Shown one piece after another: positions 1 through 64,000 of a stretch of DNA of 64,000 bases. How positions within the stretch are numbered: the stretch's first letter is position 1; every line of letters begins with the position of its first letter. Origin of the DNA: Pseudomonadota bacterium (lineage in GTDB: Bacteria; Pseudomonadota; Alphaproteobacteria; GCA-2746255); contig JBFMHN010000005.1 of assembly GCA_040752895.1 (NCBI GenBank), positions 139,626 through 203,625 of the forward strand. Direction: 5' to 3'. A program made the position numbers and the translations under genes. The notes beneath the pieces are model-generated. The model made no database searches. It was not told where the DNA came from and was given only the letters and a program-made list of their open reading frames with translations.

Positions 1-549
1 AGGACCGTCGCGTCGCGGCTTTCGTCGTCGCCCGGGCGCGGCGGTGCCGAAGCGCTTGTTTTTGCTACTGAACTTCGTCCCATCATCATGCCTTTCCACT
101 CTTTCGTGTGTTGGCATGACGGCGTTGGTCAGGCGGGAAGTCGAGGCAACTGTCTCCGCAGTCTTCAGATAAAGAAGTTGACTTGGCCGTGTGGAGACGA
201 ACGAGCCCCAGGCCCAGGATGCGCCCGACTTCCGCGATGCGCTCGTTCGGCGTCATCCGTTCAGGAGCGATGGCGTTGGGGCCTGCAAGGCTCGCGTGCA
301 TGTAATGGAGACCGTCCGCAAAGCGATGTCGATGGCGGGACGGTAGGGGTGGATTTCGAGAAACAGAAGTAAATTCAATCGCTTATCGCAGCCGCGCGCA
401 AACAAAGGAAGCCGCGCGCGCCCTCTCGCATGTAAGCGATTGACTCTCGCGTCTGGCGAGAACAAAAATAGAACCCGGCTTCGCCGGATGAACAGACCGG
501 CGTGCGAAGCTACACACCGGTTGGACCAGTCCGAGCGAAGGAAAAGGGG

Positions 550-2481
550 ATGAACGAACTCCCAGGGGGCGACGTTGCCGAAAGCGAGAACGATCAGGAT
601 GGCCGCCGGCCGCACCACCGCATCCTGAACCTGGAGGTGGTGGGCGGGTTTCTCGACGGCACCCGGCTCGAGTTCACCGACGGACTCAACTGCATCATCG
701 GCGGCCGCGGCACCGGCAAGACCACGGTCCTCGAGTTCATCCGTTACATCCTCGGCATGATGCCCGATCCCGCCGACAGCCGGCCGCGTGCCAAGGCCAT
801 CGAAGGCCACGTGCGCGGCAATCTTGGCAGCGGCACGATCTATCTTGATGTTGAGACCAAGCACGGCACCCGGTATCGCGCCGAGCGGCCATGGGGCGAC
901 GACGTCCAGGTCCTGGACAGCGACGGCGATCCGATTCCCGTGTCGCTCGACCGCGATCTCGTGTTCAAGGCCGACATCTACAGCCAGAATGAGATCGAGG
1001 AGATTGCGACCAATCCGCGGTTCCAGCTCTCGCTCATCGACAAGTTTGCCGAGGAGGCGATCCGCGCGGCCAGCGTCGAGATTCAAAAGGCCAAGCGCGC
1101 CATCCAGCAGAGCGCCACCGATCTCCGGCATCTCGACCAGCGCATCCGCGAACTTCAGGACGTGGTCCCCGAGATCGAAGTTGTCGGCAAGCGCCTTCAG
1201 GAAATGCAGGTGGTCGAGGGCGCGGACGCGCAGCTGATCAACGCGGCCCACGCGCACAAGGCGCTGCGGACCCGGGAGACGGAGGCTGTCACCGATCTGC
1301 GCCGGGCGGTCGGGGCAGCCGCCGCGAGCTTCCGACGCTTTGCCGACTCGGTCGCGGAGGATTGCGCGAACGCCATTGGCGACGGATTCCGCGAGGGCCC
1401 GAATGGCGACCTGTTCGAGGAGATGGAGACCGCCGTCGAGGAGTTCGTCAGCGTATTCCGGGACGCCGTGCCCAAGGTCGAGAGTCGATGCAACGCTCTC
1501 ACCTCACGCCTCGACGACGTGACGCATCGGCTTGCGGCCGCGCATGCCCGGCAGGAGCAGCAATATCGCGAGATCATCGCCCGCTCGGCGCAGGAGCAGC
1601 AGCGGGCGGCCGAGCGGGCGAAGCTGCAGCAGCGGCATCTCGCGTTGACCAAGGCGCGGCACGAGCTGGATGGCCTGCGCCAGAAGCGGAAGGCGCTGGA
1701 GGCCAGCCACCGCCAGATGAACACGAAGCTGTCAGAGCTGCGCGACCGGCGGTTCGGGCTGCGCAAGGAAGTGGCCGAACGGCTCTCCGCCGCGCTCGGT
1801 CCGACCATCCGAGTGTCCATCACCCAGTCCGGTGACCGTTCCGGCTACGAGGCCCTGCTCAAGGACATGCTCAAGGGGAGCGGCCTTCAGTACAACCGCA
1901 TCGTCTCGCGCCTCGTCGAGAGCGTGTCGCCTGAGGAGCTGTCGCGGATCGTCCGCAAGGGCGATGCGGCACGTCTTGCCGAGGATGGCGGCATCGCCGA
2001 GGACCAGGCGCTCCGCATCGTCACCCATCTCCAGGATGGCGACGATACGGCCAAGCTGGAGACGATCGATCTGGAGGACGAGCCGCTGATCGCGCTCAAG
2101 GACGGCGCCGATTTCAAGAACTCGGCGGACCTGTCCACGGGCCAGCGCTGCACCGTCATCCTGCCGATCCTGCTGCTCGAAAGCGAGCGGCCGCTGCTGA
2201 TCGATCAGCCGGAGGACAATCTCGATAACGCCTTCGTCTACCACGCCATCGTCAAGAGCCTGCGCGAGGTGAAGGCCAGCCGGCAGCTGATCTTCGTGAC
2301 CCACAACCCGAACATCCCCGTCCTCGGCGAGGCGGAAAGGGTGTTCGTCTTCACCTCCGACGGCCGGCGCGGCGCCGTCTCCCACGTGGGAACGGTGGAT
2401 ACCGTGAAGGAGCAGATCGAGCACCTGCTCGAAGGCGGCAAGGAAGCCTTCGTCCTCCGCATGCAGAAGTACGGCCACTGA
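550..2481 (+). CDS. SMC/RecN-like ABC-type ATPase with central coiled coil
   Basis: Walker A GGRGTGKTT near the N-terminus. Long Q/R/E/A-rich coiled-coil middle. C-terminal ABC signature-like LSTGQR, Walker B LLIDQPEDNLD and H-loop VTHN. Start at 550 chosen because AAGGGG sits upstream of that ATG (the six-frame ORF opens at 502). Confidence 0.7.
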   Translation: MNELPGGDVAESENDQDGRRPHHRILNLEVVGGFLDGTRLEFTDGLNCIIGGRGTGKTTVLEFIRYILGMMPDPADSRPRAKAIEGHVRGNLGSGTIYLDVETKHGTRYRAERPWGDDVQVLDSDGDPIPVSLDRDLVFKADIYSQNEIEEIATNPRFQLSLIDKFAEEAIRAASVEIQKAKRAIQQSATDLRHLDQRIRELQDVVPEIEVVGKRLQEMQVVEGADAQLINAAHAHKALRTRETEAVTDLRRAVGAAAASFRRFADSVAEDCANAIGDGFREGPNGDLFEEMETAVEEFVSVFRDAVPKVESRCNALTSRLDDVTHRLAAAHARQEQQYREIIARSAQEQQRAAERAKLQQRHLALTKARHELDGLRQKRKALEASHRQMNTKLSELRDRRFGLRKEVAERLSAALGPTIRVSITQSGDRSGYEALLKDMLKGSGLQYNRIVSRLVESVSPEELSRIVRKGDAARLAEDGGIAEDQALRIVTHLQDGDDTAKLETIDLEDEPLIALKDGADFKNSADLSTGQRCTVILPILLLESERPLLIDQPEDNLDNAFVYHAIVKSLREVKASRQLIFVTHNPNIPVLGEAERVFVFTSDGRRGAVSHVGTVDTVKEQIEHLLEGGKEAFVLRMQKYGH

Positions 2482-2491
2482 GGCGGCCGCC

Positions 2492-3616
2492 ATGACGGAG
2501 GAGGAAGAGCAGACCCTGCTCGGGGATCTCGACGCGGACGACTGGGGCACGGTCCGGGAAGCCATCGAGCAGGTGGGAGACTGGCTTCGCACGCAGCATG
2601 TCGATGACCTCCTGAGGTCGGAGCTCGCGTCCCGCCTCCTGCGCCTGTCCTCCCATCCCAAGTGGGAGGTCCGCAAGGCCGTTGCCCACGCGGTGCTCTT
2701 CCTCCGTCACGATGCCTTTCCCGCGGTGATCGCCCGGATCGTCGAGGATGAGAACGCCTGGGTCCGCGAGGCGGCGCGGAAGACCCTGCAGCGGCGCAGC
2801 GAACTCAGCCGGGCCGATATTCATGGCGACAGCCGCGGCGACACGATCCTCGGCCTCCTCTCCGCCCTGGAGGCCCGCTACGGGCTGCGCGCGCGGCGGG
2901 CGGCGCTCAATGTCGCCGACCATCTGCATCACCGCTTCGTGCGCGAGGCGTACCACGAGATCGTTCGGATCATCTCGCCGCTCGATGCCTCGCTCCTCAA
3001 CCTGGAAAAGGAGCTCCAGGGCATACCGGGTGTCCCCGACCACACGCTTCTCCATGCGCGCCGGGCCCAGGCGCGCGTGCGGCTGATCACCGAATTCCTG
3101 GACAATCTCCGGGCGTTCACGACCGAGGCGCCGGCCGAGTTTGCCCTGGAGGCTCTGGTCCCCATCGTGAAGGAGGCCGCCGAGCTTGCCCTCAGCCACG
3201 TCGAGCTTCCCACCGCCGGCATCGACGTGCGCCAGGAGGTCGACGGCTCCTTGAACCTGGAAGCGAACCGCTCGCGGCTGCTGCAGGCCCTCATCAACAT
3301 CATCGTGAACGCCGTCGAGGCCTGTTCGAACCAGCCGCGCCGCGGCGTCCTGACCATCTCCGCCACCCCGCAGACGGATTCGCATATCAAGATCACGGTC
3401 ACCGATAACGGCTGCGGCATGAGCGAGGAGGCGCTGCGCGACTGCGTTCTGCTCTACAGCTCGGGCAAGGCCAACGGGATGGGCTTCGGCCTTCCGCTGG
3501 CAAAGAAGATCATCGAGATCGACCATCAGGGAACGCTGTCGATCGAGAGCCGCGACGGCGTGGGCACCACTGTGACGGTGATCCTGCCCGTAGAGCAGGC
3601 GCGTTCGGAGGACTGA
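2492..3616 (+). CDS. cytoplasmic sensor histidine kinase, HEAT-repeat N-terminus with HWE/HisKA_2-type H-box and HATPase_c
   Basis: HEAT-like repeats (HPKWEVRKAVAHAV..., ENAWVREAARKTL). H-box-like ADHLHHRFVREAYHEIVRII. HATPase_c motifs ITVTDNGCGM and GMGFGLPLAKKIIE. No transmembrane segment. Starts 11 nt after the ATPase gene ends. Confidence 0.7.
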   Translation: MTEEEEQTLLGDLDADDWGTVREAIEQVGDWLRTQHVDDLLRSELASRLLRLSSHPKWEVRKAVAHAVLFLRHDAFPAVIARIVEDENAWVREAARKTLQRRSELSRADIHGDSRGDTILGLLSALEARYGLRARRAALNVADHLHHRFVREAYHEIVRIISPLDASLLNLEKELQGIPGVPDHTLLHARRAQARVRLITEFLDNLRAFTTEAPAEFALEALVPIVKEAAELALSHVELPTAGIDVRQEVDGSLNLEANRSRLLQALINIIVNAVEACSNQPRRGVLTISATPQTDSHIKITVTDNGCGMSEEALRDCVLLYSSGKANGMGFGLPLAKKIIEIDHQGTLSIESRDGVGTTVTVILPVEQARSED

Positions 3617-3621
3617 CTCCG

Positions 3622-4398
3622 ATGGCCGATCGCCACATCGCTCTCATTGTGGAGGATGAGCCGGAGATGGCCGCCGAGCTTGCCGATCTCCTGCGGTCCT
3701 TCGGGCACGATCACCTGCATGCCGAAACCCTCGCCGATGCCAGAGCGTGTCTCGATGAAGGCGGCTTCTGCTACGTGCTGCTCGATCTGCAGATCAAGGC
3801 GGACGGTCAGTCGATCAAGCCGAGGGTGGAATCGGGCATGTCGCTTCTGCGCGAGATACGCAAGCGCTTCCCCCATCGCAGCGCCAACGACATGCATCTC
3901 GTGCCGGTGCTCGTGATCAGCGGGCACGGCAAGGAACCGAAGAACATCATCAGCGCATTCAAGGACGGCATCAACGACTTCATCATGAAGCCGCTCAGCG
4001 TCGACGGCCAGGACGTCGGCGCCAAGATCCGCCGCTGCCTGGAGCTCGCCGGCCGAAGCGACCACGACGCCTGCGAAGCGTGCACTCGTGCGGCGGCGGC
4101 CGGTCCGGCCGAGAAGCAGTACAATGGGACGGCGTTCTGGCACGCGTCCGACTACTCGGAGATTCGCCTGCGCGGCGAGCCCTATTACTTCACGGGCGAG
4201 ATTCAGCAGGCCGCGATCCGCTTTCTCCACGCGGCGGCGCAGACGGACGAACCATGGCGTTCGGGCAAGATCGTGCTGCAGGCGGCCAAGTCGAATGACA
4301 CGAACATGCGGATGGTCAACCTGTTCGGCCGCCATCCGGCCTGGGGCGTGCTGCTGCTCTCGAACGGGCGAGGGAAATACCGTCTAAGGACCGAGTAG
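3622..4398 (+). CDS. response regulator (REC domain) with an uncharacterized ~120 aa C-terminal output domain
   Basis: REC motifs: IALIVEDEP..., acceptor Asp in YVLLDLQIK, and VPVLVISGHG. The C-terminal half has no recognisable DNA-binding or enzymatic motif. Starts 6 nt after the kinase gene. Confidence 0.7.
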   Translation: MADRHIALIVEDEPEMAAELADLLRSFGHDHLHAETLADARACLDEGGFCYVLLDLQIKADGQSIKPRVESGMSLLREIRKRFPHRSANDMHLVPVLVISGHGKEPKNIISAFKDGINDFIMKPLSVDGQDVGAKIRRCLELAGRSDHDACEACTRAAAAGPAEKQYNGTAFWHASDYSEIRLRGEPYYFTGEIQQAAIRFLHAAAQTDEPWRSGKIVLQAAKSNDTNMRMVNLFGRHPAWGVLLLSNGRGKYRLRTE

Positions 4399-4538
4399 TC
4401 CTTCGCAAACCCGGCCATCACCGGTCCATCACTGGGCCGGTACGCTCCAGCGGCGATCCGCCGCCGGTCCTGCGGACAGCGTTACTCCGCAGGACCATCC
4501 TCTCCGCAGGTTTTCGTTGAAGGCCGAAGGAGAGGAGC

Positions 4539-4724
4539 GTGACCGTCCGACATCTCACCCAAGTTGAACTTGCCCAGCGCTGGCGGATCAGCCCGCGCAC
4601 GCTGGAGCGCTGGCGCTGGCTCGGCCAGGGGCCGCGATATCTCAAGATCGGCGGGCGCGTCGTCTATCGACTCGAAGATGTCGAGGCCTTCGAAGACGAG
4701 AAGCGGCAGGAGGCAGGCCGATGA
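4539..4724 (+). CDS. AlpA/excisionase-like HTH DNA-binding protein (prophage regulatory protein)
   Basis: 61 aa. The segment LTQVELAQRWRISPRTLERWRWLGQGPRYLKIGGRVVYRLEDVEAF is typical of the AlpA/Xis HTH family. Sits at the left edge of the phage gene block. Confidence 0.7.
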   Translation: MTVRHLTQVELAQRWRISPRTLERWRWLGQGPRYLKIGGRVVYRLEDVEAFEDEKRQEAGR

Positions 4725-5161
4725 CGGCAGGTCTTCAGAGTCGCGATTTCGCGGAATCCCGCACGGATAACTTTGTTTTCTCTCCGGTTCGCGGGCGAAA
4801 CCGCGCGAAATCATTCGAATTGGTGCCCGCAGCGCGAGCCGGTATTTCAATGGGGATGAAGATCCCCGAGCCCATCCGCACCATCGTCACCAGCGAAGCC
4901 GCGCTGTTCGGCTGGTTCGAGACGGCCCGGCCCGGCGAGCGCTTCACCTATCACATCGGCCACCTGGCAGTGGATCGCGCGCGGGAGACCTCGGGCCTGG
5001 CCGCAGGCGCGCGCGAGGCACTCGGCCGCGTCGCCGATCGCGTCATGGCGCTGGCCGGGCAGGAGATGCTGATCGCCGTGCAGCAGCGGCTCGACGATGG
5101 CCGCATGGCCTATCTCGCGATCAAGGCGGGCATGCGCGCCGCCAGGACGTGTGCGCGATGA
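4721..5161 (+). CDS. hypothetical phage protein
   Basis: ORF overlaps the AlpA-like gene by 4 nt. No recognisable motifs. Confidence 0.35.
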   Translation: MTAGLQSRDFAESRTDNFVFSPVRGRNRAKSFELVPAARAGISMGMKIPEPIRTIVTSEAALFGWFETARPGERFTYHIGHLAVDRARETSGLAAGAREALGRVADRVMALAGQEMLIAVQQRLDDGRMAYLAIKAGMRAARTCAR

Positions 5162-5327
5162 CGGCCCGACCGGCACTCGACGACGTCCGGCACATGCCGG
5201 TGCGCGATCTGCTCGCTCTGCCAGCGGAGCAGTTGGTTCGGCTCCGCCGCGAAGCCCGCATGGCCCGCGAAACAGCTGACCGCCTCGAGCGGTGGCTCGA
5301 CGGCATCGCCCGGATCCAGGGAGGAGC

Positions 5328-6164
5328 ATGATGGCGCTCAAGATCGTCACGGCCGACGAGCGTCTGGCCGAAGCCAACAACAAGACCACCCTCGCGATCT
5401 TCGGGCCGAGCGGTGTCGGCAAGACCTCGCTGCTGAAGACGCTGCCCGCGCGCGAGACGCTCTGTATCGATCTCGAAGCGGGCATGAAGTCGGTCCAGGA
5501 CTGGCCCGGCGACAGCATCCCCGTGCGCACTTTCGCCGACGCGATCGACATCGGCTGCCTCGTGGGCGGCGTCGATCCCGCAGTGCCGCCGGACGGGTTC
5601 TTCTCGGAGGCCCACTACCAGCACCTGGCGGCGACCAATCCGAATCTGGTCCGCCTGATCGCCTCCAAGCGGATCATCTTCGTCGACAGCATCACGGACC
5701 TGACGCGCCAGGCGATGGCGTGGGCGCGGATGCGGCCGGAGGCCTTCTCGGAGAAGACCGGCAAGCCCGATACCCGCGGCGCCTACGGGCTGCTCGCGCG
5801 CGAGGTCATCGGGCTTCTGAAGCACCTGCAGCACGCGCAGGCGAAGACCGTGATCTTCGTCGGGATCCTGGAGAAGGTCACTGACGAGCTCAGCCGCGCC
5901 GTCTGGCAGCCGCAGATGGAGGGCGGCAAGGCAGGCCGCGAGCTGCCGGGCATCGTCGATCAGGTTATCAGCATGAGCTTCTTCAGCGCCGACGGCGACA
6001 GCTGGCGGCACGAGCCGGAGCGCGGCGAGACCCGGCGCCTGGTCTGCCGCGCCGGCAATCCCTTTGGCCTCCCCGCCAAGGACCGCTCCGGCCGCCTCGA
6101 CGTAACCGAGCCCCCAGACCTCGGCGCCCTCCTCTCCAAGATCAACGCGACCACGAAAGGATGA
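5328..6164 (+). CDS. AAA_24 / Sak4-like phage recombination ATPase
   Basis: Walker A LAIFGPSGVGKTSL right after the N-terminus. Size and downstream DUF669-like partner fit the Sak4 family. GGAGGAG RBS and ATGATG start overlapping the upstream stop. Confidence 0.65.
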   Translation: MMALKIVTADERLAEANNKTTLAIFGPSGVGKTSLLKTLPARETLCIDLEAGMKSVQDWPGDSIPVRTFADAIDIGCLVGGVDPAVPPDGFFSEAHYQHLAATNPNLVRLIASKRIIFVDSITDLTRQAMAWARMRPEAFSEKTGKPDTRGAYGLLAREVIGLLKHLQHAQAKTVIFVGILEKVTDELSRAVWQPQMEGGKAGRELPGIVDQVISMSFFSADGDSWRHEPERGETRRLVCRAGNPFGLPAKDRSGRLDVTEPPDLGALLSKINATTKG

Positions 6165-6886
6165 ATCCCATGACCTTCGACATGAACGACGCCGAGCCCC
6201 AGAAGACCGGCGAGCTCATCCCGGACGGCACCTTCGCCAAGGTGGCGATGGCGATCCGCAAGGGCGGCACGGACGGCCAAGCCGAGATCGATCGCGGCCT
6301 GCTCAAGGCCTCGAACTCGCCCGGCAGCGACGTGCTCATGCTCGACTGCGAGTTCACCGTGACCGAGGGACCGCATGCCCGGCGCAAGTTCTGGCAGATG
6401 TTCACCGTCCAGGGTGGCAAGGTGGACGAGCATGGCGTCTCGATCGGCTGGAAGATCTCCAAGAGCACCTTCCGCGCCATGATCGACTCGGCGCTCGGCC
6501 TCGATCCCGCCGACATGAGCGAGGCGGCGAAGGCGAAGCGCATCCTGCGCGGTCTCGCCGACTTGGGCGGCATCACCTTCGTCGCCAAGATCAAGATCGA
6601 GCCCTCCGAGGACCCCCGCTACGGCGACAGCAACAAGCTCGACCGCGTGGTCCTGCCGAGCGAGCCGGAATGGCGCAAGGTGATGGACGGCGAGGTCCTG
6701 CCTGCGAGCCCGAGCACCCGCGCCCGCCCGAAATCTGCTGCGCCGGCGGCGCAGCCGGCCTGGAACCAGGCGGCTCCCACCCAGCCGCCGGCACAGGCCG
6801 CCGCCCCGGCCTGGGCCAACGCAGGTGCGTCCACGCCGCCGCAGCCCGCCGGCAAACCCACCGGGCCCGCCTGGCTCAACAGCTGA
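6161..6886 (+). CDS. DUF669-like phage protein (partner of Sak4-type ATPases) with Pro/Ala-rich C-terminal tail
   Basis: N-terminal pattern FDMNDAEP...LIPDGTFAKVAMAI...FTVTEGPHARRKFWQMF matches the DUF669 signature. Start overlaps the stop of the ATPase gene. Confidence 0.5.
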   Translation: MNPMTFDMNDAEPQKTGELIPDGTFAKVAMAIRKGGTDGQAEIDRGLLKASNSPGSDVLMLDCEFTVTEGPHARRKFWQMFTVQGGKVDEHGVSIGWKISKSTFRAMIDSALGLDPADMSEAAKAKRILRGLADLGGITFVAKIKIEPSEDPRYGDSNKLDRVVLPSEPEWRKVMDGEVLPASPSTRARPKSAAPAAQPAWNQAAPTQPPAQAAAPAWANAGASTPPQPAGKPTGPAWLNS

Positions 6887-6891
6887 CCGCC

Positions 6892-7119
6892 ATGACCGAT
6901 GACGAGTGGCAGGCGCACGTGACGCGCGAAGCGGCAAAGGAGGTCGGCAAATGGCTCGAAGGGCGCGGAAGGCTCAATCAGCCCATCGCCGCCCTCACCA
7001 TGGCCGACCTCGAGGCCATGGCCTCGAATGCGATCTCCCGCTTCATCGTCCTGGCCTCGCGGCGGATCAAGGAGCAGCCCACCGGCTACGAGGACCTGAC
7101 CCGGCTCTTGCTCGGGTAG
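6892..7119 (+). CDS. hypothetical small phage protein
   Basis: Internal ATG of ORF 6670-7119. The upstream part of that ORF overlaps the preceding gene's C-terminus in another frame. Confidence 0.3.
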   Translation: MTDDEWQAHVTREAAKEVGKWLEGRGRLNQPIAALTMADLEAMASNAISRFIVLASRRIKEQPTGYEDLTRLLLG

Positions 7120-7498
7120 AGCCCTGCGCCCTGTGCGGGCGTGAGGCGCGCGGCTTCGGCTACGTCCACCGGCTGCAGTGGGACCGATTTCCGCACCACC
7201 GCTTCTGCTCAATGCGCTGCCTCGACGCCGGTTCGGCCCTCGCGAACAGGAACAACGGAATGATCGACAAGACCGAGATGGAGATCCGCGCGATCAAGGA
7301 TGCCCGCCGCTTCCTGGCCGAGGCGCTCACCGAGCTCGGCCTGATGGCGCCCTTTCATGACCGCAGCGCGGCCGAGATCGACCGCATTATCGAGGCCTGC
7401 ATCGATGGGTTCCAGGAGTCGATGCGCCGCCAGTCCGAGGAAGGGACGCGCAGCGACGAGCTGAACGATCCCATCCCTTTTTGAGGAGGCCGGCCGCC

Positions 7499-7714
7499 AT
7501 GATGGATCTGAACCATGACGGTCCGGCCAGAAACTGGCTGGCGCTGCTCGCGGCGGCAGAAGCCAACGCCGAGACGGAGTTCGAGATCGAATTCTGCGCC
7601 AGCCTGCGCGAAAAGCTCGACGCCTATGGCGATCGCGCCCGTCTGACGCCCGCACAGGAATACAAGCTGCACTGCATCGCTGAAGCCGGCGGCTTCTGGG
7701 AGCGCAGCGCATGA
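7499..7714 (+). CDS. hypothetical small phage protein (N-terminus MMDLNH)
   Basis: ORF 7481-7714. Its start lies in the conserved CATGATGGATCTGAACCA motif. Confidence 0.35.
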   Translation: MMDLNHDGPARNWLALLAAAEANAETEFEIEFCASLREKLDAYGDRARLTPAQEYKLHCIAEAGGFWERSA

Positions 7715-8475
7715 TCGATCTGAACCACGGCTCGGGCGCCGTCTATGGCGGCACCATCACCGGCGGGACGGCGACCCGCATCAATGCGCTTGTCGACGGC
7801 GCCCTCGTCAAGCGCCATCGCCGGCAGGCTCCACGCGACTATCTCGGCGGAAGCCGCATCGGCGAGCCCTGTGCGCGCCGGCTCGTCTATGAGATCAGCC
7901 ATGCACCGCCGGACGAGGGCCGCGAGTCCGATGGCACCATTTTGCGCATCTTCGAGGCCGGTCATCGCTTCGAGACGCTCTCGATCGGCTGGCTGCGTGC
8001 CGCGGGCTTCGATCTCTGGACAGAGCGCCGCGACGGCGGCCAGTTCGGCTTCTCGGCCGCCGGCGGCCGGCTGCGCGGCCATATCGACGGCGTCATCGTC
8101 GGCGGGCCCGATGTCGGCATCGCCTGGCCGGCTCTCTGGGAGCACAAGGCGCTCAACGCCAAATCCTGGAACGACCTGGTCAAGCGGGGCCTGGCGGTCT
8201 CGAAGCCGATCTACTTCGCGCAGGTCCAGCTCTACATGGCCTACATGGAGCTCGCGGTCGCGCTTTTCACCGCGATCAACAAGGACACCCAGGCGCTCTA
8301 TCACGAAGCCGTCGCCTTCGATGCGGCTGAGGCCCAGGCGCTCTCCAACAAGGCGGTCGAGATCATCCGTGCCGCGGAAGCAGGCGAGCTGCCGCCGCGC
8401 ATCGCTACGGCGCCCGACTTCTATCTCTGCCGTCTGTGTCCTTATCAGCAACGCTGCTGGGAGGGCGCGCCATGA
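7711..8475 (+). CDS. PD-(D/E)XK family exonuclease (YqaJ/RecB/Cas4-like) with C-terminal Cys cluster
   Basis: Motif GHIDGV...WEHKALN (D...EhK) and C-terminal CRLCPYQQRC. Placed in the replication/recombination module. Confidence 0.6.
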   Translation: MIDLNHGSGAVYGGTITGGTATRINALVDGALVKRHRRQAPRDYLGGSRIGEPCARRLVYEISHAPPDEGRESDGTILRIFEAGHRFETLSIGWLRAAGFDLWTERRDGGQFGFSAAGGRLRGHIDGVIVGGPDVGIAWPALWEHKALNAKSWNDLVKRGLAVSKPIYFAQVQLYMAYMELAVALFTAINKDTQALYHEAVAFDAAEAQALSNKAVEIIRAAEAGELPPRIATAPDFYLCRLCPYQQRCWEGAP

Positions 8476-9746
8476 CCTTCACGCCCTCCGCGCTCCAGGC
8501 GAAGGCCATCGAGGCCATCAAAGACTGGTTCACGAACCGCACGGCGGAGAACCAGGTGTTCCGGGTCTTCGGCTATGCAGGGACCGGAAAGACGACGATC
8601 ACGAAGCACGCGATTGCCGAGCTGGGATTGGACGGGGGCGTCCTCTACGCCGCGTTCACCGGCAAGGCGGCGCTGGTCATGACCCGCAAGGGGACGCCGG
8701 CCTCGACCATCCATTCGCTGATCTACCGCGTCTCGGAGGCGACGCCGGCCGAGATCGAGCGGATCAAGCAGGAGATCGCCGACCTCAAGGCGAAGCTACC
8801 CGCCATGGGCACCGCCGAGCGCCTGTTTGCGGACTCGCAGCTGCGTTCGCTCGAGCTCCGCCTTGCCGACATCCACAAGCCGCGCTTTGTGCTGAACGAG
8901 CAGTCCGCGCTCCGCGAGGCCAAGCTTCTCGTGCTCGACGAGGTGTCGATGGTGGGCGACGACATGGCACGCGACCTCCTCGCCTTCGGCAAGCCGATCC
9001 TGGTGCTGGGCGATCCCGGTCAGCTCCCGCCGGTCAAGGGCGAAGGCGCCTTCACCAAGGATGCGCCCGACGTCCTCCTCACCGAGGTGCACCGGCAGGC
9101 GGGCGACAGCGCCATCATCCGCCTGGCCACGCTCGCGCGCGAAGGCACGCCGATCCCCTACGGCGAGCACGACGCCTTCGTGTGGAAGATGCGCAGGCAG
9201 GATATCGCGCCCGAGCAGATGCTGCGCGGCGGACAGGTCATCTGTGGCAGGAACGCGACCCGCATCCAGCTCAACCTTGCCATGAAGCGCGCGGCCGGCT
9301 TCGAGGGCGTCTATCCCATCGGGCACGGCGAGAAGATCATCTGCCTCAAGAACCGCAACGACCTCGGCCTCGTCAACGGCATGTTCCTCGACCTCACCGA
9401 GATCGAGGACGAGGACGAGCTCTCCTTCACCGCCGTCATCGACACCGAGGATGGCGAGAAGATCGGCGGCGCCAACGGCACGCGCGAGCGTTTCCGCATC
9501 TACAAGGGGCATTTCGATGAGCACGTCGCGCCCGACCGCGAGCGCGAGCGGCGCGATCACTGGAAGAAGAAGACGCTGATCGAAGCGGTGTGGGGCTGGG
9601 CCATCACCTGCCACAAGTCCCAGGGCTCGCAATGGGAGAATGTGATCGTCTTCGACGACGGTCTCGCGCGCACCGCCGAGGACCGCGCCCGCTGGCTCTA
9701 CACCGCCATCACCCGCGCCGAGCGCGGCCTCGTGATCCTCGATTGA
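8472..9746 (+). CDS. RecD/Dda/Pif1-like SF1 DNA helicase
   Basis: Walker A GYAGTGKTT, Walker B LLVLDEVSMV and C-terminal AITCHKSQGSQWENVIVF (UvrD_C_2-like). ATGA start/stop overlap with the exonuclease gene. Confidence 0.7.
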   Translation: MTFTPSALQAKAIEAIKDWFTNRTAENQVFRVFGYAGTGKTTITKHAIAELGLDGGVLYAAFTGKAALVMTRKGTPASTIHSLIYRVSEATPAEIERIKQEIADLKAKLPAMGTAERLFADSQLRSLELRLADIHKPRFVLNEQSALREAKLLVLDEVSMVGDDMARDLLAFGKPILVLGDPGQLPPVKGEGAFTKDAPDVLLTEVHRQAGDSAIIRLATLAREGTPIPYGEHDAFVWKMRRQDIAPEQMLRGGQVICGRNATRIQLNLAMKRAAGFEGVYPIGHGEKIICLKNRNDLGLVNGMFLDLTEIEDEDELSFTAVIDTEDGEKIGGANGTRERFRIYKGHFDEHVAPDRERERRDHWKKKTLIEAVWGWAITCHKSQGSQWENVIVFDDGLARTAEDRARWLYTAITRAERGLVILD

Positions 9747-9755
9747 GGCGCGCGC

Positions 9756-12644
9756 ATGATCGATCTCAACGACGCGAGCGCCCCGCTACCCCGATTCGAT
9801 CTCGATGCGATCGCCGCGCGCCTGCGGGACAGCGCAGCGATCTGGGTGCCGCAGCATTTCCCGAACGGGAGGCGGGAAGGCGACGAATGGCGGCTCGCCA
9901 ACATCCGTGGCGATGCCCCGCGCAAGAACGGCTCCTGCGTCATCGCGCTCAAGGGCGAGCGTGCCGGGGACTGGATCGACTTCGACGGCGGCAGTGGCGG
10001 CGGGCCCCTGAGCACGCTTGCAGAGGCGACCGGCTATGCCGGGCACCAGCTGTTCGCCTATGCGGCCGAGCTGGCGGGCGAAGCCCCATTTGCGGCACGC
10101 CCGAGAAAGAAGGCTCCGCGCCAATCATCCGACGACCTGGCGCGCGAGATCGCCTTCATCCTGTCGGGCGCACGGCCGATCGACGGCACGCATGCGGCAG
10201 CATATCTCGCCGCCCGCGGCCTCGCGCTGCCGCCCTCGTCCGACCTCCTCTTCCATGACGATCTCGCGCACTGGGAGGCGAAGCGCGGCTTTCCCGGCAT
10301 GGTCGCCATCGTGCGCAACGCCGGTGGCGCGCAGATCGCGCTCCATCGCACCTATCTCGACCCAGAGAAGCCCGCCAAGGCCGACGTCGCGCCTGCGCGC
10401 AAGACGCTCGGGCCGGTCGGCGGCGGCGCGGTGCGGCTGGCCGAACCGCAGAATGGCCTCATCGCTCTGACGGAGGGCATCGAGACGGCGCTCGCCGTGA
10501 TGTCCGCATGCCCTGATCTGCCAGCCTGGGCGACGTTGTCCGCCTCCGGCATGGAGAGCGTCGAGCTGCCGACCGGCATCGCGCGTGCTGTGCTGCTCGC
10601 CGACCACGACGACGCCGGGCGCCGCGCAGCCGAGGCAGCCGCCGCGAAGCTTGCGATGGAGGGCCGCCAGGTCTCCATCGCGCTGCCGCCCCGCGAGGGC
10701 GACGATTTCAACGACCTGCTCCTGCGCGACGGCCCGGAAGCGGTCAGGACCGCGATCGATGCCGCCGTGGCATGGGGCGGAGACAGTCCCTTGCACGCCG
10801 GCGGCGAAGGCACTCAGCAGCTTGAAATGGACCCCGTCATCGGTGCCACGGCGCCGGAACCCGACGAGGTTGCGCGCACCGCCGCAACCTATCCGCTGCC
10901 CTTCATCGAGGGTGTCGAGCTGCGCTACTTCCGCACGCGCAAGGGCGATGTCCTCGTCCACCGCAATGCCGGCAAGGACAAGGATGGCCACACCATCTGG
11001 CGCGTGGTCGCGAGCCCCTTCGGCATCCCCGCCCGGCTGCGCTATCTCGACCAGGAGGGGACCTATGGTCTGCGCCTGCTCGTGCGCGACATGCAGGGCG
11101 AGCCGCGCGCCGTCGACTTGCCGCGCGCCGGCCTCGCCCGCCAGGGTGCGCAGGAGATACGCTCCGCCCTCTTCGCCGCGGGCCTGCGCACCTATGGCGA
11201 TGGCGACCAGGTCGCGCTGGCGGTGCTCAAGGCGGCCGATCCGCGAGACGAGATCCTCGTCGTCAGCCGGCCCGGCTGGCATCGGCTCGATGGCTGCGAC
11301 CGCCCGCTCTTCGTGACGCCGGCGGGCCGGGCGATCGGTGATGCGCCGGCCTCCACGCTGGAGCTCGTCGCCAACGCCCGCTACGACACCGTGCGCGGCA
11401 GCCTCGACGGCTGGAAGGCCGCGGCGGCCGCCGCGGCATCGGTGAAGGGCTGTCCGCACTTCCTCCTCGGCGTGCTCGCGGGATTCTGCGGTGTCGTGCA
11501 GTCGCTCGCCGGCCTCGACAGCTGCGGCATCAATCTTTCCGGCCTCTCGTCGAGCGGCAAGACCACCGCCCAGCGCCTCGCCGTGTCCGCCTGGACCTCG
11601 ACAGCCATCGGTGCCGGACTGCTCCAGTCGATGCGCTCGACCGAGAACGCCATCGAGGTCTTCGCCCAGGCGGCGAGCGGCACCGTCCTTGCCCTCGACG
11701 AGCTCGCCCATGCCGACGGCCGGGCAATCGCCAAGCTCATCTACGCCATCGCCGGCGGCCAGGGGAAGGCGCGCATGACGGCCGGCGCCATCCTCAAGCA
11801 GCGCTATGCCTGGTCGACCTATGCGCTGCTCTCCAGCGAGTGCTCCCTGGAGGAGAAGGTGCGCGCCGACGGCGCGTCCTGGATCGCCGGCATGGCGGTG
11901 CGCATCCTCGACGTCGACGTGACGGAAGTGGACCGCTCGGTGCCGGCGGCCAGGCTCAAGGCGATCGCCGACGCCGAGAGCCACTGCGGCCATGCCGGCC
12001 CCGCCTTCGTCGAGCGGCTGGTCGCGGCCAGGCTGCACCATGCGCCCGACGCGCTGCGCGACCGCATTCTCGAACAGGCGCGCGAGCTTGCAGGCGACCG
12101 TGCCGATTCCGCACGGCTCCGGGCCGCGACCTGCCTTGCTCTCCCGCTCGTCGCCGGCAGGCTCGCCCAGGACTTCGATCTGCTGCCCTGGTCGATCGAC
12201 ATCGAAGCGCCGGTCCGCTGGGCCTGGGAGCGCTTCGAGAAATCCTCCGATGCCGAGGCGCTCACCCCCGACGAGCAGGGCATCGCGAGCCTGCGCGCCT
12301 GGATCGCGGAACGCTGGGACGTCACCATCAAATCCGTCGACATCGGCGTCGAGAGCTTCGACCGCAAGCTGAACAACCGCGAGGCCGTCGCCTGGTACGA
12401 CGACGCGGCCATCTATGTGCCCGCGCAGCGCCTGCGCGAAGCAGCGGGTGAGACGCTGAAGACCCAGCAGATCGTCAAGGCGCTCGCCGACCGGGACCTG
12501 CTGGCGACGCGCCAGGATCAGCGGCGCGCCACCGTGCGGTGGGTCCCGAAGATCGGTCGCATCGACGCCTACGCGCTCAAGCGCTCCGAGTTCGGCCGCC
12601 GCTCGGCCTGGGTCGATCACGGAATGCAGGAGGACGACGCATGA
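9756..12644 (+). CDS. phage/plasmid primase: Toprim domain plus C-terminal DUF927/SF3 helicase-like NTPase
   Basis: Toprim acidic motifs (ALTEGIETALA, LLADHDDAGRRAA, EGDDFNDLL). Downstream P-loop LSGLSSSGKTTAQ. Confidence 0.65.
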   Translation: MIDLNDASAPLPRFDLDAIAARLRDSAAIWVPQHFPNGRREGDEWRLANIRGDAPRKNGSCVIALKGERAGDWIDFDGGSGGGPLSTLAEATGYAGHQLFAYAAELAGEAPFAARPRKKAPRQSSDDLAREIAFILSGARPIDGTHAAAYLAARGLALPPSSDLLFHDDLAHWEAKRGFPGMVAIVRNAGGAQIALHRTYLDPEKPAKADVAPARKTLGPVGGGAVRLAEPQNGLIALTEGIETALAVMSACPDLPAWATLSASGMESVELPTGIARAVLLADHDDAGRRAAEAAAAKLAMEGRQVSIALPPREGDDFNDLLLRDGPEAVRTAIDAAVAWGGDSPLHAGGEGTQQLEMDPVIGATAPEPDEVARTAATYPLPFIEGVELRYFRTRKGDVLVHRNAGKDKDGHTIWRVVASPFGIPARLRYLDQEGTYGLRLLVRDMQGEPRAVDLPRAGLARQGAQEIRSALFAAGLRTYGDGDQVALAVLKAADPRDEILVVSRPGWHRLDGCDRPLFVTPAGRAIGDAPASTLELVANARYDTVRGSLDGWKAAAAAAASVKGCPHFLLGVLAGFCGVVQSLAGLDSCGINLSGLSSSGKTTAQRLAVSAWTSTAIGAGLLQSMRSTENAIEVFAQAASGTVLALDELAHADGRAIAKLIYAIAGGQGKARMTAGAILKQRYAWSTYALLSSECSLEEKVRADGASWIAGMAVRILDVDVTEVDRSVPAARLKAIADAESHCGHAGPAFVERLVAARLHHAPDALRDRILEQARELAGDRADSARLRAATCLALPLVAGRLAQDFDLLPWSIDIEAPVRWAWERFEKSSDAEALTPDEQGIASLRAWIAERWDVTIKSVDIGVESFDRKLNNREAVAWYDDAAIYVPAQRLREAAGETLKTQQIVKALADRDLLATRQDQRRATVRWVPKIGRIDAYALKRSEFGRRSAWVDHGMQEDDA

Positions 12645-12659
12645 CGGTGCGCGCCCATC

Positions 12660-13110
12660 CGTGCGCGCGCGCTGTGGCAACTGTGGCCAGTGTGGCCACG
12701 CCTAGGCGTGTGGCCATTGTGGCACCTGTGGCCAGTGCCGCCTCCCTCGATCATGTGGCCACTGTGGCACCTGTGGCCACTCCGCCCGCAGCGGCCGCCC
12801 GAGCAGGCATTTCAGTGGCCACAGTTGCCACACGGAATATCGCTGTGGCCACTGCTAACGCGTTGATGAACAAGGGCAGTTGCCACACTTTCCACAGTGG
12901 CCACAGCCGGGGGACAGATATAGGGGAAGAGAGGGTATTCCGTTCTTGCGGGAAGGTGCGGAGGGGTCGCGCGTCAATTTTATCTCTAGGAAGTGGAAAG
13001 TGTGGCAACTGTGGCCACTCGCCTTTGTCTTCAAGGGCTTATCAGTGGCCACATGAAATTCCGATGTGGCAACTGTGGCCACTGGCGAAGATCGCCCGCC
13101 CTTCCAAACA
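12660..13110. repeat. iteron-like array: at least 12 copies of TGTGGCCAC / TGTGGCAACTGTGGCCAC (palindromic core GTGGCCAC)
   Basis: Seen directly, e.g. ctgtggcaactgtggccagtgtggccac, catgtggccactgtggcacctgtggccac, and gatgtggcaactgtggccactgg on both sides of a less repetitive spacer. Irregular spacing, both orientations. Immediately downstream of the primase gene. Confidence 0.8.
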
Positions 13111-13345
13111 TCTCCGCCGTCGCCGGTCATCGACGCTGACCCTTGTGGCGACGAGCGCGCCGCGACGGCAGCGAGGCCGCGATCCTCCTGCCGATCGGTG
13201 ATCCCGAGCCGAGCGGACGACGACGGCCAGCTCCGCCAAGAACCAGACCGTCGCCGTCCTGACCACAACGATCCCGATCACGGAGACCATCATGGCTTCG
13301 ACGACTCTGACCGCGGCGTGTGCGGATGCAAGCCTGCCGGCGGTC

Positions 13346-13828
13346 GGCATGGCGCCGCCGCTCAGCGCCATCCTCTCTCTCGACCTCGGCACCACCATGG
13401 GGTGGGCCGTGCGCATGGCCGACGGAGCCATTCACAGTGGCGCCGTCTCCTTCCGCCCGAGCCGCTATGACGGCGGTGGCATGCGCTACCTGCGCTTCCG
13501 CAGCTGGCTCGACAGCCTTGCCGCCGATGCCGGTGGTCCCGGCGCGGTCTACTTCGAGGAAGTCCGGCGGCATGTCGGAACCGATGCGGCGCATCTCTAT
13601 GGCGGCTTTCTGGCGACACTGACCGCGTGGTGCGAGCAGAGGGGCGTTGCCTACGAGGGTGTGCCCGTCGGCACCATCAAGCGCCACGTCACCGGCAAGG
13701 GCAACGCGGACAAGGCGGCGGTGCTGGCCGCCGTCCGCGCACGCGGCTTTGCGCCCGCCGACGACAACGAGGCCGACGCCATCGCCATCCTGCTCTGGGC
13801 GATCGAGACGGGCGGAGGCGTGCGATGA
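13346..13828 (+). CDS. RuvC-like Holliday junction resolvase (phage-type)
   Basis: ILSLDLGTTMGWAV near the N-terminus and C-terminal DNEADAIAILLWA, the typical RuvC catalytic acidic residues. Confidence 0.6.
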   Translation, partial: GMAPPLSAILSLDLGTTMGWAVRMADGAIHSGAVSFRPSRYDGGGMRYLRFRSWLDSLAADAGGPGAVYFEEVRRHVGTDAAHLYGGFLATLTAWCEQRGVAYEGVPVGTIKRHVTGKGNADKAAVLAAVRARGFAPADDNEADAIAILLWAIETGGGVR

Positions 13829-14082
13829 CCGCCGAGATGCTGCTGAAGCACGCGGCCGCGGTGGTCGCCAATCGGCGTGAGACCTACGGCTGTCCCCGCA
13901 CCAGCATGGAAGCGATCGCGAAGCGCTGGTCGCTCAGTCTCGGGCACACCGTGACGCCGGCTCAGGTGGCGCTCTGCCTCATCGAGCTGAAGCTCGCGCG
14001 CCTCGCGCACGATCCGGCGCACCTCGACAGCATGGTCGATGTCGCCGGCTATGCCGCCGTCCTGCGAGAGGTGGCGCGGTGA
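13825..14082 (+). CDS. hypothetical phage protein
   Basis: Internal ATG of ORF 13627-14082 forming an ATGA overlap with the resolvase stop. Confidence 0.4.
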   Translation: MTAEMLLKHAAAVVANRRETYGCPRTSMEAIAKRWSLSLGHTVTPAQVALCLIELKLARLAHDPAHLDSMVDVAGYAAVLREVAR

Positions 14083-14276
14083 GGTGGTTCCCGAAGGGCT
14101 ATGGCGGCGAGCGCCGATCCGCCGAGGAGATCAAGCGCGAGGGCTGGCGCGAGCAAGGCCTGCTGGTGGTGAGCGCCGAGGACCAACGGCTCACCTGGCC
14201 CGAGCGCGAGCTCATCCGCCAGCTCGGCGAGAAGCTCTATGGCCGGCGCGCATCCCAGGAGGCGCGCCATGGCTGA
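14079..14276 (+). CDS. hypothetical small phage protein
   Basis: 65 aa ORF chained by overlapping stop/start. Confidence 0.3.
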   Translation: MRWFPKGYGGERRSAEEIKREGWREQGLLVVSAEDQRLTWPERELIRQLGEKLYGRRASQEARHG

Positions 14277-14709
14277 GACGCACTGGACGCCGTCGCTGGT
14301 CGAGGAGCGGCTCGCCGAGGCGGCAAGCGTGCTCAAGCGGCTGCCCGAGCCGAAGTTGCAGGGCTATTACAATCTCTGGCCACGGATCATCTACGAGTTC
14401 AGCGATCTGGTGGGACAGGAGCCCAGGCCGATGCGTGTGCTGCCGTCCCCCGCAGCGATCAGCCGCATGGAGGAGACGCTGACCTGGACCGTCGGGCTCG
14501 CCCCCGTCGACGGCAAGATCGTCTGGATGCGCGCCTTCGGCGAGCGCTGGAAGACCATCTGCTGGACGGTGGGGCTGCAGCGCTCCGCCGCCCACGAGCA
14601 CTGGCACTATGCGCTCTGTGTCATTGCCTGGCGGCTTAATGGGCGGCGGCTCAATCGTAATCATTCGCGGCGCAAAGTGATCGAGATGACCGGAGCGGCG
14701 AAGTCTTGA
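14269..14709 (+). CDS. hypothetical phage protein
   Basis: ORF with overlapping start. Followed by a hairpin terminator. Confidence 0.4.
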   Translation: MAETHWTPSLVEERLAEAASVLKRLPEPKLQGYYNLWPRIIYEFSDLVGQEPRPMRVLPSPAAISRMEETLTWTVGLAPVDGKIVWMRAFGERWKTICWTVGLQRSAAHEHWHYALCVIAWRLNGRRLNRNHSRRKVIEMTGAAKS

Positions 14710-14721
14710 GAAGCAAAGAGA

Positions 14722-14745
14722 AAGGTGTCCGGCGGACACTTTTCG
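14722..14745 (+). terminator. rho-independent terminator candidate
   Basis: GTGTCCGgcGGACAC stem followed by TTTTCG. Confidence 0.5.
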
Positions 14746-14879
14746 CTCGGACAAAATCGGTCGGATCGGCGTAGATTTCGGTCATGCTCAGGTGAGCCGC
14801 GCGCGGACGCCGCCGATCGGCGCCGAGCACGGGTCCTCCCTGGCCGAGAGCGTATGCTGGCGGCAATGGCCCGGAAGTT

Positions 14880-15050
14880 CGCCACCGCCAGCGGCGGAAT
14901 CTGAGTTACCAGTTACCACCGAGCCGGCCGCCCGTCGCACGAATTAAGCCCGTGTTCGCGCGGGCTTGGCGCGCCTCCCGAATGGGAGCCGCGCCCCGGT
15001 AACCGTCCCCGGCAGTTACCACCCTCCGGTTACCACCCTGTCCTTCCGGA
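14880..15050. promoter_or_regulatory. cluster of five GTTACC(ACC) / GGTAACC repeats upstream of the methyltransferase genes
   Basis: gagttaccagttaccaccgag ... ccggtaaccgtcc ... cagttaccaccctccggttaccaccctg, all within ~150 bp before the first ParB-MTase start. Confidence 0.45.
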
Positions 15051-15061
15051 TTCCGAGGTCC

Positions 15062-16471
15062 ATGTCGCCACGGCTGCCCGACAGCGTCGAGCATTGGCCG
15101 CTCGACCGGCTGCGCGCCTACGCACGCAACCCGCGCACGCACTCGGACGAGCAGGTGGCGCAGATCGCAGCGAGCATCGTCGAGTTCGGCTGGACCAGCC
15201 CGGTGCTGGTCGCGGGCGACGGCACGGTGATCGCCGGGCACGGCCGCCTCGAGGCAGCCCGCCGTCTCGGGCTCGATGCCGTGCCGGTCGTGGTGCTCGA
15301 CCACCTGAGCGAGGCGCAGCGCCGGGCCTACGTGATCGCGGACAACAAGCTGGCGCTCAACGCCGGCTGGAACGAGGAGCTGCTCGCCGCCGAGCTGCAT
15401 GCATTGAACGGCGAAGGCTTCGACTTGGCGCTCACCGGCTTCGACGAGGCCGAGCTCGACCGGCTGATGGCGCCGCTCGACGACACGGAGGCGATGTCGC
15501 CGGGTGGCGACACTGGCGAGAACGGCGACGCCGCGGACGAAGCGCCCGAGCCTCCGCGCAATCCGGTCACCCGGCCGGGCGATCGCTGGCAGCTCGGCGA
15601 TCACTGGCTGCTCTGCGGCGACAGCACCGATGCTGCCGTTGTCGCACGCGTGATGAATGGCGAGCGCGCGTCGCTGCTGTTTACCAGTCCGCCCTACGGC
15701 AACCAGCGGAATTACACGACTGGCGGGATCGGCGACTGGGATGCGCTGATGCGCGGCGTCTTCTGCCACCTCGATGAGGCGATGGCGGAAGACGGCCAGG
15801 TGCTCGTCAATCTCGGCCTCGTCCATCGCGACAACGAGTGGCAACCTTATTGGGAAGCCTGGCTCGCCTGGATGCGAGCCCAGGGCTGGCGGCGCTTCGG
15901 CCTTTACGTCTGGGACCAGGGGCCTGGACTTCCCGGAGACTGGAACGGCCGGCTCGCGCCCTCATTCGAGCTGCTATTCCACCTCAACCGCCTAGCGCGC
16001 AAGCCGAACAAGATCGTGCCCTGCAAGTGGGCCGGGCACATCAACGACAGCCACGGCGGCATGCGGGGCAAGGACGGCACCGTGGGCGAGTGGACTCATG
16101 CCGGCCAGGGCGTCCAGGAGACGCGCATCCCCGACAACGTCCTGCGCATCACGCGGCACAAGGCGCGCGGCATCGAGACCGAGCACCCGGCGGTGTTTCC
16201 GGTGGCGCTGCCCGAGTTTGTCATGAGCACCTATTCGGCAGCGGGTGACGTGGTGTTCGAGCCCTTCGCGGGATCCGGCACCACGTTGATCGCTGGCGAG
16301 CGCACCGGACGGAATGTGAGAGCGATCGAACTCGCGCCCGAGTATGTGGACGTCGCGCTCCTACGCTGGCGCCAGCTGTTTCCCGGAACCGAAGCCGTTC
16401 TCGACGGGGACGGCCGGACCTTCGAAGCGATCGCCACCGAGCGTGGCATCGACCTTCACGATGCGGTCTGA
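15062..16471 (+). CDS. ParB-like nuclease domain fused to N6/N4 DNA methyltransferase (paralog 1)
   Basis: N-terminal ParB-N motifs (VLVAGDGTVIAGHGRLEAARRLG). MTase motif IV SPPY (LLFTSPPYGNQ) precedes motif I FEPFAGSGTT. Confidence 0.75.
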   Translation: MSPRLPDSVEHWPLDRLRAYARNPRTHSDEQVAQIAASIVEFGWTSPVLVAGDGTVIAGHGRLEAARRLGLDAVPVVVLDHLSEAQRRAYVIADNKLALNAGWNEELLAAELHALNGEGFDLALTGFDEAELDRLMAPLDDTEAMSPGGDTGENGDAADEAPEPPRNPVTRPGDRWQLGDHWLLCGDSTDAAVVARVMNGERASLLFTSPPYGNQRNYTTGGIGDWDALMRGVFCHLDEAMAEDGQVLVNLGLVHRDNEWQPYWEAWLAWMRAQGWRRFGLYVWDQGPGLPGDWNGRLAPSFELLFHLNRLARKPNKIVPCKWAGHINDSHGGMRGKDGTVGEWTHAGQGVQETRIPDNVLRITRHKARGIETEHPAVFPVALPEFVMSTYSAAGDVVFEPFAGSGTTLIAGERTGRNVRAIELAPEYVDVALLRWRQLFPGTEAVLDGDGRTFEAIATERGIDLHDAV

Positions 16472-17714
16472 TCATCTGCAGGTCGAGCAGTGGCCGATCG
16501 AGCGGCTCCTGCCCTATGCGGCGAACGCCCGGACCCATCCGGAGGACCAGGTCGCCCAGATCGCCGGATCGATCGCGGAGTTCGGCTTCAACGTCCCGTG
16601 CCTCGTGGACGAGCGCGGCGTGCTGGTGGCCGGCCACGGCCGCTTGCTGGCGGCCCGGCGCCTCGGTCTGGCGGAGGTGCCGGTCATCCGGCTCGGCCAT
16701 CTGACCGACGCCCAGGCGCGCGCCTTCCGGATCGCGGACAACCAGATCGCGCTCAACGCCGGCTGGGACGACTCCCTGCTCGCGGCCGAGCTCGCGCGCC
16801 TGAAGGAGGACGGGGTTGACCTCGATGTCCTCGGCTTCGGCGAGGACGAGCTCGACCGCCTGTTCGATGACCTGAACGGGACCAATGGCGCGACGGAGGG
16901 CGAGGACGCCGTCCCGGAGCCGCCTGTGGAACCCGTCACACGCCCGGGCGACCTCTGGCTGCTTGGCGCGCATCGCCTGCTCTGCGGCGACGCCACCAGC
17001 GCCAGCGACGTCGAGAGGCTGCTCGCCGGAGCGGTCCCGCATCTGATGGTGACGGACCCGCCCTACGGGGTCGAGTACGATCCCTCCTGGCGCAACGAGG
17101 CCGGCGTGTCGGCGACCGCGCGCACCGGCCGCGTCTCGAACGACGACCGTGCCGACTGGCGCCAGGCCTGGGCGCTGTTCCCGGGCGACGTCGCCTATGT
17201 CTGGCACGCGGGCGTCCATGCGCGCACCGTCGCCGAGAGTCTGGAGGCGAGCGCGCTGATGATCCGCTCGCAGATCATCTGGGCGAAACCGCGCTTCGTG
17301 CTCGGGCGCGGCGACTACCATTGGCAGCACGAGCCGTGCTTCTACGCGGTCCGCAAGGGCGCGAACGGACACTGGCAGGGTGCGCGCGACCAGTCGACGC
17401 TGTGGACAATCGGCAGCGGCGGCGATGAGGACGAAGCGACGACACACGGCACGCAGAAGCCGGTCGAGTGCATGCGCCGGCCGATCGTCAACAACAGCAG
17501 GCGCGGCGATCTCGTCTACGAGCCCTTCGCCGGCAGCGGCTCGACCATCGTCGCAGCCCAGAGCACGGGGCGCGCCTGTCTCGCGCTGGAGGTCGACCCA
17601 CGCTACTGCGACGTGATCGTCGAGCGGTGGCAGGCGTTCACGGGGTCGCCCGCGATCCTCGATGGCGGTGAGCGGACCTTTGCGGACGTGAAGGACGAGC
17701 GGGCAGCGGCATGA
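16461..17714 (+). CDS. ParB-like nuclease domain fused to N6/N4 DNA methyltransferase (paralog 2)
   Basis: Same architecture: ParB-N (LVAGHGRLLAARRLG), DPPY (MVTDPPYGVEYD), then YEPFAGSGST. Start overlaps the end of paralog 1. Confidence 0.75.
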   Translation: MRSDHLQVEQWPIERLLPYAANARTHPEDQVAQIAGSIAEFGFNVPCLVDERGVLVAGHGRLLAARRLGLAEVPVIRLGHLTDAQARAFRIADNQIALNAGWDDSLLAAELARLKEDGVDLDVLGFGEDELDRLFDDLNGTNGATEGEDAVPEPPVEPVTRPGDLWLLGAHRLLCGDATSASDVERLLAGAVPHLMVTDPPYGVEYDPSWRNEAGVSATARTGRVSNDDRADWRQAWALFPGDVAYVWHAGVHARTVAESLEASALMIRSQIIWAKPRFVLGRGDYHWQHEPCFYAVRKGANGHWQGARDQSTLWTIGSGGDEDEATTHGTQKPVECMRRPIVNNSRRGDLVYEPFAGSGSTIVAAQSTGRACLALEVDPRYCDVIVERWQAFTGSPAILDGGERTFADVKDERAAA

Positions 17715-17926
17715 AGCAATCGAGAGCCATGTCGCTGGTCGAGGCGATCGCCAACGTGGGGGTCGGCTTCGGTGCGGCGGTGCTGGCCCAGGTCGTGGTG
17801 TTCCCGCTGTTCGGGCTCGACGTGCCGTTCGCGGACAATCTGCTGATCGGCGTGATCTTCACGAGCATGTCGATCGTGCGCTCCTACGCGCTGCGCCGGC
17901 TGTTCGAGGCCCTGCGGCGGGCATGA
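17711..17926 (+). CDS. small membrane protein (two predicted TM helices)
   Basis: 71 aa, hydrophobic stretches VGVGFGAAVLAQVVVFPLF and LLIGVIFTSMSIV. Start overlaps the stop of paralog 2. Confidence 0.4.
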   Translation: MKQSRAMSLVEAIANVGVGFGAAVLAQVVVFPLFGLDVPFADNLLIGVIFTSMSIVRSYALRRLFEALRRA

Positions 17927-18011
17927 CCGGCGCGCCCGCGCCCCGTCCCCCCGGATCATCAAATGATCCGGCCGGGCCGGAAAAAAGCAATCAGATTAAT
18001 CGCTTAACCGC

Positions 18012-18428
18012 TTGGCTCCGGGCCGAAGCAGCGCCTCTATGGCGGCACAGACGATGGAGACCGCCACGAACACCATCCTTCAGACCGCCAACCCCGACTG
18101 GGGCTTCTTCGGGACCATCCGCCACCACGCCCGGCCGGAGGAGGCCTGGCCGCTCGCGATGTCGGCGATCGCCGCCGCGACAGGCTGCCCCGAAACCGCC
18201 GTACGCGACTTCCTCGACAGCCGCCACGGCCGCCACTTCGCCGACGACGCCGCCAACGGACTCTTCAAGGGCCTCGATCTGAAAGCCGCCATCGAGGCCG
18301 CGGTGGACCGCTGGATGGGCTGGACCATCGGCCGCCGCACCGAGCGCGAATACGGCATCCCGCGCGGGCTGCCCTACCTCACGGGCTTCGTCACCCACTG
18401 CGAGATCGTGGCCGATGCCTCCGCCTGA
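18012..18428 (+). CDS. hypothetical protein
   Basis: ORF only. Start ambiguous (alternative ATG at ~18039). Confidence 0.3.
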   Translation: MAPGRSSASMAAQTMETATNTILQTANPDWGFFGTIRHHARPEEAWPLAMSAIAAATGCPETAVRDFLDSRHGRHFADDAANGLFKGLDLKAAIEAAVDRWMGWTIGRRTEREYGIPRGLPYLTGFVTHCEIVADASA

Positions 18429-18527
18429 TCGAGCCGCCTCGCCCTCAGCCCCGTGCCGCATTGCGGCCGGGGCTCGGGGTGGTAGAAGCGCCGCGATGGT
18501 CGCGGCGCCCTGCCCAAGGAGGCACCG

Positions 18528-18998
18528 ATGACCAAGACCGAGCTTTCACCCACCCAGCAGTCGCTCCTGAAGTCCGCCGCCGGCTGCGAGGACCGCGCCA
18601 TCCGCTGGCCCGACAATCTCCGGGGCGGCGCGCGCACGAAGATCATCACGGCGCTCGTCGAGGCGGGATTCGCGGAGAACCGGAAGGGCACGCTGGTCGT
18701 GACGGACGCCGGCATGCGCGCCGTCGACGTCGCCCCCGAGGCTGCACCCAAGCGCGCCCCGCACACGAAGGCCGCCGGGGCCCCGCGCAAGATGCGCGAG
18801 GGCAGCAAGCAGGCGCGCCTGATCGAGATGCTGAAGCGCAAGGAGGGCGCGAGCATCGAGGAGATCGTCGAGGCCTTCGGCTGGCAGCCGCACACCGTGC
18901 GCGGCGCCATCGCCGGCGCGCTCAAGAAGAAGCTTGGCCTGACCGTCACGTCCGAGAAGGTGGATGGCCGCGGCCGCGTGTACCGGATCGAGGCGTGA
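18528..18998 (+). CDS. DUF3489-like protein
   Basis: C-terminal LIEMLKRKEGASIEEIVEAFGWQPHTVRGAIAG matches the DUF3489 signature common in alphaproteobacteria. Confidence 0.5.
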   Translation: MTKTELSPTQQSLLKSAAGCEDRAIRWPDNLRGGARTKIITALVEAGFAENRKGTLVVTDAGMRAVDVAPEAAPKRAPHTKAAGAPRKMREGSKQARLIEMLKRKEGASIEEIVEAFGWQPHTVRGAIAGALKKKLGLTVTSEKVDGRGRVYRIEA

Positions 18999-19008
18999 GG
19001 AGGCGCCG

Positions 19009-19554
19009 ATGTCCGGAAAGCGTGGATACGACGTCTTCTCGATCGGCAGCCTCGCGGGCGAGGCGCTGATCCTCAGGAAGGGAATCACGCGGCGCGACAT
19101 CCCGCGCGTGACCGAAGAGTACCGGAAGCGCGAAGGCGTGCGCGTCGGCACCGTGATCGGCGTGAATGAGGACGGCATCGTGGGCTCGGAGCGCGAGGGC
19201 TGGCATCCGGGCCTGCCGGATGCATTTGCCAAGCCCTTCATCATCATCCCCTGGGTGCAGGTTCTCGAGCTCCTGGGGCGCGTGCCCGAAGGGACGACGG
19301 GGAAGCTCCTCGACGCCGACGAAAGTCCTGCGACGAGGACCATCAGGGTGAGCGACGCCACGTACCGGGCCATCGCCGAAGAGGCGGTCCTGCCGTTCCG
19401 CTCGACGGCCACCCGGCAGCAGGATGGGAGCTGGCTGGTGCCCATCGCCGGCGATACGTGGGAGCGGCTCCAGCAGCACCGGCTGCCCGGCGAGACCGAC
19501 GACGACGTGGTGTTGCGCCTGATCAGCCAGTACCGCGGCCACAAGCCGAACTGA
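19009..19554 (+). CDS. hypothetical phage protein
   Basis: Internal ATG of ORF 18964-19554. Confidence 0.35.
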   Translation: MSGKRGYDVFSIGSLAGEALILRKGITRRDIPRVTEEYRKREGVRVGTVIGVNEDGIVGSEREGWHPGLPDAFAKPFIIIPWVQVLELLGRVPEGTTGKLLDADESPATRTIRVSDATYRAIAEEAVLPFRSTATRQQDGSWLVPIAGDTWERLQQHRLPGETDDDVVLRLISQYRGHKPN

Positions 19555-19560
19555 TCGGCG

Positions 19561-20181
19561 ATGCCGCAGCGACGCCGCCGGGACCAGCGTCCCGGCGGCA
19601 GTCGTTTGGGCGGGCCGTTCTTCCGGAGACTTCCATTGGGACTGTCGATCCGCGCCTATGCCAGGGCCCGTGGCGTGAGCCATGTGGCGGTGCTCAAGGC
19701 CGCCAAGGCCGGCCGCATTCCGATGGAGCCGGACGGCACCATCGATCCCGCCAAGGCCGATGCGGCTTGGGCGCGATCGACGGAGCCCGGGCGGTCGCGT
19801 GCCAAGCCGGAGAAGCTGAAGCCGGTCGCCGAAGCGGCGGTCGGGTCGGTGCGCGAGACGCTCAAGGAGCAGGGGCTGCCTGCGAGCGGCAGCGTCACCT
19901 TCGTGCAGGCGCGCACCGCCCATGAGATCGCCAAGGCGCATCTCGCGCGGCTCCGGCTGCAGGAACGCAAGGGCGAGCTCGTCGACCGGGCGCGGGCGAC
20001 GGGGCTCGTGTTCCGGCTCGCCCGCGAGGAGCGGGACGCCTGGGCGAACTGGCCGGCGCGGGTCGCGGCCCTGATGGCGGCCGAGCTCGGTGTCGAGGCG
20101 CATCCCATGCAGAAGCTTCTGGAGACGCATGTCCGTTCACACCTCGCCGAGCTCGCCGAGGTCCGGCCCGAGTTTCGCTAG
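19561..20181 (+). CDS. terminase small subunit (HTH-containing)
   Basis: HTH-like segment LSIRAYARARGVSHVAVLKAAKAGRI. Directly upstream of and overlapping the gpA-type large terminase gene. Confidence 0.5.
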   Translation: MPQRRRRDQRPGGSRLGGPFFRRLPLGLSIRAYARARGVSHVAVLKAAKAGRIPMEPDGTIDPAKADAAWARSTEPGRSRAKPEKLKPVAEAAVGSVRETLKEQGLPASGSVTFVQARTAHEIAKAHLARLRLQERKGELVDRARATGLVFRLAREERDAWANWPARVAALMAAELGVEAHPMQKLLETHVRSHLAELAEVRPEFR

Positions 20182-22180
20182 CGCGGCCCTGCGGTTCGGT
20201 GACCTGTTCGCCTTCGAGGGTGTGGAGGAGCTTTGGCAGTCGTGGCGCGACGGCCTCACGCCGGACCCGCTGCTCGACGTCTCTGAGTGGGCGGACCGCC
20301 ACCGCTTCCTGAGCCCGCGGGCGTCGGCGGAGCCGGGGCGCTATCGCACCGATCGCACGCCCTACATGCGCGCCATCGTCGATGCGCTGTCGCCGTCGCA
20401 TCCCGCGCGGCGTGTCGTCTTCATGAAGGCGGCGCAGGTGGGCGCGACCGAGGCCGGCAACAACTGGATCGGTTACGTCATCCATCATGCGCCGGGCCCG
20501 ATGCTCGCCGTCCAGCCGACGGTCGAGCTCGCCAAGCGCTTCTCGCGCCAGCGCATCGATCCGCTGATCGCCGAGAGCCCGTCCCTGCGCGAGCGGGTGA
20601 AGCCGGCGCGCTCGCGCGACGCCGGCAACACGGTGCTGTCGAAGGAGTTCCCGGCCGGGCTTCTGGTCATCACCGGCGCCAACTCGGCGGTCGGCCTGCG
20701 CTCGATGCCGGCGCGCTACCTCTTCCTCGACGAGGTCGATGCCTATCCGCCCTCGGCCGACGAGGAAGGCGACCCGGTCGCGCTCGCCGAGGCGCGCACG
20801 CGCACCTTCTCCTGGCGGAGCAAGGTATTCATGGCCTCGACTCCGACGATCCACGGGATCTCGCGCATCGAGCGGGAGTACGAGGCGTCCGACCAGCGCC
20901 GGTTCTTCGTGCCGTGCCCGCATTGCGGCCACCGCCAGTGGCTCAGGTTCGAGCGGCTCAAGTGGGACAAGGGCCGGCCGGAGACGGCGCACTATCTCTG
21001 CGAGGCCTGCGACGGCGCGATTCAAGAGCACCACAAGACGGCAATGCTGATCGCCGGCGAGTGGCGGCCGACGACCGAGGCCTCCGATTCGACGACGATC
21101 GGCTTTCATCTCTCGGCCCTCTACTCGCCGGTCGGCTGGCTGTCCTGGGAGGCGATCGCCCGCATGTGGGAGGCCGCCACCACCGACGAGGCCAGGCGCA
21201 GCTTCAAGAACGGTGTCCTCGGCGAGACCTGGATCGAGACCGGCGAGGCGCCGGACTGGCAGCGGCTCTACGAGCGGCGGGGGGATTGGCCGATCGGTAC
21301 CGTGCCTGGCGGCGGGCTGTTCCTGACCGCCGGCGCCGACGTCCAGAAGGACCGGATCGAAGTCTCGATATGGGCCTGGGGCCGCGGTCTCACCAGCTGG
21401 CTCGTCGATCACATCGTGATCGACGGCGGCCCGGAGCGCGCCGAAGCCTGGGCGGAGCTCTCCGCACTGCTCGACCGAACCTGGCCACACGCGTATGGGC
21501 AGCGGCTCGGCCTCGCCAAGCTCGGCATCGACACCGGCTACGAGGCGCCGGCGGTCTATGCCTGGGCGCGCCAGGCTGGCTTCGCCCAGGTCGCGCCGGT
21601 GAAGGGTGTCGAGGGATTCAACCGCGCCGCCCCCGTAGTCGGGCCGAGCTATGTCGACGTGACGGAAGGCGGCCGCAAGCTGCGCCGCGGCGCGCGGCTC
21701 TGGACCGTGGCGGTTGCCACCTTCAAAAGCGAGACCTACCGCTTCCTGCGGCTCGGCCGCCCGACGGAGGACGAGCTCGCCGAAGGAACGCAGTACCCCG
21801 CCGGCTACGTCCATCTGCCGAAGGGGGCGGAGGCCGAGTGGGTCAAGCAGCTCGTCGCCGAGCAGCTGGTGACCGTCAAGACCCGCCGCGGCTTCCAGCG
21901 CCTCGAATGGCAGAAGCTGCGCGAGCGCAACGAGGTGCTCGACTGCCGCGTCTACGCCCGCGCCGCTGCCTGGATCGCCGGCATCGACCGCTGGAGCGAG
22001 GGAACCTGGCGCGACCTCGAGGCCCAGGTCACGGCAAACGACGGCGAAAGCGGAACGATGCCGGAGGCGGATGATTCGTCTGCGGAGCCGGATTCCTCCG
22101 ACGCGCCCTCGGCGGGCCTCCTGCGGCGTGAGCGGCGGCCGCGCGGCCGGCGCGTGTTCACCCCGAGCTACTTGAGCTGA
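20129..22180 (+). CDS. terminase large subunit, lambda gpA family
   Basis: Conserved gpA-family stretches (SEWADRHRF, TPYMRAIVDAL, Walker-like VVFMKAAQVGATE, FLDEVDAYP, FVPCPHCGHRQWLRFERLKW zinc-binding segment). Start uncertain: the ORF frame opens at 20090 inside terS. Confidence 0.8.
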   Translation: MSVHTSPSSPRSGPSFASAALRFGDLFAFEGVEELWQSWRDGLTPDPLLDVSEWADRHRFLSPRASAEPGRYRTDRTPYMRAIVDALSPSHPARRVVFMKAAQVGATEAGNNWIGYVIHHAPGPMLAVQPTVELAKRFSRQRIDPLIAESPSLRERVKPARSRDAGNTVLSKEFPAGLLVITGANSAVGLRSMPARYLFLDEVDAYPPSADEEGDPVALAEARTRTFSWRSKVFMASTPTIHGISRIEREYEASDQRRFFVPCPHCGHRQWLRFERLKWDKGRPETAHYLCEACDGAIQEHHKTAMLIAGEWRPTTEASDSTTIGFHLSALYSPVGWLSWEAIARMWEAATTDEARRSFKNGVLGETWIETGEAPDWQRLYERRGDWPIGTVPGGGLFLTAGADVQKDRIEVSIWAWGRGLTSWLVDHIVIDGGPERAEAWAELSALLDRTWPHAYGQRLGLAKLGIDTGYEAPAVYAWARQAGFAQVAPVKGVEGFNRAAPVVGPSYVDVTEGGRKLRRGARLWTVAVATFKSETYRFLRLGRPTEDELAEGTQYPAGYVHLPKGAEAEWVKQLVAEQLVTVKTRRGFQRLEWQKLRERNEVLDCRVYARAAAWIAGIDRWSEGTWRDLEAQVTANDGESGTMPEADDSSAEPDSSDAPSAGLLRRERRPRGRRVFTPSYLS

Positions 22181-22191
22181 ACCCGAGACCC

Positions 22192-22404
22192 ATGACGCTC
22201 GAAGAGATGATCGCGCGGCGCGATGCTCTGCTCGCCGCCCGCTTCCGCGGCGTGCGCACCGTCGAGATCGAAGGCCGGCGCATCACCTACGCGACCGACG
22301 CCGAGATGGCCGCCGCGCTCGCCGACCTCGAGCGGCGCATCGCCGAGACCAAGGCGGGCGCCCGGCGCCGGATCGTCCGCACGGCAGCGAGCAAAGGGCT
22401 GTGA
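22192..22404 (+). CDS. gpW-like head-tail joining protein
   Basis: 70 aa, located between the gpA-type terminase and the lambda-type portal as in lambda. Confidence 0.5.
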   Translation: MTLEEMIARRDALLAARFRGVRTVEIEGRRITYATDAEMAAALADLERRIAETKAGARRRIVRTAASKGL

Positions 22405-23870
22405 ACGGCATGCTCGGCATGATGCGGCGCTGGCGCCGGCAGGTCGGCGCCTTCATCGGCGGCTTTGAGGCGGGCGAGGCGAGCCGGCGGCTCCGGCACT
22501 TCCAGCCGAGCCGGGCGCATCTCAACACGCTGATCGCCGCGGCCGGCGCCGACATCACCGCACGCGCCCGCTGGCTCGTGCGCAACAACGGCTATGCGGC
22601 GAATGCGATCGAAAGCTGGGCCGGCAATGTCGTCGGCGATGGGATCAAGCCGTCGTCGCTGATCGCCGATGCCGATCTCAAGGCGCGCGTCCAGCGGCTC
22701 TGGCTCGACTGGACCGACGACAGCGACGCCGAAGGCTTCACCGATTTCTACGGCCAGCAGCGCCGCGCCGCGCGCGAGGTGTTCATCGCCGGCGAGGTGT
22801 TCCTCCGTTTCCGGCCACGCCAGCCTGGGGACGGGCTCGTCGTGCCGCTGCAGCTGCAGATGATCCCGTCCGAGATGCTCCCGCTCACGCGCAACGAGCA
22901 GATCGCGGGCGGCAATGTCATCCGCCAGGGCATTGAGTTCGACCGCATCGGCAGGCGCGTCGCCTACCACTTCCTGCGCCGCCATCCCGGCGACGTGACC
23001 GATCCGGGCCTCTCCGGCGAGACGGTGCGGGTGCCAGCCTCCGAGGTGATCCACGTCATCGATCCGGTGGATGCGGGGCAGCTACGGGGCGTCTCGCGCT
23101 TCGCGCCGGGGATCGTCAAGCTGTTCCTCCTCGACCAGTACGACGACGCCGAGCTCGACCGGAAGAAGGTCGCGGCGATGCACGCGCTCTTCATCACCAC
23201 GCCAGCGCCCGCCGAGCCGTTCGACGTCGCCGAGAGCGACGAGACGGGCGAGCGCACCATGGACCTGCAGCCCGGCCAGATCGTGATGCTGGAGCCGGGC
23301 GAGGAGGTCCAGACATCGGCGCCGGCCGACGTCGGCCAGACCTACGAGCCGTTCCAGTACCGCACGCTTCTGCAGGTCTCGGCGGCGCTCGGCGTCCCCT
23401 ACGCGTACCTCTCGAACGACATGCTGAAGGCCAACTACTCGAACTCGCGGCTCGCGCTCCTGGAGTTCCGCCGCCGGGTCGAGGCCTACCAGCATGCCGT
23501 CATGGTCTGGCAGATCTGCCGGCGCGTGTGGGCACGCTGGATGGATACGGCCGTCATGGCGGGCGCCCTCGACCTCCCTGGCTACGAGGCGCGCCGCCGC
23601 GACTACATCGCCTGCTCGTGGCTGCCGCCGAAGTGGGACTGGGTCGATCCGCTGAAGGATGCCCGCGCCGAGATCGAGCAGATCGAGGCGGGGCTCAAGA
23701 GCCGCACCCAGGCGCTCGCGGAGCGCGGCTACGACGCCGACCAAGTCGACGCTGAGATCGCCGCCGATCGCGAGCGGGAGCGAAGCCTCGGACTCTCTTT
23801 CGCCGGCGCGCGGTCCGATTCGGTCCCTGCTGATCTGGAACAGCCGGCATCCGCACCGGCGCCCGACTGA
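22401..23870 (+). CDS. portal protein, lambda gpB family
   Basis: Size (489 aa), position after gpW and lambda-portal-like N-terminus (ARARWLVRNNGYAANAIESWAGNVVGDGIKP). Confidence 0.7.
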   Translation: MNGMLGMMRRWRRQVGAFIGGFEAGEASRRLRHFQPSRAHLNTLIAAAGADITARARWLVRNNGYAANAIESWAGNVVGDGIKPSSLIADADLKARVQRLWLDWTDDSDAEGFTDFYGQQRRAAREVFIAGEVFLRFRPRQPGDGLVVPLQLQMIPSEMLPLTRNEQIAGGNVIRQGIEFDRIGRRVAYHFLRRHPGDVTDPGLSGETVRVPASEVIHVIDPVDAGQLRGVSRFAPGIVKLFLLDQYDDAELDRKKVAAMHALFITTPAPAEPFDVAESDETGERTMDLQPGQIVMLEPGEEVQTSAPADVGQTYEPFQYRTLLQVSAALGVPYAYLSNDMLKANYSNSRLALLEFRRRVEAYQHAVMVWQICRRVWARWMDTAVMAGALDLPGYEARRRDYIACSWLPPKWDWVDPLKDARAEIEQIEAGLKSRTQALAERGYDADQVDAEIAADRERERSLGLSFAGARSDSVPADLEQPASAPAPD

Positions 23871-23877
23871 GGACTCC

Positions 23878-25257
23878 ATGAGGTCACATCATCCTGCGCT
23901 GACCCGGCTCTCGGGCCGGCCGCTGGCGATCGCGCCGCGCGCGCTCGACGGGCTGCTCGCCGCCGATCTTCCCATCGATGCGCGCTCCGCGATCATGCCG
24001 GTCCTCCGCGACGCCGATCCGGCGCGCGGCTTCACGGTGACCGACAGCGGCATCGCCGTGGTGCCGGTGCTCGGGCCGCTGGTGAGCCGGGGCGACTGGC
24101 TGACGGCCCTCTTCGGCGCCAGCGACTATGGTGCGATCGGCAGCGCCGTCGCGGCGGCATTCGCGGAGCCCTCGGCCCGCGCCGTGCTGCTCGAGCTGGA
24201 CTCGCCCGGCGGCGAGGTCGGTGGCCTCTTCGATCTGGTCGACCGTCTCGTGTCCTTGCGCGACGAGGCGGACAAGCCGCTCTGGGCGGTGGCGCACGAG
24301 AGCGCGCTGTCGGCTGGCTTCGCCATCGCGAGTGCTGCGGACCGCCTCTACGTCAGCCGCACCGCCGAGGTCGGCTCGGTCGGCGTCGTCGCCATTCATG
24401 TCGACGAGAGCGCCGCCGACGCGATGGCCGGCCTCAAGTGGACGCTCATCCACGCAGGCAGAAAGAAGGTCGACGGCAATCCCCACGAGCCGCTCCCGCC
24501 TGAGGCCTTCACCGACATCCAGGCCGATGTCGACGCGCTCCATGGCGAGCTCGTCGCGCTCATTGCGCGCAATCGCGGCATGAGCCCGGACGCGGTCCGC
24601 GCAACAGAGGCCGCCATCTATCGCGGCCAGCGCGCAATCGACATCGGCTTCGCCGACCGCCTGGGTAGCGTCGACCAGGCACTCGCCGACCTCGTCGCAA
24701 CGCTCGATCGGCCGGCGCGAAGCCAGTCCCCGGGTCGGAGTTCGGGGACCGCCGCCGCGCAAGGCCGCGTAACGCCGCACACCTCCGCCGCTCAACCTTC
24801 AAGGAGAAAGCCTGACATGACCACCGAAACCGAAGCGCAAGCGCCCACCGAGGATGTCGCCAACATCGAAACGGGAGCGCCCGACAACAACGACCACGCC
24901 GAAGCCGAAGCGGGCATCGGCCAGGCGCCGGATCCGGCCCCGGCGGCTCCCGTCTCCGCACCGGCTTCCCCCGAAGCGCCGGCCAACGATGCAGCGCAGC
25001 GCCTCCGGTCCGAGTATGCCGAGATCGCCGCCATCGCGGCGCAGGCGGGCCGGCTTGGGCTGACCATCGATGCGGCGGACGCCATGGAGAAGGGGATCAG
25101 GCCTGAGGCCCTGCGCCGCTCGGTGCTCGATGCCCTCAGCCAGCGTGCCGAAGCGAGCGCCGTGGTCGCCGCGGCGCCGCAGGCACCCACGGCTGGTGAC
25201 AGCCCCATCGTCCGCCGCGCCCGTGAGCGCGCGGCGACCGCAAACCGCAACGCATGA
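23878..25257 (+). CDS. S49 family prohead protease (gpC-like) with C-terminal Ala/Pro/Glu-rich scaffold-like region
   Basis: S49/SppA-like motifs (AVAHESALSAGFAIASAADRLYVSRTAEVGSVGVV). Starts 8 nt after the portal gene. Confidence 0.7.
   Translation: MRSHHPALTRLSGRPLAIAPRALDGLLAADLPIDARSAIMPVLRDADPARGFTVTDSGIAVVPVLGPLVSRGDWLTALFGASDYGAIGSAVAAAFAEPSARAVLLELDSPGGEVGGLFDLVDRLVSLRDEADKPLWAVAHESALSAGFAIASAADRLYVSRTAEVGSVGVVAIHVDESAADAMAGLKWTLIHAGRKKVDGNPHEPLPPEAFTDIQADVDALHGELVALIARNRGMSPDAVRATEAAIYRGQRAIDIGFADRLGSVDQALADLVATLDRPARSQSPGRSSGTAAAQGRVTPHTSAAQPSRRKPDMTTETEAQAPTEDVANIETGAPDNNDHAEAEAGIGQAPDPAPAAPVSAPASPEAPANDAAQRLRSEYAEIAAIAAQAGRLGLTIDAADAMEKGIRPEALRRSVLDALSQRAEASAVVAAAPQAPTAGDSPIVRRARERAATANRNA
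24817..25257 (+). CDS. nested in-frame scaffold protein (Nu3-like) translated from an internal start of the protease gene
   Basis: Strong SD AAGGAGA 8 nt upstream of an in-frame internal ATG (MTTETEAQAP...). The downstream region is a low-complexity, acidic, Ala/Pro-rich sequence typical of scaffold proteins. Confidence 0.5.
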   Translation: MTTETEAQAPTEDVANIETGAPDNNDHAEAEAGIGQAPDPAPAAPVSAPASPEAPANDAAQRLRSEYAEIAAIAAQAGRLGLTIDAADAMEKGIRPEALRRSVLDALSQRAEASAVVAAAPQAPTAGDSPIVRRARERAATANRNA

Positions 25258-25268
25258 GGAGGTGACCC

Positions 25269-25658
25269 ATGCCTGTGCTGACCATGCCGCCCACGCTGGG
25301 CGATCTTCTCAAGTACGAGCTGAACGGCAGCTACTGCCGCGAGACCGTGACGCTCAAGGCGGGTACGAGCTATGCGCTTGGTTCCGTGCTCGGCAAGATC
25401 ACGGCCTCGGGCAAGTACCGCCTCTCGCCCGCGGCCCTCGTTCTCGGCGACGAGGGCGCGGAGGTTGCTGCCGCCGTCCTGCTCGAAGCGGTCGATGCCA
25501 CCGCCGGTGACAGGACCGGTCTCGTTGTCGCCCGCGGACCAGCGATCGTCTCCAAGGCCGCACTCGTCTTCGACGCCTCCGTCGATCAGGAGGCGGAGAA
25601 GGCCGCCAAGCACGCCGAGCTCAGCGCCGCTGGCATCGTGCCGCGCGACACCGCCTGA
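25269..25658 (+). CDS. head decoration protein (gpD-like)
   Basis: 129 aa, between protease and major capsid as in lambda. Confidence 0.55.
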   Translation: MPVLTMPPTLGDLLKYELNGSYCRETVTLKAGTSYALGSVLGKITASGKYRLSPAALVLGDEGAEVAAAVLLEAVDATAGDRTGLVVARGPAIVSKAALVFDASVDQEAEKAAKHAELSAAGIVPRDTA

Positions 25659-25751
25659 TCCACGCCCGTCAGATCCGATCCGTCACCGGCTCCGAGGCCT
25701 CCACTTCGGGGCCTTTTTCATGCCAGTTCCAGCCCAAGGAGACCCGACCCC

Positions 25752-26774
25752 ATGGTCGCCATGATCAACCCGTTCGATGCGGGCGGCTACTCGCTCGCCG
25801 AGATGACCCAGGCCATCAACATCCTGCCCAATGTCTACACCCGCCTCGGGCAGATGGGCCTGTTCCGCTTCGAGGGCGTGACCCAGCGCTCCGTTGTCAT
25901 CGAGCAGGCGGAAGGAGTCTTGAACCTCCTGCCGACCGTACCTCTCGGCGGTCCCGCCACCGTCGCCAATCGCGACACGCGCTCGATGCGCTCCTTCACG
26001 GTGCCGTGGATCCCGCACGACGACGTGATCACACCCCAGGACATCCAGGGCGTGCGCGGCTTCGGCGTCGCCGACGCCGCCGATCCGCTCGCCACCGTCA
26101 TGGAGCGCAAGCTCACCCGCATGCGGGTGAAGCACGCGCAGACGCGGGAGTACATGGAGGTCAATGCGCTTCGCGGCATCGTCAAGGACGGCGCCGGCAC
26201 CACGCTCTACAACTACCTGACCGAGTTCGGCCTGGCGCAGCAGGAGACCGACTTCGTGCTCGGCACCGCCGGCACCCAGGTCCAGGGCAAGGTGCGCGAC
26301 GTGCTGCGCAAGGTCGAGACCGAGCTCAAGGGCGAGACCATGACCGGCGTGCTGGCACTCGTCTCTCCTGAGTTCTTCGACAAGCTGATCGGTCACGCCA
26401 AGGTCGAGGACGCTTACAAGTACTACTCCTCGACCGGTGCCCAGCCGCTGCGCGAGGACACGCGCCGACGCTTCCCCTTCGCCGGCATCGTCTTCGAGGA
26501 GTACAGCGCCACCGTCACGCTTTCGACCGGCGCCACTGAGACGCTGATCCCGGCCGGCGAGGGAATCGCCTTCCCGCTCGGCACCCTCGACACCTTCGTC
26601 ACCTACGGCGCGCCGGCGAACCTGATCGAGACGGTCAACACGGTCGGCCTGCCGATCTACGCGCGCCAGATCGCGCGACCGGACGGCAGCGCCATCGAGG
26701 TCAAGACCGAGGCTTCGATCCTGCCGGTCAACAAGCGTCCGCGGCTCGCGGTGCGCATCTTCTCCAGCAACTGA
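25752..26774 (+). CDS. major capsid protein, lambda gpE family
   Basis: 340 aa. Its position after the decoration gene, the lambda-type terminase/portal/protease context and an N-terminus typical of the gpE family. Confidence 0.75.
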   Translation: MVAMINPFDAGGYSLAEMTQAINILPNVYTRLGQMGLFRFEGVTQRSVVIEQAEGVLNLLPTVPLGGPATVANRDTRSMRSFTVPWIPHDDVITPQDIQGVRGFGVADAADPLATVMERKLTRMRVKHAQTREYMEVNALRGIVKDGAGTTLYNYLTEFGLAQQETDFVLGTAGTQVQGKVRDVLRKVETELKGETMTGVLALVSPEFFDKLIGHAKVEDAYKYYSSTGAQPLREDTRRRFPFAGIVFEEYSATVTLSTGATETLIPAGEGIAFPLGTLDTFVTYGAPANLIETVNTVGLPIYARQIARPDGSAIEVKTEASILPVNKRPRLAVRIFSSN

Positions 26775-26792
26775 TCCCTCGGCAGGCTCGGA

Positions 26793-27110
26793 ATGAGCGT
26801 GTTTGCTGAGGCGATCGACGATCTCTTCGCCGATCCGAATCTCGCTCGGGACGCCCTGTGGCGTGCGGGCGGCACGGGCGTGGCTGTCCCGGTGCGGATC
26901 GTCCTGCGCCAGCCGGACCGCATTGGGAGCTTCGGCGAGACGCGCCTGCTCGCCGCGACCACCGTGGTCGAGGTGCGGACGGCAGAGGTGACGATGCTTG
27001 TGGAAGGCGACGCCTTCGAGATCGACGGCGAGACCTTCGTGGTCCAAGGCGAGCCCGTGCGTGACAGCGAGCGTCTCGTCTGGACGGCGGAGCTGCGGAA
27101 AGTGTCATGA
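26793..27110 (+). CDS. head-tail connector / head completion protein
   Basis: 105 aa ORF immediately after the capsid gene. Confidence 0.4.
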   Translation: MSVFAEAIDDLFADPNLARDALWRAGGTGVAVPVRIVLRQPDRIGSFGETRLLAATTVVEVRTAEVTMLVEGDAFEIDGETFVVQGEPVRDSERLVWTAELRKVS

Positions 27111-27766
27111 GGCTCGCGGCTGCACTGACCGGCGACCTGCGCCGAATGATGGCCGAGGAGTTCAAGGCCGCCGAGGGCGCCGTCACGGCCGGTGTTCGCG
27201 AGGCCGCCGACGGGCTCAAGGCGGAGCTGCGCCGGCAGATCACGGGTGCGGGCCTCGGCGAACGGCTCGCCCGGACTTGGCGCGGGGAGGCCTACCCCAA
27301 GGGACAGCAGAGCATCGCCGCCGCCGGCTTCGTCTGGTCGAAGGCGCCCGGCATCGTCCGCGTCTATGAGGACGGGGCCGTCATCCGCTCGACCCGCGGG
27401 CTCTTTCTGGCGATCCCCACCGACGCCGCCGGCCGCTACGGCGACGGCGGGGCCAAGATCACGCCCGGCGGCTGGGAGCGGCGGACGGGGCAGCGCCTTC
27501 GCTTCGTCTATCGCCGCGGCGCGCCCTCGCTGCTGGTCGCCGAAAACCTAAGGGCGCGGCGGGGCAAGCGGGGCGGCTTCGCGCAGGCGAGCGCAGCGGC
27601 GCTGCGGACGGGACGCGGCCTCGTCACGGTGCCGATCTTCATCCTCGTGCCTCAGGTCACCTTCAAGAAGCGCCTCGACGTCGCGGGCGCGGCGGCCCGC
27701 TGGCAGGCGCGCCTGCCCGAGCTGGTGCTGCGCCACTGGCGCGCGGTCTCGCAGGAGGACGGCTGA
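27107..27766 (+). CDS. conserved prophage virion/neck protein (uncharacterized)
   Basis: Overlapping start/stop chain in the structural module. Confidence 0.35.
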   Translation: MRLAAALTGDLRRMMAEEFKAAEGAVTAGVREAADGLKAELRRQITGAGLGERLARTWRGEAYPKGQQSIAAAGFVWSKAPGIVRVYEDGAVIRSTRGLFLAIPTDAAGRYGDGGAKITPGGWERRTGQRLRFVYRRGAPSLLVAENLRARRGKRGGFAQASAAALRTGRGLVTVPIFILVPQVTFKKRLDVAGAAARWQARLPELVLRHWRAVSQEDG

Positions 27767-28197
27767 TGTCGAAGCGCGAATCTGTCCTTGCGGCGCTTGA
27801 CCTAACGCTGCGCACGGGTCTCTCGGCGGCGGTCCGCCGCAACGAGGTCCTGCCCGAGAGGGTGCCGGCGGAGGGGCTCGTCATCCTGCGCGATGGCGAT
27901 CCCGGCGAGCCGGACGTGACGCTCAATCCGCGCGCGGAGTTCTACAGCCACCGGGTCGAAATCGAGGCCTATGTGACGCGTGACGCCGATGGTGGCGGCG
28001 AGGTGGCGCTCGATGCGCTGCTCGGTGATATCGGTGCCGCGCTCAAGGCCGATCCCAGCTTAGGCGGCCTCGCCGAGAACCTGATTCCATCCGCGCCCGA
28101 GATCGGCGCACTCGCCATCGAGGGCGGCGCTCCTGTCCTCAACGCCCGCCTCGTCGTCACGGTCGAGTACCTGGTGAGCGATCCGCTCATCAGCTGA
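27766..28197 (+). CDS. tail completion / neck protein
   Basis: 143 aa, just upstream of the major tail protein gene. Confidence 0.35.
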   Translation: MSKRESVLAALDLTLRTGLSAAVRRNEVLPERVPAEGLVILRDGDPGEPDVTLNPRAEFYSHRVEIEAYVTRDADGGGEVALDALLGDIGAALKADPSLGGLAENLIPSAPEIGALAIEGGAPVLNARLVVTVEYLVSDPLIS

Positions 28198-28220
28198 CCC
28201 CACAAGCCAAGGAGTTCCTC

Positions 28221-29492
28221 ATGCCCAAGGTGCGCGCCTACGGCGCGGACGCCACGCTCAAGACTTGCCGCGAGGCGGCTTACGGCGTGGCGCCGCTGTC
28301 CGGCTACCGGAGCCTCGACTTCAAGTCGACCGATCTCTCCTCGGCCCAGCCGCTCGGCGATGATCCGCTGCTCGGGCGCGGGCGCAATGCCCAGGACCCT
28401 TATCGCGGCCTCATCACCGATGAGGGCCAGATCGAGATCCCGCTCGACCTCCGCGGCACCGGCTTCTGGCTCACCGGGCTCTTCGGCGACCCGGTGACGA
28501 CGACGGTCAAGGCCAGCGGCTCGATCGGCTTCGCCGCTAATCCATCCGCCGGTGACACGATCACCTTGAACGGCACCGTCTGGACCTTCGTCTCCGGCAT
28601 CCCCTCGGGCAACGAGACCCAGATCCAGGCGACCGCGACCCAGACCGTCGACCAGCTGGTGGCCGACCTCAACGCCTCGGCCGATGCGGAGGTGTCGAAG
28701 TGCACCTATTCGCGGCCGACGGGCACCCAGACGCTGGCGATTGAGTTCGACATCGCGGGACCCACAGGCAACGGCTTCACCATCGCCGCCTCGGCGGCGA
28801 GCGTCTCGGGGCCCACTCTCACCGGTGGCGGCCATGCCCACGTCTGGGAGAGCGGCGCCGACGACATCCCGAGCTACACGGTCGAGATCGGCCACCCGAA
28901 GCTCACGACGCCGGTCTTCTTCCGCCACCTCGGCACGGTGATGGAGAGCCTCGCCTTCGAGATGGGCCAGGAGGGCCCTGCCAATGCGCGGCTCCAGCTT
29001 GTGGCCCAGGGCGAGGAGCGATATGCCGCCACCGTCGATGCGGCGCCGGACAGCTACGCCCTCCGGCGCTTCAGCCAGGGGCGCGGCTTCATCCGCCGCG
29101 GCGGGTCGGCGCTCGCCGGCGTCACCGGCGGCAGCCTCACCTTCTCCAACAACCTGGAGCGGGTGCGGGTGATCCGCGAGGACGGCAAGATCGAGGCGGC
29201 CGATCCGACCTTCGCCTCGGCGCAGGGCGCGATGTCGGTGCGCTTCGACGGCGCGACGCTCGTCGCCGAGGCCACCGACGGCGATCCGGTCGCCCTCGAA
29301 TACGGCTTCACCTTCCCCGAAGGCTACGCGCTCCGCTTCGAGCTGCCGCGCGTCTTCCTGCCCAAGCCCAAGTACGCCGTCTCCGGCCCCGGAGGGGTCG
29401 AGGCGAGCTTCGACTGGCGCGCCGCCTTCGACGACACGGAAGGCACCATGCTGCGCGCCCATCTCCTCAACGACGTCACCAGCTACGTTTGA
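28221..29492 (+). CDS. major tail (tube) protein
   Basis: 423 aa. Its position before the chaperone-frameshift-tape-measure trio and a strong terminator downstream. Confidence 0.55.
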   Translation: MPKVRAYGADATLKTCREAAYGVAPLSGYRSLDFKSTDLSSAQPLGDDPLLGRGRNAQDPYRGLITDEGQIEIPLDLRGTGFWLTGLFGDPVTTTVKASGSIGFAANPSAGDTITLNGTVWTFVSGIPSGNETQIQATATQTVDQLVADLNASADAEVSKCTYSRPTGTQTLAIEFDIAGPTGNGFTIAASAASVSGPTLTGGGHAHVWESGADDIPSYTVEIGHPKLTTPVFFRHLGTVMESLAFEMGQEGPANARLQLVAQGEERYAATVDAAPDSYALRRFSQGRGFIRRGGSALAGVTGGSLTFSNNLERVRVIREDGKIEAADPTFASAQGAMSVRFDGATLVAEATDGDPVALEYGFTFPEGYALRFELPRVFLPKPKYAVSGPGGVEASFDWRAAFDDTEGTMLRAHLLNDVTSYV

Positions 29493-29534
29493 TCGCTTTC
29501 CCCGCCCGGCCGTTCGCCGGGAAAACAGTCCACC

Positions 29535-29560
29535 GGACTGTTTTCTGATCCGTCTCACCC
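29535..29560 (+). terminator. rho-independent terminator candidate after the major tail gene
   Basis: AACAGTCCaccGGACTGTT stem followed by TTCTG. Confidence 0.55.
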
Positions 29561-29587
29561 CTCCACGCCTCTTGTGAGGACTCTCCC

Positions 29588-29944
29588 ATGATCCGTCTCG
29601 ATTTGAAACGCGAGCCCTATTGGCTCGACCTTGGCCATGGCGCGCGCGTCCATGTCCGGCCTTGCACCACGGCTCTCGTCATGGCCGCGCGGGCGGCGGT
29701 GGCGCGCAGCATTGATCCGACTACGGACGAAAACGCCGTCGGCGAGCGGACCGCGGCGCTCGTCAAGGCGCTCGCGAAGTCAGCGATCGACGGCTGGGAA
29801 GGCGTAGGCGATGAAAAGGGTGAGCCGGCCAAGCTCACGCCCGAAGGCGTCGATGCGCTGATGGACCTCTGGCCGATCGCCGAGTCCTTCGAGCGTCAGT
29901 ATCTCGGTCCGGCGCTGCTGCTGGACGCCGAAAAAAACGCCTGA
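29588..29944 (+). CDS. tail assembly chaperone (gpG-like)
   Basis: 118 aa ORF immediately upstream of the tape measure region. Ends 4 nt after the slippery heptamer. Confidence 0.6.
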   Translation: MIRLDLKREPYWLDLGHGARVHVRPCTTALVMAARAAVARSIDPTTDENAVGERTAALVKALAKSAIDGWEGVGDEKGEPAKLTPEGVDALMDLWPIAESFERQYLGPALLLDAEKNA

Positions 29945-30309
29945 CGGCCCGCGCCAAGTGGCACTTCGGCGGCGGGCCGGCCTATTGCGACGGGTGCCGG
30001 CGTGACGGTCGTCCCTGTGCGCGGGGCGAGCCCGGCATCGACGGCGCCCTCTGCCCCTACATCGCCAACGAGCCGCTGACCGATGCCGGTTGGCAGGCCT
30101 GGGACGTGCTCACGCGCTCAGGTGGCCAGCTACGGATCGTGCCCGGCGCCGTGATCGGCATCGATCTCGTGGCCGCGCTGCGGCTCGGCGAGGCCCTCGG
30201 CCATGACCTCCAGGCGCTGGCCGAGCTCCTGCCCGCCGGCGAGGCCGGCCTCGTGAAGGCGATGAACAATCGGCTCACCGACAATTACGAAGACTCGCGA
30301 AATCCGTGA
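29588..30309 (+). CDS. tail assembly chaperone -1 frameshift fusion product (gpGT-like) with Cys-rich extension
   Basis: Frame-1 ORF (listed 30106-30309, actually open from the slip site) is contiguous with the chaperone ORF after a -1 shift at AAAAAAC. The extension contains a CxxC...C...C cluster. Confidence 0.5.
29932..29938 (+). other. -1 programmed ribosomal frameshift slippery heptamer A_AAA_AAC
   Basis: Zero-frame codons GAA AAA AAC GCC TGA. The -1 frame continues open for ~120 codons (KKRLTARAKWHFGGGPAYCDGC...) to 30309. Confidence 0.6.
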
Positions 30310-30344
30310 CCCCCTCATAAACTCAATCAAAATGGGAGGGGGAG

Positions 30345-30668
30345 ATGGCGAAAAGACCCAATCGCGTTACCGAGGCCGAGGTTGCCTTTGCGACGCTGCA
30401 GATCGCGGCAAGCCGGCCCAATGGCACAGCAACGTATCAGCGACTGAAAAAGGAACTGCCCGATTACCTCAAGCTATCGGCGGAGGATCAGGTGCAGTCG
30501 CTGACCCGTCCGAATGAAGAACTGTGGGAGCAACTGATCCGGAACATCAAATCGCACTCCGATACGCCGGGGAACATAATCTGCGAGGGATATGCGACGC
30601 ATGTTCCCCGCGTTGGCTACAGGATCACGGATAGCGGCAGGCGCTACTTGAAAAGCAAAGGCTACTGA
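30345..30668 (+). CDS. standalone Mrr_N-like winged-helix protein (moron)
   Basis: 107 aa. LKKELPDYLKLSAEDQVQSL...WEQLIRNIKSH...GYATHVPRVGYRITDSGRRYLK resembles the N-terminal wHTH of Mrr-type restriction proteins. Local GC is clearly lower than in the flanks. Confidence 0.4.
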   Translation: MAKRPNRVTEAEVAFATLQIAASRPNGTATYQRLKKELPDYLKLSAEDQVQSLTRPNEELWEQLIRNIKSHSDTPGNIICEGYATHVPRVGYRITDSGRRYLKSKGY

Positions 30669-31258
30669 GAATAACGCGCCTTGTAGCCGGGCTTGAACCA
30701 TCGGAGTTCGGTTCCGCTCGGCGCGTCCTTGTCCCAGACAAACCACGCATAGGCCGTAGTGCCGGTCCCCTTCACCTCGACGCCGGTCGGATAGAAGGTG
30801 ATCCGTTCGCTGAAGACCCAGACGCGCGAGGGTGGACATCTTTCGAAGATTGTCCTGGCGCGGTTTGCACCCTCCAGGAACGCGAGGCGTAGTAAGAGCG
30901 CGAACTTCCTCTTGGCGAGATTCACGCCATTCGCCACGAATGCTTCCGCACTGTTGTATGGCGGGTTCGTGATGATGTTGTCAGCGCTCCGCGACGCCGT
31001 CAGGAAGTCAACTCCGATATCGCCAAACCCGCGATCGTAAAGATCGGAGCTGCGTACCGGGCGAGTAGTCTCTGCGAGAACCCGGGACATTGCGCCGTCA
31101 CCGCAGGCGCATTCCCAAATGTCACCCTTGAACTTCTCATTGTCGATGAGTGCGTAAGTCGCCCATGGAGGCGTCGGAAAGAAGTCCGGCCCGCTCAGGT
31201 CGGCGAAGCGCTTGATCGTTGGCTTGAAGCCGCCGTTGAGATTGTATGTTGCGTCCAT
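30662..31258 (-). CDS. small N6-adenine DNA methyltransferase (NPPY motif), moron
   Basis: Motif IITNPPYN with an upstream FxGxG-like ECACGDGAM. True start is MDATYNL (ATG ~31258). The longer six-frame ORF (to 32536) is an antisense extension into the tape-measure gene. Convergent with the wHTH gene, 7 nt overlap. Confidence 0.65.
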   Translation of the reverse strand: MDATYNLNGGFKPTIKRFADLSGPDFFPTPPWATYALIDNEKFKGDIWECACGDGAMSRVLAETTRPVRSSDLYDRGFGDIGVDFLTASRSADNIITNPPYNSAEAFVANGVNLAKRKFALLLRLAFLEGANRARTIFERCPPSRVWVFSERITFYPTGVEVKGTGTTAYAWFVWDKDAPSGTELRWFKPGYKARYSQ

Positions 31259-31486
31259 CCAAAAAAAACCTAACAGAATCAGATGGTTAGTAAAGCGAAA
31301 ATTTTGCGAGTCTTTTGAATCACTTAGCGCCTCAGCGCGTTCCGAGAGCCTACGAACTGCCGAATCGATCAGCACCGAACGTCCTATCGCCTCGTCCCCT
31401 GATGACCACCGAGAGCCCGAGCTAGAGGCCCAGAACCTCCAGGGCACCGACACTCTGCCTGCCTTCAACCCCACTCGGGACAGATC

Positions 31487-33931
31487 ATGACCACCCGCAA
31501 TCTCGCCGTGCGCCTTGCCGTCATCGACGGCGGCAAGGTGAAGGCAGAGCTGCGCGACGTCGGCGAGAGCGGCCAGCGCTCGCTCAAGCGCATCGAAGAC
31601 TCTGCGCGGCCCGCCTCGCGCGCGCTGCAGGCGATCGACGGCGCTGCCGGGCAGGTCCGCGGCTCGCTCGAAGGGCTGACCAGCCGCCTCGGCCCTCTGG
31701 GCGGGGCGCTCTCGCGGCTCGGCCCGGCCGGCCTTGCCGCCGGCGCGGCGATCGCGGGCCTCGGGCTCATCCTCACGCGCGGCGTGCAGGAGGCGGCCGA
31801 GGCCGACCGCTCCTACCGCCGCCTCGAGGCGGTGCTGCGCGCGACGGGCTACGCCTCGGGCCTGACGGCGCGCGAGATCGCCGGCTTCGCCGAGGAGATG
31901 GAGCGCTCGACGCTCGCCTCGGCCGAGTCCGTCCAAGACGCGGCTTCGGTGCTCGCGACCTTCCGCTCGGTCTCCGGCGAGACCTTCACGCGGGCGATCC
32001 GGCTGGCGCAGGACCTGTCCACGGTCTTCGGGCAGGACCTGCGCTCCAGCGCCACGCAGCTCGGCAAGGCGCTCGAAGAGCCCATACAGGGCATCTCGGC
32101 GCTCCGCCGGGTCGGCGTCTCCTTCACCGCCTCGCAGCGCGAGCTCATCGAATCGCTGGTCGAGACCGGCCAGACGGCGGAAGCGCAGAAGGTCATCCTC
32201 GATGCGCTCGAACAGCAGGTCGGCGGCGCCAGTGCCGCCGAGGCCGGCGGCCTCACCGGCGCCGCCAACCGCCTGTCCGACGCCTGGGGCAATCTCCTCG
32301 AGGCCATCGGCCGCACGCCTGCCGTTTCCGGGCTTGCAGAGGGCGCGCTCAACCTGCTCGCCGATGCCGCCGAGGGCGTGGCGAGCCTCTTCGAGGACGA
32401 CCCGATCTCGGTCCGCATCGTCGAGACCAACCGGCGGCTCATCGAGGCCGAGGACCGGCTCGTGAGGTTCAGGGAGAGCGGCAACCGCCGTGCCGTCGCC
32501 GTGACCCAGCGCCTGGTCGAGGACCTGAGGCGCCAAGTCGACGAGCTCATCGCTGAGGCGCGCAGGGAGGCCGAGGCCTTCGCTGAGGAGCAGCAGCGCG
32601 CGGAAGCGGGCCGCCGCGCCGCGGAAGCGGAGCGCCTAGCCGAGCTCCTCAGCACGCAGCGCCGCGAGATCGGCCGCGCGATCGACCAGATTGCGACGGA
32701 CCCCGCCGAGCGCATCGCGCGGATCAACCGGGAGCTCGATGAGACGCGCCGGCGGCTGGACGCGCTCCGCGCTCCGGACGGCAGCAACGCCGCCGACGTG
32801 GACGCGGCCATCGGCCGGGCCGAGGAGCTGGCGCGGCGGCGGATCGAGGCGATCGAGCGGCCGGCGCGGGAGGCCGCGGGCCGCGTCGCCGCCGCCAATG
32901 CCCGGGTGATCGAGGATCTCGGCCGGCAGCTCGCCGGTCTTGCCGACGAGCGCCAGGCCTTCATCGACCAGGCGCTCTCGCGCCTCTCGGAGGGCGCCAC
33001 GGCGGCGCAGCGCGCCGAGGTCGAGCGGCTCGCGGGCGCTCTCTACGACGAGAAGCAGGCCCGTGAAGAGCTCGCCAAGGCGATGCAGGAGGAGGAGCGG
33101 CTGCGCGAGGAGGGGCGGCGCCTCGTCGAGCAGCTGCGCACGCCGACCGAGGAGTATGGCGTGGCCGTCGAGCGCCTGAGCACGCTGCTCAGCGCCGGCG
33201 CGATCGATCAGGAGACGTTCAACCGCGCGCTCGTCAAGGCGAACGAGGACTTGGCGGCAGCGCAGGACCGGCTGCTCCGCCAGAGCCGGGAGTGGCAGGA
33301 CGGCGTCACCCGGGCGCTCAGGGACTATGCCGACGCGGCGACCGACTCCGCCAAGGCCGCAGAGCAGGCGACCGCGCTCGCCTTCAAAACCATGGAGGAC
33401 GCGCTCGTCTCCTTTGTGACCACGGGCAAGTTCGAGTTCGCCTCCTTCGCCGACAGCATCCTGGCGGACATCACCCGCATCGCGGTCCGCCAGGCGATCC
33501 TGGCACCGCTTGCCAACCTGCTCTCCGGCGGCAGTGAGGGCGGCGACCTCCTGGGCGGCCTCGGGCAGGTCTTCGCCGGGATCTTCCACGGCGGCGGGGT
33601 CGCCGGGCGCGACGCCACGCCTGCACGCGGCGTCGATGCCGCGGTGTTCCTAACGGCGCCCCGCTACCATACGGGCGGCTTCGCGGGCCTCGCGCCGGAC
33701 GAGATGCCGGCGATCCTGCGCCGCGGCGAGGCCGTGCTCACGCCGGAGCAGATGGCGGCGCTCGGCGCCGGCGCTCGCGGCCAAGCCGAGCGGCGGCCGG
33801 TCCCTGCGCAGGCGGGGATCACCGTGGTGATGAACATCTCGACGCCCGACGTGGGCGGCTTCCGCTACGCCCAGGGGCAGATCGCGGCCGACGCCGCGCG
33901 CGCCATCGACCGGGCGCGGCGCAACCTCTGA
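31487..33931 (+). CDS. tail tape measure protein
   Basis: 814 aa, long Ala/Arg/Glu-rich coiled-coil. Position after the G/GT chaperone. Confidence 0.75.
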   Translation: MTTRNLAVRLAVIDGGKVKAELRDVGESGQRSLKRIEDSARPASRALQAIDGAAGQVRGSLEGLTSRLGPLGGALSRLGPAGLAAGAAIAGLGLILTRGVQEAAEADRSYRRLEAVLRATGYASGLTAREIAGFAEEMERSTLASAESVQDAASVLATFRSVSGETFTRAIRLAQDLSTVFGQDLRSSATQLGKALEEPIQGISALRRVGVSFTASQRELIESLVETGQTAEAQKVILDALEQQVGGASAAEAGGLTGAANRLSDAWGNLLEAIGRTPAVSGLAEGALNLLADAAEGVASLFEDDPISVRIVETNRRLIEAEDRLVRFRESGNRRAVAVTQRLVEDLRRQVDELIAEARREAEAFAEEQQRAEAGRRAAEAERLAELLSTQRREIGRAIDQIATDPAERIARINRELDETRRRLDALRAPDGSNAADVDAAIGRAEELARRRIEAIERPAREAAGRVAAANARVIEDLGRQLAGLADERQAFIDQALSRLSEGATAAQRAEVERLAGALYDEKQAREELAKAMQEEERLREEGRRLVEQLRTPTEEYGVAVERLSTLLSAGAIDQETFNRALVKANEDLAAAQDRLLRQSREWQDGVTRALRDYADAATDSAKAAEQATALAFKTMEDALVSFVTTGKFEFASFADSILADITRIAVRQAILAPLANLLSGGSEGGDLLGGLGQVFAGIFHGGGVAGRDATPARGVDAAVFLTAPRYHTGGFAGLAPDEMPAILRRGEAVLTPEQMAALGAGARGQAERRPVPAQAGITVVMNISTPDVGGFRYAQGQIAADAARAIDRARRNL

Positions 33932-33943
33932 CGCGCATCGACC

Positions 33944-34546
33944 ATGACCGGCTTCCATGAGATGCAGTTCCCGCCCGACATCTCCTATGGCGCCTCGGGC
34001 GGTCCCGGCTACTCGACCACGGTGGTCACCACGGTGTCGGGCCACGAGCGGCGCAACGCCAACTGGGCTGAGGCGCGCGGGCGCTGGAACGTCGCGCATG
34101 GCCTCAAGAAGCGCGAGCAGGTGGCCGAGCTCATCGCCTTCTTCCGGGCGCGCAAGGGCCGCGCCTACGGCTTCCGCTTCAAGGACTGGACCGACTACCA
34201 GGCCTTCGCCCAACTGATCGGCATTGGCGACGGCACGACCAAGACCTTCCAGCTGGTCAAGCGCTACGCGAGCGGGGGCGAGATCGAGACGCGCGTCGCC
34301 GCCAAGCCCGTCGCCGGCACGGTCCGGGTCTATCGCGACGGCGTCGAGGCGGCCTCGGGCTGGACCGTGAACACGGCGACCGGCCTCGTCACCTTCACTT
34401 CCGCGCCCGCCTCCGGCGTGCAGGTGACGGCCGACTTCGAGTTCGACGTGCCGGCCCGCTTCGACAGCGACCAGATGGATATCACCATCGAGACCTACCA
34501 GCTCGGCAGCTGGGGGCAGATCATCATCGTCGAGATCCGGCCATGA
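33944..34546 (+). CDS. GTA gp12-like distal tail protein (DUF2460 family)
   Basis: Sequence MQFPPDISYGASGGPGYSTTVVTT...RRNANW...RFDSDQMDI matches the DUF2460 / RcGTA g12 family. Confidence 0.65.
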   Translation: MTGFHEMQFPPDISYGASGGPGYSTTVVTTVSGHERRNANWAEARGRWNVAHGLKKREQVAELIAFFRARKGRAYGFRFKDWTDYQAFAQLIGIGDGTTKTFQLVKRYASGGEIETRVAAKPVAGTVRVYRDGVEAASGWTVNTATGLVTFTSAPASGVQVTADFEFDVPARFDSDQMDITIETYQLGSWGQIIIVEIRP

Positions 34547-36123
34547 AGTCCGTTTCCGCAGCGCTCGCGGCCCATCTCGCCGGGCCGGTGACGACGCTCG
34601 CCACCTGCTGGCGCATCACGCGGCGGGATGGGCGGGAGTTCTTCTTCACCGATCACGACCGCGACCTCGTCTTCGAGGGCGAGGTCTACAGGGCGAGCTC
34701 GGGCTACTCGCGCACGGCGATCGCCAACGATTCGAGCCTCGGCGTCGACAACCTCGACGTCGAGGGCGTGTTCGACACGCAAGCGATCACCGAGGAGGAG
34801 CTGCGTGCGGGGCTGTTCGATCAGGCCGAGGTGCGCATCTTCCTCGTCAACTGGGCCGACCCGTCGATGGGCAGCTTGCGAATGCGCCGCGGTTGGTTCG
34901 GCGAGGTGGTGCTGACCGAGCAGGGCGTCTTCCGCACCGAGCTCAGGGGCATGACCCAGGCGCTCTCCCAGCGCATCGGCGAGCTCTACAGCCCCGAATG
35001 CCGCGCCGATCTCGGCGACGACCGCTGCAAGGTGCCGATCCATCCGCCGGAGATCCAGCGCTCGGCCGCCTATGCGGTGGGCGACATCGTCCGTGTCCGG
35101 ACGTCCTCGGCGCTGGCGACGATCGGCATCCCCTTCGTGAATCCGGGCTTCGATGCGGGCGACCTTTCCGGCTGGACCCTGGTGTCAGGCTCGGCGTCGG
35201 CCAAGACCTCGAACGGCGCGCTCGGGCCGAAGACGGGAACGCACTTCATCGAAGGCGGCAATGTTTCCAGCTTCGAGGTCCGCCAGACCGTCGATCTCGC
35301 AGGCGTGCTCGATCCCGCCACGACCGATGGCGGCAGCTATCTCCTCACCGTTGGCGCCTGGCGGGCCAATGGCGGCGGCGATACCGCCGACCAGGGCCGG
35401 GTGCGCGTCGAGCTGCTGGACGAAGCGGGCGCGGTGCTCGCGACGCCGCTCGACACTGGCAACGAGGCGATGGCGGGCGTCTGGACGCTCCGGCAAGCTG
35501 CCGACGCCCCGGTGCCGGCCGGCGCGCGGCAGCTGCGGGTGGTCTTCAGCGGGACGCGCGTGAGCGGCACGGCCTGCAACGCTGCGCTCGACGGCGTCTC
35601 CGGCTACTTCACCGACACCACCACCGGCGTCGGCACCGCCGCCGTCTACGAGAACCGGATCTACCGCTGCGTCGCGGTGGGCACCACCGCTGCGGTCCAG
35701 CCCGCCTACGACACGGGCGTCGGCCAGCAGACCACGGATGGCAGCGCCGTGTTCGAGGCGATGGAGGCGTGGAGCCGTGCGGGGCTCGTCGCCGATGTGG
35801 TCGACCGCGCCGTCTTCACCGCCTCCATCGACGAGCCGCGCGCGGCCGACGGCTGGTTCGCGGGCGGCGTGCTGACCTGGGAGAGCGGTCCGAACACCGG
35901 CCGCTCGATCGAGGTCAAGGCCTGGACGCAAGCGAGCGGCCGGATCGAGCTCTTCCTCCCCATGGGCTATGCGATCCGGGTCGGCGATCTCTTCCGCATA
36001 CACCCCGGCTGCGACAAGCGCCTCGATACCTGCATCGATCGCTTTGCCAACGTCCTCAACTTCCGCGGCGAGCCCTACGTGCCGGGCCAGGACGCCATCA
36101 TGAGCTACCCCGATGCCCGCTGA
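34543..36123 (+). CDS. GTA gp13-like tail hub protein (DUF2163 / BR0599 family) with large internal insertion
   Basis: N-terminal LATCWRITRRDGREFFFTDHDRDLVFEGEVY and C-terminal GCDKRLDTCIDRFANVLNFRGEPYVPGQD are DUF2163 hallmarks. At 526 aa it is ~200 aa longer than typical members. Confidence 0.6.
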   Translation: MKSVSAALAAHLAGPVTTLATCWRITRRDGREFFFTDHDRDLVFEGEVYRASSGYSRTAIANDSSLGVDNLDVEGVFDTQAITEEELRAGLFDQAEVRIFLVNWADPSMGSLRMRRGWFGEVVLTEQGVFRTELRGMTQALSQRIGELYSPECRADLGDDRCKVPIHPPEIQRSAAYAVGDIVRVRTSSALATIGIPFVNPGFDAGDLSGWTLVSGSASAKTSNGALGPKTGTHFIEGGNVSSFEVRQTVDLAGVLDPATTDGGSYLLTVGAWRANGGGDTADQGRVRVELLDEAGAVLATPLDTGNEAMAGVWTLRQAADAPVPAGARQLRVVFSGTRVSGTACNAALDGVSGYFTDTTTGVGTAAVYENRIYRCVAVGTTAAVQPAYDTGVGQQTTDGSAVFEAMEAWSRAGLVADVVDRAVFTASIDEPRAADGWFAGGVLTWESGPNTGRSIEVKAWTQASGRIELFLPMGYAIRVGDLFRIHPGCDKRLDTCIDRFANVLNFRGEPYVPGQDAIMSYPDAR

Positions 36124-36547
36124 GATAATCACGCCCGAGCAGATCGTCGCGGAGGCGCGGAGCTGGCTCGGCGTGCCCTGGCGCCACCAGGGGCGGACCC
36201 GTTCCGGCATCGACTGCGTCGGCCTCGTGGTGCAGGTCGCGCGCGCCCTCGGGCTCTCGGACTACGACCACACCGCCTATGGCCGCCGTGCCCAGGGCCA
36301 GGGCTTCGTCGAGCACTTCCGCACCAACATGGACGGCGTCGCCATCCCGGAGGCAGGGCCGGGCGACGTGCTCGTCTTCGCCGACCAGGCCTATCCCTGC
36401 CACTGCGGCTTCCTCACCGAGCGGCTGAGCCATCCGCATCTCATCCACGCCCATGCGCTCCGGCGCAAGGTGATCGAGGAGCCCTACGCCGGCGAGTGGC
36501 TCGCCAAGGTCAAGTTCGCCTTCCGCTTCCGCAAGCCCGTCGTCTGA
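36113..36547 (+). CDS. NlpC/P60 family cell-wall peptidase (GTA gp14-like)
   Basis: Catalytic Cys context GIDCVGLVVQV plus downstream His (HCGFL...HAHA). Confidence 0.65.
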   Translation: MPAEIITPEQIVAEARSWLGVPWRHQGRTRSGIDCVGLVVQVARALGLSDYDHTAYGRRAQGQGFVEHFRTNMDGVAIPEAGPGDVLVFADQAYPCHCGFLTERLSHPHLIHAHALRRKVIEEPYAGEWLAKVKFAFRFRKPVV

Positions 36548-36550
36548 TCC

Positions 36551-39500
36551 ATGGCCATCCTCGTTGCAGTGGGCGGGGCCGCGCTCGGCTCCGCCATCGG
36601 TGTCGGATGGCAGGCCGGCTGGCTGGTCGGCGCGGTCGCAGGCCAACTGCTGTTCCCGCGCAAGGGCCCGGACATCCGCACCGAGGGCCCGCGCCTCGGC
36701 GACCTCACCGTCACCTCGTCCGCCTACGGCGCGTCGATCGCGATTGGCTACGGCACGCTCCGGATGGCCGGCAACATGATCTGGTCGTCGGGCATCCGCG
36801 AGCAGCAGAACGTGACCCGCACCCGCGCGGGCGGCAAGGGCGGCGGCGGGGCGACCCAGACCTCGGTCAGCTACTCCTACTTTGCCTCGTTTGCGCTCAG
36901 CTTCGGCGAGGGGCCGGCCGAGGACGTGTTGCGCATCTGGGCCGACGGCAAGCTCATCTACGACAAGACCGGGGCGAGCCCGGACGTCGCCAAGCCCAAC
37001 CTGCGGTTCCGCTTCTATCCTGGCAGCGAGACCCAGCTGCCCGATCCCCTGATCGAGGCCCATGTGGGCGCCGGGCGCGCGCCGGCCCATCGCGGGCTCT
37101 GCCTCATCGTGTTCGAGGACCTGGCGCTCGCCGACTACGGCAACCGCATCCCCAACATTACCGCCGAGATCACCTTCCGCCGCGCCGCGCAGCAGCCTTC
37201 CCAGCTCCTCGACTTCATCACCACGGGCGAGGGCGGCGCCTTCGGCTCCTACCAGATCGACGAGCTCGCGGCCGATTGGCGGCGCGGCTACGGCTACTTC
37301 GTCTCGTCGAGCAGCAACGCCGATGCCGCCGGCCTCCATCGCTTCAGCCTGCGCACCATGAAGGAGGACCGCCAGGCGCGGATGTCGGACGTGACCCAGG
37401 TCGCGCCGAACAACTTCCCGAGCACGCTCTTCTGCGGCGAGGATGGCCATCTCTACGTCGTCACCGGGTCGAGCAACTCGCGTCCGATCCTGCGCATCGA
37501 GCCCAATGCGCTGAAGGAGGTCGGGCGCTTCGGTTCGACAAGCAACGGGCTCTCGAATTCGACCCTCCGCTTCGTCGCGACCACGTGGATGGGCATGGTC
37601 TCGGCCTACGGACCTTCGGGGCGGGCAGACTTCATCCTGACCGGCTCGATCTTCGACGACGTCGGCCTGATTCGCGCCGAGGGCATGAGCTACGTCTGGG
37701 GCGCGGGCCAGACGGTGACCGAGCCGCGCGTGCGCGGCGCCATCGGCGGGGCAGTCGGCGAAGGCTTCGGCGAGGGCTGGCTCCTCGGCAGCGGGACGGG
37801 GACCAACCATGCGAGCCTCGGACTCTACCGCATCCGGGTCTCGGCGCTCGCCCAGTACGATGCGCTGACCGGCCAGTCGCTGGGCGTCACCTTCGAGAAG
37901 GTGGCGAGCGTCAGCCCGGCGGAGATCGAGGCGGGAGCCACCGGCTTCTATGACACGGCCGGCGGCCTCACCTATGACGCCACCGACGACAGCGTGATAT
38001 TCCAGGCCCGGATCTCGAACGGCGGGTCGGCGGGCACGATCTATACGCTCAAGTGGCGGGCCGACGCCGGAGTCGTCTGGAAGACCGCGGTCCCGAGCCA
38101 GATCAACTACGAAGGCCCGTACTTCGGCCAGAGCCGGCTCAAGGGGCAGCGCTGGACCCTGATGCGCGGCACGCGCGTGGTCCAGCTCGACACCGCGACC
38201 GGCGCCATCGTGCTCAACGAGCTCTGGCCCAACGCCGTGAGCGAGGGTGGCGCCCAGGTCTACGACGCAGTCACCGACACCCATCTCGTGCGCGGCAGCA
38301 ACGGGTGGGCGCGGCTCTTTCTCAATCGCGGCGGCGGCGAGGGCGAGGCGCTGTCGGCCATCGTCGCCGACCTCTGCGGGCGTGCCGGCCTAGGGCTCGC
38401 CGATATCGACGTGGCCGAGCTCACGCCGTCCGTGCCTGGCTATGTGATCGGCCGGCAGACGACCGTGCGCGGCGCCATCGAGCCGCTGGCTCAGGCCTAT
38501 TTCTTCGACGCCGCCGAGAGTGATGACCTGCTGCGCTTTCGGACGCGCGGGCGGGCGCCGGCCGCCACCATCGGCGCCGACCTCCTGCTGCCGCTCGACG
38601 AGCGCACGGGCGAGAGCTGGCGCGAGCGCCGCACCCAGGAGGTGGAGCTGCCCGAGCGCGTCGGCATCGTCTACATGGATCGCGATGCCGACTACCAGCA
38701 GGGGGCGCAGAGCGAGAAGCGCGCCTCGCTGCCGCTCGCGACCATGCACTCGCGCGACCAGGCGAGCCTCGAGCTGGCGCTCGCCATCGATGCCGCCACG
38801 GCGAAGCGCATCGCCGCCAAGACGCTCTACAGCGCCTGGATCGAGCGCAGTCAATACGAGGGTGCGCTGCCGCCCGACTTCCTGGCCTTGGATCCAACGG
38901 ACGTCGTCGACGTGGTCTTTCCGAGCGGATCGGCGTTCCGCACGCGGATCACCCGGCTCGATGTCGGCGCCGACTTCTCGCTGGCGCTGAAGGGGGTGTC
39001 TGAGACAGCAGCGACTTACGTTTCCACGGCCCTCGCCGATGGCGGGTCCGGCCGGCCGGCGCAGGCGGTCGGGGCCGAGGCGGCCACGCGCCTCATCCTG
39101 GCCGACCTGCCGCTCCTGCGCGACGTCGACGACGCGGGCGGCGCCGGCTCGCGCCTCTACTACCTGATGGCGGGCTTCGGCAGCCCGGGCTGGCCGGGCG
39201 CTGCCCTCTATCGCAGCCCCGACGGCTCGGCCTGGGCGCAGTTGGGGCGCGCTCTGAGCGAGGCGACCTGGGGTGCCACCGCCAATGCGCTTGGAGCCCC
39301 GCGCTCGCCCTTCGGCACGGACGAGGAGAACAGCCTCACCGTCTTCATGACCACCGGCGGCGATCGCCTGGAGAGCGTGACCCAGGAGGCGCTGGTCAAC
39401 GGCGCCAATGCGGCCCTCGTGCTCAAGGCCAATGGCGAGCCGGAGATCATCCAGTTCCGCGACGTGTCGATCAACGCTGACGGCTCCTACACGCTTCGAG

Positions 39501-40045
39501 GCCTCCTGCGCGGCCGCCGGGGGACGGACGTCTTTGTTGGCGGCCACGCCGTAGGCGAGATCTTCGTGCTGCTCGATCCCGACGACGTCGAGACTCTCTC
39601 CGTCTCGCTCGGCGACCTCGGCCTGGCGCGCTCCTGGCGGGCGGTCGGGTTCGGCACGCTGTTCGAGGACGCCGAGACCATCGTGCACAGCCACAGCGGC
39701 CGCGACCTCAAGCCCTACGCGCCCGTGCATCTCGCCGGGAGCCGGAACGGCGGCGGCGACCTCACGGTCACCTGGGTCCGCCGCACGCGCATCGGCGGCG
39801 ACTGGCGCGACGGCACGGGCGTGGTCCCGCTCGGCGAGGCCTCCGAGGCTTACGAGGTGGACGTGCTCGATACGCCGGGCGGCGCCGTCGTCCGCACCAT
39901 CACCGGGCTTTCGAGCCCCACCGCCCTCTACACGGCGGCCGACCAGACGACCGACTTCGGCGCGCCGCAGTCGCTGGTGCACGTCGCCATCTACCAGATG
40001 AGCGCGGTCGCCGGCCGCGGCTTCCCTGCAACAGCGAGCCTCTGA
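36551..40045 (+). CDS. GTA gp15-like host-specificity / central tail protein
   Basis: 1164 aa. Hydrophobic N-terminus (MAILVAVGGAALGSAIGVGWQAGWLVGAV) followed by the GTA g15-like phage-tail domain. Position after the P60 peptidase. Confidence 0.6.
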   Translation: MAILVAVGGAALGSAIGVGWQAGWLVGAVAGQLLFPRKGPDIRTEGPRLGDLTVTSSAYGASIAIGYGTLRMAGNMIWSSGIREQQNVTRTRAGGKGGGGATQTSVSYSYFASFALSFGEGPAEDVLRIWADGKLIYDKTGASPDVAKPNLRFRFYPGSETQLPDPLIEAHVGAGRAPAHRGLCLIVFEDLALADYGNRIPNITAEITFRRAAQQPSQLLDFITTGEGGAFGSYQIDELAADWRRGYGYFVSSSSNADAAGLHRFSLRTMKEDRQARMSDVTQVAPNNFPSTLFCGEDGHLYVVTGSSNSRPILRIEPNALKEVGRFGSTSNGLSNSTLRFVATTWMGMVSAYGPSGRADFILTGSIFDDVGLIRAEGMSYVWGAGQTVTEPRVRGAIGGAVGEGFGEGWLLGSGTGTNHASLGLYRIRVSALAQYDALTGQSLGVTFEKVASVSPAEIEAGATGFYDTAGGLTYDATDDSVIFQARISNGGSAGTIYTLKWRADAGVVWKTAVPSQINYEGPYFGQSRLKGQRWTLMRGTRVVQLDTATGAIVLNELWPNAVSEGGAQVYDAVTDTHLVRGSNGWARLFLNRGGGEGEALSAIVADLCGRAGLGLADIDVAELTPSVPGYVIGRQTTVRGAIEPLAQAYFFDAAESDDLLRFRTRGRAPAATIGADLLLPLDERTGESWRERRTQEVELPERVGIVYMDRDADYQQGAQSEKRASLPLATMHSRDQASLELALAIDAATAKRIAAKTLYSAWIERSQYEGALPPDFLALDPTDVVDVVFPSGSAFRTRITRLDVGADFSLALKGVSETAATYVSTALADGGSGRPAQAVGAEAATRLILADLPLLRDVDDAGGAGSRLYYLMAGFGSPGWPGAALYRSPDGSAWAQLGRALSEATWGATANALGAPRSPFGTDEENSLTVFMTTGGDRLESVTQEALVNGANAALVLKANGEPEIIQFRDVSINADGSYTLRGLLRGRRGTDVFVGGHAVGEIFVLLDPDDVETLSVSLGDLGLARSWRAVGFGTLFEDAETIVHSHSGRDLKPYAPVHLAGSRNGGGDLTVTWVRRTRIGGDWRDGTGVVPLGEASEAYEVDVLDTPGGAVVRTITGLSSPTALYTAADQTTDFGAPQSLVHVAIYQMSAVAGRGFPATASL

Positions 40046-40046
40046 C

Positions 40047-41762
40047 ATGCCAACGCCCAACCTCGGCATCCCGCACCTCGCAGCCTCCCAGAACCAGAAG
40101 GAGGTCACCGCCAACGACGCCTTCGACCGGCTCGACGAGGCGATGAACGACACCGCCTCGGTCGACTGCTCGGCCGGCAGCACCACCGTCGACGGCGCGA
40201 CCTTCACCCGCAACTTCGAGCTGGTGCTGACCGGCGCGCCGGCCGCCGCCTTCACGCTCAGCGTGCCCGACGGCAAGCGCTTCTTCCTGGTGAGGAACGC
40301 CACCGCGCAGGTCGCGACCGTGCAGCGGACCTCGGGCGGCGGCTCGGTCAACCTGACCGCGGGCCAGCGGCGCCTCCTCTACAACACCGGGACCGAGATC
40401 GTCGCCGCGGCGCCCGACGCCGCGGTGACCGGCGGCGGGGGCGGCGGGGGCGTGAGCGGCGCCGGCTTCCGCGGCGCGCTGGTCAAGCTCAGCGCCGACG
40501 CCAGCATCGCCAACCAGTCCCAGACCGCGATCGGCTGGGCGACCACGCTGTTCGACACCGACGGGTTCTGGAGCGGCGGCAGCCCGACCCGCCTCACGGT
40601 GCCCGCCGGCGTCTCCAAGGTGGTGGTCGTCGCCGGAGTCCAATGGGGCGCCAGCGCCACGGGCGACCGCTGGGTCGAGGTGCACCGGAACGGGGTCGAG
40701 GTGGAGGGGCTCCCCGGCAGCCTGATCGGGCCGCTCGGGAGCAGCAGCCGGGCCCGTCAGGCGGTGGTCTCGGCGCCGATCCAGGTGAGCCCGGGCGACT
40801 ACTTCGAGCTCCTGGCCTGGCAGAACAGCGGCGGCGCGCTCGCCGTCGAGGCCGACCCGCAGACCTGGTTCGCGGTCATGGCGGTCGACACCATCGCCCA
40901 GGCCTCGGAGGTTCGCGCGGTCCAGGTCAAGCGCACCACCGACCAGGCGATCGCGACCTCGACCATGACCGCGGTCGCCTGGGAGGCGGCCGAGTTCGAC
41001 GACGGCAGTATGTGGTCGGCCGGCAGCCCGACGCGGCTCACCGTGCCCGCCGGCGTCTCCAAGGTCCGGCTCAGTGCCAACCTGCGCTTCGCCACCACCT
41101 CGAGCGCGGGCTACCGCTTCATCCGCATCACGAGGAACGGCGCAAGCTTCGCCGGCCGGGCCGAGGACCTCGACACGGTGCCGAGCAACGGCGACAACGC
41201 GCTCTCGGTCACCACCGGCATCGTCCCGGTCCAGCCCGGCGACTACTTCGAGCTCGAGTGCTGGCAGAGCTCGGGCGGAAGCCTGAACGTCGCCGCCGGC
41301 GACGCCACCTGGTTCAACATGGAGGTGGTGGAACGGGTCGCGCCCGCCTTTCGCGGTGCGCTCGTCAACCTCACCGCCACCGAGCCGGTCCCGACCTCGA
41401 CCGACACGGCGCTCGCCTGGGACGCCGTGGTCTACGATACCGACGGCTTCTGGTCGGCCGGCAATCCGACGCGCCTCACGGTTCCCGCCGGCGTCTCCAA
41501 GGTGCGGCTCAAGGGCAACATCAGCTGGGGCTTCGGCGGCACCGGCTACCGGCACATCTGGGCCAGCAAGAACGGCGCCCTGTTCCCCGGTGCTGGCAAG
41601 GAGAGCGACGAGGGCGACAGCGGCGTCCAGAACTTCGCCTCTGCTGTCGTGCCTGTGGTCACCGGCGACTACTTCGAGTTTATCGCCCGCCAGACTTCGG
41701 GCTCCACCAAGAATGTGCTCGCCGCTGCCGACACCTGGTTCGCGATCGAGGTGGTCGAGTAG
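40047..41762 (+). CDS. tail fibre protein: DUF2793 N-terminal domain, Gly run, three tandem ~140 aa repeats
   Basis: N-terminus PNLGIPHLAASQNQKEVTANDAFDRLD (DUF2793-like). Repeats each contain (F/V)RGALV..., GFWSAG(S/N)PTRLTVPAGVSKVRL and PGDYFEL....(W/T)F..EVVE. Confidence 0.6.
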   Translation: MPTPNLGIPHLAASQNQKEVTANDAFDRLDEAMNDTASVDCSAGSTTVDGATFTRNFELVLTGAPAAAFTLSVPDGKRFFLVRNATAQVATVQRTSGGGSVNLTAGQRRLLYNTGTEIVAAAPDAAVTGGGGGGGVSGAGFRGALVKLSADASIANQSQTAIGWATTLFDTDGFWSGGSPTRLTVPAGVSKVVVVAGVQWGASATGDRWVEVHRNGVEVEGLPGSLIGPLGSSSRARQAVVSAPIQVSPGDYFELLAWQNSGGALAVEADPQTWFAVMAVDTIAQASEVRAVQVKRTTDQAIATSTMTAVAWEAAEFDDGSMWSAGSPTRLTVPAGVSKVRLSANLRFATTSSAGYRFIRITRNGASFAGRAEDLDTVPSNGDNALSVTTGIVPVQPGDYFELECWQSSGGSLNVAAGDATWFNMEVVERVAPAFRGALVNLTATEPVPTSTDTALAWDAVVYDTDGFWSAGNPTRLTVPAGVSKVRLKGNISWGFGGTGYRHIWASKNGALFPGAGKESDEGDSGVQNFASAVVPVVTGDYFEFIARQTSGSTKNVLAAADTWFAIEVVE

Positions 41763-41784
41763 ACGCGTCTCTGACCGTCGACTG

Positions 41785-41810
41785 ATTGGACCCGCCGCGA
41801 GGCGGGTTTC
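41785..41810 (+). terminator. rho-independent terminator candidate
   Basis: CCCGCCgcgaGGCGGG followed by TTTCGTGTG. Confidence 0.5.
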
Positions 41811-41829
41811 GTGTGTCTGGAGGAACCTC

Positions 41830-42111
41830 ATGAATGACGGAACGGATAGTGGGGGGCTTGTCAGCCTCCCAAAGGCCGAGCTTGAGCAGCTGCTGGGCCA
41901 GGCGGCCGCCCGCGGCGCCAGGCAGGCGCTCAAGGACATCGGCCTCGACAACGGCGAGGCGCGCGAGGACATCCGCGAGCTGCGCTCGCTCTTGGGCGCG
42001 CTGCGGCTCGCCCGGCGCACGGCGTGGCAGACCGCGGTGCGCGTGCTTACGACCGTGTTGCTCGCCGCTCTCCTCGCGCTCGCGGGGATCAAGCTCAAGC
42101 TGCTCGGCTGA
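41830..42111 (+). CDS. small membrane protein, possible holin
   Basis: 94 aa, single C-terminal TM (VLTTVLLAALLALAGIKL). Precedes the endolysin-like and spanin genes. Confidence 0.35.
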   Translation: MNDGTDSGGLVSLPKAELEQLLGQAAARGARQALKDIGLDNGEAREDIRELRSLLGALRLARRTAWQTAVRVLTTVLLAALLALAGIKLKLLG

Positions 42112-42147
42112 CGCCTCCGAGCGCTACCCGCCGTTCCAATCCGTCCA

Positions 42148-42172
42148 CCCGGCCGCCGCGAGGCGGCTTTTG
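42148..42172 (+). terminator. rho-independent terminator candidate
   Basis: GCCGCCgcgaGGCGGC followed by TTTTGA. Same core as the 41785 hairpin. Confidence 0.45.
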
Positions 42173-42189
42173 ATTCGAGGGAGCCTCCC

Positions 42190-42867
42190 ATGACCACGCA
42201 GACGCGAGCCCTGCCGCGCGGCATCCGCAATCACAACCCGCTCAACATCCGCTTGAACCCGGCCAACCGCTGGCAGGGGCGCATCGAGCCCGAGCGCAAC
42301 ACCGACGGTGCCTTCGAGCAGTTCGAGGGCCCCGTCTGGGGCCTGCGCGCCGGCGCCGTGCTGATCATCGCCCACTACAACCGCCGCGGCGCCGACACCA
42401 TCCGCAAGCTGGTGAGCATCTGGGCGCCGCCCAGCGAGAACGACACGGAAGCCTATGCCGCCTTCGTGGCGCGCGAGAGCGGCTTCGGCGCGGACCAGAA
42501 GCTCGACATGCACCGCGCCGAGCATCTGCGGCCCGTGCTTGTCGCGATGATCCGCATGGAGAACGGGCAGCAGCCCTACACGGACGCCCAAATCGACGCG
42601 GCGCTGGTGCGTGCCGGCGTGCTGCCGCCCGGGCGCCAGCTCAGCCAGTCGCGCACCGTGCGCGGCGGCCAGGCAGCGGCGACCGGCACGCTCGGCGCAG
42701 CGGCGATCGAAGCGGTGCAGGAGACGATCGGGCCGGCACAGGACGTGCTCGTCGGGATCGCGCCCTATCTCGATGCTGCCAAGTGGGCGCTGCTCCTCGT
42801 CACGCTGGTCGGCATCGGCGTGATGCTCTGGGCGCGGATCGACGACCGCCGCCGGGGGCTCCGGTGA
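42190..42867 (+). CDS. putative peptidoglycan hydrolase (endolysin-like) with C-terminal membrane anchor
   Basis: N-terminal RGIRNHNPLNIR motif, remembered from phage lysozyme-like proteins (recollection, not verified). C-terminal TM WALLLVTLVGIGVMLWA. Position between the fibre and the spanins. Confidence 0.4.
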   Translation: MTTQTRALPRGIRNHNPLNIRLNPANRWQGRIEPERNTDGAFEQFEGPVWGLRAGAVLIIAHYNRRGADTIRKLVSIWAPPSENDTEAYAAFVARESGFGADQKLDMHRAEHLRPVLVAMIRMENGQQPYTDAQIDAALVRAGVLPPGRQLSQSRTVRGGQAAATGTLGAAAIEAVQETIGPAQDVLVGIAPYLDAAKWALLLVTLVGIGVMLWARIDDRRRGLR

Positions 42868-43106
42868 TGTGGGCCCTGATCCAGCCCTGGCTCCTCCGCA
42901 ACGCCCTCGGCCTCCTCGGCTGGCTTGCCGCGGCGGCGGCCGCCGCGGCCGTGCTCGTGGGCGCCCGTCAGGCCGGGCGCAATGCCGAGCGCGTCGAGCG
43001 CATGAAGAAGACCATCGAGGTGCAACATGACCAGCTGGAAGCCGCTGCTCGCCGCCCTCGCGATCGCGACGAGCTTGCTCGCCGCCTGCGCGACGGCACC
43101 TTCTGA
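42867..43106 (+). CDS. i-spanin (Rz-like)
   Basis: N-terminal TM (LGLLGWLAAAAAAAAVLVGA) then charged coiled-coil. Overlaps the o-spanin gene. Confidence 0.5.
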   Translation: MWALIQPWLLRNALGLLGWLAAAAAAAAVLVGARQAGRNAERVERMKKTIEVQHDQLEAAARRPRDRDELARRLRDGTF

Positions 43107-43260
43107 CGGCGCGCCCTGTCCGCCGGTCGTGCCCTACAGCCAGAAGTTCCTCGCCCGGGCGGCCGACGAGCTCGACCGCCTGCCGCCCGGCTCGGCCATT
43201 GAGCAGATGCTCGCCGACTACCAGGTCATGCGGGATCAGGCACGGGCGTGCGGGCATTAG
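43027..43260 (+). CDS. o-spanin (Rz1-like lipoprotein)
   Basis: Signal peptide with lipobox LLAAC. Starts inside the i-spanin gene in another frame. Confidence 0.5.
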   Translation: MTSWKPLLAALAIATSLLAACATAPSDGAPCPPVVPYSQKFLARAADELDRLPPGSAIEQMLADYQVMRDQARACGH

Positions 43261-43428
43261 GCGGATCTGAAACTCAGCACGCATTTAGCTGTTTTTCAGG
43301 GATTCCCTTGTGCGATCGTTCGTGATTCACTGATCGGGGCGCGGTCGATTGGCGGGGCGGCCATTCTTGGCGGTGCAGTAGCCGGGGCAATTTGGGGTCC
43401 GCGCAACTGTCTGGGAGCAAGGGGACCG

Positions 43429-44649
43429 GTGGCGAACGAAACGAGGCTGATACGGTCGCAAGGGCTGTTCATCGAGGCCGAGGCGCCACTAGGTCTTGAC
43501 GAGTACCAGCAATTCACCACAAAAACCGACAAAAACGAGCGGCAAGGCATCGCCGGCTTAGGATTTGTTCTCCTCGGGTTGTTTGGGGAGGCGGGCAGCC
43601 TGCTAAGCGAACTCAAAAAGAAACAGCGAGATAAAGATTCCTACATCGCATACCACGACTCGGTTATCGAGGAGTTTGGCGATGTGCTTTGGTACTTCGC
43701 CAATGCAGCGCTTCGAGCCAACTTACCCCTCGCCGCGATCGCCAAGCTCTTACCGGCTAGTCTCGCCGACTGGGACTATCACGGCCGCGAGGGTGCATCC
43801 ACCTTCGTCGATCTCCAAACCGCAAAGGCAGAATTTAAGGGACCCCTCTCGACGGACATCGTCGAGCGTCGACTCTTGGCCCTAGCCGGGAATGTCGGTC
43901 AGCTCCTGGAGAATTTCAGCAACCGCAGATTTGATACTAATCGTGACGCGCTCTCGGCTGACCTCGTTGAAATCTTTCGCGCCCTAGTGGCTGCTGCCGA
44001 TGATGCCGACGTGAGTCTCGATGAGGCAGCACGCCGCAACATCGCAAAGACCTTGAGTCGATGGCCGATCGACCGCAAGTGGGATCCACCGTATGACGAT
44101 GATTTCGATGAGGACGAACGCCTGCCGCGCCGGATCGTGATGGTGTTCAAGGAGAAAGATGTTGGAGGGAAAAAATACGTCATCCAGCAGTGCAACGGCA
44201 TCAACATCGGGGATCGTCTGACGGACAACCGACTTGAACAAGATGATTATCGTTTTCATGACGTATTTCATCTCGCGTATGCAGCGATCCTTGGGTGGTC
44301 ACCGGTCATCCGGGCGCTGTTCAAGGTCAAGCGGAAGAGTCGTCCCGAGATCGATGAGAATCAAGACGGTGCGCGCGCCATCCTCATCGAGGAAGGCGTT
44401 TCCACCTGGATTTTTAACCATGCTCTTCGAAATCAACATTTCCGCAGCATCGATTCCCTCGACTATTCCCTTCTAAAGGCTGTTCGCGAACTCGTGAAAG
44501 GATATGAAGTGGAAAGCCGTCCGCATTGGCAGTGGGAGCTCGCCATCCTTGAAGGGTTCCGCGTATTCAGAGAAGTGTGCGCGCATCGGGGCGGCACCGT
44601 GATCGCCGACCTGAATGAGCACACCATTACGTTCAAAGGACCAAAATGA
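43429..44649 (+). CDS. MazG-like nucleoside triphosphate pyrophosphohydrolase domain fused to an uncharacterized ~250 aa C-terminal domain
   Basis: MazG motifs GLGFVLLGLFGEAGSLLSELKK and EEFGDVLWYFANAA. Local GC ~50% versus ~68% in the flanks. Confidence 0.6.
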   Translation: MANETRLIRSQGLFIEAEAPLGLDEYQQFTTKTDKNERQGIAGLGFVLLGLFGEAGSLLSELKKKQRDKDSYIAYHDSVIEEFGDVLWYFANAALRANLPLAAIAKLLPASLADWDYHGREGASTFVDLQTAKAEFKGPLSTDIVERRLLALAGNVGQLLENFSNRRFDTNRDALSADLVEIFRALVAAADDADVSLDEAARRNIAKTLSRWPIDRKWDPPYDDDFDEDERLPRRIVMVFKEKDVGGKKYVIQQCNGINIGDRLTDNRLEQDDYRFHDVFHLAYAAILGWSPVIRALFKVKRKSRPEIDENQDGARAILIEEGVSTWIFNHALRNQHFRSIDSLDYSLLKAVRELVKGYEVESRPHWQWELAILEGFRVFREVCAHRGGTVIADLNEHTITFKGPK

Positions 44650-45338
44650 GCCGCACCAATAAGAGTGAAGCACGGCAATTCGTCGAACGGCTAGCAGCGC
44701 TTCGTTTCGACACCGTTTTCAATCCCTATGCCCAAGCGTGCCCAGAATGGGACAGCGGCAACGCTGCGGCAACTCGTCGACGTAACCTTGAGCTCGTCCT
44801 TGAAGCCGCGATGGAAAAAGGGGTCGAGTCAATCTGGGTCGCGCGGGACCTAGGATATCGAGGTGGCCGTCGAACCGGTCTCGCCCTAACCGACGAAGTG
44901 CATCTTTCCTATCATGCGGCGCTGTTTGGTACGCCACCGCTCGCCCGCGCGACCAAGGGGCCCGCGGTAGCCGAACGAACCGCTGCCGTTGTATGGCAGA
45001 TGCTTCGCGCGATCGATCGTCCAATCTTTCTCTGGAATGTCTTCCCGCTTCACCCCCATCAGCCAGAAGACCCGATGTCGAATCGCTGCCACACGCGAGC
45101 GGAGCGGGCCGCTTGTCGACCCTTATTGGTCTGGCTTCTGGACGCGCTGCAGCCTCGCAACATAGTTGCTATTGGCCGGGATGCGCACGCTGCGCTTGAC
45201 GATCTGGGCGTAAGGGCAACGTCAGTGCGCCACCCGAGCTACGGCGGACAGCCGGAGTTCGTCAGCGGTCTAGCAGCTCTGTACGGTTTGTCCTCTATGG
45301 CGTCGAGCAATACTTCCCAGTTGCGTATGTTCCGGTAG
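44646..45338 (+). CDS. uncharacterized protein, possibly uracil-DNA glycosylase superfamily-like
   Basis: Start overlaps the stop of the MazG-like gene (ATGA). Gly-rich ARDLGYRGGRRTGLALTDE and C-terminal RHPSYGG loosely resemble the two UDG-superfamily motifs. Weak. Confidence 0.3.
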   Translation: MSRTNKSEARQFVERLAALRFDTVFNPYAQACPEWDSGNAAATRRRNLELVLEAAMEKGVESIWVARDLGYRGGRRTGLALTDEVHLSYHAALFGTPPLARATKGPAVAERTAAVVWQMLRAIDRPIFLWNVFPLHPHQPEDPMSNRCHTRAERAACRPLLVWLLDALQPRNIVAIGRDAHAALDDLGVRATSVRHPSYGGQPEFVSGLAALYGLSSMASSNTSQLRMFR

Positions 45339-45357
45339 CTTCATGACTCTGACCGAG

Positions 45358-45968
45358 TCACGCTGATCGCACCCAGTCAAGAGGAGCGCCAACGTATCCG
45401 TGCTGGCCAACGGACCGGATCCACTCGATAAATTCCGAAACGAGCGCATCGGGAAAATGGTTCTTATGTCCTCGGCCAGCGCATAGATCAAAGCCTCCGC
45501 AGTTACGGAAGCGCTTTAGGATTTTCGGACCTGTTCCGCCCCAATAGACATAATCAGTGCTCACGAGAACCCGATCAGTTTGTGTGTCATTCTCGATGTT
45601 TTTCTGATTCGCGCTTCCATCGGCATGGCTGTGATGGGAGTTCTCTTGATTCCAGCGACCCGACTTTGGATCACGGTGATAGATGTTATCGCCGAACGCC
45701 TGTTTCTTGCTTCCCGACAGCCTTGGCCTTTTGGGGAAGAAACGAGGGTCATGCCAATACTCGTCGAATGTCAGGGTCTCCGTGACGCGCATCGCGAACA
45801 CAATGTGGGCGTCACGGCCGCGCGACTTTGATCCAGTGCCTACCACCCAGTCGCCGACTTGGGCCATCCGCCTTATTATTGGCTTGCAGGTGGCGAGCGT
45901 GCAGAACCCATAGAAAGGGTTCGGCGCAAAGCCGTAGTCACGAGCGACGACGTAGGTGTACAGCGTCA
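45358..45968 (-). CDS. uncharacterized Cys/His-rich protein downstream of the TIR-like gene
   Basis: Conserved-looking N-terminus VTLYTYVVARDYGFAPNPFYGFCTLATCKP. C-terminal HHSHADGS and CGGFDLCAGRGHKNH. Proposed GTG start 10 nt after the TIR stop. The longer ATG-initiated ORF (to 46170) would overlap the TIR gene in another frame. Confidence 0.4.
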
Positions 45969-45979
45969 CCTGTCCATGC

Positions 45980-46456
45980 TCATCGGCAGCTATAGCGCTT
46001 GATGGGTCGATCCGACCGCAACTCACCAGAAGGAGTCCTCCAGTCGTTGATCTGTCCTGTGACCGCATCAATGATGCGATCGCTGTTCCATCCAACCACC
46101 GCATCGGCATATTTATCGAGTGCGTCTGGTACATCACACTCGGCGGCACCATGCGCCCAAACGCCGACAATGCGCTTTTCCGCTTTGTGGGCGTACTCGA
46201 TTTCCCAATCGACCCAGGGACTGTTACGAGTCTGCGGGGAGATATAGACGATCATGGTCCCAGCCCAGCGAATGCGCGGGGCTAGGATTTCGGACTTGAT
46301 GTAGTCGGGATTGGACGCGTCATTCGGCTTCTCAGCGTTGATGGACCCGTCCCGTATACTGAAGCCCTTATTCCCGAGAAGCTCCTTCAGCTTCCCCAGC
46401 CCTTCGTCGTCCTCATGAACGTGGCTGATGAAGACGTTTCGGGTTTCCTCGGTCAT
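45980..46456 (-). CDS. TIR-like domain protein (DUF1863 / Thoeris ThsB-like)
   Basis: N-terminal VFISHVHEDDEGLGKLKELL and later SPWVDWEIEYA match the bacterial TIR_2 pattern. Confidence 0.6.
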   Translation of the reverse strand: MTEETRNVFISHVHEDDEGLGKLKELLGNKGFSIRDGSINAEKPNDASNPDYIKSEILAPRIRWAGTMIVYISPQTRNSPWVDWEIEYAHKAEKRIVGVWAHGAAECDVPDALDKYADAVVGWNSDRIIDAVTGQINDWRTPSGELRSDRPIKRYSCR

Positions 46457-46560
46457 CGAGAATCTCCTCTATCGTTTCGTCCCATCCGTAGGGTGCCCAA
46501 CTCGGGGCAAGTCATCCTACCGTCTGCGACGTGTTGACCAGTCATTGATTTCTCGCTCAC

Positions 46561-47220
46561 TTAATCCGTCATGACCAAACGGCGCATGTGGTTGCGGTAG
46601 CTGATCAGGCGCTGGTTGACCCTTTCCATATCGGCCTTCAGTTCGTCGTATTTCGGAAACTTTTGTTGAATCTCCTGTGGATCGATCACCAGATCGCCGC
46701 TGGTCTTGTTCAGCTCGTTCTCATACCAACGGCGGAATCGCGCTTGCCACATCGTCAGGTGAGGCCGTAGCCCCTCGTTCAGAACCTCGATCGATAGCTT
46801 GATAATCTTCTGGGTGCTGCTGTGCCGCACCTTGTTGACGGGGACCGATTTTACGAGGTCCCGAGTGACGGCGAAGAATTCGTACCAACTGTTATAGATT
46901 TCAGCGATGACGTCATGGTCGAAATCGATCGGCAATCCAATTTTCCGTGTGCTCAGCTCCACCCATATTGCATAAGCTACCTGGCGATCCGTCATGTTTG
47001 GTTTGAGTCGAAGCTTGCCGGTGCCCGTTCCTATCTCGGCTTGGTCGATCTCGAAATCCTTCCAGCTGGAGCCACCAGAAAACCAACGCCAGCCAGCATA
47101 GACGAGAACCGCCACCAAGAGCGCGATACCAACCCAGAAGCTGACTTGGATCGATACCGACCAGTCCGAAAGGAGCCGTACGGACAAGAGGTCGATATTC
47201 GATTGGCTTGTGGTGTCCAT
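46561..47220 (-). CDS. membrane-anchored uncharacterized protein (single N-terminal TM plus ~170 aa cytoplasmic domain)
   Basis: TM VSFWVGIALLVAVLVYAGWRWF. Begins 5 nt after the upstream TIR gene's stop. Low GC. Confidence 0.45.
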   Translation of the reverse strand: MDTTSQSNIDLLSVRLLSDWSVSIQVSFWVGIALLVAVLVYAGWRWFSGGSSWKDFEIDQAEIGTGTGKLRLKPNMTDRQVAYAIWVELSTRKIGLPIDFDHDVIAEIYNSWYEFFAVTRDLVKSVPVNKVRHSSTQKIIKLSIEVLNEGLRPHLTMWQARFRRWYENELNKTSGDLVIDPQEIQQKFPKYDELKADMERVNQRLISYRNHMRRLVMTD

Positions 47221-47224
47221 CGAA

Positions 47225-47779
47225 TCACTCGCACTGCCGGTTGTACGTGAAGCGATCTCTGGGATTTTCGATCAAATGGGCATGTGTCGTTCGCCGCTGA
47301 AACGCCGCCTCGATGGCCTGCCATAGCTCGTCCGACGATTGCGGGTAGGCCATCCAACGGGCGAAGCAATCGCTTCCGGCAGCCTTCTTTTCAGGGGTCA
47401 GCAGATTCCTGTTCAGGCGATCCGGAAAGGCGCCATCCTCGGGGAAGGCAGGCATCTTGATGGCAAGCAACCCATTGGCAAGCCCGTTCTGCGGCGCCCG
47501 CAGCGATGCCTGGATTTCCCAGTCGACGTAGCGCCTCGCCCATGTGCATCTGCCCAGCATCACCAGCGTCACAGTCGAGTCGCGAATGTAAAGTTCGCGG
47601 ATGCGTCGCATGACGTACTCGGGGTCAGTGCTGTCAATGATGTCCTGAGCCATTGTCTGCCCTAGTCCGCGAGCAATGAACAGATTCTGCCCGTGATCAA
47701 ATGTGTTAACAAAGCGATCAACCCACGGCTGGTCGGCATGGTGATATGAGACGAAGCATTTGCGTCTCGTTGCATTCAT
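47225..47779 (-). CDS. TIR-like domain protein (DUF1863 / ThsB-like), second copy
   Basis: KCFVSYHHADQPWVDRFVNTF and RRYVDWEIQASL are classic TIR_2 motifs. Confidence 0.65.
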   Translation of the reverse strand: MNATRRKCFVSYHHADQPWVDRFVNTFDHGQNLFIARGLGQTMAQDIIDSTDPEYVMRRIRELYIRDSTVTLVMLGRCTWARRYVDWEIQASLRAPQNGLANGLLAIKMPAFPEDGAFPDRLNRNLLTPEKKAAGSDCFARWMAYPQSSDELWQAIEAAFQRRTTHAHLIENPRDRFTYNRQCE

Positions 47780-47797
47780 GGCTGACCCCAGAGATGC

Positions 47798-50560
47798 CTA
47801 TTCCACCTTTACCGCATCGGCGAGGCCGAGTTCCTGCAGGACCTGCCGAATCTCGTTCGCAAGGCCGGTCGCGGAATCGGCAGAGACAGTGACCGAGAAC
47901 TCGAGTCCGATCCTGAGTTCCGAGCCGGAGCGGAGCTTTGGCAGAATCTTCGTACCAAGGCGGTTCCAGACCTCCGGGGGGACGGCGCCCACAACGCGGA
48001 GTGTCCGTGTTGAAGTTGCGGGCTCGGGGGCGGGGCCAAGCGTGGGACCAGGTTCCGAAACGGGCGGGACCGTGGGGCCCGGCTCGGGCTCCGGACTTGG
48101 GGTGGGCATCGCTGGCTTCCCGGCCCTGAGCGCTTCCGCCGTGCTCTTCCTCAACAGGAACACTCCGGCGTCGAAAGCGACCTCGTCAGACGCAACCGCC
48201 TCCTGGAACCAGATCCGCTCGTACGTGCCGTCGGCCTTCTTGCCCGATGCCAAGCCGAAATCGCCGCGTGTCACGAACTCGACGATCTTGGACTTCAAAG
48301 TGGCGTCGGGATCGACGAGCCGAGTCAGCGAGCCATTGAGAAAGCTCTGTCGAAGGCTCGCAAGGGGCCAGGCGCCCGAGTCCTTCAGCGCCGGTGGCCA
48401 GTTGCGCTCGATGTATCCAGCGCCGACCGACTCGTTCAGGAGCGCTTCGGACTTGAGGGCGGCGATGACGCGCCCGCAAAGCGTCTCGCCGCTTGACGAA
48501 TGTCCCGCACCGAGGTCGATCACCTTGAGCCCATCCGCTTCCTGGCCGTCGGCAAGGATGGCGAAGCGGTAGCCGCCCCAGACCTCGTCCTTGGCGGCCT
48601 CTTCCGCGTCTTTGACCTTCGACTGGAGTTCCGCCCGGTCATTGCGGTCGAACTCCCCGCCCAGCGTGCCATCGGCCACCTCGCGCGCGACCCGCCTCCA
48701 TGCGAGCGCGAGCTCCACCTTCTCGCGCAGATCCCGCCCTGGCTTCTTGAGGCACCACACGAGCGCACCCGGATAGAGTCGGGGCGACTTGCCGCGGCTT
48801 CGAGTCCACTCGGCGATCTGGGTGCGGAGCGAGCCGGTGCCGGACCATTCCGTTTCGGGATCGGCTGCGACGAGCGTCAATCTGGGCGTGTCAGGAATCT
48901 CCGCGCCGTCGCGCGGGAAGGGGACGACAGGGATGCTGGCGCCACGCCGGAACTCGTCCTCGACGAGCTTCCGCATGGCGGGTTTGACCTCTGTCTCATG
49001 GTCAAGGGACGCCCGACGGTCGCTCACAACCTTCTTCATCGTCGGCTGATAGCCGATCCGGAATCCGTCCGTCCCCACCTTGCGCAGGAAGTAGGAGCGG
49101 TCTTCAAGCGCGAAGGCGGCATTATCGATGGTCGTCGTATCCAGCTCCGGCTCGCCGAGCGCGAAGCGGAGCTCCGGGAGATGCGCGACCTTGTCGGTCT
49201 GCCCGCCCGACGATTCGAACAAGATCGCGGTGCCAACCCGCTTGTGAATGTCGCGGAGCGGTCCCTTGGTATCGGCGTCGAGCGCCCTCGCATGAGCCTG
49301 CTCGCCGGCGATATCTGTGTCGATCGCAGCGACGAGGCGGGACTCGCCGAGCTGGCCCAGCACGACGCTGCGGAAGCCCGGCTCGGCCAGCGGTGCCGAC
49401 CCGAGCGTGATCAACGGCTCGGTGCGCGCCTTGCGGAACGCGTCCTGGGCCGCCAGCGATATCCACTGGGCCAGCATCGCGAGCGTGCCGCGCGTCTGCT
49501 GGTACTGCGGCAGCGGCTGCCATTTCCGTTGGAAGACTGACAGCGTCGCCGGATGGAACGGGTAACACGTCTCGAAGCGGCGCTGGAGGAACTCGCGCGC
49601 CTTGGCCTCGGTCGCCGCGGAATCCACCGCTGTCCACTCGGGCGGGAGCTGGGCGCGCCGCTCGAAGCACCAGTCGCCAAAGGCCCGCGCGACGCTCTTG
49701 CGGATCCTTTCGCTGCCAAGGTCCTGGAACAGCCGCCGGCGCACGACCTCGCTGATCTCGGTCTCGTCGTTGGCGATCAGGTCCTTGGCGACGCGGCGCA
49801 CCACCTTCGAAATCTTGTCCTGCCACTCCTGATCCCACTCGGTCATCTCCACCTGGCTGCGGGGAAGGGAAATCACGCATGCGCCGTGCGTAGTCCCCGT
49901 CGTGGCGACGGTCAGGTTCTGAATGAACGCATGGAATGAATCAGCGCTGCCCCGGTGGCGATTGAGGAAGTTTAGGACCTCGTCGAATAGCAGAAGCACA
50001 GGTGCCCCGGCGGCCTGGAAGACCCGCGCGATCGCGTCGGTGCCCGGCGGCGTGGTTTTCGCCGAAGGACCCAGCGCCTCGACGCCCTTGTCTCCGGCGA
50101 GCTGGCGAGCGATGTCGATCCACGGCGTCTCACGCCCCTCGCGCGGATCCCATGCGTTGCCGACAAAGACCGCGACCTTCCCTTTGGGCACGGTTGCGAC
50201 GCCCGCCTCCCGCACAAGATCGGCCACGCCCGAATAGCCCGCTGCCGCCTCGCCATTGCTTACGAGGTGGTAGAGCGTCGTGAGCGTATGCGTCTTGCCG
50301 CCACCGAACTGGGTGATCAGCGTGAGCACCGGCGCGGTATTCTCGGTCTTTCCTGAGAGCCGCCGAAGCACCATTCCTGCATGCTCGCGCAACGCCCTGG
50401 TGAAGCAGGTGCGGGCGAAGAACTGGTCGGGCTTCCGGTAATCCTCCGGCGCCGTCCCGGCCACGACCTGCTCAAGCGCGATGGCGAACTCGTCGGGGTT
50501 AAACGACCGGCCTTCGCGGACTTCCTTGCGCGGCGTCGCGACCTTGTACCAAGGTTCCAT
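47798..50560 (-). CDS. DUF499 family ATPase (COG1483-like), defense-associated
   Basis: 920 aa. P-loop ITQFGGGKTHTL and Walker B LLLFDEVLNF. The protein-level assignment to the DUF499 family rests mainly on the P-loop context and the adjacent DUF1156 partner. Confidence 0.6.
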   Translation of the reverse strand: MEPWYKVATPRKEVREGRSFNPDEFAIALEQVVAGTAPEDYRKPDQFFARTCFTRALREHAGMVLRRLSGKTENTAPVLTLITQFGGGKTHTLTTLYHLVSNGEAAAGYSGVADLVREAGVATVPKGKVAVFVGNAWDPREGRETPWIDIARQLAGDKGVEALGPSAKTTPPGTDAIARVFQAAGAPVLLLFDEVLNFLNRHRGSADSFHAFIQNLTVATTGTTHGACVISLPRSQVEMTEWDQEWQDKISKVVRRVAKDLIANDETEISEVVRRRLFQDLGSERIRKSVARAFGDWCFERRAQLPPEWTAVDSAATEAKAREFLQRRFETCYPFHPATLSVFQRKWQPLPQYQQTRGTLAMLAQWISLAAQDAFRKARTEPLITLGSAPLAEPGFRSVVLGQLGESRLVAAIDTDIAGEQAHARALDADTKGPLRDIHKRVGTAILFESSGGQTDKVAHLPELRFALGEPELDTTTIDNAAFALEDRSYFLRKVGTDGFRIGYQPTMKKVVSDRRASLDHETEVKPAMRKLVEDEFRRGASIPVVPFPRDGAEIPDTPRLTLVAADPETEWSGTGSLRTQIAEWTRSRGKSPRLYPGALVWCLKKPGRDLREKVELALAWRRVAREVADGTLGGEFDRNDRAELQSKVKDAEEAAKDEVWGGYRFAILADGQEADGLKVIDLGAGHSSSGETLCGRVIAALKSEALLNESVGAGYIERNWPPALKDSGAWPLASLRQSFLNGSLTRLVDPDATLKSKIVEFVTRGDFGLASGKKADGTYERIWFQEAVASDEVAFDAGVFLLRKSTAEALRAGKPAMPTPSPEPEPGPTVPPVSEPGPTLGPAPEPATSTRTLRVVGAVPPEVWNRLGTKILPKLRSGSELRIGLEFSVTVSADSATGLANEIRQVLQELGLADAVKVE

Positions 50561-50573
50561 TGCGATCCCCCTC

Positions 50574-51533
50574 CTACGGTCTCTGCAGGCGCGCGAACAG
50601 GTCGGTCGCCGTTCTCTTCAATCGGGCCAAATTGGCGTAAGCCACGGGCTCAAACCCGCGACCGCCCGCGTACATCCGGTAGCGGATGCCGTCGGTCACG
50701 ATCACATCGCGCGGAATCCCGAGCGCCTCCACATACCCCTTCCCCTGTTCCAGCGCGCCTTCAACGCCCGCACCCAGGCGTTTGGCTTCGATCACGAGAT
50801 GACAGTTTTCCGGCGTGCGCGGCAGGGCCCGAAATACCGCGACGTCGATGTAGCGCCACTTGACGGCAATCCGCTCCGGCGGCCAGCCGAGCGCGCGCAA
50901 AAAAGGCACGATGAAATGGGCGATCAGCTCGTCCTCGCTCGGAGGTTCGCCAAAGGCCTGGGAATCCTGGAACAGCGGGACGAGATCGGCGGCCTGAGCC
51001 ACGATTCCCCGCAGCCCGTCAGGCACTTCATCGATCGGCGGTTCCTCGGCTGGAAGCTCAGGCAACGGTGCCGTTTGCCAATGCGTCGGCGGGGATTTGA
51101 TGAAGCGCTCCGTGAAATCGATCACGTCCTGGCTCCACACCCGCGAGCAGCGCGGCGGATTGGCGCCGAAGGCCTGGCCCGCGAACGTATGCGGCTCGGG
51201 GAGGCGGCACCAGCGCACCCGCCGGCCGTGTTGCAGGTCCCAGCCGTTCACGTCGTCGAACGCGTTCAGGTACAAGTAATCGCTGGCCACGAGACCGACC
51301 GCCGCGATCGTCGCAAGACCCGTGCGCAGCAGGATCGCATCTCCTACCGTGACTTCGCTTGCGAAGCGCCGTACGAAGCCGCCCTCGAACTCGTTATCGT
51401 CGCGTTCGGGTTTCCAGGCCCCTGCATCGCCCGGGCCGATCAACACGACGCCGTGCTTGAGCAGAACGTCGGCATAGGACCGCGATGCCGGCCCGGCCGA
51501 GACTTGCCACACTGTCCGAGCAGAGACGGTCAT
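50574..51533 (-). CDS. PD-(D/E)xK nuclease-like protein
   Basis: C-terminal HLVIEAKRLG (ExK) with an upstream acidic residue context. ATG at MTVSARTVWQ forms a 4-6 nt overlap with the stop of the upstream DUF1156 gene. Confidence 0.45.
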   Translation of the reverse strand: MTVSARTVWQVSAGPASRSYADVLLKHGVVLIGPGDAGAWKPERDDNEFEGGFVRRFASEVTVGDAILLRTGLATIAAVGLVASDYLYLNAFDDVNGWDLQHGRRVRWCRLPEPHTFAGQAFGANPPRCSRVWSQDVIDFTERFIKSPPTHWQTAPLPELPAEEPPIDEVPDGLRGIVAQAADLVPLFQDSQAFGEPPSEDELIAHFIVPFLRALGWPPERIAVKWRYIDVAVFRALPRTPENCHLVIEAKRLGAGVEGALEQGKGYVEALGIPRDVIVTDGIRYRMYAGGRGFEPVAYANLARLKRTATDLFARLQRP

Positions 51534-51537
51534 CGGT

Positions 51538-54500
51538 TCACCTCGGCACCGCGAGAAGCATCGCGTCGAGGAGGCGCTTCTCCTCGCTGCCCCTCGGGTA
51601 GAGAGCGGAGAGGGCATTGGCGAGCCGCAGGAAGTCCGGGCTGCGCTCCTGCTCGGCCTTCAGCAGCGCACGCAGCGCATTGGTGCGGCCGCCCGCCTGG
51701 AGCAGCATGGCCGCGTGGATGCGGTCGAGGGTCGTGGCCTCCCGCGCAGAAGCCAAGCTTTCTTCCGAGACGTCGACGGCCATGCGCCCGCTGCGGCCCC
51801 GTGCGCCGCGGCCGCGCACTTTCGGAGCCGCCTCCATTTCGGGGAACAGCATGCCCTGAAGGGGATTGACGCCAGTCGAGGTTCCCAGCTCGAGCTGAGT
51901 GGCAACCGCCTGGGCGCCTTCGTCGCCGAAGAGCTGCTTCGCCCGCTCGGCGATGGGCAGCAGGCGCACGACGCCCTTCTTCGTCTCGATGACGCGGCCT
52001 TCCCACTTGGGCAAGTCGATTCCGAGCGGCTGGGCAAAGCGACGAACCACGTCGAAGACCAGCGTGAAGCCCTTCGCCTTGCCGCGTGACGCGCCTTCTT
52101 CGTCCTCCTCGTCGTCCGCCGCCTCCTCGTCCTTGCCGTCGTCGCTTGCGTTCTCCGCTACTTCGCCGTTCGTGCTCTGTAGCGTCCAGAGGAACAGCGC
52201 CGTGAGCCGCGCGTCCTCTTCTACGGCGCCGGCCGCACCGTTGCGCGCGCGCGCTTCGGCGGTGCCGAGCACCTGGCCGAGCGCGCTCCGACCCACGACC
52301 TCCCACACCTTCTCCAGGTACTCGGCGAGCGCAACCTCGCGCCCGTCGGCCGTTTCGACTTTGGCATAACGACTGAAGATTTCGAGCGCCGGTCCGATGC
52401 AAGCGAAGACGAGGTCGGCGCCACGGACGCCCTCGCCCTGCAGGTGCTCCATCCAGTCGCCAACGCGCTTCGGCAGCTCTCGCAGAACGTCGGCCCAGTC
52501 GCCGATCGGCGCGTCGTCGGGACGCGGGCGGCAGATGAGATGGACGCTGGTTGCGAGGGCGGCGGACTCTCTCGCGCGCAATCGAGAGCCCATTTCTGTT
52601 GCAATTGGCCACGACCCGGTGATTGTCCAACCGCCACGGATCATGCCGGAGAGCAGCGCTTCCCAGCCCTCCGTCGTCTTATGAGCAAAAACGACTGAAC
52701 CGACACCGTCTTCGCACAGTACTCGGCGACCCTCGCCAAAGGCGCGCCCCATAGCGGTTTCGAAAAAAGCCTTTGTCTTTGGCTGGCCATCCTCGGCTTC
52801 ATACCGCTCATCTTGCACGATTTCTTGACGTTTCGGCGTAAGTGGATTCGCCGCGTCAAACGGATCACGAAGGGCGTTCCGCTGAGCGAGAGACCGCTTG
52901 AGCCAGACAAAGAAAAAATCCGCCAATTCCGCGTAGCCAATCGCATCATAGTATGGCGGGTCGGTAAACCAGACCTGACAAGACGCGTCGGGTAACGGCG
53001 ACCTTGTGGCATCCGCGACTTGGACCTGTGCGGTTGAGCTGGTTGGAAAGTAACATTGGGAAATAGTATGACCGCTTCTTTCAACTGAGCTGTCGAAACT
53101 TCCGCTGGAGGACTCAGTAAGAACCGCCTCAGCGTAATCCCAAACCATTGAAATGGCTTGGCGCGCAAAGAGATTTACTGGACACTCAGCATCAAGTTTC
53201 CACCGAACAAATGAATTTCCAAGGTCGATCGATTTGTTAAGGCACAGCGCCATCAAATCTTGCAGTGCTGGTTGCTCTTCCAGTGTTGAGCATATTGTCT
53301 TCGCAAGGGCATGCGCGGTGGCGAGCTGTCGCGGGTTTAGCAAGTCCTTCCACTGCTTGACTCCGTAGTTGGGCACCCTAAAGCAGTTTGTATTTCTCGG
53401 CGGCAACGGTTCATCCGGCACCGGACAGAGACCCTGCTTCCCGTTGCGTTCCCATTCGTCGAGTAGCTTCGCCACGTGCACACGCGCCTTGCGCACCGCC
53501 TCGTAATCGCGCTCAGTCGGCAGCCGATAGTGCCGACCGGTCTCGCCCGGCTTTAGCGTCACCACCGCAAGCATCCGTGCTCCTGCCGAGCGTTGACCCT
53601 TCTCGTCGAACACCACGTCTGCACCGCCGCGCTGGGTGGAAAGTTGTGCTCGTACTCGCTCGGGTGGCAGGACCGCACCGCAGGAGATGCAGGTCGCCTT
53701 GGCGCGAGTCACGGTGCCGCCCGGCACATCCTTCTCAGTCTTCGGCTCGAAGACCTGGAACTCGACGCGTGGCGGCTGGCCCTGTGAACGTTCGACCCGG
53801 TGGCGGAGCGCTCGCTTGCGGCTCGCCTTTTTGCTGAGCCAGAACGAACGCGCGAGCGGAATTTCGGCGCCGCAGTTGGGCGACTCGCAGCGTACGGTGC
53901 GCACCCAGAGATAGGCGATCGGCACCGCACCATCCGGGTCCTTCGGATAGAAGCCGGCGAGTTCCTTTTCCGCCTTCTTCTTGATCTCCGCGCCGATGAG
54001 GCGAAGCTCTTCTGCGAGCTTCGGGCCATGGCGCGGGATGTCCTCTAGCATCACTTTCAGGATCAAACAGGCGACGGGGTTGAGATCGCTCGCGAAGGCC
54101 TCGCAGCCCACCCGCAGCGCTTCCAGAGGGATCGAGCCGCCACCGGCGAACGGGTCCACGACCAGTGGCGGCTCTTCCCCATGCGCCGCCTTCACCAGCG
54201 CGCGGCTGACATCGAGATAGGTGCGGTTGGACGCGAGATCCCAGTTCGCAAAGTCGGCGACGAATTTGAGCAACGCCTTGCGCAGGTCCTCGTCCGTTGT
54301 GCCTGGATTGCAACCTGCGACCTGCCGCAGGAGCTTTTGCGCCTGCTCCTTGAACTCACGCGGACACAGTGGATCGCACGGATCGGGCCAGAGGAGACCG
54401 AGCAGGACCGCCCGGCTCGACGCCAATGGCCGCCGCGCCCACCAAAGATGGAGCGTGCTCGGGTGCCCATGACGGATCGACTTCTCCCGTGCCGCGTGCC

Positions 54501-54561
54501 GCGACACTTCGGCGATCGGGAAATCCACTTCGGCAAGACGCTTGCAGTCTTTGGGGATCAT
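51538..54561 (-). CDS. DUF1156 family (COG1743) adenine-specific DNA methyltransferase
   Basis: N-terminal MIPKDCKRLAEVDFPIAEVSRHAAREKSIRHGHPSTLHLWWARRPLA is the DUF1156 signature. Downstream motif I VVDPFAGGGSIPLEA and later TDPPYYD (motif IV). Confidence 0.8.
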   Translation of the reverse strand: MIPKDCKRLAEVDFPIAEVSRHAAREKSIRHGHPSTLHLWWARRPLASSRAVLLGLLWPDPCDPLCPREFKEQAQKLLRQVAGCNPGTTDEDLRKALLKFVADFANWDLASNRTYLDVSRALVKAAHGEEPPLVVDPFAGGGSIPLEALRVGCEAFASDLNPVACLILKVMLEDIPRHGPKLAEELRLIGAEIKKKAEKELAGFYPKDPDGAVPIAYLWVRTVRCESPNCGAEIPLARSFWLSKKASRKRALRHRVERSQGQPPRVEFQVFEPKTEKDVPGGTVTRAKATCISCGAVLPPERVRAQLSTQRGGADVVFDEKGQRSAGARMLAVVTLKPGETGRHYRLPTERDYEAVRKARVHVAKLLDEWERNGKQGLCPVPDEPLPPRNTNCFRVPNYGVKQWKDLLNPRQLATAHALAKTICSTLEEQPALQDLMALCLNKSIDLGNSFVRWKLDAECPVNLFARQAISMVWDYAEAVLTESSSGSFDSSVERSGHTISQCYFPTSSTAQVQVADATRSPLPDASCQVWFTDPPYYDAIGYAELADFFFVWLKRSLAQRNALRDPFDAANPLTPKRQEIVQDERYEAEDGQPKTKAFFETAMGRAFGEGRRVLCEDGVGSVVFAHKTTEGWEALLSGMIRGGWTITGSWPIATEMGSRLRARESAALATSVHLICRPRPDDAPIGDWADVLRELPKRVGDWMEHLQGEGVRGADLVFACIGPALEIFSRYAKVETADGREVALAEYLEKVWEVVGRSALGQVLGTAEARARNGAAGAVEEDARLTALFLWTLQSTNGEVAENASDDGKDEEAADDEEDEEGASRGKAKGFTLVFDVVRRFAQPLGIDLPKWEGRVIETKKGVVRLLPIAERAKQLFGDEGAQAVATQLELGTSTGVNPLQGMLFPEMEAAPKVRGRGARGRSGRMAVDVSEESLASAREATTLDRIHAAMLLQAGGRTNALRALLKAEQERSPDFLRLANALSALYPRGSEEKRLLDAMLLAVPR

Positions 54562-57500
54562 TCTTTCGGTCCTTCGAAGGGCGCTTGGTCCTCGCGGAGC
54601 TCCATCGGCGTCGTCATCGCGTTCACCGAAAGGTAGTAGTGCGCGACCTTCGTCACCTCGTTCCAGTCGAGGCGCGCCGGGTCGCGGACCGGTTCCTGCA
54701 GGCGGGGAGCGGTGTCGCAGCCGGTGACGACGTAGAGCCAATAGCAGTCGCGCCGATCCTCGGCGACGCGCCGTTCGTTGGGCGTGAGCAGAATGGTCCC
54801 GGTCGAGGCGCCAAGCCCCTTCACCTCGATCAGGCGCAGCTCGCCCGAAGCGAGATCGAGGCTGGTGATGTCATAGCCCAGGTTCTTTGCGGATACGTCG
54901 AAAACCTGCCGACCCAGCGCCGCCTCGTGCTCCATGACGACGCGCATGGCGATCACCTCGGTCTCGAAGTTCGGCTTCAGTCGTCGCACCTCGGGCGCTT
55001 CCCGCTCGGGATGCGGCAGGATGAGAACGCTGGCCAGCCGCTCGACGGCCTGAAGCGTGAGTGCCCGCTGGCGTTCGAGGTCGGTGCGGCGGCGGTCGCG
55101 GCGGGCGAGCAGCTCCGCGTGTCGCGATTCCGCCTGCGCGAGGCGGCCTTCTGCGCCGGGGAGCTTCTGATCAACGTCTGCGGCAGCACGGCCGATCTCC
55201 TCGTCGGCGCGCTGGAGCAGTTCGGTCAGCGACAGTTCGACATGCGCACTGACGCGCTCGACTTCGGTGAGCCGGTCCTTGCGCGTCTCTTCGAGGAATG
55301 GCGCGAGCGCGTTCTCGTGGAGCCAGCTCGCTGCTTCGGGGAGAGTCGCGACCGCGGGCATTTCCGCCGGCGGATCGGCAGGGGCGAAGTTGCCGAGCAG
55401 CCCAGGTTCCTGGAGGCGAGGTGTGCCATCGTTGGCAATCTCCACCGCGAAAAGGCGCTCATGGATGACTTGGCCCAGCCCGTCCACGACCCGGGCTCGG
55501 TAGAAATCGACGCGTGCCGCGTGTTCGTGCTGCAGCGAATAGAAGGTTGCGCCCTTGCCGAGGACATTCAGCGCCTGGGCGTGCGTATGCCGCCGGACCG
55601 ACTCGAACAGAGGATGGCCGGGCGTGACCCACTCCAGCTTCTCCAGTTCGGCCGTGTCGCGATCGGTCGAGCAGCGTGGATAGCGGTCCGCAAGAGCCGG
55701 GAGCTTCCAATTCGCCTCCTTCTCGTAGCGGCGGAGCACTGAGGGCGTACGTGCCGGCTCAAAGGTATGCGGCAGGCTCGCCACCGGCCTGAGCGTGAAC
55801 GGCACGAACTCGGCTGCCTCGCGCAGGAAGCGGGCGATGGTCTCGGGCACCACGCGACGCTCTTGCGCTCGAGCACGCCGTTCGATCAGCATTTCGAGGT
55901 TGAGCTTCTTGCTCGCGAGCCCCTCCAGAGCATTCTGGCAGATCGCGCGGAACTGGCCTTCGTCGACATCGCGGAGCAGGCGATCTTCGAGGTCGGCATC
56001 GCCCAGCCGGCCGGCGTAGTAGTCGCGCAGGATGCGCTCGACGTGGGCGGCGGGCAGGACCTCGCCCACCACGTTGAAGACGGCGTCGTCCTCCAGCGCA
56101 TCGCGAATTTCCTGCAGCTTCTCCAGCAGGCGCTGCAGGACGCGGCCTTCGATGGTGTTGGTCGCTACGAAGTTGAAGATCAGGCAGTCCTTGCGCTGGC
56201 CGTAACGGTGGATGCGCCCCATCCGCTGCTCCAGCCGGTTCGGGTTCCACGGGATGTCGTAGTTGAACAGGATGTTGCAGACTTGCAGGTTGATGCCCTC
56301 GCCGGCAGCCTCGGTGGCCACGAGGACCTGGATCGCACCTTCGCGAAACTGCTGTTCGGCATAGAGCCGCGTGCCCGGCTCGTCGCGCGAGCCGGGCTTC
56401 ATGCCGCCATGGATGGTGCCGACGCGGAAGCCCCAGGACGTCAGTCGGTTCACGAGATAGTCCAGGGTGTCCTTGAATTCGGTGAACAGGAGCAGGCGCT
56501 GGTCCGGGTGATCGAAGAAGCCCTCCTTGTGGAGCAGCTCCTTCAATTCCGAGAGCTTCGCTTCCGAGCCCGCTTCCTCGACTGCCTGCGCCTCGCCGGC
56601 CAGTCTGCGAAGCTCCTGAACCTCCTGGCGAACCTGGTCGGCACTGGCTGCGAGCGTAACGGCCTCCAGCATCGCTTCGAGGTGCTCACGCTCGCTTTCC
56701 TCCATTTCCTCCAGTTCCTCCGGATCGGGGAGATCCGGCGGCGCCTGGCGGGCGAGGTCCTGTGCCCGCTTGAGACCCTCTTCCAATCGACGCGCGCGAT
56801 TTTCAAGTGACCGGCGCATGGCGTAGGTGCTCGATGCGAGCCGGCGCTGGTAGAGGGACATCAGGAACCCGATTGCCCGGGCGCGCGGGTCCTCACCCTC
56901 GGCTGCAGCGCGGGCGCTCTCGCGCTTCACGAAGCGCGTCACGTCGCGGTAGAGGTCGAATTCGGCACCGTCTATCTGGAAATCCACCGTGTGCGGGATG
57001 CGCTTGGTGAAGATCGGCTCAGCGGCCCAAGTGCCGTCGCCCCGCCGCTCGGGGAAGTAGACCATCGCCTCCTTGGTGCGACGCAGGTAGAAAGGCGCGC
57101 GCCGACGGTCCATAGCCTCCCTGATCGACCTCACGTCCGCGTAGGCGTCGGCATCGAGGAGCTGAAGGAACAGGCTGAAGTTCTGCGGGTCGCCCTTGTG
57201 GGGCGTCGCCGTCAGCAGCAGCATGTGATCCGAGGTGTCGCGCAGCAGCTCGCCCAGCCGGTAGCGCAGGCTCTTGTGCGACTCGTCGGCGGCTGACATG
57301 CGGTGCGCTTCGTCGACGATGACGAGGTCCCAGTGGACCTGCCGAAGACCGGGCAGGATGTCGGACCGTTTTGCCAGATCGAGCGACGTGATCACGCGGC
57401 TGCGTTCCAGCCACTGGTTGACGCCGAACTGGTCGCGGATGTCCTGGCCTTTCATTACCAGGAACTTCGCGTCGAACTTCTCCTTCAGCTCGCGCTGCCA

Positions 57501-57995
57501 TTGGAAGGCGAGGTTGGCCGGGCAGACGATCAGGATACGTTCGGCAAGTCCACGAAGCTCCAGTTCCCGAATGAGAAGCCCCGACATGATCGTCTTGCCC
57601 GCGCCAGCGTCGTCGGCCAGCAGAAAGCGCACGCGTGCGAGCTTGAGCAGATAGTCGTAGATCGCCTCGAGCTGATGCGGCAGCGGGTCGACCCGCGATA
57701 TCGATAGGCCGAAATAGGGGTCGAACTCGTAGGCGATGCCGAGCGCATAGGCCTGAAGCCCAAGGCGGAGCAACCGACCATCACCATCGAAGGAGCGCTG
57801 CGGTTCCAGAACGCTGAGGCGCTCCAGGTCGCTGGCGGTCATCGTCACTTTGCGGAACCGCTCGGAGTTCGAGCCCACGAGCCCGACGATCCAGCTTGTC
57901 GGTCCGTTGGCTTGTACCGTCTCCACCCGCATCGGCTCGTTGAAAAGCGGCCCGGTGAGGATCTGTCCTTCGCGGATAGGAGGCTCGCCGCTCAA
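54558..57995 (-). CDS. SNF2-family helicase with C-terminal DUF3883-like domain
   Basis: Motif I ADDAGAGKT, DEAH box VIVDEAHRM, motif VI QRMGRIHRYGQ and C-terminal LRLIEVKGLGASTGTILLTPNE. The coordinate-adjacent DUF1156 gene begins 4 nt inside this ORF's last codons (stop/start overlap). Confidence 0.75.
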   Translation of the reverse strand: MSGEPPIREGQILTGPLFNEPMRVETVQANGPTSWIVGLVGSNSERFRKVTMTASDLERLSVLEPQRSFDGDGRLLRLGLQAYALGIAYEFDPYFGLSISRVDPLPHQLEAIYDYLLKLARVRFLLADDAGAGKTIMSGLLIRELELRGLAERILIVCPANLAFQWQRELKEKFDAKFLVMKGQDIRDQFGVNQWLERSRVITSLDLAKRSDILPGLRQVHWDLVIVDEAHRMSAADESHKSLRYRLGELLRDTSDHMLLLTATPHKGDPQNFSLFLQLLDADAYADVRSIREAMDRRRAPFYLRRTKEAMVYFPERRGDGTWAAEPIFTKRIPHTVDFQIDGAEFDLYRDVTRFVKRESARAAAEGEDPRARAIGFLMSLYQRRLASSTYAMRRSLENRARRLEEGLKRAQDLARQAPPDLPDPEELEEMEESEREHLEAMLEAVTLAASADQVRQEVQELRRLAGEAQAVEEAGSEAKLSELKELLHKEGFFDHPDQRLLLFTEFKDTLDYLVNRLTSWGFRVGTIHGGMKPGSRDEPGTRLYAEQQFREGAIQVLVATEAAGEGINLQVCNILFNYDIPWNPNRLEQRMGRIHRYGQRKDCLIFNFVATNTIEGRVLQRLLEKLQEIRDALEDDAVFNVVGEVLPAAHVERILRDYYAGRLGDADLEDRLLRDVDEGQFRAICQNALEGLASKKLNLEMLIERRARAQERRVVPETIARFLREAAEFVPFTLRPVASLPHTFEPARTPSVLRRYEKEANWKLPALADRYPRCSTDRDTAELEKLEWVTPGHPLFESVRRHTHAQALNVLGKGATFYSLQHEHAARVDFYRARVVDGLGQVIHERLFAVEIANDGTPRLQEPGLLGNFAPADPPAEMPAVATLPEAASWLHENALAPFLEETRKDRLTEVERVSAHVELSLTELLQRADEEIGRAAADVDQKLPGAEGRLAQAESRHAELLARRDRRRTDLERQRALTLQAVERLASVLILPHPEREAPEVRRLKPNFETEVIAMRVVMEHEAALGRQVFDVSAKNLGYDITSLDLASGELRLIEVKGLGASTGTILLTPNERRVAEDRRDCYWLYVVTGCDTAPRLQEPVRDPARLDWNEVTKVAHYYLSVNAMTTPMELREDQAPFEGPKE

Positions 57996-58115
57996 CGGAC
58001 ACTCCTTTGGCCTTCAACTGCCTGAACCTGAGTCTGGGCAGTGCGACCTGAAAGGCGCTCGGAGTCGTCGTCCAACCGGTTACCGAATTCAAAGACGTCC
58101 ATCCCCTCTCCCCGC

Positions 58116-59030
58116 CTATTCACCCGCCTGAGCGCCGCCCATGGCCTCGCGGACTTCCTTCCGGTTCGCGAGCACGATGTGCTGATCCTGCGGGCGCTTG
58201 CGGGCTGGCTCTCCGTCGAGCCCCAGTCGTTTCAGGAAGTAGTACAGAAATGCCTTCGGGACCTCGATCGCGCGCTCTCCGTCTTGCATGCCGTAGTCGA
58301 GTTCGACCCCCCGGCGCTGGCCTTCCGACAGTCCGGGATGCGGAGCGATCACCACGGTCACCGACTCGGACCAGGCCCGATCGCTGGCCACCTCGATCGC
58401 GTGCGGCTTGTTCTCCCTGATGTCGAGAATCCGGGCGAAGACGAAGTCCTTGAAGGTCTCGTCGTTGTGGCAGAAGGCGCGCGCATGCCAGCGGAAGCCG
58501 TCGAACCCAAGGGCGTGGGGGGTGATCCAACGCCATTGCGGGTCCGGTTTCGACATCGACTGGTACCGGATCCGGATCGCCTGGCGCTCGCGAATTGCGC
58601 TCAAGACCGCCTTGAGGGTCCGCGTGTCGACGCTCCGGCCGGGGGCTGGCACGACCCGGAAGTCCGGCGGCTCAGCGAGCCACGCCTCCTCCGGCCTGAT
58701 CGTCCTGTTGGCGATGGAATGCAGCTGGGCGAGGTAGCGGTCAGAGTCCCCGACGTCGAAGGCCGACTGGAACTCGCGGGTTGCCAAGTAGCACTTGAGG
58801 CTCGAATCGTAGGTGAGATTAGTGGGCGCGAGTTCCTGGTAACGCGCGAGGTCGGCGGACGCTTGGGGCGTGGAAATCCCAAACCGGTCAGTGAGGTCGC
58901 TGCGGTTGATGCGCCCTTCCCAAAAGAGCCGGAAGTCGATGAACTCGAGCCGCTGCTCGATGCCCCACCTCAGGTCCTCGCGACCCTCGTCCTTGACCCT
59001 CTTCAGTCCAGTACCGCGCCTCACGGCCAC
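58116..59030 (-). CDS. WYL-domain transcriptional regulator (BrxR/CapW-like)
   Basis: N-terminal wHTH (RINRSDLTDRFGISTPQASADLARY) and WYL-type segment IRYQSMSKPDPQWRWITPHALGFDGFRWHARAF. Precedes the SNF2 gene by ~120 bp on the same strand. Confidence 0.65.
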   Translation of the reverse strand: MAVRRGTGLKRVKDEGREDLRWGIEQRLEFIDFRLFWEGRINRSDLTDRFGISTPQASADLARYQELAPTNLTYDSSLKCYLATREFQSAFDVGDSDRYLAQLHSIANRTIRPEEAWLAEPPDFRVVPAPGRSVDTRTLKAVLSAIRERQAIRIRYQSMSKPDPQWRWITPHALGFDGFRWHARAFCHNDETFKDFVFARILDIRENKPHAIEVASDRAWSESVTVVIAPHPGLSEGQRRGVELDYGMQDGERAIEVPKAFLYYFLKRLGLDGEPARKRPQDQHIVLANRKEVREAMGGAQAGE

Positions 59031-59258
59031 TCCTGCGTGCGTAAAGGAAGTTGATTGACTGGCAGTCCTATCTCGTATAGTTTCTTATCCCATCATCGAG
59101 GCCTCGTCAACCGGTGAGCAAGGAAGCACGAACGCAGGGACCACCATGCCGGCGCCAAACCCTACAGCGGCCGATTGCGCCTCGACGCCGGAATCGGCGC
59201 AGGGTAAAAGCTTCTCAAGCGGCGTCGATCACAGTGGCGGCTGTCACTCAAGAGCAGC

Positions 59259-60308
59259 TTGTCGCGGCTCTTGAAGGTTACGGATGTAGAGATTCGGAAT
59301 TGGAAGCGGGGGCAGCGGGCAATGGCGACAGCGGATCACGTTAAGGCCCTGATCCGAAGTCACGCCGAAGGCGATGATGAACGATTCTACGCCATTGCCA
59401 TGCAGGTTGCCGCCCAAGCCGCCCGGCAAGGGCACACGAAATTCGCTCAGGAATTGCGTGATTTGGTCGATCAGGCAAAGGCTCGCGCGAAGGCCGTGCC
59501 CTCCGGCCAAAGGACGAAGCCGGTCCCGATTATACAGCCACGCGGAGAGCTGGCCGGGCTGCTGACTGCAGCCTTCCCAAAGGGCCGCTTGTCCGATATG
59601 GCGCTGGACGAAGCGATCCGCTCGCGGATCGACCGCATCCTTCTCGAACAGCGGCAACGCGAGACCATTCTCGCGCACGGCATGTCGCCGCTCCGCAAGC
59701 TGCTGCTCGTTGGCCCGCCAGGCACAGGTAAGACAATGACCGCCGCGGCCTTGGCAGGCGAACTGAGCGTGCCTCTGTTCACCATTCAGCTCGACGGACT
59801 GATCACGAAGTACCTTGGCGAGACGGCCGCCAAGCTGCGCCTGATTTTTGAGTCAATTCAACAGACCAGGGCGGTCTACCTCTTCGACGAGTTCGATGCT
59901 CTGGGTGGGGAGCGCGCGGCCAGAAACGAGGTCGGGGAGATCCGGCGCGTACTGAACTCATTCCTTCAATTCCTTGAGCAGGACGACTCTGACAGCATCA
60001 TCGTCGCTGCGACCAATCATCCGCAGATCCTCGATAGGGCACTGTTTCGCAGGTTCGACTCCGTAATCGAGTATCGTTTGCCATCGGAGGACATTGCTGA
60101 AAAGGTGATGCGCTCGCGCCTTGCGCTTCTCGACACTTCTCAGGTCGAGTGGAACAAGGCTGTGGAAGCGGCGGAGGGTCTGAGCCATTCGGATATCACG
60201 CGCGCATGCGAGCACGCTGCCAAGAACGCCATTCTTCAGCACCACACGCGGATCGATACAGCCGAGCTTATTGAAGCCCTGATCGAGCGACGCGCCGCCC
60301 ATCAGTAG
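59259..60308 (+). CDS. AAA+ ATPase (IetA-like)
   Basis: Walker A LLLVGPPGTGKT, Walker B VYLFDEFDAL and sensor region. Alternative start ~59322 (MATADH...). Confidence 0.7.
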   Translation: MSRLLKVTDVEIRNWKRGQRAMATADHVKALIRSHAEGDDERFYAIAMQVAAQAARQGHTKFAQELRDLVDQAKARAKAVPSGQRTKPVPIIQPRGELAGLLTAAFPKGRLSDMALDEAIRSRIDRILLEQRQRETILAHGMSPLRKLLLVGPPGTGKTMTAAALAGELSVPLFTIQLDGLITKYLGETAAKLRLIFESIQQTRAVYLFDEFDALGGERAARNEVGEIRRVLNSFLQFLEQDDSDSIIVAATNHPQILDRALFRRFDSVIEYRLPSEDIAEKVMRSRLALLDTSQVEWNKAVEAAEGLSHSDITRACEHAAKNAILQHHTRIDTAELIEALIERRAAHQ

Positions 60309-60329
60309 CGTCTCTGGGGGTGCTGAACG

Positions 60330-62873
60330 ATGCCAGCCCCGAGAAATCGTAAGCACCTCCTCGTTCGAGCCGACCCCTCGGCAGAGGCATACAGGCCGCA
60401 TCCAAGGAAGATTGAGCAGCCTAGCTACGCCGGTCCGCCAGACCGGCGGCGACATGCCGCTGCTCTTCGCGATGCGTTGACGGAGGCCCGCAGACAAGCC
60501 GAAGCGAACCGAGAAGCCGTCGACATCTCAGTGCATGGGGCGCAGCCGGGTCTATATGTCGAGTTCGAAAGCCCTCCCGGCGTCGATTTGAAACTGGAAT
60601 CTCTTGAGGACCGACGCCGCGGTATAGAAGTGGTAGCGGTGCGGCGCGTTCCGGTAGAGCCCGAAGCTCCCCCAACCCAGTTCGCTACGGTCTTCGTGCC
60701 CGACGGCGCGCTCAGGCATTTCTTCGATCGCTTTCAACAGTACACGGAAGAGACGACACGGAAAGGCGAACCCCGTCACAAGGACATGGTGGACCGCATT
60801 GCCGCGCTCCGGAAAGCGACGCTACGAGCCCTTTGGACTGACGCCACCGAAGTCTATCCAGATGAGGCAGAGACGATCTGGTGGGAGGTGTGGCTCCGCC
60901 GCCATGATGGCAGCGAACTGCAGCGGCTTCTCGAATTCGCCGAACAGACTGGTCTCGATGTTGGGGAGCGACGACTAGGTTTTGATGACCGGATCGTGAT
61001 CTTAGTCCGGGGTACCATTGCCCAACTTTCAGCGTCGCTGGACGTTCTTAACGACCTCGCCGAGGTGCGCAAAGCCAAGGAAAGTGCCACGTTCTTCGCC
61101 GATGCTTCGCCGGAGGAACAGGCCGGCTGGCTGAATGACCTGAAAGAACGCGTGATACCACCGACGACCGAAAATGCACCTGCGGTTTGTGTCCTTGATA
61201 CCGGCGTTACGTGGGCGCATCCTCTGCTTGAGGACCTCATTGCACCTAACGACGCGATGGCCGTGGACCCCGCTTGGGGTGGGCACGACGATGGTGGCGG
61301 CCCTGGCAATATGGGGCACGGGACCGAAATGGCTGGCCTTGCGGCCTACGGTGACTTGGCGCCCCACCTTGGTTCCCGAGAACCCGTGCTGATCCGCCAC
61401 CGCCTTGAGTCGGTGAAAATCCTTCCTCCTAGAGGAGCGAACCCTCCGGAGCTGTACGGTGCGATCACAGCGCAGGCGGTCACACGGCCCGAGATCAATG
61501 TACCTCAGCGCCTGCGCGTCTTCTCCATGGCAGTCACTGCAACTGACGAGCGCGATCGCGGTCAACCAACGTCGTGGTCGGCCGCGATCGACGCGCTCGC
61601 TGCTGGGCGCGCGTTTGACCCGGCGACCCACGGCCTCGTCTATTTGGACGAGGCCGAGGAAGGCGCACGCCGGCTGTTCATTCTTAGCGCCGGAAACGTC
61701 GCGCCGGACCACCTGCAGGATGATCATCTTGGCCGCAGCGATGTGGAGACCGTGCACGATCCGGCCCATGCCTGGAACGCCCTTACCATAGGCGCCTGCA
61801 CCGAAAAGGCCACCATCGGAGACCCTACCTGGAATGGTTGGTCGCCGCTGGCGCCCCCTGGCGATCTGTCACCCTGGAGCACGACTTCCGTCACGTTTCA
61901 GGACCGATGGCCGATCAAGCCCGACGTTGTGTGCGAAGGCGGAAACGTAGCTGCAAATGGGGGAGCGTTCGAAAATGCTGTCCCTGATCTATGCCTGTTG
62001 TCGACCTACTTCCAACCGGCTCAAAAGAGCTTCGTCCTGTCGTGGGCCACAAGCGCTGCTACTGCACAAGTTGCCCGTATGGCGGCAATCATCAGGGCGG
62101 AGTATCCGGAGTACTGGCCTGAGACCGTCCGAGGTCTGATCGTTCACTCTGCAGAGTGGACCCGAGCGATGCAGGCACACTTGCGTGGCGCGGGAGGAAA
62201 GCGTGCACGAGCGAAGCTGGTCCGTCGTTATGGCTTTGGTCTCCCGAACCTCCATCGCGCATTGCGCAGCGCCAACGACGCCCTGACCTTGATAGCACAG
62301 GCGACGATTCGACCCTTCTCCGAAGGCAAGATGCGGGAGATGCATCTGCATGAGTTGCCATGGCCAAAGGAAGTGCTGGAAGAGTTGGGGCAGACGCCGG
62401 TCCGGCTTCGCGTCACCTTGTCATACTTTATAGAGCCTAATCCCGGTCGCCGCGGATGGCAGAAGCGGCATCGATACGCGTCGCATGGGCTGCGTTTCGA
62501 CCTGAAAGCTCCAACCGAGACGGTGGATGAGTTTCGCAAGCGCCTTAATCAACGTGCGCTCGACGAGGATGAGGGCAAGCCGGACACTACAGGTGCGACC
62601 GAATGGTTCCTCGGCGAGATGGCGCGCAACAAGGGCTCAATCCATTCCGACATGTGGGTCGGTACGGCCGCCGATCTGGCAGAGCGAGGAGTGGTCGGGA
62701 TCTATCCTGTGTCCGGATGGTGGAAGGACCAGCCCAAGCGCGACCGCAGCGACCTTGGTGCGCGGTACTCTCTTTTGCTTGCGATAGAGACAGAGGCAGA
62801 AGGCGTGGACATTTGGACTCCCGTGGCCCAGCAGATCGGCATTCCTGTCGAAGATGCAGTTATCGAGATCTGA
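60330..62873 (+). CDS. S8 family subtilisin-like serine peptidase (IetS-like)
   Basis: Catalytic triad contexts: Asp VCVLDTGV, His GHGTEMAGLAAYG and Ser SWATSAATAQVARMAAI. Confidence 0.7.
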   Translation: MPAPRNRKHLLVRADPSAEAYRPHPRKIEQPSYAGPPDRRRHAAALRDALTEARRQAEANREAVDISVHGAQPGLYVEFESPPGVDLKLESLEDRRRGIEVVAVRRVPVEPEAPPTQFATVFVPDGALRHFFDRFQQYTEETTRKGEPRHKDMVDRIAALRKATLRALWTDATEVYPDEAETIWWEVWLRRHDGSELQRLLEFAEQTGLDVGERRLGFDDRIVILVRGTIAQLSASLDVLNDLAEVRKAKESATFFADASPEEQAGWLNDLKERVIPPTTENAPAVCVLDTGVTWAHPLLEDLIAPNDAMAVDPAWGGHDDGGGPGNMGHGTEMAGLAAYGDLAPHLGSREPVLIRHRLESVKILPPRGANPPELYGAITAQAVTRPEINVPQRLRVFSMAVTATDERDRGQPTSWSAAIDALAAGRAFDPATHGLVYLDEAEEGARRLFILSAGNVAPDHLQDDHLGRSDVETVHDPAHAWNALTIGACTEKATIGDPTWNGWSPLAPPGDLSPWSTTSVTFQDRWPIKPDVVCEGGNVAANGGAFENAVPDLCLLSTYFQPAQKSFVLSWATSAATAQVARMAAIIRAEYPEYWPETVRGLIVHSAEWTRAMQAHLRGAGGKRARAKLVRRYGFGLPNLHRALRSANDALTLIAQATIRPFSEGKMREMHLHELPWPKEVLEELGQTPVRLRVTLSYFIEPNPGRRGWQKRHRYASHGLRFDLKAPTETVDEFRKRLNQRALDEDEGKPDTTGATEWFLGEMARNKGSIHSDMWVGTAADLAERGVVGIYPVSGWWKDQPKRDRSDLGARYSLLLAIETEAEGVDIWTPVAQQIGIPVEDAVIEI

Positions 62874-63223
62874 CATCGAGGTTCAGATCTTCCAATTCAC
62901 AGCCCTTGTGATTCGGGAGGGGGACGTCTGCGGACAGCTGTCAGGGCCGGAATGGGCGCCGGTAGTGGCCGAGACGATGCGTGCGCAAACTTTCTCGTGC
63001 ATGCGCGCCCTTACGTGCGATTACGAAGAGCGAGTTGGCGCAAGAGTCTTTCCCCTCCGCCAGCTATTAACCTATTGATATATAAAATACTTTACTATTT
63101 TAGACGGTCCGAATACCCGCGATCTTTCCGCCGGTTGCGGCGTCACTGCGCTTAGCCATCGCCCCTCTCGCACTCGGCGCTCGCAGACCACGCGGGATAG
63201 CGCATCGGGTCCCTCGGTAACTT

Positions 63224-64000
63224 CTAGAGGTGACTTTCCGTGAGTTGCCTCATAAGGGCAAACTTGGCCGGCCGGGCAAAATTGCCCAACCTCAGAACCG
63301 CGCCTCGTAAGATTTTGGCCGGCACAGTGTCGTCCGTAAACAATCTGACGATGGCGTTTGTCGTGAGATAAAGCGGCAGCGATGCGTGCCGATGCTTGGT
63401 TTGATAGTGCTCGAGCATTTTGGTTGTACTTATTTCAATCTGCTGAGCGAGCGCTGATCGTATATCTTTCGCAAGAGTGTCTTGGCTTCTGAGACCCAGA
63501 TTAAATCCGTGCGCGGTGACCGGGTGCATACCTACCGCGGCGTCGCCAATCAACGCAAAACGCGTGGTAACGAAGCGGTCCGCAAAAACCGCGACAAGGG
63601 GATAGAAATAGCGTTTTCCAATCAATTTCATTCTACCCAGGCGGTTGGCGAACCGGATTTGCACATCCCTGTTGAATGCCGCTTGCTCCATGTTCAGAAC
63701 CGATTCTGAAGCCGCTGTGGGCAAGGTGATGACAATCGATGAGGTGTTTTCCCCAAGCGGCAACACCGCCAGGGTCAGGCCGTAATGGAAGCACTCATAG
63801 GCGATATCATCGTGTGGCCTTTCATGCGCCATCCTGCACACGACCGCGACCCTGCCAAAGTCTCGTATAGACGCGCCAATGCCCATATGGCGACGGATCG
63901 TGGAAAAACGGCTGTCTGCAGCAACCACCAGGGAGGCCTCCAGCGCTTGTCCATCGGAAAGCCGGACCGAAGCACGGGTGGTGTCGGTGGCTACCGATAC
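63224..64000 (-). CDS. UbiH/UbiF/VisC-family FAD-dependent monooxygenase (partial, continues past window end)
   Basis: Motifs FALIGDAAVGMHP and GFNLGLRS typical of ubiquinone-biosynthesis hydroxylases. The reading frame is still open at position 64000. Confidence 0.7.
   Translation of the reverse strand, partial: VSVATDTTRASVRLSDGQALEASLVVAADSRFSTIRRHMGIGASIRDFGRVAVVCRMAHERPHDDIAYECFHYGLTLAVLPLGENTSSIVITLPTAASESVLNMEQAAFNRDVQIRFANRLGRMKLIGKRYFYPLVAVFADRFVTTRFALIGDAAVGMHPVTAHGFNLGLRSQDTLAKDIRSALAQQIEISTTKMLEHYQTKHRHASLPLYLTTNAIVRLFTDDTVPAKILRGAVLRLGNFARPAKFALMRQLTESHL

What the first reader, a model, noticed from the sequence alone, without database searches (positions are those of the whole stretch)
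43260..45338. Low-GC two-gene cassette at the prophage flank: MazG-like NTP pyrophosphohydrolase fusion translationally coupled to a possible UDG-fold protein
Immediately after the spanin genes, GC drops to ~50%. The first gene encodes a clear MazG-type all-alpha NTP pyrophosphatase domain fused to an unknown ~250 aa domain. The second gene overlaps its stop (ATGA) and has weak Gly-rich and HPS-type motifs reminiscent of uracil-DNA-glycosylase-fold enzymes. Nucleotide-pool-targeting enzymes (dCTP deaminase, dGTPase, MazG-like) are established anti-phage effectors. A pyrophosphohydrolase coupled to a DNA glycosylase-like partner could deplete or sanitise a non-canonical (phage-modified) nucleotide and excise it from DNA. 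I cannot match the pair to a named system.
Basis: partly seen in the sequence, partly recalled or inferred. Interest (0 to 1): 0.7.

Follow-up and report, generated by a model that had tools for sequence, protein, structure and literature searches.

The report
dUTPase-like/UDG pair in defence block
Two overlapping genes next to a prophage encode a dUTPase/MazG-type nucleotide pyrophosphatase and a SMUG1-like DNA glycosylase; they form one arm of a six-gene, horizontally transferred block that has been predicted, but never shown, to defend bacteria against phages, probably by attacking an unusual DNA base.

Summary

The two-gene reading is too narrow. One 4.36-kb block (43436-47764) of six genes, A, B, Nmad2, ThsB-TIR, a 219-aa membrane protein and a second ThsB-TIR, is shared with Iodidimonas at 75% nt identity, while the flanks diverge. 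In metagenomes A lies directly upstream of B in 60 of 71 informative loci. In 20 of 21 well-flanked loci the pair sits beside TIR-Nmad2 or an HTH/ImmA/papain-protease operon. The window's TIR and Nmad2 are homologous to two genes of the validated E. coli system DS-4.

A MazG-MazG_C + UDG + NMAD system is already published as an untested prediction (DefensePredictor 2026).

Best guess: a Dut/Ung-like "hydrolyse the precursor, excise the base" module aimed at a uracil-type non-canonical base. Activity, substrate and defence phenotype are all untested. Verdict: a new member of a predicted kind, of moderate interest.

The parts
43261..43428 (+). Intergenic leader upstream of gene A. It has an SD-like GGGAG/AGGGG just before the GTG. 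No promoter was identified.
   Evidence: Sequence read. The consensus scan found no sigma-70-like site here. The stretch is not conserved with Iodidimonas, where homology starts at 43436.
43429..44649 (+). Gene A, 406 aa: an N-terminal dimeric-dUTPase/MazG-type all-alpha NTP pyrophosphohydrolase domain (about aa 20-215) fused to MazG_C (about aa 220-404).
44646..45338 (+). Gene B, 230 aa: a divergent UDG-superfamily DNA glycosylase, structurally nearest to family 3 (SMUG1). Its ATG overlaps the stop of A (ATGA).
   Evidence: Pfam UDG 35.1 bits against cutoff 24.3. AF2 pLDDT 82.5. Foldseek pdb: SMUG1 entries 5h93, 9gk0 and 1oe5 at E 4e-7 to 2e-6, TM about 0.55, followed by UdgX and family 4. 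hhalign lines up D68/N85, G70/G87, N131/N163 and H196/H239. Invariant motifs. Overlap.
45358..45969 (-). Nmad2 gene, 203 aa from the GTG at 45969. It is convergent on B with a 19-nt gap and lies 10 nt downstream of the ThsB1 stop.
   Evidence: Pfam Nmad2 244 bits. 50% identity, E 9e-55, to the Nmad2 protein of validated system DS-4. Start inferred from the sequence and from the 203-aa Iodidimonas gene call.
45980..46456 (-). ThsB-type TIR protein 1, 158 aa, immediately upstream of Nmad2.
   Evidence: Pfam ThsB_TIR 86.5 bits. PADLOC ThsB PDLC00418 223 bits, full length. 36% identity, E 8e-34, to the DS-4 TIR protein. A TIR gene lies directly upstream of Nmad2 in 27 of 33 loci.
46561..47220 (-). 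219-aa protein with one predicted N-terminal transmembrane helix (by eye) and a soluble domain shared with patatin-type proteins. Candidate effector or sensor.
   Evidence: No Pfam, PADLOC, NCBIfam or PHROG family. hhalign against the N-terminus of the 880-aa patatin proteins of Rhizobium/Mesorhizobium loci: probability 99.6%, E 5e-25 (BLASTP E 2e-8). It recurs in TIR/Nmad2-type loci.
47225..47779 (-). ThsB-type TIR protein 2, 184 aa. It is the first gene of the minus-strand array, 18 nt downstream of the HmaC stop.
   Evidence: Pfam ThsB_TIR 60.2 bits, plus PADLOC ThsB/PDC-M50B hits. Junction sequence.
43436..47764 (.). The conserved six-gene, low-GC block as a whole.
   Evidence: A single blastn alignment to Iodidimonas muriae L007 10005-14318, 74.9% identity over 4362 nt. 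Block proteins are 71-86% identical, while flanking tail proteins are 37-62% identical. There is no homology downstream.

Best explanation
Genes A and B form a translationally coupled 'precursor hydrolase + base excision' module, analogous to the housekeeping Dut/Ung pair but aimed at a non-canonical uracil-type pyrimidine. The leading candidate is 5-hydroxymethyluracil or a 5-substituted derivative, and plain uracil is not excluded.

Proposed mechanism:
- The dimeric-dUTPase/MazG-type domain of A hydrolyses the corresponding (d)NTP to the monophosphate, starving phage DNA synthesis of its special nucleotide.
- The MazG_C domain adds a second, still unknown nucleotide- or DNA-directed activity. 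The literature calls it a predicted kinase.
- B, a SMUG1-like glycosylase with a catalytic Asp, flips out and excises the base from phage DNA. This leaves abasic sites that block replication, as shown for the stand-alone UDG-fold defence enzymes Brig1, Brig2 and Brig3.

In this window the pair is not autonomous. It is one arm of a six-gene, laterally acquired block. The other arm (ThsB-TIR, 219-aa membrane protein, ThsB-TIR, Nmad2) resembles a Thoeris-like sensing/effector module and is homologous to the TIR-Nmad2 end of the validated system DS-4.

Shown: gene structure, folds, conserved residues, block boundaries, co-occurrence, and homology to DS-4 parts.
Inferred: every enzymatic activity, the substrate, the defence phenotype, and cooperation between the two arms.
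For: - Fold of B: SMUG1 is the top match (E 4e-7, probability 1.00). The alignment places D68 on the catalytic N85 of SMUG1, N131 on N163 and H196 on H239, and all three are invariant in the family. The roles of N85, H239, G87, M91 and F98 are taken from PMC7922111, which also describes 5-hmdU as an important SMUG1 substrate.
- Coupling: the ATGA overlap. A lies directly upstream of B in 60 of 71 informative metagenomic loci and 4 of 5 viral-contig loci, and B directly follows A in 14 of 19 genome loci.
- Link to 5-hmdU chemistry: in six A-anchored loci B is absent or decayed and a 5-hmdU DNA kinase (Pfam HMUDK_hel, 355 bits) is present instead. L089 has TIR, Nmad2, HMUDK, A and B on one strand.
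- Defence context: 20 of 21 well-flanked loci carry TIR/Nmad2 or the HTH/ImmA-I42/C1-protease operon. Neighbours include Hma, type I RM, Shedu, DUF499 and a dCTP deaminase, on conjugative plasmids, near IS elements and on a prophage flank.
- Relation to a validated system: the window's TIR and Nmad2 are 36% and 50% identical to those of DS-4.
- Precedents: Brig1 (PMC11078745), Brig2 (10.1101/2025.10.29.685425) and the overlapping Brig3-BapA operon (10.64898/2026.02.25.707755).
- Prior prediction: the same domain set was predicted to be defensive by DefensePredictor.
Against: - No activity, substrate or phage phenotype has been measured for any member. The literature states that none of these domains is validated.
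- The first MazG acidic motif is partly degenerate, with only E54 invariant and Ser/Gly where canonical MazG has Glu (my reading). The Pfam MazG score is below threshold.
- The B-SMUG1 sequence alignment is weak (hhalign E 0.011, probability 3.9%), so residue equivalences rest on co-linearity with the structural match. The motif-A loop (aa 72-78) has pLDDT below 50.
- B occurs without A in 8 of 71 loci, and A without B in the Acidobacteriota loci, so the pair is not obligate.
- In the one DS-4 plating record I read, the phage was lambda, which has canonical DNA, and the reduction was about 0.9 log. TIR-Nmad2 systems therefore need not target modified DNA.
- MazG_C has no fold or profile match, so half of protein A is unexplained.
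Confidence: 0.45

Rival explanations
1. Self-protection or signal-control module. The partner genes (TIR-Nmad2; elsewhere TS, dNMP kinase and 5-hmdU DNA kinase) generate a toxic or signalling non-canonical nucleotide. A-B is the housecleaning antidote: A hydrolyses the excess nucleotide and B removes any misincorporated base from host DNA. This limits autoimmunity or resets the system.
For: - In no locus with enough flanking sequence to judge does A-B lack a partner module, with one exception among 21 well-flanked loci.
- DS-4 contains a complete route to 5hmdU nucleotides plus a DNA kinase, and in the record I read it reduced plating of lambda, a phage with canonical DNA.
- MazG enzymes are classical housecleaning enzymes (abstracts of PMC3855555 and PMC10014863).
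- The abstract of bioRxiv 10.1101/2022.06.09.495361 reports phage anti-defence genes that neutralise TIR and STING cyclic-nucleotide signalling. My recollection that these are MazG-like pyrophosphatases was not checked against the text.
Against: - The window and the other TIR/Nmad2-type loci contain no thymidylate-synthase-like, dNMP-kinase or HMUDK gene that could make a modified nucleotide. phmmer of the DS-4 TS, AK and HMUDK against the window found nothing at E<=1.
- DS-4 itself has no MazG or UDG, so an antidote is not required by that chemistry.
- The same A-B pair also partners with a completely different protease operon.
Confidence: 0.2
2. dNTP-pool attack on ordinary phages. A depletes a canonical pyrimidine dNTP (dTTP or dCTP, or dUTP turnover) and B converts the resulting uracil-rich phage DNA into abasic sites and breaks. 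This would be a programmed 'thymineless death' of replicating phage DNA.
For: - Nucleotide-depleting defence enzymes are established (own knowledge: dCTP deaminase and dGTPase defences, Tal et al. 2022).
- A dCTP deaminase gene lies divergently adjacent to A on the Bradyrhizobium plasmid pK03D-1.
- The N-terminal domain of A is most like dUTPases.
- SMUG1-type enzymes excise uracil efficiently (one search uses SMUG1 as the uracil control).
Against: - A true dUTPase activity would lower, not raise, uracil incorporation.
- The recurrent link with 5-hmdU DNA kinase and Nmad2 points to modified-base chemistry.
- No regulator that would hold such a toxic activity in check is evident within the pair.
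Confidence: 0.15
3. Ordinary DNA-repair or nucleotide-sanitation genes that hitch-hike on mobile DNA, with no role in phage defence.
For: NCBI annotates the two genes simply as 'uracil-DNA glycosylase' and 'nucleoside triphosphate pyrophosphohydrolase family protein'. In Mesorhizobium L006 one flank is housekeeping metabolism.
Against: - The distribution is patchy and cross-phylum, with up to 76% identity between Alphaproteobacteria and Gemmatimonadota.
- The block is low-GC and the pair occurs on plasmids and near IS elements.
- The pair is almost always next to TIR/Nmad2 or the protease operon.
- B is far from every canonical UDG family: NCBIfam family 4 scores 18-19 bits against cutoffs of 125-250, and a PDB sequence search gives only E 0.15.
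Confidence: 0.07

Closest known systems
Predicted 'MazG / MazG-C + NMAD + UDG' defence system of DefensePredictor (DeWeirdt, Mahoney & Laub, Science 2026, Fig. 6F and S12B). The paper cites Burroughs et al. 2015 NAR for earlier predictions of several of these domains.
   Same: The domain set is the same: an NTP pyrophosphohydrolase (MazG) with MazG-C, a UDG, and a nucleotide-modification-associated domain. It is likewise sometimes found in defence islands.
   Different: I could not see the figure or its sequences, so identity of the family is inferred from the domain names only. That system is a prediction, and the authors state that none of these domains has been experimentally validated. The window adds two ThsB-TIR genes and a 219-aa membrane protein in the same transferred block.
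DS-4 ('NTTI'), a validated five-gene E. coli defence system: thymidylate synthase, dNMP kinase, 5-hmdU DNA kinase, TIR, Nmad2.
   Same: The TIR to Nmad2 adjacency is the same, and both proteins are homologous: 36% identity (E 8e-34) and 50% identity (E 9e-55). Metagenomic locus L089 joins TIR, Nmad2, HMUDK, A and B on one strand.
   Different: The window has no thymidylate-synthase-like, dNMP-kinase or HMUDK gene. It has the dUTPase-like/MazG_C protein and the UDG instead, plus a membrane protein and a second TIR.
Brig1, Brig2 and Brig3-BapA: UDG-superfamily anti-phage DNA glycosylases.
   Same: They have a UDG fold, a defence-island context and low-GC mobile loci. Brig3-BapA is an overlapping two-gene operon of a glycosylase plus an accessory enzyme, and Brig2 targets thymidine-hypermodified phages.
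   Different: B is nearest to SMUG1 (family 3), whereas the nearest relative of Brig1 is a family-4 UDG. No entry described as Brig1 or Brig3 appears among the top 50 Foldseek matches. B's partner is a nucleotide pyrophosphatase-MazG_C fusion encoded upstream, not a glucosyl hydrolase. B is embedded in larger multigene systems, and its activity is untested.
SMUG1 (family 3 UDG) together with dimeric dUTPase: the housekeeping 'sanitise and excise' logic of Dut/Ung.
   Same: These are the best structural matches of B (SMUG1) and of the N-terminal domain of A (dimeric dUTPase). The positions of the catalytic, base-reading and motif-B residues are retained.
   Different: Sequence identity is only 15-19% for B and 10-12% for A. 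Motif A reads ARDLGYRGGRRTG, with Asp in place of Asn and three invariant Arg, instead of GMNPGPFGMAQTG. Motif B reads HPSYGG instead of HPSPRN. A carries an extra MazG_C domain.
Thoeris (ThsA + ThsB).
   Same: There are two ThsB-type TIR proteins, one matching a PADLOC ThsB model over its full length at 223 bits. A candidate effector gene lies between them.
   Different: No ThsA was found by PADLOC or Pfam, meaning no SIR2/SLOG or Macro domain. The TIR gene is instead coupled to Nmad2.

Membership tests
UDG superfamily (Pfam PF03167) | The sequence matches the family profile above the curated threshold. | tested here: met
   35.1 bits against a gathering score of 24.3, E 1.7e-8, aa 102-199.
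UDG superfamily (Pfam PF03167) | An alpha/beta UDG fold. | tested here: met
   The AF2 model has pLDDT 82.5 and pTM 0.83. Apart from two SRP GTPase entries, the top 50 Foldseek PDB matches are all UDG-superfamily enzymes: SMUG1, UdgX, family 4 and UNG. Eighteen matches have E<=1e-3.
UDG superfamily (Pfam PF03167) | Motif A with a water-activating Asp/Asn, and motif B with HPS. | tested here: met
   R67-D68-L-G-Y and R195-H196-P-S-Y-G-G are invariant in 18 diverse and 42 close homologues. They align to SMUG1 N85 and H239.
UDG superfamily (Pfam PF03167) | N-glycosidic bond cleavage activity. | not testable with these tools
   This needs an enzyme assay on defined oligonucleotides.
SMUG1 (UDG family 3) | Signature motifs GMNPGPFG...TGVPF and HPSPRN, with a catalytic Asn. 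| tested here: not met
   B has ARDLGYRGG...TGLAL and HPSYGG, with Asp at the catalytic position. Identity to SMUG1 structures is 15-19%. B is the nearest structural neighbour of family 3 but not a member.
UDG family 4 (NCBIfam TIGR00758 / NF040953) | A score above the curated cutoff. | tested here: not met
   18-19 bits against cutoffs of 125 and 250. A PDB profile search gave E 0.15 to TM0511.
MazG / all-alpha NTP pyrophosphohydrolase superfamily | A Pfam MazG profile match above threshold. | tested here: not met
   18.2 bits for the whole protein and 20.5 bits for the N-terminal half, against a cutoff of 22. Some close homologues do carry a precomputed PF03819 hit.
MazG / all-alpha NTP pyrophosphohydrolase superfamily | The all-alpha fold shared by MazG, dimeric dUTPase and HisE. 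| tested here: met
MazG / all-alpha NTP pyrophosphohydrolase superfamily | An acidic metal-binding constellation (ExxE ... ExxD). | tested here: inconclusive
   E54, E81, E82 and D85 are invariant, but the second acid of the first motif is Ser/Gly. No structural superposition of the active site was possible.
MazG_C (Pfam PF18722) | A profile match above threshold. | tested here: met
   270-273 bits against a cutoff of 29.7, covering profile positions 4-188 of 190.
MazG_C (Pfam PF18722) | The predicted nucleotide kinase activity, as labelled in the literature. | not testable with these tools
Predicted MazG-MazG_C / UDG / NMAD defence system (DefensePredictor Fig. S12B) | MazG + MazG-C, UDG and NMAD genes occur together in one locus. 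| tested here: met
   The window has A, B and Nmad2 within 2.6 kb. The same trio is found in Iodidimonas, Rhizobium, Mesorhizobium, an R. leguminosarum plasmid and many metagenomic loci.
Predicted MazG-MazG_C / UDG / NMAD defence system (DefensePredictor Fig. S12B) | Protection against phage. | not testable with these tools
   The authors state that none of these domains has been experimentally validated.
DS-4 (validated, E. coli) | A TIR protein followed by an Nmad2 protein. | tested here: met
   Homology of both proteins. The gap between the two genes is 10 nt in the window.
DS-4 (validated, E. coli) | Thymidylate-synthase-like, dNMP kinase and 5-hmdU DNA kinase genes. | tested here: not met
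   phmmer of the three DS-4 proteins against all window ORFs gave no hit at E<=1.
Thoeris | A ThsB TIR protein. | tested here: met
   PADLOC ThsB 223 bits, and Pfam ThsB_TIR 86.5 and 60.2 bits.
Thoeris | A ThsA effector (SIR2-SLOG or TM-Macro). | tested here: not met
   None of the seven genes from A to HmaC (43429-50560) gave a ThsA, SIR2, SLOG or Macro hit in PADLOC or Pfam.

The most novel reading that the evidence does not exclude
The two arms of the block form a single sensing circuit that reads phage DNA chemistry. The SMUG1-like glycosylase, helped by the pyrophosphatase-MazG_C protein, liberates a phage-specific modified base or nucleotide. The coupled ThsB-TIR/Nmad2 pair then uses this molecule, for instance through TIR base-exchange on NAD+, to build a phage-specific signal that activates the membrane or patatin effector. 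This would be a new Thoeris-like type in which the trigger is a non-canonical nucleobase rather than a phage protein.
Probability: 0.06. Interest if true: 0.85.

Novelty: new member of a known kind. Interest (0 to 1): 0.45.

Why it matters
Three UDG-fold glycosylases (Brig1, Brig2, Brig3) are now known to defend bacteria by excising modified bases from phage DNA. The family here is far larger, with at least 576 motif-matched hits in metagenome contigs and thousands of protein clusters. It is structurally nearest to SMUG1, the 5-hydroxymethyluracil glycosylase. It is also almost always coupled to a dUTPase-like pyrophosphatase and embedded in multigene systems.

If the proposed model is right, this would be the first defence module that attacks both the nucleotide precursor and the incorporated base of a non-canonical pyrimidine. 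It would also give a function to three uncharacterised domains: MazG_C, Nmad2 and the 219-aa/patatin N-terminal domain.

The modular swaps seen here give concrete, testable hypotheses about how validated but unexplained systems such as DS-4 work. Examples are UDG exchanged for a 5-hmdU DNA kinase, TIR-Nmad2 exchanged for an ImmA/papain-protease operon, and a membrane protein exchanged for patatin. New glycosylases and pyrophosphatases specific for modified bases would also be useful reagents for mapping DNA modifications.

Tried and rejected
- PADLOC (2023) and NCBIfam gave nothing useful for A, B or Nmad2. The system postdates those libraries.
- A sequence-profile search of the PDB with the B family gave only E 0.15 hits to family-4 UDGs. 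Structure prediction was needed to settle the fold.
- A permissive Pfam scan (E<=10) of MazG_C alone found nothing beyond MazG_C itself. Local hhalign of MazG_C against HMUDK, Tmk, Nmad2, cl3, TIR, B and others also found nothing.
- A PDB sequence search with Nmad2 found nothing.
- tblastn of A and B against 50,697 phage genomes found no match. I first read this as 'no phage relatives', but phrog_229 matches A remotely, so the claim is limited to close relatives.
- No tRNA genes were found in the window, and no att-like direct repeats bracket the block. Whether the block is inside or just outside the prophage therefore remains unresolved.
- The promoter/terminator consensus scan found fewer sites than shuffled controls and is uninformative.
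- Strict mutual exclusion of B and the 5-hmdU DNA kinase, and of the two partner modules, held in the A-anchored set. It was broken by L089 and L106 in the B-anchored set, so I rejected it as a rule.
- Burroughs et al. 2015 (PMC4678834) is not held, so its original prediction could not be read.


Full report
**1. Observation**

- ORF A (43429-44649, +, GTG start, 406 aa) and ORF B (44646-45338, +, 230 aa) are present. They overlap in ATGA.
Gene A begins 168 nt later, and its GTG start fits the length (~407 aa) and N-termini of homologues.
- GC is 0.72-0.74 just upstream. It falls to 0.53-0.59 (one window at 0.62) between 43250 and 47750, then rises to about 0.65.
- Upstream lie a phage tail protein (Phage-tail_3/Rcc01698_C) and a tail/structural protein with three internal repeats. 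An endolysin (phrog_873, 192 bits) and two small overlapping ORFs that hit phage families follow. The second small ORF has a lipobox.
- 'After the spanins at a prophage flank' is therefore reasonable, although the spanin identity is not proven.

**2. What the two proteins are**

*Gene A*
- A carries Pfam MazG_C (270 bits, aa 220-404). The MazG hit is sub-threshold (18-20 bits against a cutoff of 22).
- An AF2 model built on 44 homologues has pLDDT 84.2.
- E54, E81, E82 and D85 are invariant. The first acidic motif is partly degenerate.
- MazG_C has invariant HDxxH, KRKS and DENxDGAR motifs. It matches no solved fold and no other family in this gene set.
- The only functional label for MazG_C is 'predicted nucleotide kinase', from DeWeirdt et al. 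2026.

*Gene B*
- B passes the Pfam UDG threshold (35.1 bits against 24.3). It is far from canonical families: NCBIfam family 4 scores 18-19 bits against cutoffs of 125-250, and a PDB profile search gives E 0.15.
- Its AF2 model (pLDDT 82.5) matches SMUG1 from Geobacter, human and Xenopus best (E 4e-7 to 2e-6, probability 1.00, TM about 0.55). UdgX and family-4 UDGs come next.
- I verified a human SMUG1 sequence against PDB 9ggs and aligned it to the B-family profile. The score is weak (E 0.011), but the alignment is co-linear with the structural match.
- The alignment puts D68 on catalytic N85, G70 on G87, G74 on M91, L81 on F98, N131 on N163 and H196 on H239. D68, N131 and H196 are invariant in the family.
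- The roles of N85, H239, G87, M91 and F98 in SMUG1, and 5-hmdU as an important SMUG1 substrate, are taken from PMC7922111.
- B is therefore a distinct UDG clade nearest to family 3. It has an Asp where SMUG1 has Asn, and an Arg-rich motif-A loop (GYRGGRR) that is poorly modelled.

**3. The real unit is larger than two genes**

- Convergent on B, 19 nt away, is an Nmad2 gene (244 bits). Its likely start is the GTG at 45969, giving 203 aa.
- Ten nt upstream of Nmad2 is a ThsB-type TIR gene (PADLOC ThsB, 223 bits). Beyond it lie a 219-aa protein with one predicted TM helix and a second ThsB-type TIR gene.
- A single blastn alignment joins window 43436-47764 to Iodidimonas muriae at 74.9% identity over 4362 nt. 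This covers exactly these six genes and exactly the GC trough.
- The six proteins are 71-86% identical between the two genomes, whereas the flanking tail proteins are 37-62% identical. Downstream there is no homology: type I RM in Iodidimonas, Hma here.
- The six genes are therefore one laterally exchanged block.

**4. Wider comparative picture**

*Loci anchored on A* (20 genome loci from Alpha-, Beta- and Gammaproteobacteria, Gemmatimonadota, Acidobacteriota and Cyanobacteria; identity reaches 76% across phyla)
- B directly follows A in 14 of 19 informative loci.

*Loci anchored on B* (at least 576 metagenomic hits with 80 kept, plus 5 viral-contig loci)
- A is directly upstream in 60 of 71 informative metagenomic loci, elsewhere in 3 and absent in 8.

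*Partner modules*
- Among the 21 metagenomic loci with at least 4.5 kb on both sides, 12 carry a conserved operon. It encodes an ACP-like 115-aa protein, an XRE HTH, an ImmA/IrrE M78 peptidase fused to a chagasin I42 domain, a papain C1 peptidase and a 262-aa unknown.
- Seven of the 21 carry TIR and/or Nmad2, one carries both and one carries neither.
- TIR is immediately upstream of Nmad2 in 27 of 33 cases.
- Several loci have TIR, Nmad2, A and B on one strand with tight spacing (L006, L033, L046, L060, L069).
- L089 has TIR, Nmad2, 5-hmdU DNA kinase, A and B on one strand.
- In six A-anchored loci, B is absent or decayed and a 5-hmdU DNA kinase (HMUDK_hel, 355 bits), often with a Tmk-like kinase, is present.

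*The 219-aa protein*
- Its soluble domain is homologous to the N-terminal domain of the ~880-aa patatin proteins that occupy the equivalent place in Rhizobium and Mesorhizobium loci (hhalign probability 99.6%, E 5e-25).
- An R. leguminosarum plasmid has a metallophosphoesterase there. That slot therefore looks like a swappable effector.

*Genomic contexts*
- Contexts are mobile and rich in defence genes: conjugative plasmids, IS elements, Shedu, DUF499, type I RM, Hma, a dCTP deaminase and AAA+S8 pairs.
- Only 5 of 2.9 million viral contigs carry B.
- No isolated phage genome has a close relative of A or B. A does match the phage family phrog_229 remotely.

**5. Literature**

- DeWeirdt, Mahoney and Laub (Science 2026; PMC13092281) show a predicted system with MazG, MazG-C, NMAD and UDG in Fig. 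6F/S12B. They state that none of these domains has been experimentally validated, and they cite Burroughs et al. 2015 for earlier predictions.
- Their validated system DS-4 comprises a thymidylate synthase, a dNMP kinase, a 5-hmdU DNA kinase, a 163-aa TIR protein and a 220-aa Nmad2 protein.
- The window's ThsB1 and Nmad2 are 36% (E 8e-34) and 50% (E 9e-55) identical to the last two. The window has no homologue of the first three.
- UDG-fold defence glycosylases are established. Brig1 excises alpha-glucosyl-5hmC, and its nearest fold is a family-4 UDG. Brig2 acts against thymidine-hypermodified phages. Brig3-BapA is an overlapping operon of a 5hmC glycosylase plus an accessory glucosyl hydrolase.

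**6. Mechanism**

- The best-supported reading is a Dut/Ung-like 'hydrolyse the precursor, excise the base' module aimed at a uracil-type non-canonical pyrimidine. It would operate as the nucleotide/DNA-targeting arm of a modular anti-phage system.
- The uracil-type assignment rests on three points. B is nearest to SMUG1 and retains the Asn that aligns with SMUG1 N163. The N-terminal domain of A is most like dUTPases. B is repeatedly exchanged with, or joined to, a 5-hmdU DNA kinase.
- All of this is inference. No activity or phenotype is known.
- The main rivals are (a) an antidote or signal-control module for partner-made nucleotides, (b) a canonical dNTP-pool or uracilation attack, and (c) plain repair genes on mobile DNA.
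- In the one DS-4 plating record I read, the phage was lambda, which has canonical DNA, and the reduction was about 0.9 log. This warns that TIR-Nmad2 systems need not target modified DNA.

**7. Verdict**

- The UDG guess was right and can be sharpened to 'SMUG1-like'.
- The 'unknown' domain is MazG_C.
- The cassette has six genes here, not two.
- The gene combination is already in the literature as an untested prediction.
- This instance is a new member of a predicted, uncharacterised kind. It is of moderate interest, mainly as a well-defined target for experiments.

Noticed in passing
window 47798-57995 (- strand): A complete Hma-type system: HmaC/DUF499 ATPase (PADLOC 314 bits), a 347-aa unknown, a DUF1156 methyltransferase, and an SNF2 helicase with a NOV_C domain. 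It is co-directional with the ThsB2 gene and ends only 18 nt from it, so the TIR array could be read through from the Hma operon.
   Followed up: partly
window 59259-62873 (+ strand); L028 10278-13761: An AAA ATPase followed by an S8 subtilase. The same kind of pair lies next to the A-B pair on an R. leguminosarum plasmid, which suggests another recurrent defence-island module.
   Followed up: no
L020 11862-15041; L027 8903-12068; L029 8826-11985: An uncharacterised five-gene operon is the commonest partner of A-B elsewhere, often with a 4'-phosphopantetheinyl transferase nearby. It encodes an ACP-like ~115-aa protein with a DSLS motif, an XRE HTH, an ImmA/IrrE M78 peptidase fused to a chagasin I42 inhibitor domain, a papain C1 peptidase and a 262-aa protein with no family. 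It is absent from the window.
   Followed up: partly
L013, L014, L015, L017, L018, L008; L089 4265-8558: Acidobacteriota loci and one Gemmatimonadota locus have gene A with a 5-hmdU DNA kinase (homologous to the DS-4 kinase, E 1e-22 to 1e-28) and no intact UDG. L089 carries TIR, Nmad2, the kinase, A and B on one strand.
   Followed up: partly
window 46561-47220 (-); L003 4027-6675: The soluble domain of the 219-aa membrane protein (aa 54-213) is homologous to the N-terminal domain (aa 16-155) of ~880-aa patatin-like proteins found at the equivalent position in Rhizobium and Mesorhizobium (hhalign probability 99.6%). The domain is unnamed and may be a shared sensor or regulatory domain.
   Followed up: partly
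L001 6770-8004; L006 6809-8001; L021 10004-11182; L025 9932-11117; L088; L111: Gene A is split or frameshifted in several genomes, including one of two Iodidimonas muriae assemblies. The cause could be sequencing error or recurrent inactivation.
   Followed up: no
window 12673-13020: A cluster of TGTGGC-rich repeats (units such as TGTGGCACCTGTGGCCA, in several copies) in the early region of the prophage-like element. They look like iterons or operators.
   Followed up: no
window 40468-41526: Three copies of a 177-nt repeat with a ~440-nt period inside the 571-aa tail/structural protein gene, giving a triplicated domain.
   Followed up: no
window 15086-15385 and 16482-16781: A 300-nt direct repeat (70% identity) spaced 1396 nt apart, with several smaller repeats in register. 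This indicates two tandem paralogous genes in the prophage-like region.
   Followed up: no
window 43429-44649: Gene A matches phrog_229 'MazG-like pyrophosphatase' across both domains (163 bits, aa 23-399), although tblastn finds no relative in 50,697 phage genomes. Phages therefore appear to encode remote relatives of the fusion protein.
   Followed up: no

What the first reader, a model, noticed from the sequence alone, without database searches (positions are those of the whole stretch)
45358..47779. Non-canonical TIR locus: two TIR-like (DUF1863) genes, each followed by a different unassigned partner
On the minus strand the order is TIR-like protein, single-pass membrane protein (5 nt spacing), a ~100 nt gap, a second TIR-like protein, and then a conserved-looking Cys/His-rich ~200 aa protein that probably starts at a GTG just after the TIR stop. 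TIR_2/ThsB-like proteins act as NADase signal generators in Thoeris. No SIR2, SLOG or Macro ThsA-type effector is recognisable here. The partners (a TM protein and a Cys/His-rich soluble protein) may be unrecognised effector or sensor classes, or this could be two independent TIR-plus-effector pairs. The low GC and the neighbouring defense genes support a defense role.
Basis: partly seen in the sequence, partly recalled or inferred. Interest (0 to 1): 0.8.

Follow-up and report, generated by a model that had tools for sequence, protein, structure and literature searches.

The report
Two TIR defence modules, both already described

Summary
Four minus-strand genes lie at 45358-47779 with the stated order and spacing, in a low-GC defence island next to Hma and IetAS.

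The "Cys/His-rich" protein is Pfam Nmad2 (E 3e-72), with a predicted PUA-like fold. In 54 of 60 related loci from many phyla a TIR2-type gene sits directly upstream of Nmad2. Half of the loci also carry MazG-MazG_C, with or without UDG. The same TIR-Nmad2 pair ends E. coli system DS-4, which DefensePredictor (Science 2026) validated. That paper also shows the MazG/MazG-C/NMAD/UDG set as a predicted, untested system.

TIR1 is closest to type VI Thoeris ThsB proteins (39-44% identity). The membrane protein is homologous (hhalign 98.7%) to the gene occupying the ThsG effector position next to such TIRs. Both TIRs keep the catalytic Glu.

All six genes move as one 4.3-kb cassette. The possibly new point is that the ThsG-like protein often sits beside TIR2-Nmad2 operons that have no TIR1. 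The mechanism of the Nmad2 module remains inferred.

The parts
47225..47779 (-). TIR1: ThsB-type TIR protein, 184 aa, with the catalytic-Glu motif YVDWE(88)I. It is closest to the ThsB proteins of TM-type type VI Thoeris.
   Evidence: Pfam ThsB_TIR 2.7e-16. Aligns with BcThsB 6LHY/9B7D so that E88 matches E85. blastp against the Yirmiya Table S1 TIRs gives type VI Gammaproteobacteria scaffold 41% identity at 4e-22, E. coli S1 44% at 5e-18 and E. coli ACN001 39% at 3e-16; the next best type scores 1e-8. The start codon is 18 nt after the HmaC stop.
46561..47220 (-). ThsG-like membrane protein, 219 aa: short N-terminus, one TM helix (about residues 28-47), a disordered linker, then a cytoplasmic four-helix bundle (76-217) with many invariant polar residues. 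Proposed effector.
46457..46560 (-). 104-nt intergenic spacer between the two pairs, with a GAGGAG Shine-Dalgarno sequence before the TIR2 ATG.
   Evidence: Sequence reading. No consensus promoter or terminator found here.
45980..46456 (-). TIR2: ThsB-type TIR protein, 158 aa, motif WVDWE(85)I. It is the conserved upstream partner of Nmad2.
   Evidence: Pfam ThsB_TIR 1.7e-24; PADLOC ThsB PDLC00418 2.7e-67. 36% identical to the TIR of validated system DS-4 (8e-34). E85, W84, F9, S11 and H12 are at least 90% conserved in 57 homologues. A TIR2-type gene lies directly upstream of Nmad2 in 54 of 60 loci.
45358..45969 (-). Nmad2 protein, 203 aa, GTG start 10 nt after the TIR2 stop. Predicted PUA-like (YTH/EVE/ASCH) fold.
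44646..45338 (+). UDG-superfamily protein, 230 aa, convergent with Nmad2 (19 nt between the two stop codons). Its start overlaps the MazG_C stop (ATGA).
   Evidence: Pfam UDG 1.7e-8; weak family-4 hits. Follows MazG_C in 14 of 55 Nmad2 loci and in L063, L066 and others.
43429..44649 (+). MazG-MazG_C protein, 406 aa: an N-terminal all-alpha NTP pyrophosphohydrolase with an EExGDxLW-type motif, followed by the MazG_C domain.
   Evidence: Pfam MazG_C 9.7e-81 and MazG 0.003; PHROG MazG-like 2e-47. Present in 26 of 55 Nmad2 loci. Lies inside the 4362-nt block shared with Iodidimonas muriae.

Best explanation
The finding is part of a six-gene, horizontally acquired defence cassette (43429-47779) made of two modules of already described kinds.

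Module 1 is TIR1 plus the membrane protein. It is a type VI-like Thoeris pair. By analogy with validated type VI systems, TIR1 (ThsB) detects infection and uses its catalytic Glu to turn NAD+ into a cyclic ADP-ribose isomer, 2'cADPR in the validated systems. That signal binds the cytoplasmic helical domain of the membrane-anchored ThsG-like protein, which oligomerises and damages the membrane, stopping growth.

Module 2 is TIR2 plus Nmad2, together with the convergent MazG-MazG_C and UDG genes. It belongs to a TIR-Nmad2 'nucleotide-centred' system family whose E. coli relative DS-4 gives phage protection. I infer that TIR2 and Nmad2 work as a tight pair. The TIR cleaves an N-glycosidic bond, of NAD+ or of a nucleotide. 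The PUA-like Nmad2 binds a nucleotide or a modified base. The outcome is executed on the dNTP pool or on DNA by the MazG pyrophosphohydrolase and the UDG-like glycosylase.

What is shown: gene identities, homologies, conserved linkage, intact catalytic motifs and cassette mobility. What is inferred: every biochemical step.
For: TIR-Nmad2 linkage:
- A TIR2-type gene is directly upstream of Nmad2, on the same strand, with a 0-49 nt gap, in 54 of 60 loci. These come from Chloroflexota, Pseudomonadota, Planctomycetota, Acidobacteriota, Desulfobacterota, Bacillota and others.
- MazG_C is present in 26 of 55 loci and UDG in 14 of 55. Alternative enzyme sets are thymidylate-synthase-like (12 loci) and 5-hmdU DNA kinase (24 loci).
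- DS-4 (thymidylate synthase, dNMP kinase, 5-hmdU kinase, TIR, Nmad2) was experimentally validated. The MazG/MazG-C/NMAD/UDG set is shown as a predicted system in PMC13092281.
- The window proteins are 36% and 50% identical to the DS-4 TIR and Nmad2.

Type VI Thoeris link:
- TIR1 matches TM-type type VI ThsBs best.
- The membrane-protein family is homologous to the effector-position gene next to such TIRs in Listeria and E. coli.
- A TIR1-type gene is adjacent in about half of 80 membrane-protein loci, including stand-alone two-gene pairs.
- The type VI mechanism is described in bioRxiv 10.64898/2025.12.03.692087.

Other support:
- Catalytic Glu is present in both TIRs.
- Nmad2 has a PUA-like fold.
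- One continuous 4362-nt alignment with Iodidimonas muriae (74.9% identity) covers exactly MazG to TIR1, with different flanks.
- The cassette has low GC and lies in a defence island.
Against: - The membrane protein, 94 of its homologues and the Listeria ThsG-position protein give no HMMER hit to PF20355 (DUF6650), the domain that defines ThsG. The link therefore rests on profile-profile homology to a neighbour of type VI-like TIRs, plus the papers' own HHpred-level annotation.
- A DUF6650-annotated region of the SMEK protein did not align.
- The homologous region covers only the C-terminal 112-117 residues.
- Gene order here (TIR then effector) differs from the E. coli and Listeria examples.
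- DS-4 protection recorded in the table passage I read was weak: about 0.9 log against lambda, with small plaques.
- The MazG_C/UDG configuration has never been tested.
- The membrane protein often accompanies TIR2-Nmad2 without any TIR1, which argues against two fully independent modules.
Confidence: 0.6

Rival explanations
1. One integrated system rather than two modules. It would be a Thoeris-like locus with two ThsB sensors (TIR1 and TIR2) that both feed the same ThsG-like membrane effector. Nmad2, MazG-MazG_C and UDG would act as accessory components, for example as a second effector arm or as signal-processing or signal-limiting enzymes.
For: Among 80 loci anchored on the membrane protein, about 30 carry Nmad2, and all but three of those (L109, L122, L132) lack a TIR1-type gene. 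TIR2 is then the only TIR next to the effector. It is often a single same-strand operon, TM-TIR2-Nmad2-MazG_C-UDG, as in L066, L077, L079, L082, L086, L087 and L100. The six genes transfer as one block. Loci with several ThsB genes are normal for Thoeris.
Against: About 39 of 55 Nmad2 loci have no membrane-protein homologue at all, and validated DS-4 has none. TIR1+TM pairs also occur alone. A 104-nt gap separates the two pairs here.
Confidence: 0.3
2. The TIR2-Nmad2 module is not a signalling system but acts directly on non-canonical nucleotides or DNA. Nmad2 (PUA-like) would recognise a modified base such as 5-hydroxymethyl-pyrimidine. TIR2 would act as a nucleotide N-glycosidase, like the related nucleoside 2-deoxyribosyltransferase fold. 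MazG would hydrolyse modified dNTPs and UDG would excise the base from DNA. The result would be restriction of phages with hypermodified DNA, or production of a toxic nucleotide.
For: Every alternative enzyme found with TIR-Nmad2 acts on deoxynucleotides, and three of the sets on C5-modified pyrimidines: thymidylate-synthase-like, dNMP kinase, 5-hmdU DNA kinase and MazG. Nmad2's nearest folds are modified-base readers, including those of modification-dependent nucleases VcaM4I, McrB-N and PD-T4-3. A related TIR in these loci gives a weak Nuc_deoxyrib_tr hit. From my own knowledge, not read here: Burroughs et al. 2015 proposed nucleotide-processing roles for such TIR-like domains. PMC13092281 cites that paper for predicting some of these domains in defence.
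Against: TIR2 scores as a full-length ThsB (PADLOC 2.7e-67) and is nearest to signal-producing type VIII ThsBs (32% identity, 3e-17). The membrane effector's frequent partnership with TIR2 suggests a diffusible signal. There is no biochemical evidence for either view.
Confidence: 0.25
3. One reading: the two partners are unrecognised, new effector or sensor classes of a non-canonical Thoeris.
For: Neither partner is SIR2, SLOG or Macro. The membrane protein has no hit in any HMM library.
Against: Nmad2 is a curated Pfam family and part of a published validated or predicted system. The membrane protein is homologous to the effector-position gene of TM-type type VI Thoeris.
Confidence: 0.1
4. 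The genes serve housekeeping nucleotide sanitation or repair (MazG, UDG), and the TIR-like proteins are unrelated passengers, so there is no defence role.
For: MazG and UDG families include housekeeping enzymes.
Against: The cassette has low GC, sits between Hma and a GTA cluster, and transfers as a block. Its linkage to ThsB-type TIRs is strict across phyla. Related loci sit next to type I R-M, IetAS-like and AbiJ genes. A relative protects against phage.
Confidence: 0.03

Closest known systems
Type VI Thoeris (ThsB + ThsG, 'DUF6650 and TM' subtype; Yirmiya et al., bioRxiv 10.64898/2025.12.03.692087)
   Same: It is a two-gene TIR plus effector operon. TIR1 is 39-44% identical to the three validated TM-type type VI ThsBs. 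The effector has an N-terminal TM segment followed by a cytoplasmic helical domain, and is homologous (hhalign 98.7%) to the gene in the ThsG position next to such TIRs. Soluble variants of the effector domain also exist (c15), as described for ThsG.
   Different: There is no direct HMMER match to PF20355. Identity to the E. coli and Listeria effector family is only about 19% over 112 columns. The gene order is TIR then effector. The pair is embedded in a cassette with a second TIR and an Nmad2 module. Signal molecule and oligomer state are untested.
DS-4 ('NTTI') of DefensePredictor (PMC13092281): thymidylate synthase, dNMP kinase, 5-hmdU DNA kinase, TIR, Nmad2
   Same: It has the same terminal TIR-Nmad2 gene pair, tightly coupled (36% and 50% identity). 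It is a defence-island gene set built around deoxynucleotide enzymes, and was experimentally shown to affect phage.
   Different: The window has MazG-MazG_C and UDG instead of the thymidylate synthase, kinase and 5-hmdU kinase, and they are on the opposite strand. DS-4 has no ThsG-like membrane protein and no second TIR.
Predicted MazG/MazG-C + NMAD + UDG system (PMC13092281 Fig. 6F, S12B)
   Same: The domain set matches window genes 43429-46456.
   Different: It is published only as a prediction, with no experiment and no mechanism. The figure itself could not be inspected, so I cannot say whether a TIR or a membrane protein is drawn in it.
Canonical Thoeris types I and II (ThsB + SIR2-SLOG ThsA, or Macro-TM effector)
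   Same: ThsB-type TIRs with the catalytic Glu, and probably signal-then-effector logic.
   Different: No SIR2, SLOG or Macro domain is present anywhere in the island.
PUA-like modified-base or nucleotide sensors in defence (EVE/YTH/ASCH readers; PUA-Cal-HAD and Metis, which sense m6dAMP: PMC12871103, bioRxiv 10.1101/2025.11.05.686725)
   Same: The Nmad2 model has the PUA-like barrel shared by these readers.
   Different: There is no sequence similarity. The Nmad2 ligand is unknown. Its many invariant polar residues (D11, K29, D94, H112, H113, D128) could equally indicate an enzyme.

Membership tests
Thoeris type VI (ThsB + ThsG) | ThsB-type TIR protein with the catalytic glutamate | tested here: met
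   TIR1 matches PF08937 at 2.7e-16. E88 aligns with BcThsB E85. W87 and E88 are conserved in TIR1-like homologues.
Thoeris type VI (ThsB + ThsG) | The TIR groups with known type VI ThsBs | tested here: met
   The best blastp hits among Table S1 TIRs of all types are the three TM-type type VI ThsBs (4e-22 to 3e-16). Other types score 1e-8 or worse. This used a small sample of sequences, not a phylogeny.
Thoeris type VI (ThsB + ThsG) | Adjacent effector carrying the DUF6650 (PF20355) domain, with or without TM helices | tested here: inconclusive
   No PF20355 hit by HMMER for the window protein, 43 close homologues, 51 distant homologues or the Listeria protein. However, hhalign gives 98.1-98.7% to the effector-position family beside ACN001-like ThsBs and 85.6% to the E. 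coli remnant. The paper annotates that E. coli effector as 'DUF6650 and TM'.
Thoeris type VI (ThsB + ThsG) | 2'cADPR production on infection, and effector toxicity triggered by 2'cADPR | not testable with these tools
   Needs LC-MS and growth assays.
Thoeris types I and II | ThsA with SIR2-SLOG, or a Macro-TM effector | tested here: not met
   No such Pfam or PADLOC hit in any gene between 43 and 63 kb.
Nmad2 (Pfam PF18753) | Full-length match above the gathering score | tested here: met
   242.7 bits against a cut-off of 26.1, E 3.2e-72, profile positions 3-198 of 200.
DS-4-type TIR-Nmad2 systems | A ThsB-type TIR gene immediately upstream of Nmad2 on the same strand | tested here: met
   10-nt spacer here. 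The same arrangement holds in 54 of 60 loci. The window proteins are homologous to the DS-4 pair.
DS-4-type TIR-Nmad2 systems | Thymidylate synthase, dNMP kinase and 5-hmdU DNA kinase genes | tested here: not met
   These are absent from the window. MazG-MazG_C and UDG occupy that role. Both enzyme sets occur among related loci.
Predicted MazG/MazG-C-NMAD-UDG system | Co-located MazG+MazG_C, Nmad2 and UDG-superfamily genes | tested here: met
   Defence activity of this configuration has not been tested by anyone.
PUA-like fold (YTH/EVE/ASCH) | Structural match of Nmad2 to PUA-like barrels | tested here: inconclusive
SLATT / other known membrane effectors | Match to SLATT or another effector HMM | tested here: not met
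   No hit for the membrane protein in Pfam or PADLOC.

The most novel reading that the evidence does not exclude
TIR2-Nmad2 is a further, unnamed branch of TIR signalling. In it, a PUA-like protein (Nmad2) would be the receptor or effector for a TIR-made nucleotide and would direct MazG and UDG-type enzymes at the dNTP pool or at DNA. The ThsG-like membrane protein would be a shared second effector, so the window would encode a two-sensor, two-effector Thoeris-like circuit. The recurrent TM-TIR2-Nmad2-MazG_C-UDG operons that lack TIR1 are the evidence that does not exclude this reading.
Probability: 0.25. Interest if true: 0.7.

Novelty: new variant of a known kind. Interest (0 to 1): 0.42.

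Why it matters
This gives a natural locus in which a type VI-like Thoeris pair and a TIR-Nmad2 nucleotide system are joined in one mobile cassette. The mechanism of Nmad2 systems is unknown, even though one relative has been validated. Three results here turn that vague prediction into concrete experiments on which molecule each TIR makes and what Nmad2 binds:
- Nmad2 looks PUA-like.
- Its TIR keeps the catalytic Glu.
- A ThsG-like effector often pairs with that TIR alone.

The practical value is moderate. The gene families and system types themselves are already published.

Tried and rejected
- **HMM libraries.** Pfam, NCBIfam, PADLOC and PHROG scans of the membrane protein found nothing. Scanning 43 close and 51 distant homologues for DUF6650 also found nothing.
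- **SMEK protein.** Comparison with the DUF6650-annotated C-terminus of the SMEK protein showed no relation. That annotation was itself only 88% probable.
- **E. coli type VI effector.** The plasmid copy (p13TMH22-1) turned out to be degenerate, with a frameshifted TIR and a broken effector. I used the Listeria orthologue instead.
- **Older papers.** Burroughs et al. 2015 and Iyer et al. 2013 are not held in the library. Statements about them are from memory or from the citing paper.
- **Yirmiya Table S1.** Searching for Nmad, PUA, MazG or TIR2-like motifs found nothing, but the file is truncated.
- **Solved structures.** Sequence searches for Nmad2 and MazG_C found none.
- **Promoters and terminators.** The scan found no more sites than the shuffled controls and none in the intergenic gaps, so it says nothing about operon structure.
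- **Rejected ideas.** I rejected HEPN for the helical domain, because there is no Rx4-6H motif. I rejected Hma membership for TIR1, because the same cassette sits next to type I R-M in Iodidimonas.
Full report
**1. Observation**

The four minus-strand genes are present as described.

| Gene | Coordinates | Length | Spacing to next gene |
|---|---|---|---|
| TIR1 | 47779-47225 | 184 aa | 4 nt |
| Membrane protein | 47220-46561 | 219 aa | 104 nt |
| TIR2 | 46456-45980 | 158 aa | 10 nt |
| Fourth gene | GTG 45969 to 45358 | 203 aa | n/a |

- The GTG start of the fourth gene is supported by a 100%-identical 203-aa NCBI protein and by homologues that are almost all about 200-205 aa long.
- Both TIRs match ThsB_TIR (2.7e-16 and 1.7e-24).
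- GC is 0.53-0.60 in these genes against 0.69 upstream.
- The block lies between a GTA-type tail gene (36551-40045) and a complete Hma system (HmaC/B/A, 47798-57995), followed by IetA/IetS.
- No SIR2, SLOG or Macro domain occurs in the island.

**2. The soluble partner is Nmad2, and the unit is larger than reported**

The "Cys/His-rich" protein matches Pfam Nmad2 over its whole length (3.2e-72). The genes convergent with it are MazG-MazG_C (43429-44649; MazG_C 9.7e-81) and a UDG-superfamily protein (44646-45338).

A genome scan with Nmad2 returned 62 loci from many phyla. By tblastn:
- A TIR2-type gene lies directly upstream on the same strand, with a 0-49 nt gap, in 54 of 60 loci that have enough upstream sequence.
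- MazG_C is nearby in 26 of 55 loci.
- UDG is nearby in 14 of 55 loci.

De novo clustering of neighbouring genes showed alternative enzyme sets: 5-hmdU DNA kinase (PF18723, 24 loci) and thymidylate-synthase-like proteins (12 loci).

The literature already covers this family. DefensePredictor (PMC13092281) validated E. coli system DS-4, which consists of thymidylate synthase, dNMP kinase, 5-hmdU kinase, TIR and Nmad2. The same paper displays a MazG/MazG-C/NMAD/UDG set as predicted but untested, and cites Burroughs et al. 2015 for earlier predictions of several of these domains. The window TIR2 and Nmad2 are 36% and 50% identical to the DS-4 pair.

**3. Nmad2 structure**

- An AlphaFold model built on 45 homologues has pLDDT 84.7 and pTM 0.85.
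- Foldseek lists the same families with weak statistics.
- No homologue exists in 50,697 phage records. Nineteen plasmids carry one.
- The fold assignment is probable, not proven.
- The many invariant polar residues leave open whether Nmad2 is a binder or an enzyme.

**4. The membrane partner**

Contexts chosen independently of Nmad2 are informative.
- TIR-TM pairs occur alone (L067-69).
- A TIR-TM-TIR triplet occurs in L065.
- TM-TIR2-Nmad2-MazG_C-UDG operons also occur (L063, L066).
- In 80 metagenomic loci, about 41 have a TIR1-type gene adjacent and about 30 have Nmad2 nearby.
- Of 34 loci with good flanks, all but one have one or the other once two mis-scored cases are corrected.

**5. 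Link to type VI Thoeris**

Yirmiya et al. (bioRxiv 10.64898/2025.12.03.692087) define type VI Thoeris as a TIR plus ThsG (DUF6650, with or without N-terminal TM helices). It signals through 2'cADPR and was validated with three "DUF6650 and TM" systems.

- Against a sample of their TIR sequences, TIR1 hits exactly those three best (41%, 44% and 39% identity; 4e-22 to 3e-16). Other types score 1e-8 or worse.
- Using the E. coli ACN001 TIR, I found a Listeria locus in which a 262-aa gene abuts a 56%-identical TIR.
- The window family profile aligns to that protein at 98.1% (E 7e-14) and to its family profile at 98.7% (E 4e-16, 112 columns). They share an L..LT..Q...RRW motif.
- The degenerate E. 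coli remnant upstream of a 98%-identical ACN001-type TIR also aligns (85.6%).
- Direct HMMER detection of PF20355 failed for every sequence tried. I therefore treat membership as likely but not closed.
- A soluble variant of the domain (cluster c15; hhalign 94%) parallels the TM-less ThsG proteins described in the paper.

**6. Catalytic competence**

TIR1 E88 aligns with the catalytic E85 of BcThsB. TIR2 E85 and the F-S-H N-terminal motif are at least 90% conserved across 57 homologues. The MazG domain keeps an EExGDxLW-type motif, and the UDG-like protein keeps an HPS motif (sequence reading).

**7. Cassette**

A single 4362-nt alignment with Iodidimonas muriae (74.9% identity) spans 43436-47764, exactly from MazG to TIR1. 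On the TIR1 side Iodidimonas has type I R-M where the window has Hma. The six genes therefore travel together.

**8. Interpretation**

The best-supported reading is two modules of known kinds: a type VI-like Thoeris pair, and a TIR-Nmad2-MazG_C-UDG system related to DS-4.

The mechanism of the first follows by analogy with validated systems. The mechanism of the second is inferred only from folds and linkage.

The main rival is an integrated circuit, because the ThsG-like gene usually accompanies TIR2-Nmad2 without TIR1. A second rival is direct action on modified nucleotides or DNA rather than signalling.

**9. Novelty and score**

Both families and both system types are already published, one validated and one predicted. 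What may be new is:
- the recurrent coupling of the ThsG-like effector with TIR2-Nmad2 operons;
- the six-gene cassette;
- the PUA-like assignment for Nmad2, which I could not check against the older Aravind-lab papers.

I rate this a new variant of a known kind, with interest 0.42.

Noticed in passing
window 47798-57995: A complete Hma system: HmaC 47798-50560, HmaB 51538-54741, HmaA 54558-57995 by PADLOC. An extra 347-aa ORF (50574-51617) lies between HmaB and HmaC and has no family hit. The HmaC stop is only 18 nt upstream of the TIR1 start, so read-through transcription into the TIR cassette is possible.
   Followed up: partly
window 58041-62873: An IetA/IetS (AAA ATPase plus S8 protease) defence pair lies at 59259-62873. 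It is preceded by a 337-aa ORF (58041-59054) with no family hit. An IetAS-like pair and AbiJ also flank a related TM/Nmad2 locus (L070).
   Followed up: no
window 36551-43260: A GTA/phage-tail gene (Phage-tail_3 plus Rcc01698_C) lies at 36551-40045. Two overlapping small ORFs follow: 42783-43106, which has an N-terminal hydrophobic stretch, and 43027-43260, which has a lipobox-like LAAC. They look like a spanin-type pair just before the low-GC island begins.
   Followed up: no
window 41935-42041 and L001 13953-14059: A 107-nt stretch about 1.4 kb beyond MazG is 80% identical between the window and Iodidimonas muriae. The cassette may therefore occupy the same chromosomal site on that side in both genomes, while the other side differs (Hma versus type I R-M).
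   Followed up: partly
L016, L018, L025, L026, L031 (for example L031 10628-11500): In Nmad2 loci that lack the window's membrane protein, a different pair recurs: a small ThsB_TIR protein (cluster c38) followed by a roughly 155-aa multi-TM protein (cluster c16) with no Pfam hit. This is a possible alternative TIR plus membrane-effector module.
   Followed up: partly
L003-L005, L017, L041, L045, L046, L056: A 540-aa protein with a C-terminal TIR_2 domain (cluster c12) sits next to a TIR1-like gene in many Nmad2 loci, so some of these loci carry three or four TIR genes.
   Followed up: no
L009, L011, L013-L015, L057, L059 (Dehalococcoidia): A TM-less, 165-aa version of the membrane protein's helical domain (cluster c15) lies directly upstream of the TIR1-like gene. 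It is part of a seven-gene array: 5-hmdU kinase, thymidylate-synthase-like, c15, TIR1-like, TIR2, Nmad2.
   Followed up: partly
L152 (E. coli plasmid NZ_CP019257.1, 1-1702): A decayed type VI Thoeris copy. The TIR is 98% identical to the validated ACN001 ThsB but frameshifted, and the upstream effector reading frame is broken by stop codons.
   Followed up: partly
window 45358-46170: The longest ORF for Nmad2 (270 aa, TTG start) overlaps TIR2 by 190 nt and is an artefact of ORF extension. A second in-frame GTG at 46026 has a good GGAGGA Shine-Dalgarno sequence 9 nt upstream, but homologue lengths favour the GTG at 45969.
   Followed up: yes

Follow-up and report, generated by a model that had tools for sequence, protein, structure and literature searches.

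An Hma/Type-1 BREX-related locus with a DUF8426 gene and an upstream BrxR-type regulator

Hma systems, since renamed Type-1 BREX-related (BR) systems, have been reported from thousands of prokaryotic taxa, and experiments on them have so far dealt with the helicase-nuclease only. Their three-gene core is treated as a restriction-modification (RM)-like relative of Type-3 BREX, and Type-1 BR is set apart by a helicase whose C terminus carries a NOV_C nuclease (PMC12839542). HmaA of Halomonas lowers the yield of phage T4 about 100-fold in a manner that requires motif VI and NOV_C nickase activity (PMC11232893), and HmaA by itself protects E. coli from T4 via this nickase (PMC11232893; PMC12839542). 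T4 raised on HmaB-expressing cells is still restricted by HmaA (PMC11232893), so methylation-based self/non-self discrimination is putative for Hma. Auxiliary nucleases have been noted nested in Type-1 BR loci (PMC12839542), and archaeal COG1743-DUF499-SNF2-nuclease operons adjoin stand-alone EVE proteins (Bell et al., 2020, PMC7641849). An earlier note on the locus described here had called its DUF1156 and DUF499 proteins a long-predicted, mechanistically uncharacterized pair. The second part of this description stands to the extent that HmaA is the sole component tested experimentally, but the system is already named, and our comparative results leave its category unchanged.

Gene content and organization of the locus

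The window analyzed here is a 64,000-nucleotide stretch of alphaproteobacterial DNA, in which five genes share the minus strand: brxR (58116..59024), hmaA (54558..57995), hmaB (51538..54561), a DUF8426 gene (50574..51533), and hmaC (47798..50560). Thus, the four co-directional genes with a same-strand upstream regulator that the earlier note described are all present. A PADLOC run, which that note had proposed, names HmaA, HmaB and HmaC, and its helicase, methyltransferase and ATPase calls are borne out by Pfam as well. HmaA (1145 aa) is an SNF2 helicase with a C-terminal NOV_C (DUF3883) PD-(D/E)xK nuclease, matched by PADLOC over residues 7-1091 (8.1e-176) and by the Pfam domains SNF2-rel_dom (3.6e-18), Helicase_C (5e-24), and NOV_C (1.1e-20). 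HmaB (1007 aa) is a DUF1156 N6-adenine DNA methyltransferase (Pfam 6.6e-22; PADLOC 3.3e-113), and HmaC (920 aa) is a DUF499 ORC/Cdc6-like AAA+ ATPase (Pfam 2e-12) whose PADLOC match spans residues 1-822 (6.7e-94).

Inspection of the sequences found all catalytic motifs intact in the three proteins. HmaA carries Walker A GAGKT (57591-57605), DEAH (57303-57314), and motif VI QRMGRIHRYGQ (56196-56228), and its nuclease retains D1042 (in DITS, 54861-54872) and E1057-x-K1059 (in IEVK, 54819-54830). HmaB has the SAM motif DPFAGGGS (54133-54156) and the catalytic DPPY (52951-52962); HmaC has Walker A GGGKT (50291-50305) and Walker B LLLFDE (49979-49996). The C-terminal region of HmaC (aa 781-920; 47801-48220) is variable, with an identity of 0.34-0.58 in the conservation profile.

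The junctions were judged with start codons backed by homologs and ribosome-binding sites. hmaA starts at a TTG with AAGGAG 7 nt ahead, and its 4-nt overlap with hmaB (ATGA) is the only true overlap in the operon. A 4-nt gap separates the hmaB stop from the DUF8426 ATG, and the 13-nt gap between the DUF8426 stop and the hmaC ATG contains GGAGGGGG. The four genes are packed closely, in an arrangement suited to co-translation, but they do not form the reported run of three genes linked by stop/start overlaps; the seeming extra overlaps arose because the longest open reading frames were taken (TTG 54741, ATG 51617). In related loci the hmaA-hmaB gap is an insertion hotspot with a median of 1452 nt, and a compact junction like that of the window occurs in just six of 41. 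The locus lies in a defense hotspot with a prophage alongside.

Compared with Hma as defined in PADLOC (Payne et al., 2021), the window encodes the same three full-length-matched proteins on one strand. It differs in being compact, with hmaA and hmaB overlapping, in having DUF8426 between hmaB and hmaC and brxR upstream, and in lacking the Septu insertion found in the Halomonas meridiana locus. It likewise resembles Type-1 BR in combining a DUF499 ATPase, an N6-methyltransferase, and a Swi2/Snf2 helicase with a predicted-active C-terminal PD-(D/E)xK nuclease, and in being equally devoid of PglZ, the iSTAND protein of Type-3, and the HKD and DUF3780 proteins of Type-2 (PMC12839542). By contrast, HmaC of the window has no HEPN fusion, a feature of about 56% of taxa with Type-1 BR (PMC12839542).

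The BrxR-type regulator and its promoter

The regulator gene encodes a 302-aa wHTH-WYL-WCX protein (Pfam WYL 3.6e-13; PADLOC WYL 8.9e-20). It may start at GTG 59024 or GTG 59030; the former is favored because homologs are 302 aa long. Its assignment to the BrxR/CapW type agrees with its close homologs, which carry WHD_BrxR, WYL, and BrxR_CTD domains: among the matches listed, 120 full-length homologs (53-93% identity) have PF26109, PF13280, and PF26107 in all except two truncated cases. The gene also resembles described BrxR/CapW members (PMC9122589; PMC9122601) in lying directly upstream of, and co-directional with, a defense operon, in having a conserved own-promoter region, here a putative binding site, and in belonging to a family with many different partner systems. 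Where it departs from them is in its partner, Hma, and in its conserved boxes, which are unlike the published Acinetobacter site. In Acinetobacter, the site bound by BrxR is a pseudo-palindrome that lies upstream of the brxR gene itself and overlaps the -35 element (PMC9122589).

Comparison of seven brxR loci delimited a conserved, putative promoter/operator region upstream of brxR (59041..59112). It comprises a -35-like TTGAC (59106-59110), the box GATAAGAAACTATAC (59075-59089), and the box AGTCAATCAACTTCCTTTAC (59041-59060), which is followed by a GGAG Shine-Dalgarno sequence. These blocks are invariant or nearly so in the seven loci, whose downstream cargo differs. Each box has a single copy in the 64-kb window, against chance expectations of 0.05 and 0.00. 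BrxR homologs that are 80-93% identical precede quite different cargo, and the genes found behind BrxR homologs include DISARM, an SNase, a UvrD-nuclease, and others. No BrxR gene was found in 80 related Hma loci; the pairing with Hma was also not seen over the 80 + 80 loci sampled. We suggest that BrxR may be a portable control cassette that carries its own conserved promoter boxes, a point that can be tested.

It is from position only that we infer regulation of Hma by BrxR at this locus. BrxR might instead control itself and/or the divergent ietAS genes, with the hma genes being driven by a constitutive promoter in the 120-nt brxR-hmaA spacer (57996..58115), a possibility that we regard as real although the less probable one. 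brxR and ietA diverge from a common intergenic region about 300 nt long, so BrxR could equally regulate ietAS, and a second defense operon often stands on the divergent side of BrxR homologs, such as a QatABCD-like one in locus L088 and an SMC/HATPase/response-regulator trio in locus L086. Furthermore, box searches of the window found no second BrxR box before hmaA, and related Hma loci have neither BrxR nor a recurrent regulator, so Hma can work without one. On the other hand, the cargo lies 15-85 nt downstream of brxR on the same strand in every sampled BrxR locus, an arrangement repeated here; a terminator scan of the brxR-hmaA spacer detected no terminator-like hairpin; and published BrxR/CapW regulators repress the downstream operon (PMC9122589).

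The DUF8426 gene and HmaB specificity

The gene between hmaB and hmaC encodes a 319-aa protein with no direct match in the Pfam copy or the PADLOC models searched; its homologs, however, carry the precomputed label PF28530/DUF8426, a family of 781 clusters at 50% identity. Its AlphaFold model (pLDDT 95.5, pTM 0.89) has two domains. The C-terminal domain (aa ~195-319; 50577-50951) is a predicted HsdR_N-like PD-(D/E)xK nuclease, for which Foldseek returned 3H1T, the N-terminal nuclease of HsdR (E 1.9e-4). The motifs SEDE (50928-50939), IDVA (50838-50849), and IEAK (50781-50792) lie in this domain, and E200/E202, D230, E249-x-K251, and Q263 are invariant family-wide. Together with the family label, these observations uphold the PD-ExK call made earlier. 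The N-terminal domain (aa 1-155; 51069-51533) appears PUA-like: Foldseek matched it, with modest E-values of 1.7e-3 to 1e-2, to the EVE proteins 1WMM, 1ZCE, and 2GBS, YTH m6A readers, and ASCH, and the Pfam models of EVE, YTH, and ASCH gave no sequence-level match. The protein thus looks built as a predicted modified-base reader joined to a predicted HsdR-type nuclease. In this it resembles Type IV enzymes with PUA-superfamily readers fused to nucleases (EVE-, YTH-, and ASCH-McrB; EVE-nuclease fusions; PMC7641849), but its reader is attached to an HsdR_N-type PD-(D/E)xK domain, both within a single protein of 319 aa, and it lacks a McrB GTPase. Neither this cassette nor the hmaB-hmaC slot is named in the main text or the searched supplementary text of the Type-1 BR survey (PMC12839542).

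Among 64 close relatives collected through hmaC (73-86% identity), 31 have DUF8426, always directly upstream of hmaC and in some cases as a 3' remnant only. The remaining 33 lack it; there, the space between hmaB and hmaC is either vacant or occupied by an ABC-ATPase + DUF4276 pair or by HEPN/MNT, PDDEXK_3, HigB, or TIR cassettes. Distant members of the family are encoded as stand-alone genes. On comparative grounds, DUF8426 is taken to be an optional cassette and not a core or fixed fourth Hma subunit, and the hmaB-hmaC junction would be a second accessory-gene slot, with DUF8426 as its commonest occupant, which is a further testable point.

Specificity probably resides in HmaB. A hypervariable target-recognition insert (TRD; aa ~361-510; 53032-53481) has an identity of 0.17-0.49 in the conservation profile, as against 0.8-0.9 elsewhere in the protein, and in locus L097 this segment is replaced between flanks that share 90-94% nucleotide identity. 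None of the other components co-varies with the TRD. We propose, as another testable point, that specificity may be borne solely by this swappable segment, independently of variation in the other proteins.

These patterns bear on a reading that we consider unlikely, in which DUF8426 would belong to the Hma machinery of this subclade as its integral fourth subunit. With a YTH/EVE-like pocket it would read HmaB m6A, or its absence, and signal the methylation status to HmaC/HmaA, or it would supply the second-strand cut to the HmaA nickase. The tight linkage of DUF8426 to hmaC (median gap of 13 nt, with 57 of 70 loci at 40 nt or less), its invariable place directly upstream of hmaC where it occurs, and the co-variation of its identity across loci with that of HmaA (r 0.79) and HmaC (r 0.73) would suit such a subunit. 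So would the YTH m6A readers among its structural matches and the occasional fusion of DUF3780, the fourth gene of Type-2 BR, to ASCH/PUA or RAMA readers. A TRD without co-variation fits a methyl reader that is indifferent to sequence, and it would also fit HmaB acting as the specificity subunit. However, about half of the close relatives do without DUF8426, some with hmaB abutting hmaC and others with unrelated cassettes, and its distant relatives stand alone. Moreover, a nuclease switched on by the host's own m6A would be self-toxic, and a DUF8426 reader would therefore, as a subunit, need an inhibitor role. Even more doubtful, in our estimate, is that DUF8426 is the missing self/non-self sensor, reading HmaB m6A in any sequence context and licensing or vetoing HmaA and its own nuclease; such context-free sensing would explain TRD swaps without compensating changes in HmaC, HmaA, or DUF8426. 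We favor the optional cassette.

System assignment and proposed mechanism

Scans of the locus proteins with Pfam, PADLOC, and NCBIfam detected no HsdS/HsdM, Res/Mod, DrmA/DrmB (DUF1998), PglZ, BrxA/B, PLD/HKD, or DUF3780; DUF1156 and DUF499 membership holds, and the type I/III specificity subunit that might have been overlooked is absent. The Gao 'RL'/Type-2 BR system (PLD-helicase, DUF1156, DUF499, DUF3780) shares with the window a homologous methylase and ATPase and a small fourth gene, but the window helicase has no PLD/HKD nuclease and the NCBIfam scores fall far under the cut-offs. The NCBIfam 'anti-phage-associated' models are presumably those of this system. That the locus is a variant of Type I/III R-M, DISARM, BREX, or Gao 'RL'/Type-2 BR rather than Hma is extremely improbable: HmaA also matches DrmD (3e-122), BrxHI/II (7e-107), and NCBIfam DISARM_DrmD (4e-107, under the 610-bit cut-off), and HmaB and HmaC match the 'anti-phage-associated' DUF1156 and DUF499 models (213 and 88 bits, against cut-offs of 1000 and 1200), but the Hma models are the best PADLOC matches by a wide margin, the components listed above are missing, and a C-terminal NOV_C on the helicase defines Type-1 BR. 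As individual candidates, Type I/III R-M was rejected for want of HsdS/HsdM or Mod, the ResIII match of HmaA being to a generic helicase domain and the EcoAI HsdR model scoring 23 against a 550-bit cut-off, and DISARM was rejected since the likeness to DrmD is limited to the SNF2 part (360 vs 610 bits) and the locus has no DUF1998 protein.

Taken together, we consider it probable that the locus is an intact Hma/Type-1 BR RM-like anti-phage system that is repressed by BrxR and carries an optional DUF8426 cassette. In such a system, HmaB would methylate adenine N6 within a target sequence dictated by the swappable recognition insert and thereby mark host DNA as self, while HmaC, a BrxC-related ATPase of the ORC/Cdc6-like type, would act with HmaA on unmarked incoming DNA. 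HmaA would be the effector nuclease, its SNF2 translocase bearing a PD-(D/E)xK nickase at the C terminus. DUF8426 would most likely be an embedded Type IV-like modification-dependent enzyme directed against hypermodified phage DNA that evades the methylation-based arm. BrxR may recognize the conserved boxes of the brxR promoter, keeping a brxR-hmaA-hmaB-DUF8426-hmaC transcript repressed until a ligand of its WYL domain relieves the repression.

The clade to which the locus belongs has spread horizontally over more than 20 phyla. Because the locus is compact, fully intact, and equipped with a recognizable regulator, it is convenient to clone. It bears on how methylation, an ORC-like ATPase, and a nuclease cooperate in Hma/Type-1 BR, and three points that can be tested emerge from the comparison of loci: the hmaB-hmaC slot, the swappable specificity segment of HmaB, and the portable BrxR cassette.

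An intact Hma gene set

PADLOC models strongly matched three proteins of the operon (HmaA, 8.1e-176; HmaB, 3.3e-113; HmaC, 6.7e-94), and Pfam agreed with the earlier note's domain calls for all four proteins concerned, detecting SNF2-rel_dom, Helicase_C and NOV_C (formerly DUF3883) in HmaA, DUF1156 in HmaB, DUF499 in HmaC and WYL in the regulator. Sequence motifs are intact in HmaA (GAGKT, DEAH, motif VI and the NOV_C D...ExK), HmaB (DPFAGGGS and DPPY) and HmaC (GGGKT and DE). Models for DrmD, BrxHII, DpdE and the NCBIfam "anti-phage-associated" DUF1156 and DUF499 proteins gave weaker matches, well under their cut-offs. The note had also raised the possibility of a restriction-modification variant with an overlooked specificity subunit; PADLOC, Pfam and NCBIfam searches detected no gene for such a subunit at the locus, nor any DUF1998, PglZ, PLD or DUF3780 gene. 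Given these matches, the intact motifs and the absence of genes of rival systems, we conclude that the locus carries an intact gene set of the Hma/Type-1 BR system. Hma was originally proposed by PADLOC. Partial validation came from Halomonas meridiana, whose HmaA by itself lowers T4 about 100-fold via its NOV_C nickase; HmaA was sufficient for protection, and no protective effect of HmaB was seen (PMC11232893). A 2026 comparative study renamed Hma the Type-1 BREX-related system, related to Type-3 BREX (PMC12839542). The COG1743-DUF499-SNF2-nuclease neighbourhood had been noted earlier by Iyer/Aravind and Bell et al. (PMC7641849).

Five minus-strand ORFs, all in one direction, occupy 47798-59030. 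With start codons corrected using homologs and ribosome-binding sites, brxR lies at 58116-59024, hmaA at 54558-57995, hmaB at 51538-54561, DUF8426 at 50574-51533 and hmaC at 47798-50560. The hmaA and hmaB genes overlap by 4 nt (ATGA), a 4-nt gap separates hmaB from DUF8426, and a 13-nt gap that includes GGAGGGGG separates DUF8426 from hmaC. Stop/start overlaps had been thought to link three of the genes; the junctions as measured therefore leave one true overlap, not three.

DUF8426 and the hmaB-hmaC slot

The gene between hmaB and hmaC had no match in local Pfam, PADLOC or NCBIfam libraries. Its homologs bear the precomputed label PF28530/DUF8426, a name of which we found no mention in the literature searched, and the family comprises 1493 matches at 90% clustering and 781 clusters at 50% identity. 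A first AlphaFold alignment of 26 sequences (77-95% identity) yielded an unusable model (pLDDT 56.7); a second, enlarged to 67 sequences with 30-60% identical representatives, yielded a confident one (pLDDT 95.5, pTM 0.89). Foldseek against the PDB split this model into two domains: the C-terminal half resembles 3H1T, an N-terminal nuclease fragment of HsdR (E 1.9e-4), and the N-terminal half resembles PUA-like groups, namely the EVE proteins PH1033/Atu2648/Rpa0253, YTH m6A readers and ASCH. A profile search against the PDB returned nothing significant (HsdR 3H1T, E 0.82; MmeI, E 0.92), and these non-significant alignments place the ExK...Q motif correctly. Family-conserved residues include E200/E202, D230, E249, K251, Q263 and D281-G282 in the nuclease domain and W9, G14, G33, G35, G38, G97-W98, H102 and W108 in the reader domain. 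The 3H1T fold match and the conserved residues uphold the nuclease in the earlier PD-ExK call, which was incomplete in that it missed the PUA-like domain. The structural model thus predicts the architecture of a modification-reader nuclease.

In loci ascertained through DUF8426, drawn from 80 GTDB species in more than 20 phyla and including one archaeon, the gene order was hmaA-(inserts)-hmaB-DUF8426-hmaC throughout, the proteins were 56-92% identical to those of the window, and the DUF8426-hmaC gap had a median of 13 nt. Identities co-varied across these loci, most tightly for HmaA and HmaC (r 0.96), followed by DUF8426 with HmaA (r 0.79) and with HmaC (r 0.73). These loci suggested that DUF8426 is a core fourth subunit. 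Because ascertainment through DUF8426 biased this sample, a second was ascertained through HmaC, which gave 64 close relatives from metagenomes (73-99% identity) with sufficient upstream sequence. DUF8426 was found in 31 of the 64, each time directly upstream of hmaC, and was missing from the other 33; with about half of the loci lacking it, we dropped the core subunit as the main reading. Where DUF8426 is missing, hmaB abuts hmaC or other cassettes fill the slot, most commonly an ABC-ATPase with DUF4276 and otherwise HEPN/nucleotidyltransferase, PDDEXK_3, DUF1828/1829, a HigB-like toxin or a TIR and 219-aa pair. More distant Hma systems, such as that of a Bradyrhizobium plasmid, are also without DUF8426, and its distant relatives are stand-alone genes, one of them in Cupriavidus metallidurans, close to a Tn7-like element. 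Given its absence from about half of the loci, the alternative cassettes and the stand-alone relatives, DUF8426 is thus an interchangeable accessory module, the commonest of several at this second hotspot. The first hotspot is the hmaA-hmaB junction: relatives have a median gap of 1452 nt there, and just 6 of the 41 are as compact as the window. An accessory role for DUF8426 fits the "auxiliary/backup nuclease" theme of the Type-1 BREX-related study (PMC12839542).

Several of the 31 DUF8426 copies are 3' remnants only. Among the relatives, a short 3' piece abuts hmaC in L109 (5907-5987) and L143 (5838-5984), L118 holds a fragment (2388-2486), and L131 (5105-5746) and L132 (1829-2470) hold truncated copies. 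Cassette replacement may leave behind the segment bearing the hmaC translation signals.

HmaB specificity and proposed BrxR control

HmaB residues ~361-510, the target-recognition insert (TRD) between the SAM motif and DPPY, share an identity of 0.17-0.49 among relatives, compared with 0.8-0.9 for the remainder of the protein. In L097, a locus on the 434-kb metagenome contig Ga0209381_1000033, the TRD itself is replaced and nucleotide identity on both sides of it is 90-94%, making this locus a natural specificity variant helpful for comparing motifs. Its HmaC is 99%, and its HmaA and DUF8426 97%, identical to those of the window; the sequence past the hmaC stop is unrelated to the window's. 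TRD distances did not correlate with those of the HmaC C-terminus or DUF8426 (Spearman ~0; partial -0.18; Mantel p 0.97), which suggests from sequence comparison that specificity is carried by HmaB alone. Either HmaB provides target recognition for the restriction complex, as happens in Type III or BREX systems, or methylation status is read generically.

The regulator had been assigned to the BrxR/CapW type, and its homologs (53-93% identical) indeed carry WHD_BrxR, WYL and BrxR_CTD. The cargo downstream of brxR homologs varies by locus and includes DISARM (Magnetococcus marinus), SNase, UvrD-PD-ExK with NOV_C and a methylase, and unidentified genes. Hma was not the cargo of any sampled homolog, an HMM search detected no BrxR-family protein in 80 related Hma loci, and no other regulator recurred upstream of hmaA in relatives. 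When the sequences preceding seven brxR genes were aligned, conserved blocks emerged: TTGAC, then GTTAAGAAACTATAC, then AGTCAATCAACTTCCTTTAC. They lie at 59041-59112, with no further copy in the window. Only this comparative alignment revealed them; generic scans of intergenic regions for inverted repeats, sigma-70 promoters and terminators detected nothing convincing. The boxes parallel a published BrxR site that overlaps the -35 element of its own promoter (PMC9122589). The 120-nt brxR-hmaA spacer contains no terminator-like hairpin, and transcription reading through from the brxR promoter could plausibly control Hma. Across an intergenic region of ~300 nt, the promoter region also faces the divergent ietA; IetA (AAA ATPase, PADLOC 1.8e-78) and IetS (subtilase, 3.6e-34) are encoded at 59259-62873 (plus strand), and ietA probably has its true start close to 59322.

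The defence island and its neighbours

The first ~42 kb of the window (~5000-42000) is a lambda/RcGTA-like prophage of 69% GC, compared with 63-66% in the operon genes and 53-61% in nearby defence genes. It encodes a Toprim/DUF927 primase (9756-12644), terminase gpA (20090-22180), a lambda-type portal (22401-23870), a tape measure protein (31487-33931), a Phage-tail_3/Rcc01698_C tail protein (36551-40045), AAA_24, DUF2460 and a baseplate hub. Just downstream of the primase gene, five copies of a 23-nt repeat (12670-13084; consensus CxxTGTGGCAxCTGTGGCCAxTx) resemble iterons of a phage origin of replication. Two tandem ParB_N and N6_N4_Mtase paralogs (14966-17714, plus strand; ~70% nucleotide identity, 1396-nt period) could, as prophage orphan methyltransferases, change sensitivity to restriction systems. 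A 571-aa ORF (40047-41762, plus strand) without a Pfam match directly follows the tail host-specificity protein, contains three internal ~440-nt repeats that are 67-73% identical, and likely encodes a repetitive tail-fibre or receptor-binding protein.

The defence island (43.4-63 kb) runs from MazG-MazG_C, UDG and Nmad2 through TIR, a 219-aa protein and TIR to Hma, BrxR and IetAS; no tRNA or att repeats were found in the window or at the island borders. In Iodidimonas muriae (L177), the MazG-to-TIR block is kept beside prophage lysis/tail genes, with a Type I R-M system at Hma's position. The defence hotspot holding Hma, BrxR and IetAS therefore lies at the end of the prophage, outside the phage proper. 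A phage-borne Hma was rejected, as megablast gave no match among phage genomes and IMG/VR one weak partial DUF8426 match; this clade of Hma is all but missing from viral collections.

MazG with MazG_C (43429-44649, plus), a UDG-superfamily protein (44646-45338, plus) and Nmad2 (45358-46170, minus) form a nucleotide-modification-associated trio, conserved with the TIR module beside lysis genes in Iodidimonas, and possibly represent a cassette for DNA modification or defence carried by the prophage. The TIR module, on the minus strand, begins 18 nt downstream of hmaC with a ThsB-like TIR (47225-47779), followed by the 219-aa protein (46561-47220; N-terminal TM helix, no Pfam domain, 2666 homologs) and then by another ThsB-like TIR (45980-46456; PADLOC ThsB 2.7e-67). 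The same order occurs in Iodidimonas and Mesorhizobium (L178), a diverged TIR and 219-aa pair occupies the hmaB-hmaC slot in two relatives (L165, L166), and no accompanying ThsA was found; the module may be an undescribed Thoeris-like system. Membership of the TIR and 219-aa genes in the hma operon was dropped as the main reading, as their block through MazG accompanies Type I R-M, not Hma, in Iodidimonas. At the window's left end (502-4398, plus), a 659-aa SMC_N/AAA_23 ATPase, a 374-aa protein with HEAT and HATPase_c domains and a 258-aa response-regulator protein gave only weak PADLOC matches (Ppl, mad3, LmuB). A trio with the same domains is divergent from a BrxR homolog in Magnetococcus marinus MC-1 (L086, 5634-9609), and such trios may represent an uncharacterised defence system that recurs beside BrxR cassettes.

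In the mechanism we propose, HmaB would mark self DNA with m6A, HmaC and HmaA would locate unmarked DNA and then nick or degrade it, DUF8426 would act as a Type IV-like arm against modified phage DNA, and BrxR would repress the operon. The chief reservation about this scheme comes from the one experimental study, in which HmaA sufficed and HmaB showed no protective effect. Our analysis establishes an intact Hma/Type-1 BR gene set with a BrxR regulator, a predicted reader-nuclease accessory gene, a modular slot and a TRD swap between near-identical systems. The locus is ordinary in category, yet clean and compact enough to serve as a template for studying how Hma works.
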